Assembly (NCBI GenBank): GCA_963760145.1
Contig: CAVXBW010000019.1
Span: 68,348 to 132,347, forward strand
DNA: 64,000 bases
Reading direction: 5' to 3'
DNA from: an uncultured Deinococcaceae bacterium
GTDB taxonomy: Bacteria > Deinococcota > Deinococci > Deinococcales > Deinococcaceae
Shown: positions 1-64,000 of the stretch, piece by piece
Position numbering within the stretch: the first letter of the stretch is position 1
Layout of the letters: the number at the start of each line of letters is the position of its first letter
Program-made: the position numbers and the translations under genes
The notes under the pieces: model-generated
Seen by the model: only the letters and a program-made list of their open reading frames with translations
What the model was told of the DNA's origin: nothing
Database searches by the model: none

Positions 1-114
1 CGGCTGGGCGAGGAAGGCATTCAGGTGCTGCTCGCCGAGGGCGAGGTCGCGCCGCCGATGACCCGCCGCCGCTACCGGCTCAGGCCGCTCTCAAGCGGGG
101 CGGCACCGGATTGA
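1..114 (+). CDS. 3' end of an unidentified CDS (partial)
   Basis: Open frame RLGEEGIQVLLAEGEV...APD* from base 1 to TGA at 112-114 with GC-rich third positions; converges on the next gene. Confidence 0.45.
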   Translation, partial: RLGEEGIQVLLAEGEVAPPMTRRRYRLRPLSSGAAPD

Positions 115-121
115 GGGTTTT

Positions 122-781
122 TCAGTCGCGCAGCAGCAGGCCGCGCCGGGTCCAGGCCTGAAAGTTGAGCAGCCGCACCGTTTGAAAAGCCCGCATCCAA
201 TCGGCCTCGGTGCTGAGCTTCTGGCCGCGCCCGTGGCGGATGGCGAGGTTACGGTGGCCCGAGAGAAAGTCGGCGCTGCTCGCGCCCGGCAGCAGCCGCA
301 CGTCGAGTTCCTCGCTGTTGGCCGGTGAAAACGGCAGCCCCGACGTGCTGCTCATCGAGGCGGCGATGCCGCTGGCCCGGTCGCGGCTGAGCGTCACCGC
401 CTGTATGAACGGCGGCAGCGCCGGGCCGCTGGAGGTTTCGCTCCAGCGCAGCGAAAGCGCCGTGTCGCTGTCGAGCAGGTAAGCGCGTTGATGGCGTGCG
501 CTCGGCAGCTGCGGGGCGTAGAACACCCCCAGCGGCGCCGCGCCGAGCGCTTGCAGTTCGCTGCCGAGCGTTTTGAGGGCGCGGGCCTGCTCCGGTGAAG
601 CGCCCCAGTCGCGTTCGGCCCTGGCTTCAAAGCTCAGCTCCCCGCTGACTTCGGGGCCAGGGTAGGGCCGCCCCGCCAGCCGAGCGCTGCTGACATCCGG
701 CAAGAGGCGCTGGGTCGCCGCATCACCGAGCAGGTGTTGCAGCTCCTCGGCGGTCAGGGAAGCAAGGTTGAGGCGCGGCAC
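122..781 (-). CDS. hypothetical protein
   Basis: ORF 122..844; likely start GTG at 781 (VPRLNLASL...); no recognised family. Confidence 0.6.
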   Translation of the reverse strand: MPRLNLASLTAEELQHLLGDAATQRLLPDVSSARLAGRPYPGPEVSGELSFEARAERDWGASPEQARALKTLGSELQALGAAPLGVFYAPQLPSARHQRAYLLDSDTALSLRWSETSSGPALPPFIQAVTLSRDRASGIAASMSSTSGLPFSPANSEELDVRLLPGASSADFLSGHRNLAIRHGRGQKLSTEADWMRAFQTVRLLNFQAWTRRGLLLRD

Positions 782-829
782 GGTCTGGGGTGAGTGTAGC
801 ACCCGCCCAAGCGTTCGGCAGCGGGCGTG

Positions 830-858
830 TTGACAGAACGCCAAAGCGCTGGTAACCT
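830..858 (+). promoter_or_regulatory. sigmaA promoter for tRNA-Ala
   Basis: TTGACA(830-835)-17 bp-TAACCT(853-858) with extended -10 TG. Confidence 0.75.
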
Positions 859-897
859 ATCTGAGCCTGAAACGGGGTACCGAGGTCAGGAGAACGT

Positions 898-972
<75 letters not shown>

Positions 973-973
<1 letters not shown>

Positions 974-1020
974 AAACAAAGGAAGGCCCGAAGATATATC
1001 TTCGGGCCTTCCTTTGTTTT
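973..1020. terminator. bidirectional intrinsic terminator (perfect 48-bp palindrome)
   Basis: AAAACAAAGGAAGGCCCGAAGATA|TATCTTCGGGCCTTCCTTTGTTTT between the tRNA and a convergent CDS. Confidence 0.85.
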
Positions 1021-1034
1021 ATTCTGTTTTATTT

Positions 1035-1331
1035 TTATCCGTGCTGGTCGGCCTCGTCGCTGAGGCGGTCAAGTAGCGCCTCGGCTTCACGGTGCTGCAC
1101 TTCCGGAACGTAGAGGCCCACGTCTCCCATATAGCCGCCGGTTTCGATTTCAATCACCGGCGAGGCCATCACCCACTGAAACGGCGTGCGCACCACGCTG
1201 ACGACGCCGTGGGCACTCAGCGTCCGGCGCACGCTCTCGGCGATCAAGCGCGGCAGGGTGTCCAGACGCACCCATACGTCACCCTGGTACATCACCCGGT
1301 CGCCGCCGCGCTGAAGGTCGCCGCCGGTCAC
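1035..1331 (-). CDS. small hypothetical protein (DUF2007-like putative signal-transducing domain)
   Basis: 98-aa ORF ending in VGLYVPEVQHREAEALL, typical of DUF2007-like folds; overlaps the upstream gene stop (GTGA). Confidence 0.55.
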   Translation of the reverse strand: MTGGDLQRGGDRVMYQGDVWVRLDTLPRLIAESVRRTLSAHGVVSVVRTPFQWVMASPVIEIETGGYMGDVGLYVPEVQHREAEALLDRLSDEADQHG

Positions 1332-1761
1332 GGTGCCGCGCCCACTTCCTGGCCCACCAGATAGGTGGAGAGTGCGGCGCGGGTGTCGGCACTCAGCGGA
1401 CGCGGGCGCATGTCCGGCCCCACCTGCACCTGCACGCTGCGGGCTTCCAGGGCCACCTCACCGTCGGCAAAGATGCGCGAGGCGTAGGCCCAGCTGCTGC
1501 TGCCCAGCCGCGTCACCACGGTGGCAACCTGCACCGTCTGGCCGAGTTTGACTTCGCGCCGGTAATCGAGTTCCAAGCGGGCCAGCACCACCTTCAGGTG
1601 GCTCAGCCCCACCGAGGCGGTCAGGGCCAGCCGCGCCGATTCCAAAAACACCGCGTAGGCGGCGTTGTTGATGTGGCCCATCTGATCGGTGTCGGAAAAG
1701 CGCAGTTGAATCTGCTGTAATGCGCGCCGGAGAAGTCGGCGGCGGCCGGAGGTGAAGTCAT
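1328..1761 (-). CDS. acyl-CoA thioesterase (4HBT/YbgC hot-dog family); one apparent indel near 1720
   Basis: IQLRFSDTDQMGHINNAAY motif; ATG at 1761 with TAAACT just upstream. Confidence 0.85.
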
Positions 1762-1842
1762 GCCGGGTAGTTTAGTGCAGCTGGCCCGGTGGCCGGCCGG
1801 CCGGCTGCACTTTCGGCTCCGGCAGCGCTACACTACTTGCCG

Positions 1843-2196
1843 ATGAAGTTCCGTTTGCCGCACTGGGAGCAAGTGCGCCGTTTGCCGCTCACCATGATGA
1901 TCGCCAGTTTGCTCTCGGCGCTGGGCATCGTGCAGATGAGCTTTCTGCTGGGTCAGGGCGTGTACCGCTACGTCACCTGGACGCAGCAGACGACCTCGGC
2001 CCTGGCGCAGGAAGCGCAACTCAAGCAAGACGTGGGCATCTTGCAAGACGCCAAAGACAAGGCCACCGGCGACCCCGACTATATGAACGCCCTGGCACGC
2101 TGTATCGGCTATGTCGGCAAGGGCGAGCGCGTGGTGGTGGCCCAGAGCGCCGAGAACAGCCCCTCAGGCAACTGCGATCCGGTGCGCTTGCCCTGA
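1843..2196 (+). CDS. FtsB/DivIC-like septum formation initiator protein
   Basis: Single TM helix, coiled coil and ARCIGYVGKGE motif resembling FtsB ARxxLGxxxxGE. Confidence 0.6.
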   Translation: MKFRLPHWEQVRRLPLTMMIASLLSALGIVQMSFLLGQGVYRYVTWTQQTTSALAQEAQLKQDVGILQDAKDKATGDPDYMNALARCIGYVGKGERVVVAQSAENSPSGNCDPVRLP

Positions 2197-2292
2197 GATT
2201 CAGGCTGGCGCTCTTGCCCAAAAATGCAGCGGCCTCAGCGCGTTCGCTGAGGCCGGTAGAGAAGAGGAAGGAGGAGAGAGAGCAGCTCCGGC

Positions 2293-3200
2293 TCAGCTTT
2301 GCCTGAGCGAGCGCAACTGCTCGTAGAGCTGCTTTTCCGGCTCGCTGAGCTGCGCCGGCAACACCAGATTGAGCTTGACGTAAAGGTCGCCCGCTCCCGA
2401 CTTGCCGGGCCAGCCCTGACCCTTCAGCCGCATGCGGCGCCCACCGCTGGTGCCCTGGGGGATGTTCAGGTTCACGTCGCCTTTCATGGTCGGCACCCGG
2501 ACGTGGCCGCCGAGGGCGGCCATGTCCACCGGAACGTCCACGCTGGTGGTCAAGTCGTTGCCCTCCAGGTCGAACTTGCCGTCTTCCAGCACCCGGATGG
2601 TCAGCAGCACGTCGCCGCCGCCGGGACCCTGGCCGGCCAGCCGCAGCCGGGCGCCGTCACGGGTTCCGGCAGGAATACGCACGGTCAGGCGCTTGCCTTC
2701 CACCTGAATGTTTTCTTCCGAGCCGCCGAAGGCTTCTTGCAAGGTGACTTGCAGTTCGCCCTCCACGTTCTGCACGAATCGCCGCCCGCCGCCCATGCCC
2801 GACATCAGGTCGTCGAGGTTGACCTGAGCGCCGCCCGCGCCCCGGAAGCCGCCGCGCCCCTGCTGCCCGAACAGTCCCTGAAAGAAATCGCTGAACTGCG
2901 ACGCGTCCACGCCGCCGAAATCCGCGCCGGAAAATCCGCCGGGCCGGCGCCCGCGCCGCTCCAGGCGCCCGGCGGCACCTGTCCGGCGTGGCCGTACTGG
3001 TCGTAGAGCTTGCGCTTCTCGGCGTCGGAGAGCACCGCGTACGCTTCACCGATTTCCTTGAAGCGGCCGGCGGCCTTGTCGTCGCCGGAATTCTTGTCGG
3101 GGTGGTACTGCTTGGCGAGCTTGCGGTAAGCACTCTTGATGTCACCCTCGGAAGCGCTGCGCGTGACGCCGAGGACGTCGTAATAGTCTTTGTAAGCCAT
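2293..3200 (-). CDS. dnaJ: DnaJ/CbpA-type co-chaperone (J domain plus C-terminal domain, no zinc finger); indel near 2930
   Basis: KDYYDVLGV...YHPDKN J domain (ORF 2805..3200) joins the DnaJ_C ORF 2293..2910; downstream of dnaK-grpE. Confidence 0.9.
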
Positions 3201-3268
3201 GTGTTGCTCCTTGGAGTTGCCGAACGTCGCTAAAGGATCAGGATCAGAGGATCAGCTGTGCGGGCCGC

Positions 3269-3913
3269 TCAGCTGTTTTTGTTGACGGCCACCCGCGCCG
3301 GGCGCACCAACTTGTCGCCCATCTTGAAGCCCAGCTGATACACCTGCGCGATGGTGCCGTCTTCCTCATCGCCGGGAATAACCTGCAAGGCTTCGTGCCA
3401 CTGCGGATCGAAGTGCTCGCCGGCCTTGCCGGTGGCTTCCAGGCCCAGCTGAGCAAAGACCCGCAGCACAGTGGCCTGCACCGATTGCATGCCGGGAATC
3501 AGCTTGGCCGGATCGCCGCTGCCCATCGTCACGGCGCGGTCGAGATCGTCGTAGACCGGCATCAGCGCTTCGGCGGCCCTGGCCTTGCCCCGGTCCTCGG
3601 CGCCGGCGGCGTCTTCCTGGGTGCGGCGGCGGTAGCTCTCGAAGTCGGCGGCGAGGCGGCCCAGCCGGCCTCTCAGGTCAGCGTTCTCCTTTTCCAGTTC
3701 GTCGGCCCGCTCCATCTTGGACATCATTTCCTGCACCTGGGCGAACATGTTCTCGTCCATGTCGGGAAATCCGGCCTCGCCGCCGTCTTCGCCGAGCAGT
3801 TCGGCGTCGATGTCCTGCTCCGGCATCTTCTCGACCGTCTGCTGGTTCTCAGCGGTTTCCGGTTCGAACTTCGGGTTTTCGGCGTTCATGTCGTTGGTCT
3901 TGTCATTGGTCAT
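3269..3913 (-). CDS. grpE: nucleotide exchange factor GrpE
   Basis: RLAADFESYRRR, FDPQWHEAL and LVRPARVAV motifs. Confidence 0.96.
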   Translation of the reverse strand: MTNDKTNDMNAENPKFEPETAENQQTVEKMPEQDIDAELLGEDGGEAGFPDMDENMFAQVQEMMSKMERADELEKENADLRGRLGRLAADFESYRRRTQEDAAGAEDRGKARAAEALMPVYDDLDRAVTMGSGDPAKLIPGMQSVQATVLRVFAQLGLEATGKAGEHFDPQWHEALQVIPGDEEDGTIAQVYQLGFKMGDKLVRPARVAVNKNS

Positions 3914-3945
3914 GGTGTGGCTCCAGTGAAGGTGAGGCAAAAAAC

Positions 3946-4014
3946 TGCGTAAGAGTGCTGAGGCCCTGAGTACCGGCTCCGGGCCCGCTTCTCAGTCCTC
4001 AGCATTCTTACGCA
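3946..4014 (-). terminator. long stem-loop with U-tract between dnaK and grpE
   Basis: TGCGTAAGAGTGCTGAGG...CCTCAGCATTCTTACGCA followed by a T-run on the minus strand. Confidence 0.6.
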
Positions 4015-4031
4015 ACGGCTCAAGGAAGCGT

Positions 4032-5931
<1,900 letters not shown>

Positions 5932-5990
5932 GTAGACCTCACTATGGGGAATTCTGTTCGCATGACTAGGAACAGTTCTGAACGCCTCCC

Positions 5991-6019
5991 ATCATAAGGC
6001 CACAGTTAGGAGCAGTCAA
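5991..6019 (-). promoter_or_regulatory. sigmaA promoter of dnaK operon
   Basis: Minus strand TTGACT(6019-6014)-17 bp-TATGAT(5996-5991). Confidence 0.8.
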
Positions 6020-6023
6020 GAGA

Positions 6024-6045
6024 CTTGAGTGCCCTAGCGCTCAAG
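6024..6045. promoter_or_regulatory. HAIR-like HspR operator
   Basis: CTTGAGT-N8-GCTCAAG versus HAIR consensus CTTGAGT-N7-ACTCAAG; abuts the dnaK -35 and lies between divergent dnaK and ftsH. Confidence 0.8.
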
Positions 6046-6156
6046 TTGTTCGGATCGTCAAGAAAAGGTGAAGGCTCAGCCGCAGCGGACGGTCACCACG
6101 GCGCGGGCGGGCCATCTGTTACAGTCGAGCCCGTTAACGGCGTAGACTCTGCACAT

Positions 6157-8069
<1,913 letters not shown>

Positions 8070-8120
8070 CCTCAAGACCGGGCCTTTTTTCATGCTCCGG
8101 ATTTCGTTACCCTGGGCCGC

Positions 8121-8718
8121 ATGTTTACTTTTCCTGAGGCGGCCACCCTTGCTGCGGCGCAGGTGGGCCTGGAGACCCAGCTGCTGGCCCGCTTCGCCGC
8201 CGCTTGCCCGCGGCCTTCGTGCTGGAGGCGGCCTTCGAGGAGGGCTTTTACCGCCGCGCCAATTTGCCGGAACAGCTCGGCAAACTGCTGGCTCCCATCA
8301 ACCCCAGACGCATCGACGAGGACCTGCTCGAAGTGCTGTGTGGCCGGGCCGCCGCACTGGTCCGCACCTCGGCGCTGATGGACGACAGCGTGCAGCTGCT
8401 GCTGCGGGCCGTGAACAACGCCGGGCCTGATCGCCGGCGAGTTTCACCTGCGCCGACCTGCCGAGCGCCGCAGCGAGGGCGGCGTGGCCCGCAGGCCCGG
8501 CAACGAGGTGCTGTTTGCCCTCAAGCGGCTGTGGGCCAGCGACTGGGAGTTTGAAGCGGTGCTGGCCCGGCTCGATGCGGCACGGCAGCATCGCCCTGGA
8601 AGCGCGGCCGGTGCTGATCTTCGCCGGCCCGCCCGGTCAGCCGGACCCGGCGCTGGCCGAGCAGCTGGGCGCGTTCGAAGCGTGGCGCAGCCCGGCGGGC
8701 CTGGTCGGCCTGGCGTGA
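8121..8718 (+). CDS. hypothetical protein (frameshifted)
   Basis: Coding-like fragments 8121.., 8204.. and 8515..8718 join into one ~200-aa protein. Confidence 0.5.
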
Positions 8719-9895
8719 GGGCGCGGCCCGGCTGGTCCGCCCTGGCCGCTTCGCCCTCATCGGAGCGCTGCTGTTTCTCAACGTCTACGCGCCGCAGAGC
8801 CTGCTGCCGGTGCTGGCGCGCGACTTCGGCGTCAGCGCCGCCCAGGTCGGCACGGTGGTCGGCAGCACCACCCTGGCGATGGCCCTCTTTGCGCCGCTGC
8901 TCGGGTCTGATTGCCGACGCGCTGGGCCGCCGCCGGGTGGTGCTGGGGGCCTTTGCGCTGCTGGTGCTTGCCGAGCGTGCTGGCGCACCCAGGCCCACTC
9001 GCTCGGCGCGCTCAACCTGGCCCGCTTTGCCCAGGGCCTTTTGATTCCGCTGGTGATGGTGGCGGTCAGCGCTTACCTGGCCGAGGAAGCGCCGCCCGAG
9101 CGCTTTGCGCGGCTGCTCACCGCCTACGTCACCGGCACCATCGTGGGCGGCTTTGCCGGGCGGCTGCTCAGCGGAGTGGCCGAATACGCCGGCAACTGGC
9201 ACCTGGCTTTCGGGCTGCTGGGCCTCGACCAACCTGCTGGGCCTGGGCGCGGTGGCCTGGCGGGGCATGCCGAGAGAGCAGCACTTCACGCCGCAGCGCC
9301 GGCTGCCGGAAGCCGCCCGCACGCTCGCCGCCCACCTGCACAACCCGGTGCTGCGGCTGACCTGCGCGGTGGGCTTTTTGATTTTGTTCGTGCTGGTGTC
9401 GGTCTTCAACACCGTCACCTTGCGGCTGGCCGCGCCGCCGTACTCGCTGGGCAGCGGCCGCATCGGCTTGATTTTCGCGGTGTACCTGCTCGGCGCGGTC
9501 ATCACGCCGGTCACGGCCCCGGCACTGGCGCGGCGCGGTGCCCGCTGGGCGCTGGGAGCCGCCGTGCTGACCAGCCTTGCCGGGCTGGCCCTGACCCTGG
9601 CCCTGCCCCTGCCGCTGGTGATCGCTGGGGCTGGCGGTGGCGGCCTGCGGGGTCTTTCTGGCCCAGGCGGCGGCCCTCAGCGCCGTGCAGCAGAGCGTCA
9701 CCAGCGGGCGCAGCCTCGCCAACGGCCTGTATAACTTTGCCTATTACGGCGGCGCGTCGGTGGCCAGCGTGCTGGCCGGGCTGGCCTACGACTGGCGCGG
9801 CTGGAACGCGGTGGCGGCGTTGTGTGCGGCGGCGATGCTCGGCGCGGGTATGGTGGGAAAAAGGGCCTGGGCGGGGGCTGGGAGCAAGGAGCTAG
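8715..9895 (+). CDS. MFS transporter (YnfM-like); several indels
   Basis: [38 protein letters not shown]; multiple TM segments. Confidence 0.85.
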
Positions 9896-10647
9896 ATCGT
9901 CGGCATCACGTTGCCGCCCGACACCGAGATGTACTGCCCGGAAATAAAGTTCGCCAGATCGGACGCCAGATAAGCCACCAGATTGGCAATGTCCTGGTCA
10001 GTGCCCCGGCGGCGCAGCGGCACACCGGCCCGGTAAGCGTCGGCCGCTGCGCTGTCGGGGTGGTCGTGGCTGATCATCCAGCCGGGCGCCACCTGATTGA
10101 CGGTGATCTGGTGCTCGCCGACTTCGCGGGCCAACACCCGCAGCACGCCGTCCATGCCGCGCTTGCCCGCCACGTAGGCGCTCTGGGTGGGCGCGTTTTG
10201 CATGGCGCACTCGGTGTTGATCCCGATAACGCGCCCCCAGCGGCGCTCGATCATGGCCGGCACGAACGTCTGGGCCATCAGGACGTTGTGCAGCACGGTC
10301 GAGCGAAACTGCCCCTCGTAATCCGAGAGCGGCTGGGCGAGCACCGTGGTCCAGTCGTACTGAATCACCGCATTGTTGACCAGGATGTCCGGCGAGCCGA
10401 GTTCGGCGGCCACCTCGCCGCGCATCCGCTCGGCGTCGGCGGCCTGGGTGACGTCGGCCTGCACCTTCATGGCCCGCACGCCGAGGTGCCGCGCCGCTTC
10501 CACGACCTTCTCGGCACTGGCTTCGTCGCGGTGATAGTGCACCGCGATGTCTGCGCCGCAGCCGGCCAGCGTGCGGCACATCACCCGGCCGAGTTGCCCC
10601 GAGCCGCCGGTGACGAGAGCGAGGCGGCCTTGTAAGTCAATCTGCAT
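9892..10647 (-). CDS. SDR family oxidoreductase (FabG-like)
   Basis: [19 protein letters not shown] catalytic YxxxK; AGGAGG RBS. Confidence 0.92.
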
Positions 10648-10759
10648 GGTGGTGTCCTCCTGAAGCGTAGGTGCTCGCGGCCCCACCCACTTGGCTGCCG
10701 CGCTCCCGCGGTCACCGGCAAAGCGCTCCCGGCAGGAGCGCTTGCGTGGGCTGGGTAGG

Positions 10760-12160
10760 TCAGCGGTTGACGATGTGAATGGCCTGCTTGTGCACCGCTT
10801 CCGCCGCTTCCAGAATGCTCTCGCCGAGCGTCGGGTGGGCGTGGATCGTCAGCGCGATGTCGCTGGCGGTGGCGGCCATCTCCAGGCCCAAGCTGGCCTC
10901 GCCGAGCATGTCCGAGGCGTGCGGCCCCACGATGTGCACGCCCAGCACCAGATCGCTGCCTTCTTCGGTGATCATCTTGACGAAGCCCTCGGTGGATTGC
11001 AGGGTCATGGCGCGGCCCGAAGCGGCAAACGGAAACTGCCCGGTTTTGATCTTGTAGCCCTTGGCCCTGGCTTCTTCCTCGGTCAGGCCCACCCAGGCAA
11101 GTTCGGGCGAGGTGTACACCACGCCGGGAATCGCCACCGGGTCCATCTCGGCGGGCTCGCCCGCAATGACCTCGGCGGCCACCAGGCCTTCTTTCATGGC
11201 CTTGTGCGCCAGCATCGGGTTGCCCGCCACGTCGCCGATGGCGTAGATGTGCGCCACGTTGGTCTGCATCTTGCTGTTCACGGTCATAAAGCCGCGCTCG
11301 GTGGCGATGCCCAGGCCTTCGAGGTTCAGCCCGGCGCTGCGCGGGCGGCGGCCCACCGCGACCAGCACCCGGTCGTAGGTTTCGCTGCGCTTCTCGCCGG
11401 TCTTCACGTCTTCCAGTTCCACGTTCAGCGTGCCGTCGGGCTGCTTCTCGGCTTTGTTGGCCTTGGTCTGGGTCTGCACCTCGATGCCCTGCTTTTCCAT
11501 CGCCTTGCGGAAGGCCGCCACCGCGCCCGCGTCGGCCCCCGGAATCACGTTCGGCAAAAACTCGATGATTTTGACCTTGCTGCCCATGTTGTTGTAGATG
11601 TGGGCGAACTCGAAGCCGATGACGCCGCCGCCGACGCACAGCATCCGCGCCGGAACCGGGTCGGGAATGACCAGCGCCCCGGTGGAGTCCACGATGCTGC
11701 TGGTCCACATCCAGCCCCGGCAGCTTGGCCGGTTCGGAGCCGGTGGCGATGATGAAGTTGGCGGCGGTGTAGGTCTTGTCGCCCACCTTGATGCTGTGGG
11801 CGTCCACGAACATGGCCTCGCCGATCAGGTGCGTGACTTTATTGGCTTTAAACAGCCCGCCCACGCCGCCGGTCAGCTTGGTGACGATGCCGTCTTTCCA
11901 TTTGTTGAGCTTGCCGATGTCGAGTCTGGTGTCGGAGAAGGTCAGACCGAACTCGGCGGCGTGCTTGCTGGCGGCCAGCTCGTCTCCGGCGTGCAGCAGC
12001 GCCTTGGTGGGAATGCAGCCGACGTTGAGGCACACCCCGCCGAGGTATTCCTTCTCCACGCAGGCCACCTTGAGGCCGAGCTGCCCGGCGCGGATGGCGG
12101 CGTGGTAGCCGCCAGGGCCGGCGCCGATTACCAGGACATCAAAATCCATTTGTTGGTCAT
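10760..12160 (-). CDS. lpdA: dihydrolipoamide dehydrogenase; indels near 11700 and the start
   Basis: [28 protein letters not shown] motifs. Confidence 0.96.
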
Positions 12161-12354
12161 GCCCAGTTTAGCGCGGCGGGCGGGGAGAGAGTGACGCATT
12201 TGAGAAGTCAGTGGCGATGGATTGACAAGTCGGTGAAGTGAATGATGGGTCTGTGCGATTTCCGAAGGACGCGGCGGCCAGCAGGACCACAAAAACGAGC
12301 GGGCCGATGCCCTCGGATGTTTCGCCCCTCTGCCCCGCTCGGTGGGAGTGCGGC

Positions 12355-13579
<1,225 letters not shown>

Positions 13580-13929
13580 GGAAAACCTCCAACCGAGGAA
13601 TACATCAGGAATCAAGCAGGTGCTGAAGGAACAGTGCCGGCCATGCTCGCCGCTCACCAGAGCCCTCAGCATGGCGCAGTTCTCAGCGGGCGTTTGTGAC
13701 AGCAGCTCGGCTTCTGGGTGTGGGCATACAGTTCCGGCTCCGCTCATCGCCCGGGCAGCAGGGCAAGCAAAACCCAAGCTGAAACCTGCAGCCGGTAACC
13801 CTTCCCATCTGCGTAGCGATTTGGTTTTTTGCTGTCCGGCAAATGAAAAATTCTTTGACGGCCTTTTTTGTGACCATTTGCCGGAACCAGCCCAACAGCA
13901 TTCTGCGTCACTGGACACACCAAAAAAAG

Positions 13930-13945
13930 TGTGATTTTTTTCGCA
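13930..13945. promoter_or_regulatory. CRP/DdrI-type binding site candidate upstream of the DUF11 operon
   Basis: TGTGA-TTTTTT-TCGCA, one mismatch to TGTGA-N6-TCACA. Confidence 0.5.
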
Positions 13946-14070
13946 CATGTTTCTCAGAACTGTAAGTCATAGGTAAGGACGGTTTACCTAGCCTTTATCC
14001 AGTCGTCAGATCTGACAGAAACGTCATGTTTCACCAGGTTGTCAAGCTGTGGCCCTTTAAGGAGAACTTC

Positions 14071-14568
14071 ATGAAAACGTCTTCCCGCTTCCTTCTGATG
14101 GCCCTGTTGACGGGCACAGCGCTGGCTCAAGGCGATTCGCCGTTGAAGCTCACGCTGTCGCAGGCACTGGTGCAGACCCTGACCGAGAACGGCAAAAGTG
14201 TCGAGAAGCTTTTGCCGGAACCCAGATCCGTACTGCCGGGCGGTGTGCTGGAGCAGGCCGTGAGCGCGACCAACACCCTGGACCGGGCCCTCGGCAACGT
14301 GATCGTGAACCTGCCGGTGCCGGCCGGCACCACCTACCTCAGCGCCGTCGCCGCCAATGGCGAAGTCAAGACCCTCTACAGCGCCGACAAGGGCAAGACC
14401 TTTGCCGCTGCGCCCCTGATGAAAATGGTCAGCGTCACCGAAAACGGCAAAGCCGTTCAGAAAGAAGTGGAGGTCAAACCTGCCGAGTACACCAACGTCC
14501 GCTGGGTCGTCGCTCAGCTTGCGGCCCAGAACACGCTCAAGCTCGGCTTCCGGGTCAAGGTGAACTGA
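14071..14568 (+). CDS. secreted single truncated DUF11-like domain protein (putative chaperone/cap)
   Basis: AAGGAG RBS; signal peptide ending ALA; PGGVLEQ...N...PVPAGTTY...VRW...LKLGFRVKVN*. Confidence 0.85.
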   Translation: MKTSSRFLLMALLTGTALAQGDSPLKLTLSQALVQTLTENGKSVEKLLPEPRSVLPGGVLEQAVSATNTLDRALGNVIVNLPVPAGTTYLSAVAANGEVKTLYSADKGKTFAAAPLMKMVSVTENGKAVQKEVEVKPAEYTNVRWVVAQLAAQNTLKLGFRVKVN

Positions 14569-14642
14569 ATTGAGCTGAGTTTTCCTTGCCCTGCCCTCCA
14601 CATTATCTTCCGCGCCGATTCCGTTTTCTGAAGGAGAACACC

Positions 14643-16890
14643 ATGAACATAAGCAAGAAAATCCTTATCCTGATGGTCGCTCTGGCGGCCGGTACCGCCG
14701 CCGCCGCTTCTGCGGGCACCACCGCCGGCACGAGTATCCAGAACATCGCCACCGTCAACTACATCGACCCCGCCACCGGCACGGCCGCCGCGCCGATCGA
14801 TTCCAACACCGTCACCACCACCGTGTTGCCGGTGGCCGGACTTTGACATCGTCTACACCGACGGCAGTCCGGACGGCAACACCGCCTCGACCCCCGCCAT
14901 GAGCGCCGATAAGACAAGGCGTGTTGCCCGGCGGCGAGGTCAGACGGCCATACACGGTGGTCAACAACGGCAACATCGACAACTACGTGATCGACCTGAA
15001 TCTACGCCGCCGGCATACCACCGCCTGCCGAGCATGGCCCTGCCGCGGCGCCGGACGTGCAGTACTTCCTGGCCAGCGACACCCCACCTTCTCGCGCCGA
15101 TCACCAGCGTCACCGTGCCGGCCAGCGGCAAGGTCAATTTCATTCAGCGCCTCACCGTCCCCAGTAACGCCGTCGCCAAAGCGCGCAGTACTCGGCCAGC
15201 CCCCACGGCAGTGTCCGCCGGCGGCAGCAACAACGGCAGTCCCTACGGGGCGGTGGATGAAGCCACCAACGTAACACCCGCCCACCCCGGCGGCCAACAA
15301 CGACCTTCAATTCACCCGCGCCACCATCTACAGTCCCCCGGTGCTGACCCCGCCGCTGACCGGAACAACACCCCCAATGCCGCCCAGCCCGACGGTGATC
15401 CCGCCGACCACCCGGCACCAATCCCGGCACGCCGAGCAATCCGGTGTCCCCGCCCACCACGCCGGGTGATCCCACCGACCCCAGCGGCCCCGGCTATTCC
15501 GATCCGGCCACGCCCAGCACCGCCATTCAGGTCTCCGGCAACATCCAGATCGCTTATCCGATTGCCAACCAAACCTCCGGTGACCTTCAACAACAACGTC
15601 CGCACGGCCGTCGCACTCCCCGACACCGTCAGCTGTTCCCCACCGACGCCAGCGGCGCACCCATCGGCACCAACAACGGCAACGGCACCTTCAACGTCCC
15701 GGCGATTGGACGCAACCCGGCTTACAGGTGCGCTTCACCAAGCTGACGCGTGCCGCTGCCGACGGCCACCACGCACTGACAGCAAGGTCTATCCGGTTGT
15801 CAGTTCCCGGCGGGCGGCGGACGCCGCGTACCACACCAAGATCGAACCCCAACCCGCAAACCATCGCCGATCCGCGTGGCGAATGTCGGTGACGGTAGGT
15901 GTCAGTCCAGCAACGATTCGGACATCACCGCCAACGGCACGACCACCGACACGGTCATGCCCGCCGCGGCCAGCTTCGGCGACGTCCCCGCCAGCGGCCC
16001 GGCCCCGAACCGCAGCTTGATCGGACCCGAACAACGCCGCGCAGAACGTGGTGCCCGGCGCGGCGGCCGCCAGCGGCGCACCCTCGACGACCACCGCGAC
16101 GGACAGCACGGCGGTGTTCCCGATGCTGGTCAACAACACCGGCAAGTACAACGACACCTATACCCTCAGCGGCACGGCACCGGTCAAGAATACCGAGCGG
16201 CACCACCACCACCGTCAACGTCCGGTATGTGGACGCCTCGGGCGCGGCCCTGCCGAGCGGCGCGGTCGCCAATACCTTCGTCACGCCCTTGGTGGCCGCG
16301 GGCAGCAGCCTGACCGTCTACGCCGTCGTGGATGTCCCCGCCACCGCCAAAGCCACCACCGGCAGCAACCCCGCCAGCAGCAACCCGAATCCGGTCTTGA
16401 CCCAGAACGCCACGGGCAATTACAGCACCATCGCCCTGACCGACCTCAACGACCAATTCAGATCGGCGCCATCGGCAGCATCACCGCCGTCAAAACCCAG
16501 AGTGCCAACGGTGCGCCGTACAGCGGCGGCGCCCAGTCCGCCAAGCCGGGCCAGACGCTGAACTACCGCATCATCGTCACCAACAAGTACAACGGCCCGG
16601 TGGCCGGCGTCCAGTTGAAAGAAAAACCCAGCAACACCGCCTTCACCTTCACCAACTTCGTCTCGGCCACCACGACCGCTTCGAGCGGATTTGTCGGCAA
16701 GCAGGAGGTGTACTACAGCACCGACAACGGCGCGACCTTCACCACCACCGCACCCGCTGCCGGAACCAACCTGAGCGTCGCCGGGTTGATCGTCGCCGTG
16801 GACACCAATGCGACCACCGGCATCGATGCCGGTGACCTGATGCCCGAAAACGCGACCATCACCCTCGACCTCAACACGACCGTCAAGTAA
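14643..16890 (+). CDS. secreted DUF11-family protein, putative major fibre subunit; many indels
   Basis: AAGGAG RBS; signal peptide, then [17 protein letters not shown]...SNTVTTTV; Thr/Asn-rich Ig-like repeats; C-terminal AVKT...[13 protein letters not shown]...[10 protein letters not shown]. Confidence 0.8.
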
Positions 16891-16898
16891 GCCGCCGT

Positions 16899-16930
16899 TC
16901 TGGTGCGTCCCAGTACTGGGACGCACCAGA
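16899..16930. terminator. perfect 32-bp palindromic stem-loop after the putative major subunit gene
   Basis: TCTGGTGCGTCCCAGT|ACTGGGACGCACCAGA. Confidence 0.65.
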
Positions 16931-17100
16931 TTGCTGGAACACCGGACGTCTGGATCATCCCTTTTTGCTGCGTTTCCCCAACACAAGAGCGTTCCCGTTT
17001 CAAGACCCCTTTTGCCCCACCCCATTGTTTGCGTCGTTCCTTTCTGCACGTTCGCCAATCCGGTGATGAGTCTCGAAGCATCCATCCTGAAGGAGATACT

Positions 17101-19822
17101 GTGAATGCTCTTTCCGCATCTTTCCATGCTGTCGTTTCTGAGTTTCTGAGCCTGGCCCAGGCGGCGGCACTGCCGTCCGGAACCACGATCGACAACCAGG
17201 CGGCCGAAGCCCGAGCGTTCGCCGTGAGGCGCCCGTGATACGGTGTCGAACGTAGTGAGACCACGGTGGCGGCCGTCTGCGCCGTCAGCGTCACGCCGGA
17301 CGGCACGTCCAGCAGCCCGGTCAGCAGCGCAGCGTGTTGCCCGGCGAGGCCGCGGTGTTTTCTACCGGATGCTCAACACCGGCAACGTGGCCGCCACCAT
17401 GCCCCTGTCCGGTCCTGGTGTCTGCCGAGTCGGCCTTCACGCCGAAACTCGCGCTGTATCTCGACAGCAACGGCAATGGACAGCTGGAAGACGTGAGCGA
17501 AAAGCCGTCTCGCAGCGTGGCTTTGCCCCCAGACGCCTCAGCGAACTTGCTGCTGCTCGCTCAGAGCGAAGAGCAGCACCTCGGCGACGCGTTCGTGAAT
17601 GTCTCGGCCAGTTGCGCAGGGCAAGCACGCCGACGACGAACAACGTGGCGCTGCTGCGCCTGGGAGCGCCGCCCGCCCTGACACTCACGAAGACGTTCAG
17701 TCCCAGCATCGTCAAACCCGGCGACCAAACCACCGTGACCCTGACCGCTATCAATGCCGGTCAGGGCGCCTCGCGTGAAGTTGCGCTCTCGGATGATCTC
17801 AGTGCGCTCGCTGCCCAGGGCCTGAGCTTGGTGAGCGGTAGCGCAGTGCCAGCGGCGGCACGCTGGAGTACGGCCTCGGCGCGGCCTGGCAGTCCGGCGA
17901 GTCCGGCGCGGTGCAGGGCATCCGGGTCCGGCAGGATCACTCAAGCCCGGCGGCCGCTCAGCTTGACTTTCAGGATGCTGGCCGGTCCCCAGACCGAGAA
18001 CAAGACGTTCGTGAACACGGCGCCGTGGCCAGCACCGGCAAACAGAGCGTGCAGGCGCAGGCGTCGCTGATCTCGCAGTACTCGCCGCAGGTGGCGCTGG
18101 GCCCCATTGGTCATCCGGAGGCGGCCGGAGGGCAGCGACGCCGACGTGCAGCAAAAAACCTTCGCGCTGGTCGGCAAGGAACTCTGCTTTGATCAGACGC
18201 TCAAGAACACCGGCGACGTGCGAGACAGCTATGCCCTGAGGGCGAGTCACAAGGAAAACGCCGCAAGTCCGGTGTTCCAGACGCTGGAAGGTCAGCTGCT
18301 GACCATGCCACTGACGCTGGCCCGCGGCGCCAGCCGGACTTCAAGGTCTGCTTGACGCCGCAGGTCCCCGGGCCGCTGACGTGAGCTGATCGCCAGGGGC
18401 CAGCGCTGCACCCAGAACGCCACCAGGACCGCGTGACGGCGGTGCAGGCGGGCTTACCGGAGCCTCAAAATCGGTTTCGCCCAGCGGCATGGTGCCGGCC
18501 GGCACCATCCTGACCTACACCCTGACGGTCGCAATGTCTACAACGTTGCCCTGCACGATCTGGTCGTCCGCGACGCCCTCGGACAGCGCCCTGGAATTCG
18601 TCAGCGCCTCAGACGGCGGCGTACTGGAAGCGGGCGCGGTCGCGGTGTGGACTTTGCCGACCTGGCGCCCGGCGAGAGCCGCACCCTCACCATCAGGGCC
18701 ACGGTGGGCCGGAGACTGCCGACGGCACCAACCTCACCAACACCTTCAACTACCAGTGGCGAGTTGCCGGAGCCGCTGCCGAGCAACGAAACCTCGAACC
18801 TGATGTGGACGGCCCAGCTGGTGATCGAAAAGAGCGGTCGAACAAAGCCGAACGTGACCTACGGTGACCGGCTGACCTACACCCTGACGCTGCGAAATCT
18901 CTCGGCGCAAGGCCCCGCTGGAGGGCGCCTGGTCACCGACACCCGGCCGCGGGCCTCGACTACGTGCCGGGCAGCGCGGCCCTGGCCGGTCAGCCGCTGG
19001 CCGATCCGCAGCAAATGGCCGGCCACCTGATCTGGTCCATTGGGACCTTGCCGCCCGGCGGCAATCTGGTCATGACCTACCAGATGCGGGTGAATGCCCA
19101 GGCGGGCGGAGAACTGCTCAACACCGTCGTGGTCTCGGGCAGGGCGGTGGCCGGAAATTCACGGCGGCGATCACCAGCAACGAGGCCAGCGCAAAGTCAA
19201 GCTCAAACTGCTGATCTTCGCGCCGCTGAGCGACATCGTCGGACGGTCTACATCGACCCAACCGCAACGGCCGCTCCAGCCGCAGACCGATCAGCCCATG
19301 GAGCGCGCGCGTATCCTGCTGGCCGGCGGCCGTGAAGTCCTGACCGACGCGGCGGGGCGCTACCACTTCAAAGACGTGCCGCAGGGTGTGCAGGCGCTGC
19401 GGCTCGATCCCGGAGCGTGCCTCGGTGGCCCTCTCAGGTGCCGATGGACGGCGGACTGAGCGGGCACCCGGACGGTCAATGTCGCGGGGCTGAGCGGCCG
19501 TGGATTTCCCGCTCTCGCCGCTGGTCGGCGACTATTGACGCGCCTTGCGGGACGTCGGTTGACGCCGGGCCGCTTGAAGCTGGAGAAGACTCTGGCGTTG
19601 ACGGTGAGCGGTACACTGGTCACGCTGCAGTCTGAGCAGTCTGCAGTGCCCTGCCGGACTTCGAGCTTGACGACCCGCTGCCCGCGGCGCGGTCCTGAAA
19701 GAAGGAAGCAATACGCTCGGCACTAGCTTGGCGTCAGGAGACACCACCTTGACATACCTTTCGACTGGTCAGGCGAGCGCCGCGCTGCGGTAACCGAACC
19801 CACCGTGCGCTGGAGCGAGTGA
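17101..19822 (+). CDS. secreted multi-DUF11 protein with SdrD B-like domain (putative base/anchor subunit); many indels
   Basis: [21 protein letters not shown]...VSNVVxTTV N-terminus; LTLTKTF...[21 protein letters not shown] and LVIEKS...[12 protein letters not shown] repeats; [12 protein letters not shown]. Confidence 0.75.
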
Positions 19823-22800
19823 TGAACCGAATGTCATGTTTTTCTCACCGCGCTCTTGCTGCTCGGCAGCTGCCCAGGCCCAGGAACTGGGATTGCCGAG
19901 TCGCGGGCCGCCGTCGATGTTGAAAATCGGCCGGCGTGCTGCCCACCAACGCCCCGGAGATCACGCGGGAGAGCACCATCAATCTGCCGTTCGAAGCGCC
20001 GACGAAGCGCGGGAACTCGTCATCGCGCAGACCTGCCACTTGGCGCGACTACCGGCTCGGAAGCGCCCGGCTTGGCGGCAGGGCCATTGCCGACCCGGTG
20101 CTGGGCAGCAGGGCCGGCTGTACTGGGTGGTGCCTGCCCAACAAACCGGAAAGCTGAGCTACCGGTGACGTACAGCGGCAACTCGGTGATCTGGCGGCCG
20201 AGGCGGCCTTGCCCACCAGGGACGCGCAGGCCGCAGCGAACGTGCTGCACGGCACACTTTGATCCGGCGGATCCCTGGCCGCCGCTCACAACATCGTGAG
20301 CCAGGCCGCCAGCCGAAAACGCGGGCACATCAAATGGCCACTTGACGGCACGGTGTACCGCATTCGTGACCGCATCACGGTGACGGTGGAAGGGCCGCTG
20401 GACCGCCGCTGAGCCCCACCATCAACGGCCAGGGCTGCTCGACACCGCCAAAATCGGCAGCCGCACCGACGGACCCGGCGCGCAACATGCAGCGCCTGGA
20501 ATTTATCGGCACGCCGCTGAAACCTGGACCCAACATCATCCAGCTGGGGAGCGACGATCACCGTGTCGCTGCGCCTCGGTGACCAAGCGGGTCGACGTGA
20601 CGCCGCTGCGAAGTGGTGGCGGACGGCAACAGTCTGATCCGCTGCGAGCTGCGGGCCTACGACGCCTTCGGCATGCTGTCTTCGGTGTCCGAGCGTGACC
20701 GTGAGAAGCAATCTGGAACCCAAAACCCCGACGCTGATCCGTCGAAGGCGGGATACCAGGTTCAGATGAAGACGGCGAAGGCGTACTCGTCGCTGCAACC
20801 GCAATCGTCACCGACGACGCTGAACCGTCGCTGCTGGTGAACGGCAAGAGCAGATCAGCCGCTTTGAGATCATGCCGGCCGGCGCCGGGTCGCGGTTGGC
20901 ATGGTCAGCGCCACCCTGGGCCTGCCGGACTTTGCGGTGCAGGGCCGAGAACTTGAGCTACCAGGCACGCGCTTCGATTGAAACGCCGCTGCCGGCGGCA
21001 AGCTCTACCTGACCGCCGACAAGGACGGCCTGCCGAGTTCGGAGAGCGTGTACAGCCCGGCAGGCCAATTACGGCGACAGCAGCAGCGAGAGCATGCCGC
21101 TGCAAGGCGTCGACCCGGTGGCGTTCACGTATGATCACCCGGCATTCCGGGCCGCCTACAAACAGGGCCGCTTGCCCGGTGACGTGTTGCCCCTCGGCGA
21201 GAACTTCACCGCCCTGCGGGTCGGTAGCAAGTCAAGTGGCCCGAACCTCTCGGGCTACGTCGCGGCGGTGCCGGCAAGCCAAATCAGGCGCAGCTGACTC
21301 CCGAAGGACGCCTGCTTCACCTTCAACAGGGCATGGCGCCGGACAGCGAAAGCCTGACGGTCGTGGTCCTCGAGCGAGTCGGGCCGGCAAGGAACTGTCG
21401 CGGACCCGCTGACCCGGCTGGCGGATTACACCCTCGGACATGACAGCGGCGTGATGACGCTTCAATCAAGCCCGCTCGACCGCTCGACGCCGAGCTCAAC
21501 GATGTCCGGGTGGACGTGAGTTACCGGCTGAACAACCCGCTGGGCCAGCGCGAACTCAGTTACGGCGCGCAGATGTGGCAGCAGCAGCAGCGCACGGCCG
21601 GGCCGGCGTTGGTTCACTGTGACGGACGTGACCACCTACGGCGTGAGGGCAACGTACGCCGACGACGCAACACCCGCGCCAGTGCGTTGGCCGCTTATCC
21701 GAGGGGCTGCAGCTCAGCGGCAACTTCGAGCGCCGTTTCTCGGCCAGCAGCGTGCTCAGCGCCCAGGGGCGCTACCAATCCAAGAATTACGCGGGCCTGT
21801 CGCCGCTGGGCACGGGCCTGAACGTGGCGGCCAATTACAAAACGCGTTGTTCGGTGAGCGTCTGGTGGCCAGTATTGACGGCGAATACCACAACACCCGG
21901 CGGCCACGACCGAAGTTGCAGGGCGGCAGCCTGACCACCCGCGCCGATTACAATTTCAAGCCGTTCAGCGTCGGCGGCGGCCTCAAGTACGCTTTCGGCG
22001 ACACGTACGGTCTGGGCGCCGTCGCCAGCGTGGGCTACCACCGAGCGCCGCTGGATATTGACGTCGTACACACCCAGCCGCTGAGCGGCAACCTCGCCGC
22101 CGTGAGCGACGTGAGCGCCAAAGTCAGGGTCGCCAGCAACGTGACGCTGGGCATCAAAGACACCTACACCTGGGGGAGGCAGTCACTGGCGGCGCTGACC
22201 ACCGACACCAAGCTCGGGAACGTCAATTACGCGGTGAGCTACGAATTGCCCCACGCGGACGGGGCCGGCAACCGGGCCCGCTTCGGGGCCGACACCAGCA
22301 TTCCGCTGTCTAAAACATTCAACCTGGGTCTGCGCGGCGCAGTCGTGCGGGCTTTTGCGCCGGCAGCAATGACTCAGCGCCGGAGCAGACCTGCGTTACC
22401 AGGGCCGCAACGTTGCCGGCAGCTTCGGGAGCGACGTCGACGGAAAGGGGGTCAATTCGGCACGGTGCTGCGCGGCGGTCTGAGCGGCAGCTTGACGCCG
22501 GAGCTGAGCCTGAGCTCAGAGAGCGCTGCCGAGTTGGGCCGCAACCAGGGCCTGCGGGCCGCCCTGGGTACGCTTACCGTGGCGGGGACTTGAGCAGCCT
22601 CGGGTACCTGCGCTACGCGGCCGGCAGCCTTGCTGGCGCCGCTCCGGAAATCACGGCGGGCCTGAATGCGGAGTACCACCGGCCCAGTACGCCCTGCGGG
22701 CCGGACTCGACGCCCGCGAATTGCTGAGTGATTCGCAGAGCCTGACCTTGCAGCCGTCGCTCGGGGTCACCGCGTACATCGGTGAGCGCTTCGGCATTGG

Positions 22801-23011
22801 GCGGGTGGGGCCGGGCCATCTCGCAGCCCGGCAGCGGTACGCGGTGTACGGCTACGGCGTCGAAGGTTCGGTGCGGGCCCTGCCCGGCACCTGGTTGACC
22901 GCCGGGTATAACTTCGCCGGGTTTGACGGCATCGGGAACCAATATACCAAACCCGGATCGTATGTCCGGCTTGATGTGACGCTGGACGAAACGGTAGGGG
23001 GGGAGAAGTGA
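19822..23011 (+). CDS. large secreted outer-membrane beta-barrel protein (putative usher-like pore); many indels
   Basis: TGATG coupling to the upstream gene; signal-peptide-like start; C-terminal half of alternating amphipathic strands ([33 protein letters not shown]) ending [10 protein letters not shown]. Confidence 0.7.
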
Positions 23012-26000
23012 AGTTGAAATCCGATTCTTGGTGGTCGTGCTCTCGGTTACTGGCAGTCTTGGTGGCGCTGCTGGGGTTTGGCGGCTTGGTACGAGCAGAG
23101 AGCTTTAATCTTGAGTTTGTCAACGGTGTGGCAGTCCCTGGCGGTGGTACGTGTACCTTAACCGTCAACAGCAGATGCCGCTTCAATAACGTGGTGGTGG
23201 GGGCCGGTACAGGAAGTAGCAATACTTTCCAGCGTGACATAATTGTAACCCTGACAAAACTTGTCAATGCAACACTTGATCCTGCAGCTGTTTTTGATAA
23301 CCCCACACCAAGTTTATCTACAACGCCACCTTCAGCAGCAACGGCGACTCAACTTTTCGCTCCGACGGTTTTGCCTACACAAACAACACCTAATATCGAC
23401 GGATGGGCAGAGTTTACCTTCGATTTCATAACGCCTGGCGGCGCTGTCCCTGCAGTTGGTGCCGGCACAGCGATACTCCCTGGTTCATTCTGGGTGACCA
23501 GTTATGATACTGACGGCTCTGGAACGTTACGTGAATTTGTAGAGTTTCTGGGTATTCCTGCAACCTCCACGGGCTTGTCCGCTTCCAGTACGCTCAGCAG
23601 TAACACCGCAATTGATGGAGGCGTGCAGTATCAGTCAGGCACAGTAGGGCAAGCTGGTATTACCACCCTAGATACCTATAAGGCCTCCGCACAGTATTCG
23701 AACGTGTCGAGCTTCAAGCTCGTTTATGGTGCCCATACAGGAACTAGTGGCAGTACGGCCGGCGGCCGCTTGACCGCGTTTGATTTCTTCAAGCCTGACG
23801 CTATCTTTTTGCGCCCTGATGTAAACGGTTACAAATCCGTGAAATTCACCACCGATGCAGATAGCAGTGGTTCGCTCACACCGGGCGATACCCTGACCTA
23901 CACGGTGACGTACGTCAACACTGGCAATGTGGCTGTCAGCAATTTTCAGATCGTTGACACCTTGCCTACAGGCGTAACCACAACGGCGGGTGCGCAAACG
24001 GTTCGGGTGAATGGAGCCGTCACGCCTGGTTCGAAGAATACTGCTTATACGGGCAAAGCCGCCAATATCAATCTTCTATCGACTGGTCAAACTTTAGCTA
24101 TTGATGGAACAATAAGCGTTGATATTCCGGTCACTGTTAATTCGATTTCGATAGATAACACTGTTTTAAGCAATCAGACCAATAGTAGTGGAGGTTTTAT
24201 TGACGCTATCAATACAAGTATGACGATGACAAGTGTCAGTTCCGATAATGTGGACACCACTACAGCATTTTCTCCTAATGTTTCAGGTGCCAGTGGCTTT
24301 GGGAGTGTACCGAGCGGCAGCATTGCTCAGACCCAAACAGCAGCGGTGGACCCCACCACAGTGACGGTGCGTCTGCTTCCTTCGCCGGGTATCACCAAAG
24401 CGTTTACTCCCACCAGTATTGCGCTAAACACCATCAGCACCCTGACCTTTACCCTGACCAACAGTAGCACCGGCACTCTGACCAACCTGAACTTCACCGA
24501 CGCCCTCAGCGGCATGAGCGTGAGCAGCGCAACCATCGGCGGCACCTGTGCGGCCACGAGCAGCCCGGCCTTGGCCGTGGACGCCACGGCCCTGAACCTG
24601 ACGGTGCCGAGTCTGGCGGCGAGCGGCAGCTGCACCGTGACGGTTTCGGTCAAAGGAACCGTCATCGGCGTGAATCCCAACACCGCCAGCGGCGTCACCA
24701 GCACTCAGACGCCCACAGCCGGCAGCGCCTCCAACACCGCCAACCTAACGGTGACGCCGCTGGCGCCAGCGATCAGCAAGAGCTTTAATCCTTCAAGCGT
24801 GCTTCAGGGCGGCACCACCCAGCTCACCATCAACGTGACCAACCCCAACGGCGTGGCGGCGACAGCCCTGACCCTAACGGACGATATCGCCGCGACCACT
24901 GGCCTGACCGGGCTAAGTATCAGTAGCGTGGTCAGCGACAACTGTAAATCGGGCGGCACCGTGACGACAACCAGCGGCAAGTACACCCTGACCGGCGGTA
25001 CGTTGCCTGCGGCGGGGTGTGCGGTGGTCCTCAACCTGATGCTGCCGAGTTCGGGCACGACCGGCAGCGTCACCAACACCATTCAGGGCAGTAGCGTCAC
25101 CGGCACCATCGGCGGCCAGAGCCTTCCGACGCCGACCGACGCCTCTGCCGCGCTGAACGTTCAACCTGTCGCCGACCTCGCCGTCACCAAGACCAACGGC
25201 GTGAGCAGCGTCGCTGCCGGCAGCAACACCACCTACACCGTCCGCGTGACCAACAACGGCCCCAGCAGCGTGACCGGCGCGGTGCTGAAAGACCCGCTGG
25301 CAACCGGCCTGACCCAGACGGGAGCGGCCTGCACGTCTGCCAGCGGCAACACCTGCGCGGCTGCTCCGACCACCACTGCGCTGCAAAGTGCGGGCGTGAC
25401 GTTGCCGGCCCTGGCGAGCGGCGGGTTCTACGAGCTGACCGTAACGGCCAGCGTAACGGCGAGCAGCGGCAACGTGACCAACACCGCCACCATCGCGGTG
25501 CCCAGCGGCGTCACCGATCCGGTCAGTACCAACAACACCGCCAGCGACACCGACAGCGTGACGGGCCTGAGCTACTCGATTTCCGGCAGCGTCTTTGTGG
25601 ACACCAACTACGGCGGCGGTGCGGGCCGTCCCTACAACGCGGCGCAGGGCATGACTCTGCGTCCCGGCGTGCGGGTGGAGCTGTACAGCTTGGCCGGCAC
25701 GTTCATCAGCGCAGTGCTGACCGATGCCAGCGGCGCCTACAGCTTTGCCAACCAAAGCGCCGGCTCCTATCAGGTTCGGGCAGTCAACGCTTTCGTAACG
25801 AGCAGCCGCACCGGAGGCTGCACGCCCAGCACGGTTGTGGCGACGCCGCCCACCTGCACACAACTGCCGGTGCAGACTTATATTTACGGCGCGGCCGCGC
25901 AGGTCGGCGGAGCCAATCCTGCCGGGGCGGATCCGGCGCTGAGCAGCACCACCCTGCCCGCCGCGGCGCAGTCGGTTGCCAGCGTGACACTGAGCAGCGC

Positions 26001-28059
26001 CAACGTCACGGGTGTGGACTTCGGCTTCAACTTCAGCACCGTCGTCAATGTGGCGAATGCGGGGCAGGGGAGCCTACGGCAATTTGTCATCAACACCAAC
26101 GCGCTGGACAATTCGGGGCTGGCTCAAAGTGGCAACCGGGCTTCCAAAGTCACGGGCGCCGCTGAAGCGCTGCCCACGGCCCGCGACAGCAGCATTTTCA
26201 TGATTCCTACGGGAGCCTTGACCGGCGGTGTAGCGATGATTTCTTTGAGCAGCGCCTTACCAGCCATCAGCCGCAGCAATGTCAGCATTGACGGCAGCAC
26301 CCAGACCATTAACATCGGCAACACCAATGCCGGCACGCTCGGAACGGGCGGAACAGTCGGTTACCTCGTGACAGCCAGCCTCGATACTGTGCAAAAGCCC
26401 GAAGTCCAGCTGGTGGGCACGTCTGCCCTGGCGGTCGGCTTGGACCTCACGGCCAGCAATGCCCAGGTGCGCGGGTTGTCCATTTACGGCTTCGGCAGCG
26501 GCCCCAACAACGACACGTACGCCAACATCCGCATCGGTGCGGCGGCGAGCGGCACCCTGGTCGAGGCCAACATCATCGGCTCGCCGGCCACCAGCTTCAC
26601 TTGCGGCGCGGCGACCACCACCGCGCTGAGCAATGCCGACAACATCCGTTCTGTAGGCGGCACCACCGGCACTGTTCAGAACAACTTGATCGGCTGCGCT
26701 TCCGGAAAGGGTGTTGGCGTTCAGAGCGTTTCGGTGGGCTGGAGCATTCTGGACAACGAGATTCGCGGCAACGGAATCGGCTACGCCGGGCTGGACGGCA
26801 TTGATATGGAAGATCCCGGCAGCAAATCCCACACCGTGCGCGGCAATCTGATTACCGAGAACGGCGGCGTGGGGGTAGACGGGTATTCCGGCGGCGGCAG
26901 TAATTTGATCGAGCGCAATACCATCACCGGAAACGGCATTGCCCAGAGCTCGTCGTCGGCAGGTGAAACGCCCGGCTTGCGGCTCTACAGCGCCAACAAC
27001 ACGGTCAAGAACAATGTCATCGCTCTGAACTACGGCGCGGGCGTGATGGTCACCGGCGGCGTCAGCGGAAACCTCATTTCGCAGAACAGCATCTATGACA
27101 ACGGCACGGTGACATTGCAAAACGGCAAAGCCGCCAGCGGCCAGATCGGCATTGATCTGCTGGGTTCCAGCGATTCCGTGCTGGTGGGAACCGCGCCGTA
27201 CGTCACTAAAAACGACGTCGGTGACCTCGACAGCGGCGGCAACGACCTGCTCAACTTTCCTGTCTTTAATGCTGCCCTGATCGTAGGCAGCAACTTGCAG
27301 CTGACCGGATATGCCCGGCCCGGCAGCACCATCGAAGTGTTCATCGCGGCGGCAGACGCCAGCGGTTTCGGAGAAGGCAAAACGTACCTCACCACCCTGA
27401 CCGAGGGCAGCGCCGCCGATACCGATACCGGTAGCGGAAGCTACAACGACCCGGTGCTCGGAAGCGACACCACCAACCTGTTCAAGTTCACTGTTCCGCT
27501 GCCCAGCGGCGTGGTCGCCGGAACGAAGTTGACGGCCACCGCCACCTGCCTGACGGGCGCCTGCACCGGCACCACGGTAACGGCCAATTCAACCAGCGAG
27601 TTCAGCTACAACGTTTCTGTGGTGTTGGCGCAGACGCCCAGCGTTACCCTGACCAAACTGGGCCGCAACGTCACCAAGAACACGGCCTTTATCGCCGGCA
27701 GCGGCAGCGTGGGCGTGTTGCCCGGTGAGACCATCGAGTACTGCATCGCCTACCAAAATGCCGGGGGCGTGGCGCCGAACTTCAAGATCACGGATAACGT
27801 TCCGGCCGGGCTGGTAGCGTTGCCAGATGCTTACGCGGTGGGAAAAGGCGTCCGCTTTGCGCCGAGCACCACCATCGCCGCAGGCGCGACGGCTGCGCCC
27901 GCCGGCAGCGACTTGACCAACGCCAGCGACACGGATCAGGGCAGCCTGACCTTGACTGGCGGCGGCTTTGGTAACGGCGTCATGTCTCTGAATCTGGGAG
28001 CGGCTGGTCTGAGCGCCAGTGGCAGCGGCACCGTCTGCTTCCGCACCAGGTTGCCCTAG
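23008..28059 (+). CDS. 1683-aa secreted adhesin: N-terminal lectin-like domain, four DUF11-like repeats, SdrD B-like domain, parallel beta-helix, truncated C-terminal DUF11
   Basis: Intact ORF overlapping the upstream stop (GTGA); ADLAVTKT...TNNGPS...NNTASD; ISGSVFVD...TDASGAYSF; GSLRQFVINTNA and N-I-x-x-N beta-helix repeats. Confidence 0.9.
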   Translation: MKLKSDSWWSCSRLLAVLVALLGFGGLVRAESFNLEFVNGVAVPGGGTCTLTVNSRCRFNNVVVGAGTGSSNTFQRDIIVTLTKLVNATLDPAAVFDNPTPSLSTTPPSAATATQLFAPTVLPTQTTPNIDGWAEFTFDFITPGGAVPAVGAGTAILPGSFWVTSYDTDGSGTLREFVEFLGIPATSTGLSASSTLSSNTAIDGGVQYQSGTVGQAGITTLDTYKASAQYSNVSSFKLVYGAHTGTSGSTAGGRLTAFDFFKPDAIFLRPDVNGYKSVKFTTDADSSGSLTPGDTLTYTVTYVNTGNVAVSNFQIVDTLPTGVTTTAGAQTVRVNGAVTPGSKNTAYTGKAANINLLSTGQTLAIDGTISVDIPVTVNSISIDNTVLSNQTNSSGGFIDAINTSMTMTSVSSDNVDTTTAFSPNVSGASGFGSVPSGSIAQTQTAAVDPTTVTVRLLPSPGITKAFTPTSIALNTISTLTFTLTNSSTGTLTNLNFTDALSGMSVSSATIGGTCAATSSPALAVDATALNLTVPSLAASGSCTVTVSVKGTVIGVNPNTASGVTSTQTPTAGSASNTANLTVTPLAPAISKSFNPSSVLQGGTTQLTINVTNPNGVAATALTLTDDIAATTGLTGLSISSVVSDNCKSGGTVTTTSGKYTLTGGTLPAAGCAVVLNLMLPSSGTTGSVTNTIQGSSVTGTIGGQSLPTPTDASAALNVQPVADLAVTKTNGVSSVAAGSNTTYTVRVTNNGPSSVTGAVLKDPLATGLTQTGAACTSASGNTCAAAPTTTALQSAGVTLPALASGGFYELTVTASVTASSGNVTNTATIAVPSGVTDPVSTNNTASDTDSVTGLSYSISGSVFVDTNYGGGAGRPYNAAQGMTLRPGVRVELYSLAGTFISAVLTDASGAYSFANQSAGSYQVRAVNAFVTSSRTGGCTPSTVVATPPTCTQLPVQTYIYGAAAQVGGANPAGADPALSSTTLPAAAQSVASVTLSSANVTGVDFGFNFSTVVNVANAGQGSLRQFVINTNALDNSGLAQSGNRASKVTGAAEALPTARDSSIFMIPTGALTGGVAMISLSSALPAISRSNVSIDGSTQTINIGNTNAGTLGTGGTVGYLVTASLDTVQKPEVQLVGTSALAVGLDLTASNAQVRGLSIYGFGSGPNNDTYANIRIGAAASGTLVEANIIGSPATSFTCGAATTTALSNADNIRSVGGTTGTVQNNLIGCASGKGVGVQSVSVGWSILDNEIRGNGIGYAGLDGIDMEDPGSKSHTVRGNLITENGGVGVDGYSGGGSNLIERNTITGNGIAQSSSSAGETPGLRLYSANNTVKNNVIALNYGAGVMVTGGVSGNLISQNSIYDNGTVTLQNGKAASGQIGIDLLGSSDSVLVGTAPYVTKNDVGDLDSGGNDLLNFPVFNAALIVGSNLQLTGYARPGSTIEVFIAAADASGFGEGKTYLTTLTEGSAADTDTGSGSYNDPVLGSDTTNLFKFTVPLPSGVVAGTKLTATATCLTGACTGTTVTANSTSEFSYNVSVVLAQTPSVTLTKLGRNVTKNTAFIAGSGSVGVLPGETIEYCIAYQNAGGVAPNFKITDNVPAGLVALPDAYAVGKGVRFAPSTTIAAGATAAPAGSDLTNASDTDQGSLTLTGGGFGNGVMSLNLGAAGLSASGSGTVCFRTRLP

Positions 28060-28188
28060 CACATCGGTCATCAGAACTGCGCCGCTCTGATAACCGAGCA
28101 GGCTTACAAAGCGGTCAAGTAGAAGTGGGTGAAACGCGTGCTGGAACTGTGGGGAAGGCTCAGGCGTCCCCGGAACCAGAAGCGAAAG

Positions 28189-28230
28189 GAGTGGTATTGA
28201 CTGCTGTGCTTTCCGCAGTCAATACCACTC
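28189..28230. terminator. 16-bp stem hairpin ending the operon and the convergent gene
   Basis: GAGTGGTATTGACTGC-N10-GCAGTCAATACCACTC. Confidence 0.7.
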
Positions 28231-28255
28231 TCCACTGCTCCAATACGCGCCGAAT

Positions 28256-29410
28256 TTAGCCGCGCCGCACCAGCAATTCTCCGTACACCTGCGCCAGCGC
28301 TGAGGCCCGCACCCGCAGGTCGTACTGCTCGGCGCTGGTTTTGGCGGCGGCGCGGCGCTGCGGCAAGGTGGCAGGATCGAGGACTTCGAGCAGCCCAGCG
28401 GCCAGCGCCTCGCCGTGCGCCTCGCGGATCAGGCCGTTGACGCCGTGCAGCGCTGTGGGCTGAATCAGGTCCTCGGCGGCGGGGCTGCGGGCGGCGACCA
28501 GCGGCGTGCCGGCGGCCAGCGCCTCGATCATGGACATCGGCAGCACTTCGCTGGTGCTGGCCGTCAGAAACACGTCGGCGGCGGCCAGCATCTGCGGCAC
28601 CTCGGCGTAGGGCACCGCGCCGGTAAACACCGCGCCCGGCGGCTTGAGCGCCTCCAGCGCCGACCTTGCCGGTCCGTCGCCCACGACCAGCAAGCGCAGC
28701 TCAGGTCTGCTGGCGCGCGCCTGAGCAAAGGCCCGCAGCATCACGTCCAGGTTTTTCTCGGCGGCCAGTCGGCCCAGCGAAATCACCAGCGGAGCAGACT
28801 CGGCAACGCCGTAGCGCTCCCGCACCTTTAGGCGCGTTTGCGGCGTGTCGGCGGCCTGAAACGAAGCCAGATTCACCGGGTTGGGCATCTGGTCTACCCG
28901 GCCGGCAAAGCCGTAGCCGCGCAACATGTCTTCCATCGCCCGGCCCGGCACCAGCACCTGATCCACGCTGCGGGCAAACGTCACCACGTGGGCGCGGGTC
29001 AGCCCCCGGCCCATCCGGCGCGGCATCAGCGGCGCGTAGTGCAGGTACTGTTCGTACTGGGTATGGGCAGTGAACACCACCGGAGCCTGAAAGCGCCGCC
29101 CCCACAGCCGGGCCAGCATGCCCGGCAAAAACGGGTGCATGGTATGAAAGACGTCGGTGCCTTTTAACGGCAGCCCCGCCACCACCGCCGCATTGGGCCA
29201 CAGCAAGATCGGGTAATCGGCCGGCGCGCCCATCATGGTGCTGGGCAGGCGGTACACCCCCGGCTCGGCGGGCGGGCGGGCCGGGTGGTGGGGCGCGTAG
29301 ATGCTGACCTCGTGGCCCAGGGCGCGCAGTCCCTGGGCAAACAGCGCCGTGCTGGTCGCCACGCCGTTGCGTGAAGGCAGGTAAGTGGTGGTGACAAAAC
29401 CGATACGCAC
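28256..29410 (-). CDS. GT4 glycosyltransferase (1,2-diacylglycerol glucosyltransferase-like)
   Basis: [49 protein letters not shown]. Confidence 0.9.
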
Positions 29411-29476
29411 GTTGCAACTGAGTGTAGCGTGCCGGCCCGCCGGCACCGGCCTGCCTGCGACGTTACACTTCAGGGC

Positions 29477-30211
29477 ATGACTGCTTTCTCTGCCGATTCC
29501 CTGACTGCGCCGCTGGTGTTGCCGTGCGTGGATATTCAGCAGGGCCGCGCTGTGCGCCTCTTCGAGGGCGACCCGGAGCGCGAGACCGTGTATTTTGAGT
29601 CGCCGCTGGACGCCGCCCGGCACTGGGTGTCGCTCGGCGCGGGCATGCTGCACCTGGTGGACCTCGACGCCGCCACCGGGCGCGGCGACAACGCCGAGAT
29701 CATCGCCCGGATCGTGGGCGACATCGGCGTGCCGGTGGAAGTCGGCGGCGGTATCCGTGACCGCCAGCGGGCCGAGGCCCTGATCGAACTCGGCGCCGCG
29801 CGCGTCGTGATCGGCACGGCAGCCATTTCTCAGCCGCAGCTGATCAGCGACCTGATCGCCGCGCACGGACCGGAGCGGGTGGTGGTCAGCGTGGACGCGC
29901 GCGGCCTGGAAGTCGCCACCCACGGCTGGGCGCAGGGCAGCGGCGTGATGGTGGCCGAACTCACCGCCGGGCTGGCCGGGCGCGGCCTGGAGACCCTGAT
30001 CTTTACCGATGTCAGCCGCGACGGTACCCTGCGCGGCCTCGACGCCGAGCTGATGGCCGAGGTGCGGCGGCTGTGGATCAACACCCTGATCGTGGGCGGC
30101 GGAGTGCGCGATTTGCAGGACCTGGCCCTGCTCTCGGCGCTGGGCATTCAGGGCGCCATCGTGGGGCGGGCCATCTACGAGGGCACCTTGCCGTATCCGC
30201 TGCCGAGCTGA
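29477..30211 (+). CDS. hisA: ProFAR isomerase HisA
   Basis: [41 protein letters not shown]. Confidence 0.96.
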
Positions 30212-30226
30212 GCGCTAGACTCACCC

Positions 30227-30775
30227 ATGACTCCTGCACCGCTGACGTCCTCACGCCGCTTCTGGAAATTGCTCCTGGCGCTGGTCCTGCTGATCGCATC
30301 GGCGCTGCTCGTAAGGGGCCGGCGCGATCAGCTCAAGGCGCTGACGATTGACGCCGCGCTGGAAACGCCTGCCCGCCGCCGCAGTTACGCTGAGCTGCGC
30401 CGCAGCCTCGACGAGGCCGGAGTGCGCATGGAGCGCCGCGCGGCCCAGGCTGCCGACACCGAGAGCAACCGCCGGCAGCTTCGGCACATCATCGGCATTG
30501 AGCGCTGGGGCCAGTCCCGCTTGAAGGTGCTCGGCGGCGCTCCATTCGTCGAGGGCGGCCACCGGCCCTACCTGCCCGCCGACGCCCTGGACCTGGCGGG
30601 CCTGCGCCAGCTCGCCTCGCTGACCCGCGCCCAGACCAGCGAGTTCGCGCGAAGTTTTGAGGTTCGGCCGCCGCAGGACAAAGTCGAGCACAACGCGCTG
30701 GGGCCAATCAGCGCCCGCGCCTGGCTGCGCTACCTGATCCTGCACGCCGAGCTCGAAAGCCTGCGCCTGAAGTGA
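30227..30775 (+). CDS. DinB-like family protein with N-terminal TM helix
   Basis: LRHIIGIERW and H-x-x-L-G-P...WLRYLILHA pattern. Confidence 0.6.
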   Translation: MTPAPLTSSRRFWKLLLALVLLIASALLVRGRRDQLKALTIDAALETPARRRSYAELRRSLDEAGVRMERRAAQAADTESNRRQLRHIIGIERWGQSRLKVLGGAPFVEGGHRPYLPADALDLAGLRQLASLTRAQTSEFARSFEVRPPQDKVEHNALGPISARAWLRYLILHAELESLRLK

Positions 30776-30779
30776 GTCT

Positions 30780-31910
30780 TCAGTGAAACGGGCAGGCGGG
30801 GCCGGTGGCCGCGCCGCTGCTTTCAAGCCAGCCGGGAGTGGAGCGCAAAAAGGCGGGCCGCACCGCCTCGTCCTCGCGGTACTGGCGGTGCCAGATGGCC
30901 GAAGTCGCCGGCGAGAGCGGCGAGATCAGCCAGCTCCAGCGGCCCTGCACGCCCCGCCCGGCCCGCTGCTCCCGCGCCTCGAAGCGAACGAAATGGCGCG
31001 ACACGCTGTGGTGGTCGGCCAGTTTGACGCCCGCCGTATCGAAGCTGTGCAGCGTGGCCACGTTGAGTTCGAGCAGGGCGCGGTCACGCCACAGCGTGCG
31101 CTCACGCCGGGTGTCGAGGCCCAGCGCCCGCGCCACGCCGGGCAACTGGTCGTAGCGCTGAGCATCGGCCAGGTTGCGGGCGGCGATCTCGGTTTGGAGG
31201 TACCAGCCGTTAAACGGAGCGCAGTCAAACGTCAGGCCGCCGACTTCAAGCTGCATGTCGCTGATCACCGGCAGGGCGTGCCACTTGAGGCCGAGCGCCG
31301 CGAAGTCCGGGCAGGTGGGGTGCGTCAGGGTAACTTCCTGCACGTCTTCCGGCGCCAGCGAATAGAGATGCACCTGTCCGCGCCACTCGATGGCCAGCGG
31401 CAGCACGTCGAAGGGACCGGGACATTCGGGCAGCGACCAGCCGTGGGCCAGCACGAAGCGGGTGAGCTCGGCGTTTTGCGGATCGCCCAGGCCGTGCCCG
31501 TGGCCGGCGTAGCGAATGATCTGGTCGTTGATGATCCTGACGCCGGGGCCGAAGACGCTGATGAGCGGTTTGATCTGCCCGCCGTTCCAGGCGGCTTTCA
31601 GGTGGGCACGCACCTCGGCGAACACCTCGTCCGGCGTCTGGATGTGTCGCAGGTCGCGGACCGTCAGCGCCGGCCAGTAGGCCCGGCCCACGCAGCGTGC
31701 CGAGTGGCGCCAGGCCAGTTTGGCTCCGTGGGCGAGTTCGGCGGCGGTGAGCTGGTAGGTGCCGCTGCGGGCGATCTCGGCGGCGACCTGTTCGAGGCGT
31801 ACTGTCAGGCCGCTTCGCCGCGTCTCGCTGTAAAAGGCCCGCAAAAACGGCTGGGCGGCGGCCCACACTTCGGCAGTCTGCGGCCAGGGCCAGGAATGAG
31901 CCTGCGACAT
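30780..31910 (-). CDS. nos: bacterial nitric oxide synthase oxygenase
   Basis: AWRHSARCVGR heme-thiolate motif, PFNGWYLQTEIAARNLAD, DHH, WSWL. Confidence 0.96.
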   Translation of the reverse strand: MSQAHSWPWPQTAEVWAAAQPFLRAFYSETRRSGLTVRLEQVAAEIARSGTYQLTAAELAHGAKLAWRHSARCVGRAYWPALTVRDLRHIQTPDEVFAEVRAHLKAAWNGGQIKPLISVFGPGVRIINDQIIRYAGHGHGLGDPQNAELTRFVLAHGWSLPECPGPFDVLPLAIEWRGQVHLYSLAPEDVQEVTLTHPTCPDFAALGLKWHALPVISDMQLEVGGLTFDCAPFNGWYLQTEIAARNLADAQRYDQLPGVARALGLDTRRERTLWRDRALLELNVATLHSFDTAGVKLADHHSVSRHFVRFEAREQRAGRGVQGRWSWLISPLSPATSAIWHRQYREDEAVRPAFLRSTPGWLESSGAATGPACPFH

Positions 31911-31964
31911 CCTGCCAGCTTGAAGGCCCCAGGCGGGCCGGATGTCCTGCCGCCTTGGTGCGGC

Positions 31965-33356
31965 TTACAATTGCGCCGCTTCGCGTCCCAGCAGCAGGGT
32001 TCCCAGACCCCAGGCGCTGCCGATGAGTGCCAGACCTGCCGCCAGCGCCGGCACGCTCAGCGAGGCGCTGAAAGCCAGCAGGCCCGCCAGCGGCCCCGAC
32101 ACCTCCGGCCAGGCGAGGTGCAGCCGCCGCGCCACGCTGCGCCCCGCCGCGTGCAGGCTCACGCTCAGGCCGATGGCGGCGGCCAGGGCGCCGAGTACTC
32201 CCAGCGCCGTACTCGCCGCCGCCCAGCCGAACGACAGCAGCATCAGGGCCAGCCCGCCGAGCGCCAGGCCCGCCAGCGTACCGGCGGCCAGCGTCTGAAT
32301 CGGCGCTCGGCGCTGCCGCCGGGCCAGCCGGGCGCCCCAGCCGCCGCGCAGCAGCAGGGCCGTGACCGCCAGCAGCAGCCCGGCGCCCAGCCAGCGTTCC
32401 AGCAGCAGGTGCGGCGCCGGATGAACCGGGCTGAGCACGGCCAAATGCGCTTGCAGCGGCGTGTGCTGTAAAGCGTCCCAGAGTGCCGGCAGGGTCAACA
32501 CCCCGGTCATGGCGAAGGCCAGGGCACCGAGTCGGCGCACCGCCGGTGTGGGGCGGGCCACGATCAGCCAGCTCAGCAGGGCCAGCAGGCCCACGCCCAG
32601 CACTTGCCAGATCGGCAGCGAAACCGGAATCAGCGTGCCGAGGGTCTGCTGCGCCGCCGGGCTGCCGCGCAATACGGTCAGGCCGCCAAAGGCCAGCACC
32701 ACCCCCAGGCCGCCCAGTCCGGAAGGACCGCCCGGCGGATTGAGGCGGGTGCGGCCCAGCGGCGGCAGAGTGGCCGGCAGTTCTTCACTCGGCGGGGCGT
32801 GCCCACTTCCAGAGAAAGCGCGGGAGCCCGGCGCCTCGGCGGCCACCCGCGCCGACAGGTCGGCGGCCAGCGAGCGCGGCAGTTCGGGCCGGGGCCACTG
32901 CCGCAGCAGGGCCGGGAGCGGCCCAGCGCCGAGCGCGGCGCGTTCGGGTACCAGCGCTTCCTGGGCGATCTGTGCGGCGAGGTCGGCGGCCAGCGGGCGC
33001 GGCGGCCGCACGTCTGCCGAGAGCTGGCGGCTTAAGGCCACGTCGCCCGCCACCTCGGCGGCCAGCGAGCGCAGACGCGGCGCGGGCCGGCTGAGGGCAC
33101 GCTGAAGCTGGATGTCCTGCACGGCGGCGTGTGCCAGGGGGCTGGGGCTGGGGCCGGGCAGTGCCGGCGACAACGCCTGGGGACGCTCTGGCAAAGGTGC
33201 GCGGCGCAGCTGCCCGGCGGCTTCCTCCCAGCTCTCGGCGGCCTGCCGGTGCAGGACGTCTCGCAGCGCCTCGCTGAGCCGTTCTCGTTCGGGCCCACTC
33301 AACTGTTCTCCGTCCTGGGCGCAGTGCCACAACTCGCGCCAGTCTCGCCTTGTCAT
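31965..33356 (-). CDS. membrane protein, probable anti-sigma factor
   Basis: Directly downstream of the ECF sigma; cytoplasmic N-terminus with repeated PRSLAADLA motifs, multi-TM C-terminus. Confidence 0.6.
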   Translation of the reverse strand: MTRRDWRELWHCAQDGEQLSGPERERLSEALRDVLHRQAAESWEEAAGQLRRAPLPERPQALSPALPGPSPSPLAHAAVQDIQLQRALSRPAPRLRSLAAEVAGDVALSRQLSADVRPPRPLAADLAAQIAQEALVPERAALGAGPLPALLRQWPRPELPRSLAADLSARVAAEAPGSRAFSGSGHAPPSEELPATLPPLGRTRLNPPGGPSGLGGLGVVLAFGGLTVLRGSPAAQQTLGTLIPVSLPIWQVLGVGLLALLSWLIVARPTPAVRRLGALAFAMTGVLTLPALWDALQHTPLQAHLAVLSPVHPAPHLLLERWLGAGLLLAVTALLLRGGWGARLARRQRRAPIQTLAAGTLAGLALGGLALMLLSFGWAAASTALGVLGALAAAIGLSVSLHAAGRSVARRLHLAWPEVSGPLAGLLAFSASLSVPALAAGLALIGSAWGLGTLLLGREAAQL

Positions 33357-33510
33357 CGTTTCACCTTTCCCTTCAAGGCCTGGGCCTGTCCGCCTACCCT
33401 GCTGACCAGACCAGCTCGATAACAAGCCTACGCGCTGCGGCGAACGAAGGTTCCCACAGGTGAAGCGCTTGGGTCGGGTGAATCAGGTGGCCCAAACGAA
33501 CCGAAAAGGC

Positions 33511-34086
33511 TCAGTGAATGTCGCTGACGCTCTCCAGCAGCCCGGCGAGTTGCTCCTTGGCCCGGAAGACCCGGCTCTTGGCTGTGCCCAGCGCCACGCC
33601 CTGAATCTGGGCGATGTCGTCGTAGGGCAAGTCCTCGACAAATCTCAGCACCACTGCCTCGCGGTATTCGGGAGCGAGCTGCATCAGGGCCCGCTGCACC
33701 CGGTCTTGCCGCTGGGCGCTCTCGGCGTGCTGCACCGGGCTGCGCGAGGCGCTGACCACCTCGAAGCCCACATCGTCCTGGGCTTCTTCCAGCGAAAAGC
33801 GGCCGAGCTGCTTGCGGCGGTGCTTCTCGATCTGGGTGTTGCGGGCGATCTGGTAGAGCCACGGCAAGGCCCGCTCGCCGGCGCGGAAGGTGCGAATCGA
33901 GCGCCAGGCCCGGTAAAAGACTTCCTGCGTCAAATCGAGCGCGTCTTCGGCGTGGCCTTCCAGGCGGTAGAGGTAAGCGTACATCCGCTTTTCGTGAAGC
34001 GAAATAAAGTCGTACCAGGCCGCTTCGTCGCCGCAGCTCAGCCGCTCCAGGTGTGGGCCGTCCAGGACGTCTTCAGGCGCGCTCAT
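33511..34086 (-). CDS. ECF RNA polymerase sigma factor
   Basis: DALDLTQEVFYRAW, WLYQIARN, GTAKSRVFRAK (regions 2 and 4). Confidence 0.95.
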   Translation of the reverse strand: MSAPEDVLDGPHLERLSCGDEAAWYDFISLHEKRMYAYLYRLEGHAEDALDLTQEVFYRAWRSIRTFRAGERALPWLYQIARNTQIEKHRRKQLGRFSLEEAQDDVGFEVVSASRSPVQHAESAQRQDRVQRALMQLAPEYREAVVLRFVEDLPYDDIAQIQGVALGTAKSRVFRAKEQLAGLLESVSDIH

Positions 34087-34172
34087 CTTCAAGAGGATAC
34101 AGCCCGGTAGCAGTGATAGGCGTCCAACTTTTGGCCTACGACGCCGGGGAGCCGGGCCGGTAGGATGGGCGG

Positions 34173-34538
34173 GTGTCTTCCGCTTCCCCTGATGCTCCCG
34201 CCGTTTCCGGTCTGGCCCATACCCTGTCTCAGGCCGTATTGCCGCTGCTGCCGCCACTCTCGCTCGGCGCGCTGCTGGGCTTCGCGGCAGGGTACGCCGT
34301 GCGGGTGGTCGGCAAGGTGGTGCTGCTCATCGTGGGCCTGCTCTTCGTTGCCCTGCAACTGCTCTCGTATTTCGGCCTGATCAGCATCAACTGGCTGCAG
34401 CTGGAAGCGCTCAGCGGTCCCTGGTTGCAGGGCAACGGCAAGAGCGTCTGGACCTGGGTGTCGGGCATCCTCACCCATGATCTTCCCTTCGGCGGCGCTT
34501 TTGTGGTGGGGTTGCTGCTGGGCCTGCGGCGGCGCTGA
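34173..34538 (+). CDS. FUN14 family membrane protein
   Basis: GALLGFAAGYAVRVVGK...GLISINW. Confidence 0.8.
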   Translation: MSSASPDAPAVSGLAHTLSQAVLPLLPPLSLGALLGFAAGYAVRVVGKVVLLIVGLLFVALQLLSYFGLISINWLQLEALSGPWLQGNGKSVWTWVSGILTHDLPFGGAFVVGLLLGLRRR

Positions 34539-34548
34539 AGTCCGGCAC

Positions 34549-34588
34549 GAAAACGGCGCTTCCTGAAAGATTGGGAAGCGCCGTTTTC
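34549..34588. terminator. bidirectional intrinsic terminator
   Basis: GAAAACGGCGCTTCC...GGAAGCGCCGTTTTC between convergent genes. Confidence 0.8.
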
Positions 34589-34600
34589 ATTTTGGGTGTC

Positions 34601-35086
34601 TTAGAAATCGTCTTCGTCGTGGTCCTCGCCGTCATGGACGTGGCCGTGCGAGAGCTCCTCGGCGGTGGCGTCGCGCACGCTCTTGACGGTCACGTCGAAG
34701 TTGAGCACTTCACCGGCCAGCGGCGGGTTGAAGTCCACCGTCACGTCGTCGCCTTCCAGCGACATCACGGTAAAGGGCGTGACGCTGCCGTCCTCGGACT
34801 GAGCGAAGTAGGTGGCCCCCACTTCGATGTCGTCGTCAAAGTCCTCGCGGGCGATCACCTGAACAGCTTCGTCGTCGCGCTCGCCGTAGCCCTCGTCCGG
34901 CTGCACCGTGACTTGCAGGTGGTCACCGGCCGCCTTGCCTTCGAGGGCTTTTTCCAGGCCCGGAATGATGTTGCCGTGGCCCTGCAAATACACCAATGGA
35001 TCGCCGCTCTCGCTTTGGTCCACCACTTCGCCGTTGACGCTCAGGGTGTATTCGATTTCGACGACTTTGTTGTTGCTGATGTTCAT
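34601..35086 (-). CDS. slyD: FKBP-type peptidyl-prolyl isomerase SlyD
   Basis: YLQGHGNIIPGLE, VDFNPPLAG, His-rich tail. Confidence 0.93.
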   Translation of the reverse strand: MNISNNKVVEIEYTLSVNGEVVDQSESGDPLVYLQGHGNIIPGLEKALEGKAAGDHLQVTVQPDEGYGERDDEAVQVIAREDFDDDIEVGATYFAQSEDGSVTPFTVMSLEGDDVTVDFNPPLAGEVLNFDVTVKSVRDATAEELSHGHVHDGEDHDEDDF

Positions 35087-35310
35087 GTGCTCTCCTTGGG
35101 GGTGGATGCGGCGCGGCCACGCGCTTCCGACTTTATCTGGATTTGGCGTACAGCATACCCCAGGCCCGCGCCCAGATTCCCGCGCTGCTTTCGTTCGCCG
35201 CGCCAAGGCGACGTGTTAGCATGCACAAGCTGGGTGGGCCGCAGCCGCTGGTATGCCGGCGGCCGCGCCAGGGCCGCAAGCTGGTCCCCACCATGAGGAG
35301 AAGAGCAACC

Positions 35311-35817
35311 ATGACCGACGTTCAAGCCGATTTCGCTGCCACGGCTCCCAACTCCGTGATGGAGATTCAAGCTGTCTTACAGACTTTGCCGCACCGCTTT
35401 CCGTTCGTGCTGGTTGACCGGGTACTCTCGCACGGCGGCGGCGCGGTGCATGCCCTGAAGAATGTCAGCATCGGTGAACCGTTTTTTGCAGGACACTTTC
35501 CCACCGAGCCGGTGATGCCCGGCGTGCTGATCGTCGAGGCGCTGGCGCAGGCAAGCATGTTCTGCTTGCCGCTGGAACCGGGAACCATCGGCTACCTGGC
35601 CGGGGTGGAAAGCGCACGCTTTAAGCGCAAGGTGGTGCCGGGCGACCAGCTTCACCTGCATGCCAAGCTGGAGTTTTTGCGCCGGGGCCTGGGCAAGACC
35701 ACCTGCCGGGCCGAGGTCGACGGCGTGGTGGTGGCCGAGGCGACGATTCTGTTCGCCGTGCCGAGCGCGCCGAGGCCCGCAGCAGGCCCGGCGCCCACTG
35801 AGGAAACGAGCCGCTAA
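35311..35817 (+). CDS. fabZ: 3-hydroxyacyl-ACP dehydratase
   Basis: LPHRFPFVLVDRV, GHFPTEPVMPGVLIVEALAQ. Confidence 0.96.
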   Translation: MTDVQADFAATAPNSVMEIQAVLQTLPHRFPFVLVDRVLSHGGGAVHALKNVSIGEPFFAGHFPTEPVMPGVLIVEALAQASMFCLPLEPGTIGYLAGVESARFKRKVVPGDQLHLHAKLEFLRRGLGKTTCRAEVDGVVVAEATILFAVPSAPRPAAGPAPTEETSR

Positions 35818-36960
35818 GTGCGCTTAACCCGCTACGTCACCCGCGAACTGGTGCCGCCGCTGCTGGCCGGTACCCTGATGTTCACCGCCGTGCTGAGCTT
35901 CGGGTACTTTTTTATCAGCTCGCAGTTCATCGTCGGCGCGCCGCTCCTGCTGATCTTGCAGTGGATCGCCTACCAGATTCCCGATACCCTGGTCAAAATC
36001 TTTCCGATGGCGGTGGTGCTGATGGTGGTGGTGGCCTTCGGGCGCATGGCGACCGAGCGCGAACTCGTGGCGGTGCAGTCCGGCGGCGTCTCGCTGGGGC
36101 GCTTGGCGCGTCCAGCGGCGGCGGCGGCCTTGATCATCACGGCGCTCTCGGTGTGGCTTTCTCTGTGGGTGGCGCCGCAGGCCAACGTCGCCACCCGCAG
36201 TCTCTACTGGGACGCCCTGACCGGCGCGGGCCTGAGCACCCTCAGCGGCAAGACGCTCGATCTGGGCAACAACTTGCTGCTCAGCCCCGGCCGCTACGAC
36301 ACGGCCAAGCGCCAGATGAACGGCGTGCGTATCGAGCAGTGGTCGCCGCAAAACGCCCGGCAGGGCACCATCATCTTTGCCGAGCGCGGCACCTTCACCG
36401 GCAACGAGATCAAGCTCAAGAATTACCAGATCTATACCGTCAACTACGCCGGGATTCAGGCGCTGGGGCAGGTGCCTGACGGCGACCCGGCGGCCTTTCA
36501 GGCGGCGGTGCAAAACGTCTTCCCGGCGGTGCAGGCCTCCGAGGACCCCAATGCCGAACTCACCATCGACACCGGCTTGTCGCGGGCCGAGACGCTGGCA
36601 AAATACGCCGACGCCATTGGCGCCGACGCCGCGGGCTGGCCGCAGCTGATCACCCAGCTCACCGCGCCTGACGTGCCGCAATCGGAGCGTGACGCCGCCC
36701 GGCAGACCCTCAACCGCAAGCTCTCGCTGCCGTTCGGCAATCTGGTGCTGGCGCTGGCGGCGCTGCCCTTCGCCCTGCGCTTCGGGCGCAGCCTGGGCGT
36801 GGCGCTGGGAAGCGCCCTCTTGATTTCGCTGGTGTACTACCTGCTCTTTTTTGTGGGCCTGACGGTGGCGGGGCAAAGTGTGCAGCTCAGCGAGGTGGGC
36901 GCGTGGCTGGCCAATCTGGTGTTCTTCGTGGCGGGGCTGTGGATGCTTCGCCGGGCCTAA
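35818..36960 (+). CDS. LptF/LptG family permease
   Basis: RYVTRE N-terminus, GRMATERELVAVQSGGVS, six TM layout with periplasmic beta domain, AWLANL. Confidence 0.9.
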   Translation: MRLTRYVTRELVPPLLAGTLMFTAVLSFGYFFISSQFIVGAPLLLILQWIAYQIPDTLVKIFPMAVVLMVVVAFGRMATERELVAVQSGGVSLGRLARPAAAAALIITALSVWLSLWVAPQANVATRSLYWDALTGAGLSTLSGKTLDLGNNLLLSPGRYDTAKRQMNGVRIEQWSPQNARQGTIIFAERGTFTGNEIKLKNYQIYTVNYAGIQALGQVPDGDPAAFQAAVQNVFPAVQASEDPNAELTIDTGLSRAETLAKYADAIGADAAGWPQLITQLTAPDVPQSERDAARQTLNRKLSLPFGNLVLALAALPFALRFGRSLGVALGSALLISLVYYLLFFVGLTVAGQSVQLSEVGAWLANLVFFVAGLWMLRRA

Positions 36961-36965
36961 CGTTG

Positions 36966-38084
36966 ATGAAAACGCTGATTCTCTCGGCCTCGTTCGGCAG
37001 CGGCCACCATCAAGCCAACGAAGCGGTGGGTCAGGCCTTGCAAGCGCTCTTGCCGAGTACCCAGGCGCGTCAGACCGACTTTCTGCGCCACCTGCGCGGC
37101 TACGAGCGCAGCGTGGTGCTGGGCACCTACCTGGCGTGGCTGCGTCACAGCCCGGAAACCTACCGCTGGTACTACCATTTCACCGACCGCGAAACGGAGC
37201 CCAAGACCATCCGCGACACGTATAAATGGATGGGCCGTCAGGGACTCAGGCGCGAACTGCTCAGCTACCAGCCGCAGGTGGTGGTGAGTTCGTACCCCAC
37301 TCCGGCGGCGGTGGCGGGCCACCTGCGCGCGCGCGAGCAGTTTGACTTCCTCAACGTGCTCGTCGTTACCGATTACAGAGTTCACCAGCACTGGGTGCGG
37401 CCCGAGGCCGATTTGCTGCTGGTGCCGACGCCGGAAACCGGCCGGCAGATGGTCGAGCGCGGCATTCCCGAGGAGCGGGTGGTGGTCACCGGGATTCCGA
37501 TTCATCCGCGCTACCGCGAGCTGATCGGGGCCGACAAAGCGGCGCTGCGGCTCAAGCACGGCCTCGATCCGCAGGTGCCGCTGCTGCTGCTGTCGGGCGG
37601 CGGGCAGGGCACCTACCGCAGCCTTGAAAAAGTACTGCGCGAACTCGGCGCGCTGGGCCGGCCCGTGCAGGTGCTGGTGCTGGCCGGGCGCGGCGCGGCG
37701 CGGGTGCAGCAGAGGGGCTCGGCCACCATTCACCGGCTGGGGTTTACCAACGCCTTTCCCGAACTGCTGGCCGCCTCCGATCTGGTGGTGGGCAAGGCCG
37801 GCGGCCTGACGGTGGCCGAGGCCACCACCCTGGGCGTGCCGATGGTGATTTACGATCCGATTCCTGGGCAAGAAGAGTATAACGCCGAGTATTTGGTGCG
37901 CGGTCAGGCGGCCATCTGGACCCGCACCCTGGCCGAGGTGCGTCCGGCGGTGCGGCGTGCCCTGGAACCCGCCGAGTATGCCCGGCTCAGTGAAGGCTCG
38001 CGGAAACTCGGCGTGCCGGACGCCGCCGAGCGCACAGCGCGGGCGATTCTCAAAGCCTTTGGGCAGCGCTCCTCCTCGCCGTGA
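36966..38084 (+). CDS. MGDG synthase/UgtP-like GT28 diacylglycerol glycosyltransferase
   Basis: SASFGSGHHQA, VVTDY, GIPI, KAGGLTVAEA, PGQEEYNA. Confidence 0.92.
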   Translation: MKTLILSASFGSGHHQANEAVGQALQALLPSTQARQTDFLRHLRGYERSVVLGTYLAWLRHSPETYRWYYHFTDRETEPKTIRDTYKWMGRQGLRRELLSYQPQVVVSSYPTPAAVAGHLRAREQFDFLNVLVVTDYRVHQHWVRPEADLLLVPTPETGRQMVERGIPEERVVVTGIPIHPRYRELIGADKAALRLKHGLDPQVPLLLLSGGGQGTYRSLEKVLRELGALGRPVQVLVLAGRGAARVQQRGSATIHRLGFTNAFPELLAASDLVVGKAGGLTVAEATTLGVPMVIYDPIPGQEEYNAEYLVRGQAAIWTRTLAEVRPAVRRALEPAEYARLSEGSRKLGVPDAAERTARAILKAFGQRSSSP

Positions 38085-39337
38085 AACGCGCGTTGCGGGC
38101 CGGTCTGGTGGCTGGGCTGGCCGCTTACCTGGGTTTGCCGTACTTGCTGGCGCAGCGGCTGGGGCTGGGGCTGGCGCGGCAGGGCAGCTGGAGCCACTAC
38201 GATCTGGCCCTGACGTTTGACGACGGCCCCGACCCCGTCACCACCCCGGCGGTGCTCGACGCCCTGGCGGCGGCGGGAGCGAGCGCCACCTTCTTTGTGC
38301 TCCTCAGCCGCGCCGAGGCGCACCCGGCGCTGATCGAGCGGATGCGGCGAGAAGGTCACCAGATCGAGCTGCACGCTCTTTGCCACCGTCACGGCTGGCT
38401 GCGCAGTCCCTGGAGCGCTGTGCTGGAGCCGCGCGTGGGCGCCGAGCGCCTGACCCGCCTGACCGGTGAGCGTCCGCGCTTTCACCGCCCGCCGCACGGC
38501 GCGTATACGCTCGCGACCTTGCTGGGCCAGCGCCGCGCCGGACTGATCGGAGCGCACTGGGACGTCGAGGCCCACGACTGGCATCCCGCTTTCACGCCGC
38601 AGCGGGTGCTGGCACGGGTGCTGGCGCGGGCGCACCCCGGCGCGGTGGTCGTGCTGCACGACGCCGGGCCCGGCGCAGCCAACACCGTGCGGGCGCTGCC
38701 GGCCCTGCTCTCAGGGCTGAGCGAGCGCGGCTACACCTTTCACACCCTCAATACCTTGCCGGGGCTGCGGCCGCTGGGCCGCGCCGACTTGCCGCGCCGA
38801 CTCTCGGGCCTGCTCGACAAGCTCTTTGACCGGCTGGGCCAGCTGGAGCCGGTGATGGGCCGCGCCGACAGCGCCTTCCGGGTGGGCGTGGTGCGCCTGC
38901 CCTCGGGACCGTTCACCCTGCGGAGCGGGCGGGTCGTCGAGAAGGGGGCCAGGGTCATCGAGCTGCACGTCAACAATCCGCACATGGTGGATTTCGGCGT
39001 CAAGCGCGGCATGCGCCGGGCCGTCGCCTGGGACTTGCCGTGGCTGGCCGAGCAGATTCTGAACCGCCCGGAGTGGCGCAGCGCCGAGGCGGTGTATACC
39101 CTCGGCAGTCTGGCGTCGCTCTCGGCGATGTTCGGCCTGGAAAACCACGATCTGCCGCCTGCCGACACCCGGCGGCTGACCCGCTGGGCCAATCTGCTGC
39201 GCCTGGCCTACGGCAACCCGCCGGCCGCGCCGGTTGCCAAGCTCAGCTTGCTCGACATGGAATCGTTTCTGGCCCGCTACGCCGGAAAGGGTAAAGACCA
39301 GGCCGAGGGCGGCCCCGCGCCGAAACCCAGAGCCTGA
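38081..39337 (+). CDS. CE4 polysaccharide deacetylase fused to a YkoP-like C-terminal domain
   Basis: LTFDDGP, H-x-x-x-H, RPPHG, VLHD; C-terminal IELHVNN resembles YkoP. Confidence 0.85.
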   Translation: MKRALRAGLVAGLAAYLGLPYLLAQRLGLGLARQGSWSHYDLALTFDDGPDPVTTPAVLDALAAAGASATFFVLLSRAEAHPALIERMRREGHQIELHALCHRHGWLRSPWSAVLEPRVGAERLTRLTGERPRFHRPPHGAYTLATLLGQRRAGLIGAHWDVEAHDWHPAFTPQRVLARVLARAHPGAVVVLHDAGPGAANTVRALPALLSGLSERGYTFHTLNTLPGLRPLGRADLPRRLSGLLDKLFDRLGQLEPVMGRADSAFRVGVVRLPSGPFTLRSGRVVEKGARVIELHVNNPHMVDFGVKRGMRRAVAWDLPWLAEQILNRPEWRSAEAVYTLGSLASLSAMFGLENHDLPPADTRRLTRWANLLRLAYGNPPAAPVAKLSLLDMESFLARYAGKGKDQAEGGPAPKPRA

Positions 39338-39405
39338 GGAAGCCAAAAAAGAGCATGCTCCGAAAGGGACACATGCTCAACTTGGGTCTGGTGTTGGCGC
39401 GGCGT

Positions 39406-40734
<1,329 letters not shown>

Positions 40735-40970
40735 AACTGACTCTCCTTTGCGGTGTCGCAGGTCCGGCGGAGTCGTGCCGGGCATGCGCCGAATCATTGT
40801 GCCCCGGCTTTTTTTAAGCCTGGGGTCATCTCGGGCGCTCTTTGAAGTTGCCTGGAGCAACGGGAGCGCAAAGCAAAATAGTCTATGAGATCAAGGTATG
40901 GCCGTTTGTAATCTAGCTCTCGTTCATGTCTGCATCTTGACGAGGGCTTGGCCGCCGCGACAATACCTGT

Positions 40971-41465
40971 ATGGACGATCTGCTGGCTTTGCTCGATTAT
41001 CACACCTGGGCCGTGGACCTCACCGTGCGGGCGCTGACGCCGCTGAGTGCCGAGGAGTTCGGGCGCGATCTGGGCGGCAGCCACGGCGGAGTGCAGGGAA
41101 CCCTGGCCCACCTCTACGGCTCGGACCTGATCTGGGCGGCGCGGCTGAGTGAACAGGCGCCGCCCGCGTTTCCTGGGCCCGGCGACTTGCCCGCTTCCGG
41201 CGACCTGCTGGCGCTGTGGTCGGCGGCTCTGGCGGCCCGCCGCGCCAGGGTCGCCACCCTGAATCCTGAGCAGCGCCTGCACTACTCCAACCTGCGCGGC
41301 GAGGCGATGGTCAGCCGGGTCGGCGAGATGGTGCGCCACCTGGTCAACCACGGCGCCTATCACCGCGGGCAGCTCGTCACCTTCTTGCGCCAGCTCGGTT
41401 ACGCCGCGCCGAACACCGACCTGATCGGCTTTTACCGGGCGCGTGAGCGTACTGATCAAAGCTAA
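40971..41465 (+). CDS. DinB family protein
   Basis: GTLAHL...HLVNHGAYHRGQ. Confidence 0.9.
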   Translation: MDDLLALLDYHTWAVDLTVRALTPLSAEEFGRDLGGSHGGVQGTLAHLYGSDLIWAARLSEQAPPAFPGPGDLPASGDLLALWSAALAARRARVATLNPEQRLHYSNLRGEAMVSRVGEMVRHLVNHGAYHRGQLVTFLRQLGYAAPNTDLIGFYRARERTDQS

Positions 41466-41591
41466 ACCGTGCCGCGCCTTCCCAACCGCTTCCGGCACAT
41501 CTGTTAAACTGCCGCGTTTGGGGTCAGCCCGCCGGCAGAAATGCGTTACCAACAAGCGGCGGCAGAGGTGGCCCACATCAAGGAGTCCGAC

Positions 41592-43073
<1,482 letters not shown>

Positions 43074-43159
43074 ACCGCTGCCCGCAAGCAGGCGGGATGA
43101 CTAGACAAAGGCCGCAGAGCTGATACTCACCCTACAGTGAGTCATACTACAGTTGAGTC

Positions 43160-43546
43160 ATGGTGAGCGGATTTCAGAAGTTCCTGCTGCGCGGCAACTT
43201 GATTGACCTGGCCGTCGGTGTCTTGATCGGAGCGGCGTTCGGCAAGGTGGTGGAGTCGTTTACCAGCGGCCTGATTTTGCCGATCATCGGCATCTTTGGC
43301 GGCGTGCCTGATTTCTCGGCCCTGACCTTTTCCATCAACGGCAGCGTCTTCAAGTACGGGGCATTTATCACCGCCCTGCTCAGTTTCCTGCTGGCCGCCG
43401 CGGTGATCTATTTCTTTGTGATCGTGCCGTTTAACCGCTTGATGGAGCGCTTCAAGCGTCAGGAAAAACCGGCCCTCGCGGAGCCGAGCAACGAGGAAAA
43501 GTTGCTGGCCGAAATCCGCGACGCCCTCAAGCAGCGGCCCCTGTAA
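43160..43546 (+). CDS. mscL: large-conductance mechanosensitive channel
   Basis: FLLRGNLIDLAVGVLIGAAF...LLAEIRDAL. Confidence 0.97.
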   Translation: MVSGFQKFLLRGNLIDLAVGVLIGAAFGKVVESFTSGLILPIIGIFGGVPDFSALTFSINGSVFKYGAFITALLSFLLAAAVIYFFVIVPFNRLMERFKRQEKPALAEPSNEEKLLAEIRDALKQRPL

Positions 43547-43596
43547 CTTGGGGCCGGTGGGAAAAAGTGGGCAGCGGTTTTGGGTATGGTAGAAGC

Positions 43597-44049
43597 ATGA
43601 GCCGCAGCCAGCACTACGTCCGCAGTTTTCAGATGCACCGCGCCGCCCTGCAAGACCTCTACGCCGAGTTGCCCGGCGACCAGGGCCACTTCAAGGCCTG
43701 GGAGGAGGGCATGAGTTTTACCGCGCTGGCCGATCACCTGTCGACCTCGCTGGAGCGCCTTGAGTCGATGCTGAGCGGCGAAGCGCCGGCGCCCGGCGCA
43801 GAAGGCAGCGCCGACCTTGCCTCGGCGCGGCGGCGTCTGGCGCACAGCGGCGAGCAGTTTGCCGCCATGGTCAGTGCCCTCAGTGACGAGGACTTGTCGC
43901 GGCGCATTCCGGCGTTCGGCGGCCGGGAGATGCCGATCAGCGCCCTGCTGGACTTCATCATCAGCCACGAAGCGCACCACAAAGGTCAGGCCTGGATGAT
44001 GGCGCGGATGGTCGGAGTCAAGCCGCCCATGTTCGTCAAGCTGGGATAA
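43597..44049 (+). CDS. DinB family protein
   Basis: LADHL...HEAHHKGQ. Confidence 0.88.
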   Translation: MSRSQHYVRSFQMHRAALQDLYAELPGDQGHFKAWEEGMSFTALADHLSTSLERLESMLSGEAPAPGAEGSADLASARRRLAHSGEQFAAMVSALSDEDLSRRIPAFGGREMPISALLDFIISHEAHHKGQAWMMARMVGVKPPMFVKLG

Positions 44050-44057
44050 AGAAAATT

Positions 44058-44825
44058 TCAGCGCGGCGCCAGCAGCGCACTCTCACGGGTAAAACTCAGG
44101 ATCAAGTTGCCGGTGCCCACCGCGCCCCTGAGAATGCCGTTGCGGTTGTAGCTGATCAGCACGCTGCCGTCGCTGAGCGAGAGCAGCGCGAAGTGCCCGT
44201 TGAGCGCCGTCTGCGTCACCGGATTGCTGCCGCGCACCTTCCAGACGTAGCCGCTGCGCCGCCCCAGCGGGTCGTCGGCGGCCTGAGCCTGCGCCGCCGA
44301 GATCACCAGCGTTTCGGGCCGGGCCGAGAAGCCCTCAGGAAAGCGCATATCGCCGGTGATCAGGTCGAGGGTAATGCCGCGCAGCAGCGCCGTACCGCCC
44401 GCGTCGCCGAAGGTCAGGTGGGTGCTGTTACGCACCACGCTCAGGCGCACGACCTTGCCGTTGGGCTGCAATTCCTGCTGAATCACCAGGTAACGCTGAA
44501 AGTCGGCTTCGCTGATCTTGACCCGCTTGTCGTACAGCGGGGCCACGCCGCGTTCGGCGCTGCTGAGCATCTGCTCCAGCACCCGCTGGTCGCCGCCCAC
44601 GTCCATGACCCGGCGGCGCACCTCGGTCATCGAGAACTTGGGGCGCGTTTCCATCACCTGGGCCAGCTGACCGCTCTGCGGCAACAGCGGCGTGAGCCGG
44701 CTGCGCCAGTCGCTCTGGGCGGTTAGGCCCGGCGGCGCACTGGCCGACACAGAGATGGCCGTTCCCCCAACGAGCGCCAGCGCACTCAGAACAGGCAAAA
44801 AACGGCGGAAGTTGCGCGGGAACAT
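44058..44825 (-). CDS. secreted hypothetical protein
   Basis: Signal peptide MFPRNFRRFLPVLSALALVGG...ASA; C-terminal part of ORF 44058..46229. Confidence 0.7.
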   Translation of the reverse strand: MFPRNFRRFLPVLSALALVGGTAISVSASAPPGLTAQSDWRSRLTPLLPQSGQLAQVMETRPKFSMTEVRRRVMDVGGDQRVLEQMLSSAERGVAPLYDKRVKISEADFQRYLVIQQELQPNGKVVRLSVVRNSTHLTFGDAGGTALLRGITLDLITGDMRFPEGFSARPETLVISAAQAQAADDPLGRRSGYVWKVRGSNPVTQTALNGHFALLSLSDGSVLISYNRNGILRGAVGTGNLILSFTRESALLAPR

Positions 44826-44954
44826 TCGAATCAAAGCATAGCGGGCGCAAGTGAGAAGTTCTGCGGTCACGGCCTGCCGCGTCCTCATCCGGAAGCTGGC
44901 TTTGTGGGCCGGGCCAGGGTGAACCGGGCCCGGACGAAGTGTTACCCTCTGCCC

Positions 44955-46319
44955 ATGACCTCTTTTGCGCCCACAGTGCCGTCCGACGCCGACCTCGCGC
45001 CTTTCGTCGAGCAGGGCCTGGCTGACCTTACCGCGTTGGTGGCCCTGGAGAGCGTCAGCGCCCAGCGCCGGATGCTGCCGGAAACCGCGGCCGCCGTGAC
45101 CCGCTTGCTGGAAGCCGAGGGCTTTACGGTGCGCCAGTACCCCGGCGAGGTGGCTCCGGTACTGGTGGCCGAGGCCGGAGAGGGCGAGCGCACCCTGCTG
45201 ATCTACAACCACTACGACGTGCAGCCGGAAAGCCCGCTGGCGCTCTGGGACTCGCCGCCCTTTGCCCTCACCGAGCGTGGGGGCCGGCTCTACGGGCGCG
45301 GCGCCAGCGACGACAAGGGCGAGTTCGCTTCGCGTCTGGCGGCCCTGCGGGCGGTGAAGGCCAGAAACGGCGGCACGTTGCCGCTGCGGGTGCGCTGGCT
45401 GATCGAGGGCGAAGAGGAAATCGGCAGCCCCAGTCTGGCCTCGTTCGTGGAGCAGCACGCGGGCGAACTGAGTGCCGACGGCTGCTGGTGGGAATTTGGC
45501 AGCGTCACGTCCGACGGCACGCCGCAGTTGTTTCTGGGCCTCAAGGGCATCGTCTGCTTGGAACTGCGCTGCCGGGTGGCCGACTCGGACTTGCACAGCA
45601 GCCTCGGCGCGGTGATCGACAACCCGCTGTGGCGCCTCGCGGCGGCGGTCGCTGGCCTGCGCGACGCTTCGGGGCGCGTGACCATTCCCGGCTTTCACGA
45701 CGGCGTGCGCCCGCCGAGTGCGGCCGACCTGCAAGCGGTCTCGGCCTTGCCCGACGCCCGCACCCCGCTGCAAGACACCTACCGGGTAACCCGATTTCTG
45801 GGTGAGGCGGCCGAGCACCAGCACCGCTCGAACTTCATGCCGGTGCTCAACATCAACGGCTTTCACGGCGGCTACAGTGAAGCGGGCAGTAAAACCGTGC
45901 TGCCCGCCGAGGGCTTTGTCAAACTGGACTTCCGCTTGGTGCCGGACCAGGATCCGGCCAGGGTCGTGGCGTTGCTCAGAGCGCACCTGAAGGCGCAGGG
46001 CTTCGGCGACATCGAAGTGATTGAACTCGAATCGCACGAGGAACCGGGACGCACGCCTGCCGACGCTCCCTTTGTCGCGACCGTGCGCTCGGCGCTGGAA
46101 GCGGCCTACGGCAAAGCGCCGCAGGTGTTTCCGTCGAGCGGCGGTAGCGGCCCGGTGCATCCGTTCTTGCACCACGTCGGCGTGCCGGTGGCGATGATGG
46201 GCATCGGCAACCTCGGAGGGCGGGTGCACGCGCCGAACGAGAACATCCTCAGGCGCGATTTTGTTTCCGGGGTGCGCTTCGGGGTGGTGTTTTTAGAAGC
46301 GCTGGCGCGGAGCGAGTAA
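44955..46319 (+). CDS. M20/ArgE-DapE family peptidase
   Basis: YNHYDVQP, GRGASDDKG, EGEEEIGS, HAPNEN. Confidence 0.93.
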   Translation: MTSFAPTVPSDADLAPFVEQGLADLTALVALESVSAQRRMLPETAAAVTRLLEAEGFTVRQYPGEVAPVLVAEAGEGERTLLIYNHYDVQPESPLALWDSPPFALTERGGRLYGRGASDDKGEFASRLAALRAVKARNGGTLPLRVRWLIEGEEEIGSPSLASFVEQHAGELSADGCWWEFGSVTSDGTPQLFLGLKGIVCLELRCRVADSDLHSSLGAVIDNPLWRLAAAVAGLRDASGRVTIPGFHDGVRPPSAADLQAVSALPDARTPLQDTYRVTRFLGEAAEHQHRSNFMPVLNINGFHGGYSEAGSKTVLPAEGFVKLDFRLVPDQDPARVVALLRAHLKAQGFGDIEVIELESHEEPGRTPADAPFVATVRSALEAAYGKAPQVFPSSGGSGPVHPFLHHVGVPVAMMGIGNLGGRVHAPNENILRRDFVSGVRFGVVFLEALARSE

Positions 46320-46341
46320 AGCGCCTCGGCCATCAAAAAGG

Positions 46342-46374
46342 AAAAAGGCCCGGCTGAAGATGCCGGGCCTTTTT
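46342..46374. terminator. bidirectional intrinsic terminator
   Basis: AAAAAGGCCCGGC-loop-GCCGGGCCTTTTT. Confidence 0.85.
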
Positions 46375-46390
46375 GTTGCGCGGAGTTGGG

Positions 46391-46951
<561 letters not shown>

Positions 46952-47015
46952 GGTCCGCATTCTAACCGCGCAGGCTCATGAGAGCCATGCACAGACGCTC
47001 AAGGCCGGGACAGGT

Positions 47016-47831
<816 letters not shown>

Positions 47832-47950
47832 TCCGCAAGTTTAGAGGATGCGTCCATGAGAGGCGAGCCGGGAAGCAGGGGAGGCGGAGCGAGGGCAGGT
47901 TCGGCTCCGCCGGAGACAGGACCCCGCCCCGCTGAGCTAGACTCGGGGGC

Positions 47951-48625
47951 GTGATTGTAACGATTGACGGCGTGGCGGCCAGCGGCAAATCCAGCGTGGC
48001 GAGCGGCGTGGCCCGCGCCCTGGGCGTGCCGTATGTCTCCAGCGGCCTGCTCTACCGAGCGGCCACCCTGCTGGCCCTGGAAGCCGGCACCGACCTGACC
48101 GACGCGCCGGCCCTGCTCAACCTCCTCGAGCGCTCGCCGCTGCGCCTGGACCCGTTACCTGGGGGCAACGCGGTGTTTCTGATCGGGCCACAGGGCGAGC
48201 GCGACCTGACAGCGCAGGCCCACACCAGCGCGGTGGACGGCGGGGTCAGCGCTGTAGCGCAGCTGCCCGAACTGCGCGGCTGGGTCAATGCCCGGCTGCG
48301 CGCCCTGACGCCGCCGTTCGTGGCCGAGGGGCGCGACATGGGCACGGCGGTGTTTCCCGGCGCTCAGGCCAAGTTCTTTCTGAGTGCCTCGCCGAAGGTG
48401 CGGGCGCTGCGCCGGGTCAAGGAGCGCCTGGAGGACGTGGAAGCGGTGGAAGCCGCCCTGATCGCCCGCGACGCCAAAGACCGATTGCAGTCGCGTCCCG
48501 CGCCCGACGCGCACCGGCTCGATACCAGCGCCCTGGACCTGCCCGGCGTGATTGCGGCCGTGCTCGCGGAGTTGCGCGGCGCGGGCCTGATACCGCCCCG
48601 TCAGGCGGTTTCCGATTTATCATGA
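47951..48625 (+). CDS. cmk: cytidylate kinase
   Basis: [30 protein letters not shown]. Confidence 0.95.
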
Positions 48626-48631
48626 GCGCCG

Positions 48632-49594
48632 ATGCCTTCCCTCCATCCTAAAGCGCTCGTTTCGGTGGGCGACCTCGCCTGGGACGTTCTGGCCAAACCC
48701 GACACCATGCTGCTGCCGGGCGGCGACACCACCGGGCGCATGGAACTTTCTCCGGGCGGCAGCGCTGCCAATCTGGCGGTGTGGGCCCGGCGGCTGGGCT
48801 ACCCCACGACCTTTGTGGGCAAAATCGGCACCGGCCACTTCGGGTCGCTGGCGCAGGCCGGGCTGATCGACGAGGGCGTGGACGCCCAGGTCATCCGCAC
48901 GCCGCTGCATCCCACCGGGGTGATTTTGGCCCTGATCGACCACCGGGGCCAGCGGGCCATGCTCACCGGGAAGGGGGCCGACTGGGAATTGCTGCCCGAA
49001 GAGTTGCCGCGCGAAGTGCTGCTCGGCGCGGGCCACGTCCACCTGACCGCCTGGAGCCTCTTTCGCGACCCGCCGCGCGGCGCGGCGCTCGAAGCCGCCA
49101 AGCTGGCCGAGGCCGCCGGCGCGACGCTGAGCCTCGATCCCGGCAGCTTTCAGATGATTCAGCAGGTGGGGCGCGAGAATTTTCTCGACTGGATCAGTGC
49201 CGTGCCGTTTGACATCTTCTTTCCCAACGCCGACGAGGCCCGCGCCATGAGCGGTGAGCGCACCTCCGAGCAGGCGCTGAGCTGGCTGTGCCGCCACTAT
49301 CCCAAAGCGCTGGTGGTGCTGAAGATGGACGAGCACGGCGCCCTGCTGCAAGGCCCCAACCAGCCGCGCACCCACGTCCCGGCCACCCCCGACACCCTGG
49401 TAGACGCCACTGGAGCCGGAGACGCCTTCGGCGGCGGATTTCTGGCGCATTATCTGGCACATGGTGATCCGGTGAAAGCGGCGCAGGTGGCCGCGCAGGT
49501 GGGCGGGTGGGTGGTGTCGCGCTTTGGAGCTCGCCCAGCGGTAGACGAAGCGCTGCGGCTCAGGCTGGCGCCGTTTGATCTGGTGGGCGCGTGA
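48632..49594 (+). CDS. PfkB family carbohydrate kinase
   Basis: [22 protein letters not shown]. Confidence 0.93.
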
Positions 49595-50626
49595 CCCGCC
49601 TCGCGCCGCGCCGCCCGGCGTGGCAGCGGGCGCTGTTCTGGACGGTGCTGCTGCTCCTGCTGCTGCTGGCGGCGGCGGCAGGCTACCTCTACAGCCTGAC
49701 CCAGAGTCCCGGCGGCCCGGCCTACACCCTAGAAGTGCATCCGGGCGACACTCTGGCGGCCAAGGCCAGCGAGCTGCAACAAAAAGGCGTCATCAAGAAT
49801 GCCGACTTGCTGAGGTTGATCATGCGTCAGCGCGGCACCGCCGGCAAACTCAAAGAAGGGCTCTACGACATTCCCGCGTCTCAAAGCGCCTTCGAGGTGG
49901 CCGACGATCTGGCCGGCAATCCGCGCATTCCCACCGTCACGGTGACGATTCCCGAGGGCCTTCGCCTGAAAGATATTGCCGCCGATCATCGCGGCGGCAA
50001 ACCTCAGCAGCGACGCCGAACTCAGAGCGGCCATGAACAACGTGGCGCTCAGCCCGGCGGCCAAAGCGGGCGGGGCCAGCAACCTGGAAGGCTTTTTGTT
50101 TCCCGCCACCTATCCGTTCCGGCTCAAGGCCAGTGCCCAGGACATCGTCTCGGCGCTGGCCGAGCGGATGAACCAGGAATTCACGCCGGAACGGGTGGCG
50201 CAGGCCAAGGCGCTCAACCTCAGCGTCTACGGCTGGGTGACGCTGGCGAGCATGGTGCAGGCCGAGGCCGCCAACACGGCCGAGATGCCGGTGGTCGCCG
50301 GCGTTTTTCTCAACCGTCTGCGAGACGGCATCTCGCTGGGCAGCGACCCCACGGTGGCCTACGGTCTGGGCAAGGACCTGCCGCAGCTCGACCGCTCGGC
50401 GGGCGACTTCACCACCGACACCCCCTACAGTACCTACACCCGCATGGGCCTGCCCAAAGGCCCCATCAACAACCCCGGCGAAGCGGCGCTGCTGAGCATT
50501 CTCAGTTCCAAGCGCACCACCGCCAACGGCAAGGCCGCGCTGTACTTCCTGCACGGCACCGACGGCCAGATTCACGTCAACAATGATTACGCCGCCCACC
50601 AGCGCGACATCGCCCGCTACCGCTGA
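49591..50626 (+). CDS. mltG: endolytic transglycosylase MltG; indel near 49980
   Basis: [42 protein letters not shown]. Confidence 0.93.
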
Positions 50627-50725
50627 GCCGCTTCTCATGCGCGGCGCTCCCACCGCTCCCAGAGCAGTTGGTACACTGGCTGCCGTGTCGCCAATCGCCG
50701 CCGTTTCGCCGCCGCAGGGCCGCCG

Positions 50726-51784
50726 TTGATCGGTACCCGCTTTTCCCGCTACGTGCTGAGGGAAGTCGGGCCGCTGTATCTCGGCGGCGTGCTGCTGTTT
50801 TTCATCTTGCAGATGACCGATTACCTCAGCGGCACGGTGGGCGCGTTTTTGTCTTACCACACTGGTGTGACCAAAGCGCTGACGCTGCTGAGTTACCAGT
50901 TGCCGAATATTCTCAACCGCTGCCTGGTGCTGGCCGTGCCGTTCGCGCTGCTGCTGGCCTTCGGGCGACTGGCCAAGGACAGTGAACTCAAGGCCGCGTA
51001 TTCCGGCGGGGTGCGGCCGCTGAACTTGCTGTGGCCGCTGCTGCTGCCCTCACTCCTGGTGGGCGCGGCCGTTTACGCCAACGCCGGCTACCTGACGCCC
51101 AGCGGCAACGCCAAATACTTCCGCTACTTCTACACCGATATCTACAACATGGCCGTGCCCACCCCCACCACCGAGAACTACGCCCACGCCGAGAACGGCA
51201 ACTTCTTCACGGCGGGGCGCATCGAGAACCTGGGCAACGGCAGCCGCAACGTCTCCGGCCTTACCGGAGTGGTGGTGCAAACGCCCCAGGGCACCTACAG
51301 CGCCGGCAGCGGGCGCTGGGACGCTACGGCCAGAACCTGGACGCTTGCTGGCGGCTACAAGGTCGGCCCCAGCGGACAGGTCACGCTGCTCAAAACCCAG
51401 ATGACCTTTGCCCAGAACGACGTGGTGGCCCGCCCGCCGCCGCCAGCCGACCAGAGCAACACGCCGCAGCTGCGTGCCCAGCTCGCCGCTCAGCCTGCCG
51501 GCACCGAAAGGTACCGCCGCACCGCCTACGAACTCGCCCGCCGCCAGGCCGATCCGTTTACGCCGCTGGTGTTTGTGCTGGCGGCCGGAGCGCTGGGCCT
51601 GATTCTCACCAACCGGGCCTGGGCGGTGGGCGCGGTGATCTTGTTTCTGGTGGCCTTTTACGCGCTGTGGAGCACCGCGCCGCAACTGGCGGCGGTGGGC
51701 GCCCTCTCGCCGCTGGCCGCCGCCTGGCTGCCCAACAGCTTGTTTGCCGCGTTCGGGCTGCTGCTGGCCTGGAGGCTGCGGTGA
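50726..51784 (+). CDS. LptF/LptG family permease
   Basis: RYVLRE, GRLAKDSELKA, AAWLPN. Confidence 0.9.
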   Translation: MIGTRFSRYVLREVGPLYLGGVLLFFILQMTDYLSGTVGAFLSYHTGVTKALTLLSYQLPNILNRCLVLAVPFALLLAFGRLAKDSELKAAYSGGVRPLNLLWPLLLPSLLVGAAVYANAGYLTPSGNAKYFRYFYTDIYNMAVPTPTTENYAHAENGNFFTAGRIENLGNGSRNVSGLTGVVVQTPQGTYSAGSGRWDATARTWTLAGGYKVGPSGQVTLLKTQMTFAQNDVVARPPPPADQSNTPQLRAQLAAQPAGTERYRRTAYELARRQADPFTPLVFVLAAGALGLILTNRAWAVGAVILFLVAFYALWSTAPQLAAVGALSPLAAAWLPNSLFAAFGLLLAWRLR

Positions 51785-52917
51785 GCCGCGCCGCATCCGG
51801 TGCGCCGCGCCGCGCCGGTCTGGGACGAATGAGCCGCTACCTGCTCGAAGAAATTTTGCCGTTCTTGTTCGCGGGTCTGGCCGTGACCATTTTGCTGCTG
51901 CTGCTGGGCGCGTTGCAGGCGATTATCGCGCCGCTGCTGGCCAAGGGCGCCAACCCGCTACTGGTCGCCAAGCTGGTGGCGCTGCAACTGCCGTACGCCG
52001 TGTCGCAGGGCTTGCCCATCGCGCTGCTGTTTGCCACCTTGCTGGGGCTCTCGCGCTTGGCGGCCGATTCGGAAATCAAGGCGATGCAGGCCGGGGGCGT
52101 GTCGCCGGGCCGCATCTTCGGGCCGGTGATGGCGCTGGGCCTGGCCGTGACCTTGCTGAGTTTCGGGGTGGGCGAGGTGCTGACGCCGCGTGCCAAGGTG
52201 CAGGCGCTGAACGTGCAGCGCGAGATCGTGCTCGACAACCCGCGTGTGGCGGGCCTGAATGAGGCGGGCGGCAAGGCGCTGGTGCTGCGCGACGCTTTCG
52301 GGCGGGCCATCAGCATCGCTTCGGTGGCCGACAACGGCGAACTGCGCGGCCTGACGATCGCCACATTGCGCAGCGGCGAGGTGGCCCGCGAGATCATCAC
52401 CGCCCGGCGCGGACGCCTGAGCCCCGGCAGCAACGTCCTCGAACTCTACGACGGTCAGCGCGTCACCTACCAGAACGAGCGCCCCTCCACGGTACTGAGT
52501 TTCAAGACGGGCAAGTTGCCGGTGCAGGACTTGCAGGCCAGCTTCGAGGGCGGCGACGAACTCAAGCCGGTGTACTTGCCGCTGGGCGACCTGATCAAGC
52601 GGGTGCGCGATTACCGGGCGCAGAACATCAATGCCCCGCAGGAATTCACCGCTCTCCAGCGCAAGTTCGCCGAACCGGTGGCGGCGCTGTGCATGGCTTT
52701 TTTTGCCGCAGCGCTGGCGATCTTCTCGTTCAGGAGCAACCTCAACATCGGCCTGGTGTGGGTGCTGCTGCTGACGTTTTTGTACTACGCCACCTGGAGC
52801 GTGTTCCGGGTGATGGGTGAAAACGGTGCGGTGCCTGCGGTGCTGGCCGCCTGGACGCCCGACGTGCTGTATCTGGTATCGGGCCTGGGCCTGCTGTGGG
52901 CCGCCGCCCGCCGCTAA
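51781..52917 (+). CDS. LptF/LptG family permease
   Basis: RYLLEE, SRLAADSEIKAMQAGGVS, AAWTPD. Confidence 0.9.
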   Translation: MSRAASGAPRRAGLGRMSRYLLEEILPFLFAGLAVTILLLLLGALQAIIAPLLAKGANPLLVAKLVALQLPYAVSQGLPIALLFATLLGLSRLAADSEIKAMQAGGVSPGRIFGPVMALGLAVTLLSFGVGEVLTPRAKVQALNVQREIVLDNPRVAGLNEAGGKALVLRDAFGRAISIASVADNGELRGLTIATLRSGEVAREIITARRGRLSPGSNVLELYDGQRVTYQNERPSTVLSFKTGKLPVQDLQASFEGGDELKPVYLPLGDLIKRVRDYRAQNINAPQEFTALQRKFAEPVAALCMAFFAAALAIFSFRSNLNIGLVWVLLLTFLYYATWSVFRVMGENGAVPAVLAAWTPDVLYLVSGLGLLWAAARR

Positions 52918-53056
52918 AAGCAGCCGGATTGAGCGGAGGTTAAGAACCGGTCGGCTGACCGGCTTTCGGGTGAGACGTATGATGCGCTACAGCAGAGCAG
53001 ACGTCGCGGAAGCGCTTCCAGATTCAGATTCAAAGCGGAGCGGGCGAGGAGACAAC

Positions 53057-54168
53057 ATGAAAATCGGCATGATCGGGCTGGGCAAAATGGGCGGCAACAT
53101 GGTGGCCCGCCTGCTGCAAGGTGGGCAAGACGTGGTTGCCTACGACCTCAGCGAAGACAACATCGAACTGGCCGAGAACCGGGGCGCTTCAGGTGCGCGG
53201 ACCCTGGAAGACCTGATCGGGCAACTGCCCCCGCCGCGTGCGGTGTGGGTGATGGTGCCGTCCGGCGCGGCCACCGAGAGCACCGTGATGAAGCTCGCCG
53301 ACTTGATGCAGCCGGGCGACATCATCATTGACGGCGGCAACAGCAACTACAAAGACAGCCAGCGCCGCGCCAAGACGCTGGAGGGGCGCGGCATGCACTT
53401 GGTGGACGTGGGCACCTCCGGCGGCGTGTGGGGCCTGAAAGAAGGCTACGCCATGATGGTGGGCGGCGAGCAGGCGGCGGTGGAGTCGCTGACGTCCATC
53501 TTCAGGGTGCTGGCGCCGGCGCCGGATCAGGGCTGGGGCCGGATGGGACCTGCGGGCAGCGGGCACTACGTCAAAATGGTGCACAACGGCATCGAGTACG
53601 GCATGATGCAGGCCTACGCCGAGGGTTTTGAGCTGATGCACGCCAAGAGCGAGATGCAGCTCGATATGGCCCAGATCGCCGAGCTGTGGCGTCACGGCAG
53701 CGTGATCCGCTCGTGGCTGCTCGACCTCACCGCCGACGCCCTGAGCGGCGACGCGGAGTTCAGCGATCTGTCGGACTATGTGGCCGATTCCGGTGAGGGC
53801 CGCTGGACGGTGGTGGACGCCCTCAACGAGGGCATTCCCGCGCCGGTGATTACCCTCAGCGTGCAGATGCGGCTGCGAAGCCAGCAAAAGAGCAGCTACG
53901 CCGGCAAGATGCTCTCGGCCATGCGCCGGGCCTTCGGCGGGCACGCCGTGAAGAAAGTCGAGCACGAGGCCGAGGAGAGCGTGGTGCCCGAAGCCCACAC
54001 GCCCGAAGAAGCCCGGCCGCAAAATATTGCGGCCAGCGGCAGCCAGCCGGACACGGACGCGGCGCGGCAACTCGGTGAAAGCGGCAAGCAAGCGGTCAAC
54101 CCCAACCCGGCCGATACCGAGAACAAGGGCCTGGGCGCTCAGGGCGCCGCCGACAAAGGAAACCTGTA

Positions 54169-54169
<1 letters not shown>
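53057..54169 (+). CDS. gnd: 6-phosphogluconate dehydrogenase (decarboxylating, short type)
   Basis: [35 protein letters not shown]. Confidence 0.95.
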
Positions 54170-55983
<1,814 letters not shown>

Positions 55984-56001
55984 CGCCCCGGAGGAGCTGA
56001 G

Positions 56002-56980
56002 ATGAACGCCACCTTACTCAGGCCGCTCGGCCCGCTGCCCACCACGGTGCGCGGCGCCCAGCGCACGCTGGACGAACTGTGGGCCCAGACCGATATCGAG
56101 ACCCGCGCTTACACCGGCAACATCATCGCGCTGACCTCGCCGCAGCATCAGGGCCGAATTCAAGAAGCGCTCGCCGGGCTCTGGAAGGCCGCTACGCCGG
56201 ACGCCAGATCATCGCGGTGATGCAGCCGGCAGCTTCGGGGCGCATGAGCATCGACGCCGAACTGGTGCCGCAGCAGGGCCTGTACATCGAGCGCCTGACC
56301 CTGCTGGCCAACCCCGGCAGCTTCGCGGGGCCATCTTGCCGCTGCTGCGCCCGGCCACCGTCAACCACGTCTGGTGGGCCTCGGACGACCCGCCCGGCGG
56401 CCCGCTGCTGCGCGAGCTGACCGACATCGCCGACCAGGTGATCGCCGACAGCCTGCGCCTGGATATTCCCCCGGCCCGCCACTACGCGCTGGCGGATCTG
56501 GGCTGGTCGCGCTCGGCCGCCTGGCGCGAGGCGCTGGCGCAGGTCTTTGACAGCAAAGACGCCGCCGCCGTGCTGGGCAGGGTCGAGCAGCTCAAGATCT
56601 GGTCGGGCGGCAAGAATGACCGCGCCGCGCGGCTGTATGCCGCCTGGGTCGCCAGCACCCTGGGCTGGAAGGATTTCGGCGCCGTGACTTTGTCAAGGGA
56701 GATTGCCAGCGCCAGCACGGCGATTTGTGCGGCGTGGAGCTCGCGGGCCGGGCGTCAGCTTTGCGCTGAAGGCCAGCGGCAGGAAATGGTGCGAGTCGCC
56801 GCGCAAATTTGGCCGGGTCAACCGCAAGACCTCGATGATGGTGCCGAGCATGACCCTGGCCGAGGGCCTGGGCCGGGTGATGGCCCGCCCTGAGCGCGGC
56901 AGCGTGTTTGAAGCGGCCTGGACACTGGCCCGCGCCAGCCTCGAACAGGCGCCCGCCGGAAAAGGCCGAGCGCTACATGA
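56002..56980 (+). CDS. opcA: G6PDH assembly protein OpcA; several indels
   Basis: Position after zwf; VWW, IADS and [16 protein letters not shown] motifs. Confidence 0.8.
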
Positions 56981-57651
56981 ACGTCCAGGTCTTCGCCACG
57001 CCGCAGGCCACGGCCGACGCCGCCGCCGAGGCGTTCGCTCAGGCGGCCCGGCAAGCGGTGGCCGGGCGCGGAGCTTTTCACGTGGCGCTCTCGGGCGGCA
57101 GCACCCCCAAGCTGATGTACGCCGCGCTGCGCGGGCTGAGCGTGCCGTGGGAGAGCGTTCAGATCTATTTCAGTGACGAGCGCACCGTGGCTCCCGACGA
57201 CGAGCAGAGCAACTATCACACGGCCAAGGTGGGTCTGCTGGACTACGTGCCGGTTGCGCCGCAGCACAAATTCACCGCCTGGAGGGCGAACTCGACCCGG
57301 CGCAGGCTGCCAGCGAGTACGCCGCGCTGCTGCCGCCGCAGCTCGATCTGGTGCTGCTGGGCATGGGCGACGACGGCCACACCGCCTCGCTCTTTCCCGG
57401 CACGGCGGGGTTGCAGCTCGGCGGGCGGGTCATCGCCAACGAGGTGCCGCAGCAGCACACCTGGCGCATGAGCTTTACCTTTGACGAGATCAACGCCGCC
57501 AGAGCACGCTGGCTGCTGGTCACCGGAAGCGCCAAAGCGCCGGTGCTGGCGCAGGTGGCACGCGGCGAGGGCGGCTATCCCGCCGCGCGGGTGCACTCGC
57601 CGGTCTGGTACTGGACACGGCGGCGGCGGCGCAGTTGCCGGACGAAACTGA
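56977..57651 (+). CDS. pgl: 6-phosphogluconolactonase; indels
   Basis: [28 protein letters not shown]. Confidence 0.92.
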
Positions 57652-57725
57652 GCCGCCTCCCCGCACGGCTGCTGACACGTTCGCCTGACATCCTTGACCG
57701 GCCCGCCAAACCGCTAGCTTAGGTC

Positions 57726-58362
57726 ATGGTTTTGTCACGCTTCATGCCCCGGAACGAGAAATTCGGCGAATTGTTCGCCGCGTCGGCCCGCAACGCTCAG
57801 CAAACCGCCGAGGCGCTGATCGTGCTGCTCGGCGCGTCCGGCGACCTGGCCCGCACGCCAGCGGCCTGCGCGACCTCGAGCACGCCGGCGACACGCTGGC
57901 CGCGCAGATCACCCAGATGCTGGCCGATTCGTTCATCGTGCCGTTTGACCGCGAGGACATCATCGGACTCAACGCCGAACTCGACGATTTGACCGACTTC
58001 ATCGAGGAAGCCGGGCGCAAACTGTGGCTCTACCGGGTCGCGCCCACGCCCGCCATGCGCGAACTCGCCGAGGTGGTCTCCAAGCAGTGCGGAGTGCTCG
58101 CGCGCGGAATGCCGCTGATCGAAGATAAAAAGCGAAGTTGCGGAGCTCGAGCGCTCTGGCCCGCGAAGTCCGCGCCCTGGAAGACGAGGGTGACCGCATC
58201 AGCGACGCGGCGCAGGCCAGCTTGTACGACGGCGTGAACGAGGTCAGGCAGATGGTGCAGGCGATGCGAACCGGCGAGATCCTCTCGCTCCTGGAAGACG
58301 CCTCCGATCAGGCGCAGCGGGTGGCCAAGACCGTCGAAAATATTCTGCTGAAAAACGCCTGA
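57726..58362 (+). CDS. DUF47/PhoU-like phosphate transport regulator; indels
   Basis: LEHAGD, FIVPFDREDI...LDD, LEDEGD; upstream of pit. Confidence 0.88.
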
Positions 58363-58366
58363 ACTG

Positions 58367-59361
<995 letters not shown>

Positions 59362-59649
59362 AAGCCGAGCGTTACGGCGTCTTTCATCTGGACATTGAGA
59401 AATTTTACTGGGAGTAGAACTGTAATATGTGATTTAAAAAGCGTCGTAGAGAGCGCAGCTTTCTCGTTCGTTGAGTGCAAATGGTCAGTCAAGTTGGTGG
59501 AGAGTCTTCATTATGAGGGGCGAGTCGCATTGAACTCGGCCCCCGGCCTTTATACTGAGGGCCGATAGGATGTTGGATCCCCGGCGCAGCCTCCTGACGT
59601 TCCTGGAGCGATCGACGGCAAACACTGCTGCCCGCGTGAAAAGGGAGGG

Positions 59650-61015
59650 ATGCACTTGTTATCACTCGGTTTTCAGCGGCACCGTCGTTTTCGACCCAGC
59701 AGGCCGCTCTCCGCTTCGCGCCAGCTCGCTGAGCTTGCTGTTCGGCCCGGCGGCGCAGCGCGCTTTCATGTGCGCTACTGGGACGGCACTCAGGAAGGCC
59801 CGCCGCAGCCCACACGCCGCCACCCTGGTGCTCAATCGCCCGCCGCGCTGCGGCGAATGCTGCTGCCGCCCTCGGATCTGGCGCTCGGCGAGGCGTACAT
59901 CTTCGGCGACTTCGATGTCGAGGGCAACCTCGAATCATTGCTGGCCCAGGCGGTACGCTGGGTGACCGATTGCTCCGTCCGCTGGTGGCGGCGCGGGTCG
60001 CTGGCGCTGCTGCTGGCGCTGCCCGGTGCGCCCCGCCCCGCGCCGCGCCCGGCCTTCGACGACGCCAGCAAGGCCCACACCAAAGAGCGCGACGCCCACG
60101 CCATTCGGTACCACTACGACATCGGCAACGACTTTTACAAGCTGTGGCTCGATGAGCGGATGGTGTATTCCTGCGCTTACTTCCAGACCGGCCAGGAAAC
60201 CCTGGAAGAAGCCCAGATCGCCAAGCTCGACCGCATCTGCCGCAAACTGCGCCTGCAAGCCGGGCGAGCGGATGCTCGACATCGGCTGCGGCTGGGGCGG
60301 GCTGGCCATCTACGCCGCCCAGCACTACGGCGTGCGGTCACCGGCATCACCCTCAGCCCCTCGCAGGCCGAAGTGGCCCGGGCGCGGGCCGAGGCGGCGG
60401 GCGTGGGCGACCAGGTGACCATCGAGATTCGCGATTACCGCGATCTGCCGCACGCGCGTGCCGTACGACAAGATCGCCAGCGTGGGCATGTTGGAGCACG
60501 TGGGCCGCGCCAAGATGCCGCAGTATTTCGCGCAGATCTACCGTCTGCTCAAGCCCGGCGGCCTGCTGCTCAACCACGGCATCGTCAAGGAAATCACGCC
60601 CGCCTTCATGCACTGGGGCTTCGGGCTGCTGGAGCGCTACCTCAACAGCCACTCGTTTATTGCAGAACTACGTCTTTCCCGACGGTGAATTGCGGCGCCT
60701 GAGCGAGGTCAACCTGCGGGCCGAGCAAGCGGGTTTCGAGATCCGCGACGCCGAGAACATGCGCGAACATTACGCCCTGACCCTGCGCGAGTGGGTGCGG
60801 CGGCTGGAAGACCGCCACGACGAAGCGTCTGGAGCGCGGCTTGGCCGACGAAGTGACCTACCGCATCTGGCGGCTGTACATGTCCGGCAGCGCCCAGTCG
60901 TTCGCGGCCGGCGCGCATCGGCATGGTGCAGACGTTGCTGGCCAAGCCTTGCCCGAGCGGCGAGGCCGGCTTGCCCTGAGCCGCGCCGACATCGAGGCCG
61001 CGCCGCCGCTCTAAA
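59650..61015 (+). CDS. cfa: cyclopropane-fatty-acyl-phospholipid synthase family methyltransferase; indels
   Basis: LGEAYI, HYDIGNDFY, MVYSCAYF, LDIGCGWG, SVGMLEHVG, YVFPDGEL, HYALTL. Confidence 0.85.
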
Positions 61016-61022
61016 CCCAGCC

Positions 61023-61378
61023 TCACTCCAGCATCTTGGCCCAGCTCTCCTTGTCCTCGCCCACCGCCAGAACCTTGCCGCCGCGCACCAGCGGCAGCCT
61101 CAGGGCGGCGGGAAAGTCGGCCAGTTTGGCGCAGAAAGCCGTCCTCCGAGAGCCGCAGGTACGGCAGGCCCGAATCCTCGTAGGCTTTGCTGGCTTTATC
61201 GAGCACGCCGTCGGCGCCGAACTTCTGCTGAAAGCGGGCCAGTTCGCTCTTGCTGATCGGCTTGATGCGCCAGGTCAACGAAATGCACCTTGACGCGCCG
61301 CTCCTTGAAAAAGCGCTCGGCGGCGCGGGTGGCCGCCGATTTCTTGAGGCCGAACATCTGCACGGTGACTTCAGGCAT
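61023..61378 (-). CDS. ArsC/Spx/MgsR family protein; indels
   Basis: QMFGLKKSAATRAAERFFKE...LRLPLVR. Confidence 0.75.
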
Positions 61379-61435
61379 GTTCTGAGTTTACGAGCGTCCG
61401 TTACAAGCGGTTCGGGGCCGTCTTTGTGCAGAGCG

Positions 61436-62168
61436 CTACTTCAAGGTGTCGCCGAAGTAGTTCAGCATGGCCCGGCGGGCGTCCTTGCTGGCGTAGGTAT
61501 CGGCGATCTTGCTGTCTTTGAGCAAAAAGCCGTGCGGCTCGCCCTGGTAGACCACCAGCTTGAAGTTCTTGCCCGCCGCGTCGAGCTTCTGGGCGTAGCT
61601 GTAGATGCTGGCCACCGGGCTGGGCTGGTCTTTGCTGCCGTGAATGATCAGCATGGGCCGCTCGAGCTGCCCGATGAACTCGGCCGGGGCCTTGGGCTGG
61701 GTGGCCGTGCCGCCCGAATCGGGAAAGCCGTACCAGGCCACGCCGGACTTGAACTGCGGCATCTGCGGCAGCAGCAGCATGGTGTAGCGCCCGCCCGCGC
61801 AGAAGCCGGTCAGGCCAACCCGGTTCATATCCACGTCGCTGCGGCCCGCCATCACCTTGAGACCGTCCTCGATCAGCGCCTTGACGATGGCGTCACTCGG
61901 CTGCTTCTCGAAGGTCTGCCAGCCGAGCGCCAGCGTCACGTACCCGGCCGCCGCCAGTCTCGTCGGTGAGGTCTTTGTAGCCCTGCTCCAGGCCGTTGAA
62001 CGAGTGAATCAGGATCACGGCGGGCTTTTTGGCTGCGCCTTCCGGCGCGGAGAGGTAACTCTGGTACGCTTTGCCGCCGCTCATCACATCGATGTTCTGG
62101 CCGGCCGCTGCGGCCAGCGAAAAAGCGGTGAGGGCGAACACGGCGGCAGGTAAGGTCAGTTTCAGCAT
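61436..62168 (-). CDS. secreted dienelactone hydrolase family protein; indel near 61960
   Basis: Signal peptide; GFCAGG nucleophile, HGSKD, HGF. Confidence 0.88.
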
Positions 62169-62288
62169 GGTGGGGCCTCCACCCTCACCGTAGATGCGAC
62201 AGCGGGCGAACACGATGCTGTCAGCGCCAACGCCGACGGTGACCGGCTCACAAAAAGGCAGAGCGCTCAGATGAAATGGTGTCACGCC

Positions 62289-63510
62289 TTACGCGCCGTA
62301 CTTTTGCAATTTCAGCGCGTTGGCCATCAGGAGCGGCATGATGTCGGTGCCTTTCCGCAGGCCCAGGCTGCCTCTCAGCGCTTCGTCCTCGGTGTAGCGG
62401 GTCGCCGGGTCCCTGCGCCCGTACTTGCTGCGGATCAGCAGCGGCACCGGATGCCAGGAGTGGGTCGCCAGCTTGCTGGGGGTGCTGTGGTCGCCCACGA
62501 TACAGATCACGTCGGGCTCCAGCGCCAGCAAATCGGGCAGCAGGGCGTCGAACAGTTCGATCTTCTTGACCTTGGCCTTAAAGTCGCCGTCCTCGCCGGT
62601 CGAGTCGGTCTTCTTGATATGGAAGTAGAAGAAATCGTACTCGCCCCAGCTTTGCTTGAGCGCCTCGACCTTGCCGCTCCAGGGCGTCTTCCTCGCCCTG
62701 CAACGTCCAGCACGTCCATGCCCACCAGCGAGGCCAGGCCCTTGTACATCGGATAAGACGCGATGCAAGCGGCCTTGAGCTGGTAGATGTCGTCGAAGCT
62801 GGGAAAGTGCGGTACGTCGGAGTAGCCCCGAAACAGCACGCCGTTGACCTGCGGCTCGTCTTTGAGAATCGCCTCGGCCTGCTGCACGAAGCTGTTGACC
62901 AGCGCGGCGGTTTTCTGGCTGGCCTCGTCGTGGGCCTCGGCGCTCATCGGCGGCACGCCGGTGTCCTGCGGGTCCACGTCGCTGAGGTTGGCGCCCAGCG
63001 GCGTGCCCTGGGCGCGGAACACCACCACGAAGCGGTGCTCGCTCTCGGTGTAGATTTCCACCGGAACGCCGTCGATCTCTGAAATGTCCGGCCTTGAGCT
63101 TGGCACGATCTCGGCGTTTTTCTCGTCGCTGGGGCGCCCGGCGCGGCGGTCTTTGATGATCCGGTCGCCTTCCAGAGTGGCGAAGTTGCCGCGCACCGCC
63201 ACGTCTCCGGCACTCAGCTTGACCCCGATGCCCACCGCGCTGAGCGCTCCGCGCCCGACCACGAATCTGAGGGGATCGTAGCCGAACAGACTCAGGTGGC
63301 CGGGGCCGGAACCGGGGGTGATGCCTGCGCCGACGAGTTCCACCAATCCCAGCTGCGACTCGCGGCCAGCGCGTCCAGGTTGGGCGTTTTGGCCGTCGCC
63401 AGTTCGGTGTCGCCGCCGAGGTCCATCGGCAGGCCGCCCACGCCGTCGAGGACGACCATCAGAATCTTCTCGTCGGTTTTCTTGGCCAGTTCACGGATGG
63501 TGTCAATCAT
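62289..63510 (-). CDS. apgM: 2,3-bisphosphoglycerate-independent phosphoglycerate mutase (archaeal ApgM type); indels
   Basis: [51 protein letters not shown]. Confidence 0.92.
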
Positions 63511-63609
63511 GCCCAGCAGTGTACGCCGGGGCTGTCAGGCCGGGTCCGGGGCTGTCTGGGCGGCCCCTCCCGGAACAGACAGCGCCCAAGCCCCTCGGCC
63601 TCCCCCAGC

Positions 63610-63839
63610 TCAGTGCAGCACCGTCATCCGCAGCAGGCCGTAGACGGCCAGCACCGCGCCCAGCACCTGAATCCAGCGCTCGCCCTGGGCGTACCAGAAG
63701 GCCAGCGCGCCCAGCAGCGCGAACATCGACGCCGATCAGAACACTGGCGAGCAGGATCGCCGTAGCGGTTGGCCGCCGCGTAAAGGCCGAAGCCGACCGC
63801 CAGTCCCAACATGCCCAGCACCGGGCGCAGAAGGTTCAT
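63610..63839 (-). CDS. small membrane protein; indel
   Basis: Three hydrophobic segments across two frames. Confidence 0.55.
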
Positions 63840-64000
63840 GCGCGCCCAGTTCTAGCGGATTCCATCGGTGTTCGGCGCGTCGATCCTTGGGTGCGCCGTA
63901 GCGCAGTGCCAGCGCGTCGCTCAGGCGCCACAACCCCAGATCGAGGTCGGGCCAGCGCTCAAGGGCCAGCGCCGCGCCGCCGCCGAGTTCTTCCAGCATG
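63836..64000 (-). CDS. 3' end of a hypothetical protein (partial)
   Basis: Open frame to the window edge; its stop overlaps the next ATG. Confidence 0.4.

Follow-up and report, generated by a model that had tools for sequence, protein, structure and literature searches.

The question raised by this locus is what five co-oriented genes rich in DUF11-type domains, lying in a 64,000-nucleotide stretch of an uncultured Deinococcaceae genome (hereafter the window), may build at the cell surface. We consider it likely that this operon encodes an undescribed donor-hairpin pilus, one that is probably isopeptide-locked. We also advance, more tentatively and as a possibility somewhat short of even, that it represents a new and widespread class of diderm pilus, which would use neither sortase nor PapC/PapD and would combine a plug-and-lock split CLIPPER domain, a dead-socket reverse chaperone and a single-use giant barrel tethered covalently through the base to its own fibre.

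Organization of the operon and its state in the assembly

All five genes are on the + strand as originally predicted, at 14071-14568 (gene 1, 165 aa, intact), 14643-16890 (gene 2, ~750 aa), ~17101-19822 (gene 3, ~920 aa), 19822-23011 (gene 4, ~1060 aa) and 23008-28059 (gene 5, 1683 aa, intact). The expected translational coupling of genes 3, 4 and 5 was found as the overlaps TGATG (gene 3/gene 4) and GTGA (gene 4/gene 5). The sequence-level predictions made for this locus all held, with the refinements given below; for example, the assignment of signal peptides to all five products is a judgement by eye, and the signal peptide of gene 4 is frameshifted.

Genes 2, 3 and 4 are fragmented in the assembly by a total of ~90 indels. 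Comparison with homologues, as the original prediction had proposed, counted ~13, 37 and 38 frameshifts in genes 2, 3 and 4 against D. alpinitundrae, within overall ranges of 11-16 for gene 2, 32-37 for gene 3 and 38-39 for gene 4. Because these genes are riddled with indels, intact relatives were used for analysis. The density of ~12-14 frameshifts per kb in genes 3 and 4, versus none in genes 1 and 5, could indicate a decaying pseudogene cluster. This is quite unlikely, however, as the repaired frames of genes 3 and 4 contain zero in-frame stops over 75 indels, the identity of genes 2-4 to D. alpinitundrae (66-68%) equals that of the intact gene 5 (68%), and a comparable patch of codon-phase noise occurs at 56-64 kb of the window. 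We read the frameshifts as probable assembly indels. The pseudogene reading would in any case concern this strain alone and not the system.

A CLIPPER/DUF11 domain divided between proteins

A CLIPPER/DUF11 domain at the end of genes 1, 2 and 5 ends before its Asn-bearing hairpin, while this hairpin opens genes 2 and 3. The C-termini are FRVKVN (gene 1), LNTTVK (gene 2) and FRTRLP (gene 5), each directly before the stop codon as first reported. When complete repeats were made into a 126-position profile (Lys6, Asp40, Asn103), the terminal domains were found to cover position 90 in 62/62 gene 1, 60/65 gene 2 and 33/42 gene 5 proteins and reach the Asn position in 0, 7 and 7 of these, respectively, which agrees with the predicted loss of the hairpin. 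A hairpin-only profile (at least 12 bits, first 120 residues) detected the displaced segment at the predicted N-termini of gene 2 (64/65) and gene 3 (53/62), and in 0/62 gene 1, 0/51 gene 4 and 3/42 gene 5 proteins. Shuffled controls passed in 31/65 and 4/62 cases for genes 2 and 3, showing that the gene 2 score is inflated by a Thr/Ala-rich composition; its median is 27.9 bits versus 11.3 bits in shuffles. The motif first described for this segment, N-x-A-T ... N-x-A/V, stands as a hairpin, but its second N is not general.

In the window the donor hairpin of gene 2 spans 14712..14840 (+; G-x-x-I-x-N-x-A ... S-N-x-V), with its Asn codon at 14742, a residue invariant in 58/58 alignment rows; the Asn codon of the N-terminal gene 3 hairpin is at 17194. 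The gene 2 socket spans 16465..16890 (+), with the Lys codon at 16492 and the acidic catalyst at 16621, which is Glu here and Asp in most relatives. The gene 5 socket (27634..28059, +; VTLTKLGRN ... FKITDNVP ... FRTRLP) keeps Lys and Asp and is without the Asn hairpin.

Internal repeats carry Lys, Asp and Asn in one domain in 154/156 (gene 3) and 92/96 (gene 5) cases. These residues are not united in the terminal domains of genes 1, 2 and 5, the Asn being on the N-termini of genes 2 and 3. Sockets of gene 2 have Lys in 66/66 and Asp/Glu in 65/65, and those of gene 5 have Lys in 43/43 and Asp in 42/42, in both cases with no Asn in cis. An independent family of short shafts has Asn in 118/120, Lys in 120/120 and Asp in 120/120. 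This conservation supports the earlier idea that the reactive residues reside on separate halves. The existence of plug-only and socket-only proteins further requires a partner in trans. A search with the gene 1 profile was dominated by giant repeat adhesins, and its output was reused for coupling analysis of complete repeats (n=2,339). The three strongest couplings were Asp-Asn, Lys-Asp and Lys-Asn, and the I-x-N-x-A-x-V positions of the hairpin couple with core residues of strands A-C. Sockets keep a Lys and an Asp/Glu although these covary, in complete repeats, with an Asn that is absent in cis. Covariation between plug and socket in 117 short shafts was null in an underpowered alignment (Neff 67; socket pairs 8 of the top 20 versus 7.9 expected).

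Genes 3 and 5 score above the CLIPPER/DUF11 (PF01345/TIGR01451) cut-off; gene 1 and the Deinococcus shaft fall below it, yet are linked by profile. What is established at the level of sequence is the split, the residue pattern, the order of the genes, their fusions and the RNA hairpin described below.

Properties of the five products

Gene 1 encodes a secreted protein consisting of one CLIPPER-like socket domain of 145 residues, which lacks the last hairpin and has no PapD match. Its Asp position is L/I/V/G in 62/62 proteins and its Lys column is not conserved. This loss of both reactive residues strengthens the original suggestion of a chaperone or cap, and gene 1 is likely a non-locking chaperone.

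Gene 2, with an N-terminal hairpin, three Ig-like domains and a C-terminal socket, is likely the shaft. Directly 3' of it is an RNA stem-loop (16892..16937, +; 14-bp core stem 16899-16930) with a stability z of -4.7 that was equalled by 0/200 shuffles. A strong stem-loop follows gene 2 in 64/65 loci versus gene 1 in 1/62, and likely steps down expression of genes 3-5. This conservation fits gene 2 as the major subunit and suggests an excess of shaft. Four loci carry a tandem pair of shaft genes. A major subunit of 70 kDa with four domains is unusual. A fold search with the shaft model returned nothing beyond generic Ig folds (best Z 10.8), in matches that barely cover the terminal domain and hairpin, and the CLIPPER structure 9IFR is absent from the matches listed. 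By sequence, the shaft, gene 1 and barrel profiles and gene 5 had no PDB match at E<0.01; beta-arrestin matches at E 0.01-0.9 were taken as chance.

Following its hairpin, gene 3 has three complete CLIPPER repeats, an SdrD_B-like domain and a conserved last domain ending [DE]PxxxW, and is likely both base and terminator. Gene 5 is an adhesin of complete DUF11/DUF7933 repeats, SdrD_B, a beta-helix and the C-terminal socket, and is likely the tip.

Gene 4 encodes Ig-like domains followed by a predicted outer-membrane barrel. A model of a 68% identical protein (locus L107; pLDDT 85) favors the original barrel assignment, as it predicts a closed beta-barrel of ~36-38 strands (31 consecutive long strands plus ~7, the first adjoining the last) with an inserted small beta domain. 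The SprA barrel has 36 strands and the chaperone-usher barrel 24. An intact gene 4 homologue matched no Pfam or NCBIfam family, the usher family PF00577 included. In a fold search porins, LptD, ushers and SprA were all tied: FimD/PapC scored level with porins (Z 10-11, rmsd 12-16), and SprA (8gl6_A) gave Z 11.6 (rmsd 9.7, 353 residues, 9% identity) with porins tying at Z 10-12. The barrel had no match to SprA by sequence.

Conservation and genomic context

The order of genes 1-5 is kept in 42/92 gene 1 loci, and also in Thermus thermophilus, where all five are annotated in strain HB8 (TTH_RS10905-10925). A gene 4-type barrel is present in 70/72 other Deinococcus genomes searched. Synteny, a check that had been suggested for this locus, holds across Deinococcota and in Myxococcota. 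The expectation that all five genes are conserved together goes too far for gene 1 and the tip, whose genes often lie elsewhere. For example, among 20 barrel-picked loci outside the gene 1 set, gene 1 is adjacent in 1/20 and a socket-bearing tip gene is tagged in 12/20. The shaft, intact in 17/20, accompanies base and barrel more constantly than any other gene. In three Myxococcota loci genes 3 and 4 are fused as base-OmpA-barrel, and in one locus (L118) tip and base are fused, with the shaft absent and no plug detected. Two loci with Myxococcota DUF11 proteins of ~5,000 residues showed no barrel or gene 1 match, and a Myxococcales shaft had no match to plasmids. A metagenome scan yielded four short contigs only.

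Neither gene 1 nor the tip gene is adjacent in D. radiodurans MP1. We take DR_B0037 to be the shaft tag of D. radiodurans. DR_1461, tried as a D. radiodurans counterpart, was ruled out as it is TamB, and no link was found to the radial-dimeric envelope complex of this species, which its paper tentatively assigns to HPI.

As had been claimed, sortase, PapD/PapC-like or pilin families were not matched in the 46/51 other window ORFs scanned. Usher PF00577 was not found in the source genome (80.6% complete), nor was sortase PF04203 in either genome or window; a PapD_N match on contig C9 is unlinked to the operon.

A proposed assembly mechanism and its alternatives

In our proposal, the two parts of a divided CLIPPER/DUF11 domain reside on different proteins: a socket with Lys and Asp/Glu at the C-terminus, and a two-strand plug with Asn at the N-terminus. 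Head-to-tail joining of these proteins, likely through a Lys-Asn bond that they make themselves, would yield a surface fibre, which likely passes through the predicted giant barrel of gene 4 and is held there. The tip (gene 5, socket only) would go first. Shaft subunits (gene 2, plug and socket, in excess) would then join from the periplasm, with every plug entering the socket before it. The base (gene 3), which has a plug only and would be tied to the barrel, would fill the last socket, stop growth and anchor the fibre covalently. One pore would consequently serve one fibre. The unreactive socket of gene 1 would bind plugs in the periplasm as a reversible cap, up to their arrival at the pore. 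The likely role is adhesion, aggregation or biofilm formation, set by the highly variable tip. Fibre, oligomer and cross-link are predicted here from genes and single-chain models.

The best-surviving alternative, which we regard as unlikely, is a modular adhesin stalk in which a tip, 0-2 spacers and a base join in trans and the barrel secretes and anchors a single covalent adhesin. It would account for the shaftless tip-base fusion of L118 and for large, multi-domain shafts, and a reactive base plug would end growth early; however, the strong stem-loop suggests an excess of shaft, and no other gene stays next to base and barrel as constantly as that of the shaft. Less probable still, the same fibre might form by non-covalent hairpin insertion, with Lys, Asp and Asn serving packing or reacting slowly. 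Some DUF11 domains are without the bond (PMC12617251 section 2.3), BsaA N35A oligomers are SDS-resistant without it (PMC11580942), and the shaft of the window has the less usual Glu. In contrast, the triad covaries as a unit in complete repeats and is near-invariant across the split halves, with a clean loss in gene 1 only.

Finally, gene 2 might be a circularly permuted, self-completing monomer, with only genes 3 and 5 pairing, or the proteins might form a scaffold of the envelope or S-layer together with a large porin. The predicted four-domain shaft has an ordered hairpin in its single-chain model (pLDDT 82-93, pTM 0.71) that may represent fold-back in cis, and DR_B0037 is among the proteins that a tamB mutant releases together with those of the envelope (PMC5382914 Table 1). 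We regard this reading as very unlikely; against it, the polymerising Saci_0406 is also predicted as self-complemented (PMC9715654), and a self-closed gene 2 product would need neither a plug and socket matching base and tip nor tandem paralogues.

Comparison with known systems

The proposed pilus resembles the chaperone-usher pili (type 1, P) in having an acceptor-only tip, a shaft with donor and incomplete Ig fold, a terminator, a periplasmic helper and a barrel in one operon. The type 1 pilus is FimH-FimG-FimF-FimA(n)-FimI with FimC and FimD, and FimI and PapH are terminators. In these pili an N-terminal donor completes the incomplete Ig fold of a neighbour (PMC9715654), a pairing for which complementary sequences are present here. 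It would differ in its two-strand donor, which comes from a CnaA-like CLIPPER fold, in the covalent lock predicted for it, in a shaft of several domains, in a larger barrel without a PF00577 match, and in a base that is attached to the barrel or fused with it. Additionally, its putative helper is a dead socket copy rather than a two-domain PapD chaperone and would cap plugs, the reverse of the groove-filling PapD/FimC. Unlike type V pili, which have a lipoprotein precursor and a C-terminal donor strand, genes 1-3 show by eye no Cys after the signal peptide, and the donor is N-terminal. Unlike sortase-assembled pili, there is no PF04203 sortase and subunits end on a beta-strand, not an LPxTG-type sorting signal. 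Type IX SprA is a very large monomeric barrel, as gene 4 is predicted to be, but the gene 4 match to it is tied with ordinary porins; the operon is without any other T9SS gene.

CLIPPER/DUF11 (PF01345, PDB 9IFR) is the same family with the same triad, kept in complete repeats of genes 3 and 5, and forms an intramolecular Lys715-Asp748-Asn806 bond (PMC12617251). It is known as a stalk repeat in single polypeptides, versus a domain split between chains here, and the word "donor" is absent from the main text of that paper (PMC12617251). Comparable chemistry is known from C. perfringens BsaA (TasA family), in which subunits first exchange donor strands and then catalyse their own intermolecular Asn-Lys bond by means of an acidic residue, as mutants support (PMC11580942). 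BsaA is, however, a Gram-positive, SipW-dependent matrix homopolymer with a TasA fold and single donor strand, without the barrel, tip/base hierarchy and chaperone that are all predicted here (PMC11580942); TasA/camelysin or SipW Pfam families were not found on shaft homologues or neighbours. The archaeal thread Saci_0406 is built by donor-strand exchange, has a cap subunit and is proposed to carry isopeptide bonds between its subunits, but its bond is from Asn to N-terminal Asp (n to n+2) and it has no usher, chaperone or outer membrane (PMC9715654). GhlA of Litorilinea aerophila forms a DUF11 grappling-hook surface filament, as our operon is predicted to, but as one 6,596-residue chain, probably trimeric, and neither "donor" nor "isopeptide" occurs in the available text (10.1101/2025.08.19.671072). 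We found the operon described nowhere in the openly searchable literature, supplements aside; Table S2 of PMC12617251 may list its proteins.

If correct, this model would define a diderm pilus route that joins chaperone-usher-like order to covalent strength of the Gram-positive type and needs no linking enzyme, would give a function to an unnamed barrel of most Deinococcus genomes, and could be tested directly in T. thermophilus HB8 and D. radiodurans. Thermophilic and radiation-resistant bacteria would further become a source of natural split-isopeptide pairs for ligating proteins, and the very large barrel would be of a new type and among the largest outer-membrane barrels known.

The five-gene operon and its assembly state

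The window comes from a genome assembly of 2.9 Mb in 33 contigs (80.6% complete), whose nearest named relatives are Deinococcus, and the operon is surrounded by housekeeping genes. Genes 1 (candidate chaperone; 14071-14568) and 5 (putative tip; 23008-28059) are intact, while genes 2 (putative shaft), 3 (putative base) and 4 (putative barrel) are present as fragments only. When frameshifts are allowed for, alignment with the intact D. alpinitundrae operon (L107) spans genes 2-4 almost end to end and places ~13, ~37 and ~38 frameshifts in genes 2, 3 and 4, respectively (11-16, 32-37 and 39 with other references). This alignment contains no in-frame stops in genes 3 and 4, and the identity of these genes to L107 (66% and 68%) compares with 68% for the intact gene 5. 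We infer that genes 2-4 are broken by consensus error of a long-read assembly. Because of this fragmentation, family-level tests were run on intact relatives. In line with the coupling noted for genes 3-4-5, genes 3/4 and 4/5 overlap in the window, and among relatives 45 of 51 loci have genes 3 and 4 spaced by -4 to +7 nt.

Codon-phase switches mark high-indel patches at 1-24000 and 56000-64000, where dnaK, ftsH, lpdA and others are also broken; other findings inside these patches may be artefacts. A vWA-domain gene (12128-13948) is divergent from the operon, an adjacency seen in two relatives' loci (L001, L002) and not in most, and a bacterial nitric oxide synthase oxygenase gene (PF02898) lies at 30780-31910.

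A domain split between chains

In a profile built on 316 complete gene 3 and gene 5 repeats, Lys6, Asp40 and Asn103 correspond to the isopeptide triad of the solved CLIPPER structure, Lys715, Asp748 and Asn806 (PMC12617251). As originally noted, the last domain of each of genes 1, 2 and 5 lacks the final hairpin, covering the profile to about position 90-95 and then stopping. The mature proteins of genes 2 and 3 carry the missing hairpin (I-x-N-x-A ... x-V) N-terminally, in 64/65 and 53/62 copies at a score of at least 12 bits, a threshold reached by shuffled controls in 31/65 and 4/62, respectively, and by genes 1, 4 and 5 in 0/62, 0/51 and 3/42. The Asn of this donor hairpin, or plug, is invariant in 58 aligned shaft plugs, with 8 of 65 shafts falling outside the alignment because the pattern missed them.

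Among 2,339 complete repeats of unrelated giant adhesins, the three strongest couplings link the triad residues to one another (Asp-Asn, Lys-Asp and Lys-Asn), and residues of the hairpin couple with core positions of strands A-C. Because of these couplings the hairpin is, as judged from sequence, part of the domain core, with the triad kept or lost as a unit. The hairpin-less sockets of gene 2 have no Asn of their own and retain Lys in 66/66 (55 in column, 11 by eye) and Asp/Glu in 65/65; those of gene 5, also Asn-less, retain Lys in 43/43 and Asp in 42/42. A separate family of 120 short shafts has Asn in 118 and both Lys and Asp in all 120, and every member stops at the same strand. This retention of Lys and the acid in Asn-less sockets would be explained most simply if the Asn were supplied by another chain. 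Direct covariation between plug and socket of the same short shafts gave a null result.

Gene 1 as a socket

Gene 1 is alignable with both kinds of socket, at HH probabilities of 98.6% (gene 2) and 97.0% (gene 5). In this alignment, whose exact register is uncertain, Leu, Ile, Val or Gly stands in place of the Asp in 62/62 gene 1 copies, and strand A has no conserved Lys column. Three Myxococcota copies retain Asp, two of them without a strand-A Lys. We infer a socket that would bind plugs without locking, which fits a reversible cap. A candidate alternative is that the long inserted hairpin of gene 1 fills sockets in the manner of PapD.

Proposed assembly and chain ends

With gene 1 as the reversible cap, the tip would enter first, shafts would join at the base side through hairpin insertion and self-catalysed locking, and the base plug would be inserted last. 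This plug retains the Asn (57/62 by pattern match, the remaining five by eye), so the chain would be terminated by a covalent bond. In every case the base gene directly precedes the barrel gene, and in Myxococcota the two are fused. At locus L118 (583-12830; G113) a 2,487-aa fusion of an adhesin-like, tip-like N-terminus with the C-terminal part of a base directly precedes the barrel, which fits tip and base as opposite ends of a single chain; no shaft or plug was detected there. The last base domain has an invariant acidic ending, [DE]PxxxW (62/62). In the window the last domain of gene 3 (~19450-19822) keeps Lys and Asp and has this ending, and gene 4 has a first DUF11-like domain (~19880-20200) that seems to begin at strand B; the two possibly form a second split link, from base to barrel.

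Models of the putative shaft and barrel

The single-chain model of the L107 shaft (pLDDT 88, pTM 0.71) shows three Ig-like domains and a terminal domain, preceded by an ordered hairpin at the N-terminus; no close solved relative was found in the PDB by sequence or fold. Gene 4 had been proposed to be a barrel, and its L107 model (pLDDT 85) agrees: Ig-like domains extend to residue 331, followed by long, mostly amphipathic strands at 336-1042 (alternation is seen in 33 of the 39 strands listed) with a small inserted domain at 466-548. Residues 334-1041 are covered by the porin alignments, so the first and last strands of the modelled barrel are predicted to adjoin. The strand count of ~36-38 is an estimate from secondary structure rather than coordinates. 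Ushers, SprA, LptD and porins gave generic-barrel matches only.

The observation behind the original prediction is thus confirmed, and its interpretation is supported at the level of sequence and model. The operon probably encodes a donor-hairpin fibre, likely locked, at its own barrel; the full novel case of fibre, reverse chaperone and single-use pore is more tentative, its odds falling slightly short of even.

Conservation and gene order

Matches to gene 1 and to the barrel occur in 71 and 70, respectively, of 72 other genomes of the genus. We fetched 97 loci with a gene 1 match and set five aside (duplicates or hand reading); among the remaining 92, pattern-based searches found the base in the chain at 62, the barrel at 51 and all five genes at 42, the rest being accounted for by orphan copies of gene 1, truncation at contig ends or at the 20 kb limit, frameshifts and filter misses. 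Synteny was recovered across Deinococcota and in Myxococcota. All five genes are present on T. thermophilus HB8 pTT27, annotated as hypothetical or DUF11 only. In the phylum to which a Myxococcales MAG belongs, 3 of 201 genomes have a full-length gene 1; all three Myxococcota loci have the order gene 1, short shaft, OmpA-domain base protein, tip, with the base fused to the barrel in both complete loci. Language-model look-alikes of gene 1 and barrel in Pseudomonadota, Acidobacteriota and Armatimonadota clusters are leads only.

To avoid sampling by gene 1 only, 20 further loci were picked by barrel. The shaft is intact in 17, broken in one, absent in one and off the contig in one; a socket-bearing tip was tagged in 12 and gene 1 is adjacent in one, being at other loci in most of these genomes. 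Joint conservation of the five genes therefore holds for a shaft-base-barrel core and not for gene 1 and tip, which can act from other loci. The D. radiodurans R1 MP1 locus (L133:5975-14184) has shaft-base-barrel with neither gene 1 nor tip alongside; base and barrel are split in this old record. Stand-alone gene 1 copies (orphans) occur commonly in Deinococcus, where they may supply operons that have none adjacent; the window's own genome has a second, stand-alone copy (C4:7227-7859) between carA-like and panB-like genes. In four loci (L023, L040, L041, L107) the shaft gene occurs as a diverged tandem pair; where this was examined, both copies have a stem-loop of their own behind them, and mixed fibres are possible there.

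A stem-loop after gene 2

A 14-bp stem-loop lies 3' of gene 2 in the window (z -4.7). With a criterion of at least 6 kcal/mol beyond mononucleotide shuffles, relatives have a hairpin 3' of gene 2 in 64/65, gene 1 in 1/62, gene 3 in 14/62, gene 4 in 14/51 and gene 5 in 29/42, and T. thermophilus and D. radiodurans also have the stem-loop. These counts, from kin that are not independent, would fit high transcript levels for genes 1-2 and low amounts of tip, base and pore.

Relation to known systems

The proposed working resembles that of a chaperone-usher pilus, although sequence tests of the operon for a PapC/FimD usher and a PapD-like chaperone were negative. The Lys-Asn chemistry that it would use is shown in cis for CLIPPER and in trans, but in another fold, for BsaA (PMC12617251; PMC11580942). 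No description of the operon was found in open-access papers or in the PDB by sequence or fold. DR_0685 and DR_B0037, putative D. radiodurans counterparts of operon genes, appear in proteomic tables only. Elsewhere in the window's own genome, a secreted PapD_N-like protein and, behind it at a contig end, pieces of a possible usher-like gene (C9:167099-168754) are perhaps an archaic chaperone-usher system unlinked to the operon, and a frameshifted lipoprotein with a DUF11-like match (C2:136375-139375) is likewise unlinked.

Follow-up and report, generated by a model that had tools for sequence, protein, structure and literature searches.

The window analysed here, a stretch of 64,000 nucleotides from an uncultured Deinococcaceae bacterium, contains five successive forward-strand genes whose order recurs across the loci of relatives. 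The following features are given in window coordinates.

14071..14568, + strand: gene 1, a small secreted, acceptor-like DUF11 fragment without the catalytic acid (ORF from 14026; the ATG at 14071 was picked by eye)
14643..16890, + strand: gene 2, the predicted major (shaft) subunit, about 750 residues (about 757 when joined), with at least 15 frameshifts in the assembly
14643..14708, + strand: gene 2 signal peptide, judged by eye
14712..14825, + strand: gene 2 donor hairpin, corresponding to the two final strands of a DUF11/CLIPPER domain; its Asn is codon 14742-14744
14826..16461, + strand: three Ig-like domains of gene 2, with a Pro-rich insert in the second; read across frameshifts, limits approximate
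16462..16887, + strand: gene 2 acceptor, CnaA/CLIPPER-like but lacking the two final strands; Lys 16492-16494, Glu 16621-16623
16899..16930, + strand: perfect 16-bp inverted repeat just past the gene 2 stop, with a stem conserved in homologues
17101..19822, + strand: gene 3, with an N-terminal donor hairpin (Asn codon 17194) and internal complete DUF11 domains; candidate base subunit; frameshifted
19820..23011, + strand: gene 4, large and frameshifted, with a beta-barrel predicted at its C-terminus; candidate anchor or pore of the outer membrane
23008..28059, + strand: gene 5, an intact adhesin-like protein of 1683 residues and candidate tip; C-terminal acceptor with Lys 27655 and Asp 27793; no donor

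The sequence-only reading had described gene 2 as a DUF11 domain divided between the two ends of one protein, and its anchor points hold. The N-terminal motif lies in an uninterrupted frame (14643-14840) with the Asn of the IxNxA motif at codon 14742, and so does the C-terminal domain (16462-16890), with its Lys at 16492 and a Glu at 16621 as the acidic residue. The Ig-like spacer placed between them is also there: an intact homologue has three such domains, at residues about 37-204, 205-406 and 407-573. The Asn sits about 580 residues upstream. What that reading passed over in silence is that no single open frame joins the N- and C-terminal parts. Frameshift-aware alignment with homologue P0019 gave 15 shifts and 411 identities over 732 aligned residues; a single gene spans 14643-16890, interrupted by no fewer than 15 frameshifts. 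Gene 1 is flanked by the two arms of a 19-base inverted repeat (89% complementary), at 13758-13776 and 14576-14594.

The fold of the C-terminal domain indicates where the domain is divided. Its AlphaFold model (pLDDT 93) matches many CnaA pilin and adhesin domains, with the CLIPPER structure 9IFR among the top rows, at moderate Z-scores (6-7.8) that stay below 8 throughout and are equalled by unrelated folds such as adaptin mu subunits (Z 7.8). For three templates, with 9IFR outside the count, the bond residue numbers are given in the accessible text of PMC12617251 (Table 1). The alignment covers 1324-1462 of 3opu and ends 7 residues ahead of the bond Asn1469, covers 182-289 of 4hss and ends 10 residues ahead of Asn299, and covers 187-307 of 2x9z and ends 11 residues ahead of Asn318 (Z 6.0-6.4, rmsd 3.0-3.4, 100-113 aligned residues). 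Counted without gaps from where each alignment starts, the window's Lys coincides with the template bond Lys in all three. According to these models the three bond residues are not found in one continuous domain, as the chain stops 7-11 residues short of the Asn position. Pattern search in gene 3 homologues recovered 14 complete DUF11 domains, in which the Asn lies 10-14 residues past the same strand, approximately the length of the mature gene 2 N-terminus up to its Asn; long gene 2 homologues moreover have, in their interior, a complete domain with donor-like final strands. Taken together, an acceptor that ends before the Asn, the DUF11 spacing and these donor-like strands argue that the domain was cut at a defined point and that the missing piece is the N-terminal hairpin. 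The split proposed from the sequence is supported by a CnaA-like modelled fold that ends before the Asn and by the conservation described below.

Family profiles give a mixed picture. With TIGR01451 (DUF11-type repeat) the C-terminal domain scores 26.2 bits, above the cut-off of 24, but Pfam DUF11 (PF01345) has no match on the window's C-terminal ORF at E 0.1 and a sub-threshold match in some homologues. Searches for a solved relative of gene 2 returned none by sequence and none of the same architecture by fold, the model of a full-length homologue giving generic Ig matches only. TTHA1873 (7WRK) came up as a fold match to the acceptor and was set aside, gene 1 having no sequence link to TTHA1873.

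Conservation of the Lys, the acid and the Asn among homologues, named as a check by the sequence-only reading, is complete in the main alignment. Relatives supplied 20 loci, 19 with an intact gene 2 and one (L032) frameshifted. The main alignment (A2) has 85 rows, made up of 15 of the 19 intact locus proteins and 70 of 75 database matches; left out were four long forms from the loci and, from the database, four matches nearly identical to proteins of the loci plus a short record. Its median pairwise identity is 0.39, with 7 pairs above 0.9, and every named database homologue is from Deinococcus. All 85 rows carry the Lys, an Asp or Glu (60 Asp, 25 Glu) and the Asn. The bond Lys is the sole invariant one among 27 Lys columns, the bond Asn is one of five invariant among 57 Asn columns and the catalytic acid one of four among 48 acid columns. 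When the alignment is headed by the window's own domain (A4), all 80 rows keep the acid and 77 keep the Lys, the other three having a gap (two rows) or a Leu (one row). A wide search yielded 140 new representatives, 89 of which have an N-terminal donor, with the Asn kept in 88 and missing in P0197. An acceptor, recognised by profile or motif, ends 53 of these 89, and 52 of the 53 have the Lys, identified by pattern in 47 and by eye in 5. The 36 without such an acceptor include, among the matches listed, fragments, gene 3 types and barrel-like fusions. Covariation between donor and acceptor was uninformative: by mutual information over about 57 effective sequences, 9 pairs exceeded z 3 against the acceptor and 11-14 against other domains. 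On the evidence of the aligned sequences, the split-domain feature of gene 2 is real and strongly conserved.

The neighbouring genes carry the same two halves in a polar arrangement. Gene 5 ends in a K..D acceptor in all 13 copies that could be counted (the window and 12 loci, excluding 8 loci cut off or frameshifted there) and has no donor, the best donor score being 1.7 bits vs 9-58 for true donors. Gene 3 starts with an Asn-bearing donor in all 16 full-length copies; two frameshifted copies and two short forms are outside this count. In gene 1 the final strand is the one on which the acceptors also end; the acid at the catalytic position is absent in 15 of 15 copies, and a Lys near the first-strand position is absent in 13 and one residue off in two. 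Judged from these sequences, gene 1 could be a dead acceptor able to hold donors without bonding, a candidate non-covalent chaperone or cap. Evidence for the gene 4 barrel includes only sub-threshold Pfam barrel matches, in one homologue. Among the matches listed, the large proteins P0087 and P0100 have an N-terminal donor and no terminal acceptor, and the end of P0087 resembles gene 4 by eye. An acceptor in gene 5 with no donor in its own chain has to be completed by another chain, and some junctions must therefore be in trans. The sequence-only reading had placed the bond residues in trans within gene 2 itself; complementation in trans is supported by the neighbouring genes, which that reading did not use, with an acceptor-only adhesin and a donor on gene 3, and is the probable mode for the subunit itself.

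Several further observations concern these partners. Gene 5 has a lower G+C content (0.60 vs 0.66 in genes 2-4) and a lower codon bias, contains a beta-helix and, in its interior, four complete domains bearing K, D and N motifs, and has an N-terminal region that differs greatly between loci, as if adhesin heads were swapped. In gene 3 (window about 19570-19822; L031:5046-8042), the final domain has the Lys and an Asp, followed by a conserved T(D/E)P..W strand at the place of the Asn strand; either a Lys-Asp bond or a further junction with gene 4 is possible there. Short forms of gene 4 (L031:7985-11434, L042:7893-11144, L048:5917-9177) start with a DUF11-like domain without the first-strand Lys, and long forms (about 1600-1870 residues) start with other domains.

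Sequences and models together reveal the split, the three conserved residues and the polar donor/acceptor set of the operon, and from them we infer an isopeptide bond, a polymer and a Tag/Catcher use of the gene 2 pieces. On balance we favour, with moderate confidence, gene 2 as a covalent head-to-tail shaft subunit of a predicted surface fibre, built on a split CnaA/CLIPPER domain with a self-made isopeptide bond. After export and signal-peptide cleavage, the acceptor-only adhesin would receive the donor of a shaft subunit (donor and acceptor, many copies), the last shaft acceptor would receive the donor of the gene 3 product, and the outer-membrane barrel protein would follow at the base. 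In place of its two missing strands, the gene 2 acceptor would take up the N-terminal hairpin of the following subunit, whose conserved Asn would then likely form an isopeptide bond with the acceptor's conserved Lys, aided by the conserved Asp/Glu. The gene 1 product has no catalytic acid and for that reason would bind free donor hairpins only non-covalently, and the hairpin past gene 2 would keep the shaft subunit in excess.

The number of gene 2 copies per fibre is where the closest competing explanation parts from ours. One copy of each protein suffices for the polar termini, and gene 2 could be an adaptor that links a single adhesin covalently, in trans, to a single gene 3 product, so that a short stalk forms instead of a polymer. 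The DNA downstream of gene 2 speaks against this. The window's stem has a folding z of -2.66, and the 110 bases 3' of gene 2 reach z <= -2 in 15 of 16 loci, compared with none of 16 downstream of gene 3 and 3 of 15 downstream of gene 4, a contrast that is inflated by the use of coding DNA as controls. Across 17 sequences, seven of the nine consensus pairs of the hairpin show two-sided changes. The terminator scan did not call the hairpin; 16899-16930 is a likely transcript-ratio element. In codon usage, the share of C-ending Asn, Tyr, Phe and Ile codons is highest in gene 2 in 13 of 16 loci. Both the conserved hairpin and the strongest codon bias fit a multi-copy shaft made in excess, as is the case for major pilin genes, and neither proves a polymer; no sequence feature was seen that would bar the gene 2 donor from the gene 2 acceptor. 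We therefore regard the single-copy bridge as unlikely.

A fibre of the same head-to-tail build might also be held together by donor strands alone, as in TasA and chaperone-usher pili, with no Lys-Asn bond at least in the copies that have Glu. Glu replaces Asp at the catalytic-acid position in the window's gene 2 and in 25 of the 85 homologues, and Asp is listed there for all 14 CnaA-like families in the accessible text of PMC12617251 (Table 1). Some DUF11 domains carry no bond, which counts against the covalent reading, and oligomers of the BsaA variant N35A are SDS-stable until heated (bioRxiv 10.1101/2024.11.04.621531, accessible part). One homologue, P0197, lacks the donor Asn, the acceptor Lys and the Lys and Asn of its internal domain and retains the architecture, which also makes it a natural non-covalent control; it was not counted as a co-loss of Asn and Lys, having just 1 Lys in 891 residues. 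Nevertheless, from what is understood of CnaA chemistry, a core-facing Lys that is the only invariant one of 27 is hard to explain without a bond, and a purely non-covalent fibre appears distinctly unlikely to us.

The gene 2 protein might instead close on itself, as a circular permutant forming a four-domain ring with an internal bond and hence a stable monomer. The sequence-only reading had judged such cis closure unlikely from the distance between the two halves, an argument weaker than that from the operon: a discontinuous CnaA domain can close in cis across about 400 residues, as in the GBS104 family (3TXA, 137-211 plus 587-717; accessible text of PMC12617251, including Table 1). The single-chain model of an intact homologue (pLDDT 85, pTM 0.73), with three Ig-like domains between donor and acceptor, has a partly ordered donor region (pLDDT 65-78, some strand character), and in that model the donor may be closed in cis. 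However, a closed gene 2 protein would leave the acceptor of the adhesin and the donor of gene 3 without partners, and the operon is stronger evidence for trans pairing than the single-chain model is against it. The interdomain linkers of gene 2 are short and mostly of constant length; the Pro-rich segment of 24-113 residues belongs to domain 2 as an insertion and does not form a tether. Closure would be required of every homologue, over lengths of 664-1014 residues and differing domain numbers, and the ends of such a domain sit at opposite poles, as they do in Ig-like folds generally. Cis closure is consequently quite improbable.

The frameshifts that interrupt gene 2 are probably local assembly errors. 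Three other genes of the stretch, dnaK, ftsH and lpdA, are fragmented as well, a search of the unmasked part of the genome (81% complete) turned up no other HSP70, and the frame switches are patchy along the window. They cluster at 1-22000 and 56000-64000, where they break dnaK, ftsH and lpdA, and the part from 22 to 36 kb is clean. A decayed pseudogene cluster in the window's strain, with a system functional in relatives only, would account for the many frameshifts in genes 2-4 and for the 11 of 14 test genes elsewhere that have no frame switch, a count that tells against assembly error, but given the broken dnaK, ftsH and lpdA, the missing second HSP70 and the patchiness we consider it very improbable. 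Public contigs do not include gene 2, and the one DNA run matches it in scraps only.

A covalent split-domain shaft would have a wide range. A profile of the donor plus the first domain matched 96 of 120 near-complete Deinococcota genomes (a count of the module, not of verified operons), and many Deinococcus genomes (G019, G041, G044, G108 and others) have 5-9 donor-module matches each, which suggests several paralogous operons. Beyond the phylum there is one named donor-and-acceptor protein, from Nitrospirae, and look-alikes from the Atlas in Cyanobacteriota, Acidobacteriota and Pseudomonadota serve as leads only. The DUF11 protein DR_0685 has been detected in the D. radiodurans proteome (PMC8779699, accessible part). 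More tentatively, at a little short of an even chance, we propose a distinct class of pilus in outer-membrane bacteria: a covalent fibre that locks itself without sortase, is made of CLIPPER domains split in nature and comes with a barrel of its own, an acceptor-only tip adhesin and a catalytically dead acceptor as chaperone, found in most Deinococcota and with look-alikes in other phyla. If this is true, a common Deinococcota operon makes a covalently locked surface fibre without a sortase in cells with an outer membrane, and operons annotated as DUF11 'conserved repeat' proteins gain a testable job. Cutting a domain in two would have turned an intramolecular stabilising bond into a polymerising one. 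Natural peptide-protein ligation pairs would then be on offer, the donor-acceptor pairs forming a large natural library of CnaA-type Tag/Catchers, including ones from thermophiles.

Engineered pairs illustrate the principle. In SpyTag, DogTag and the like a short peptide completes a domain and an isopeptide bond forms, DogTag being an Asn-bearing hairpin; these pairs are engineered splits of CnaB-type domains, whereas gene 2 would be a natural split of a CnaA-type domain. The closest domain is CLIPPER (PF01345, PDB 9IFR), described in the accessible text of PMC12617251 as an intramolecular domain and sharing with the DUF11 domains discussed here a CnaA-like sandwich, a first-strand Lys, a catalytic acid and a late Asn. 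Against the gene 2 acceptor, 9IFR gives Z 6.5 and rmsd 2.4 over 92 aligned residues with 24% identity. However, the CLIPPER bond lies within one chain (PMC12617251, same text), while the gene 2 domain is cut before the Asn strand, with its parts at opposite ends of the protein and, in the operon, also on different proteins. No paper on a split DUF11/CLIPPER pilus was found in the literature searched, which reached few subscription papers; the accessible part of a 2026 review of bacterial surfaces leaves DUF11 and CLIPPER unmentioned, and TLP-1 and Pam pili use donor strands, with isopeptide or DUF11 not found in the accessible parts of their descriptions.

Assembly routes known from other surface fibres match the locus in part. 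Sortase-assembled pili differ in that gene 2 homologues have no C-terminal sorting signal and end directly on the last strand of the acceptor. The archaeal thread Saci_0406 assembles head to tail by donor strands and has a putative cap gene; the isopeptide link proposed for it connects Asn57 with the N-terminal amine of Asp24 at a distance of two subunits, and there is no Lys/acid/Asn triad (PMC9715654, accessible part). Chaperone-usher pili resemble the predicted layout of the operon in having a tip adhesin, a shaft with N-terminal donors, an outer-membrane barrel and a small periplasmic helper, but their links are non-covalent and their chaperone donates a strand, whereas the gene 1 helper is acceptor-like (PMC13721041, accessible part). 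Profile searches gave no usher or PapD family match on gene 4 (three homologues) or on gene 1 homologues, and gene 1, a single DUF11-like domain of about 145 mature residues, does not fit a two-domain PapD-like chaperone.

The proposed chemistry in trans has a precedent in BsaA of Clostridium perfringens, a TasA-family protein in which donor-strand exchange is locked by a Lys-Asn bond, as shown by mutation, and heat-stable oligomers are abolished by mutating N35, K74 or E56 (bioRxiv 10.1101/2024.11.04.621531, accessible part). As in gene 2, the Asn is on the N-terminal donor and the Lys and acid are on the acceptor. BsaA fibres, according to the same text, are built in a Gram-positive from a TasA-family subunit with one donor strand and SipW processing, whereas in gene 2 a two-strand hairpin would complete the terminal CnaA/CLIPPER domain of a four-domain subunit, and the operon includes a predicted barrel. 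No TasA-family profile or fold is among the matches listed for the operon proteins, and the gene map, as distinct from a family search, has no SipW-type peptidase among the five mapped genes. The gene 2 system would be like BsaA in mechanism and is like a chaperone-usher operon in layout, and probably belongs to neither.
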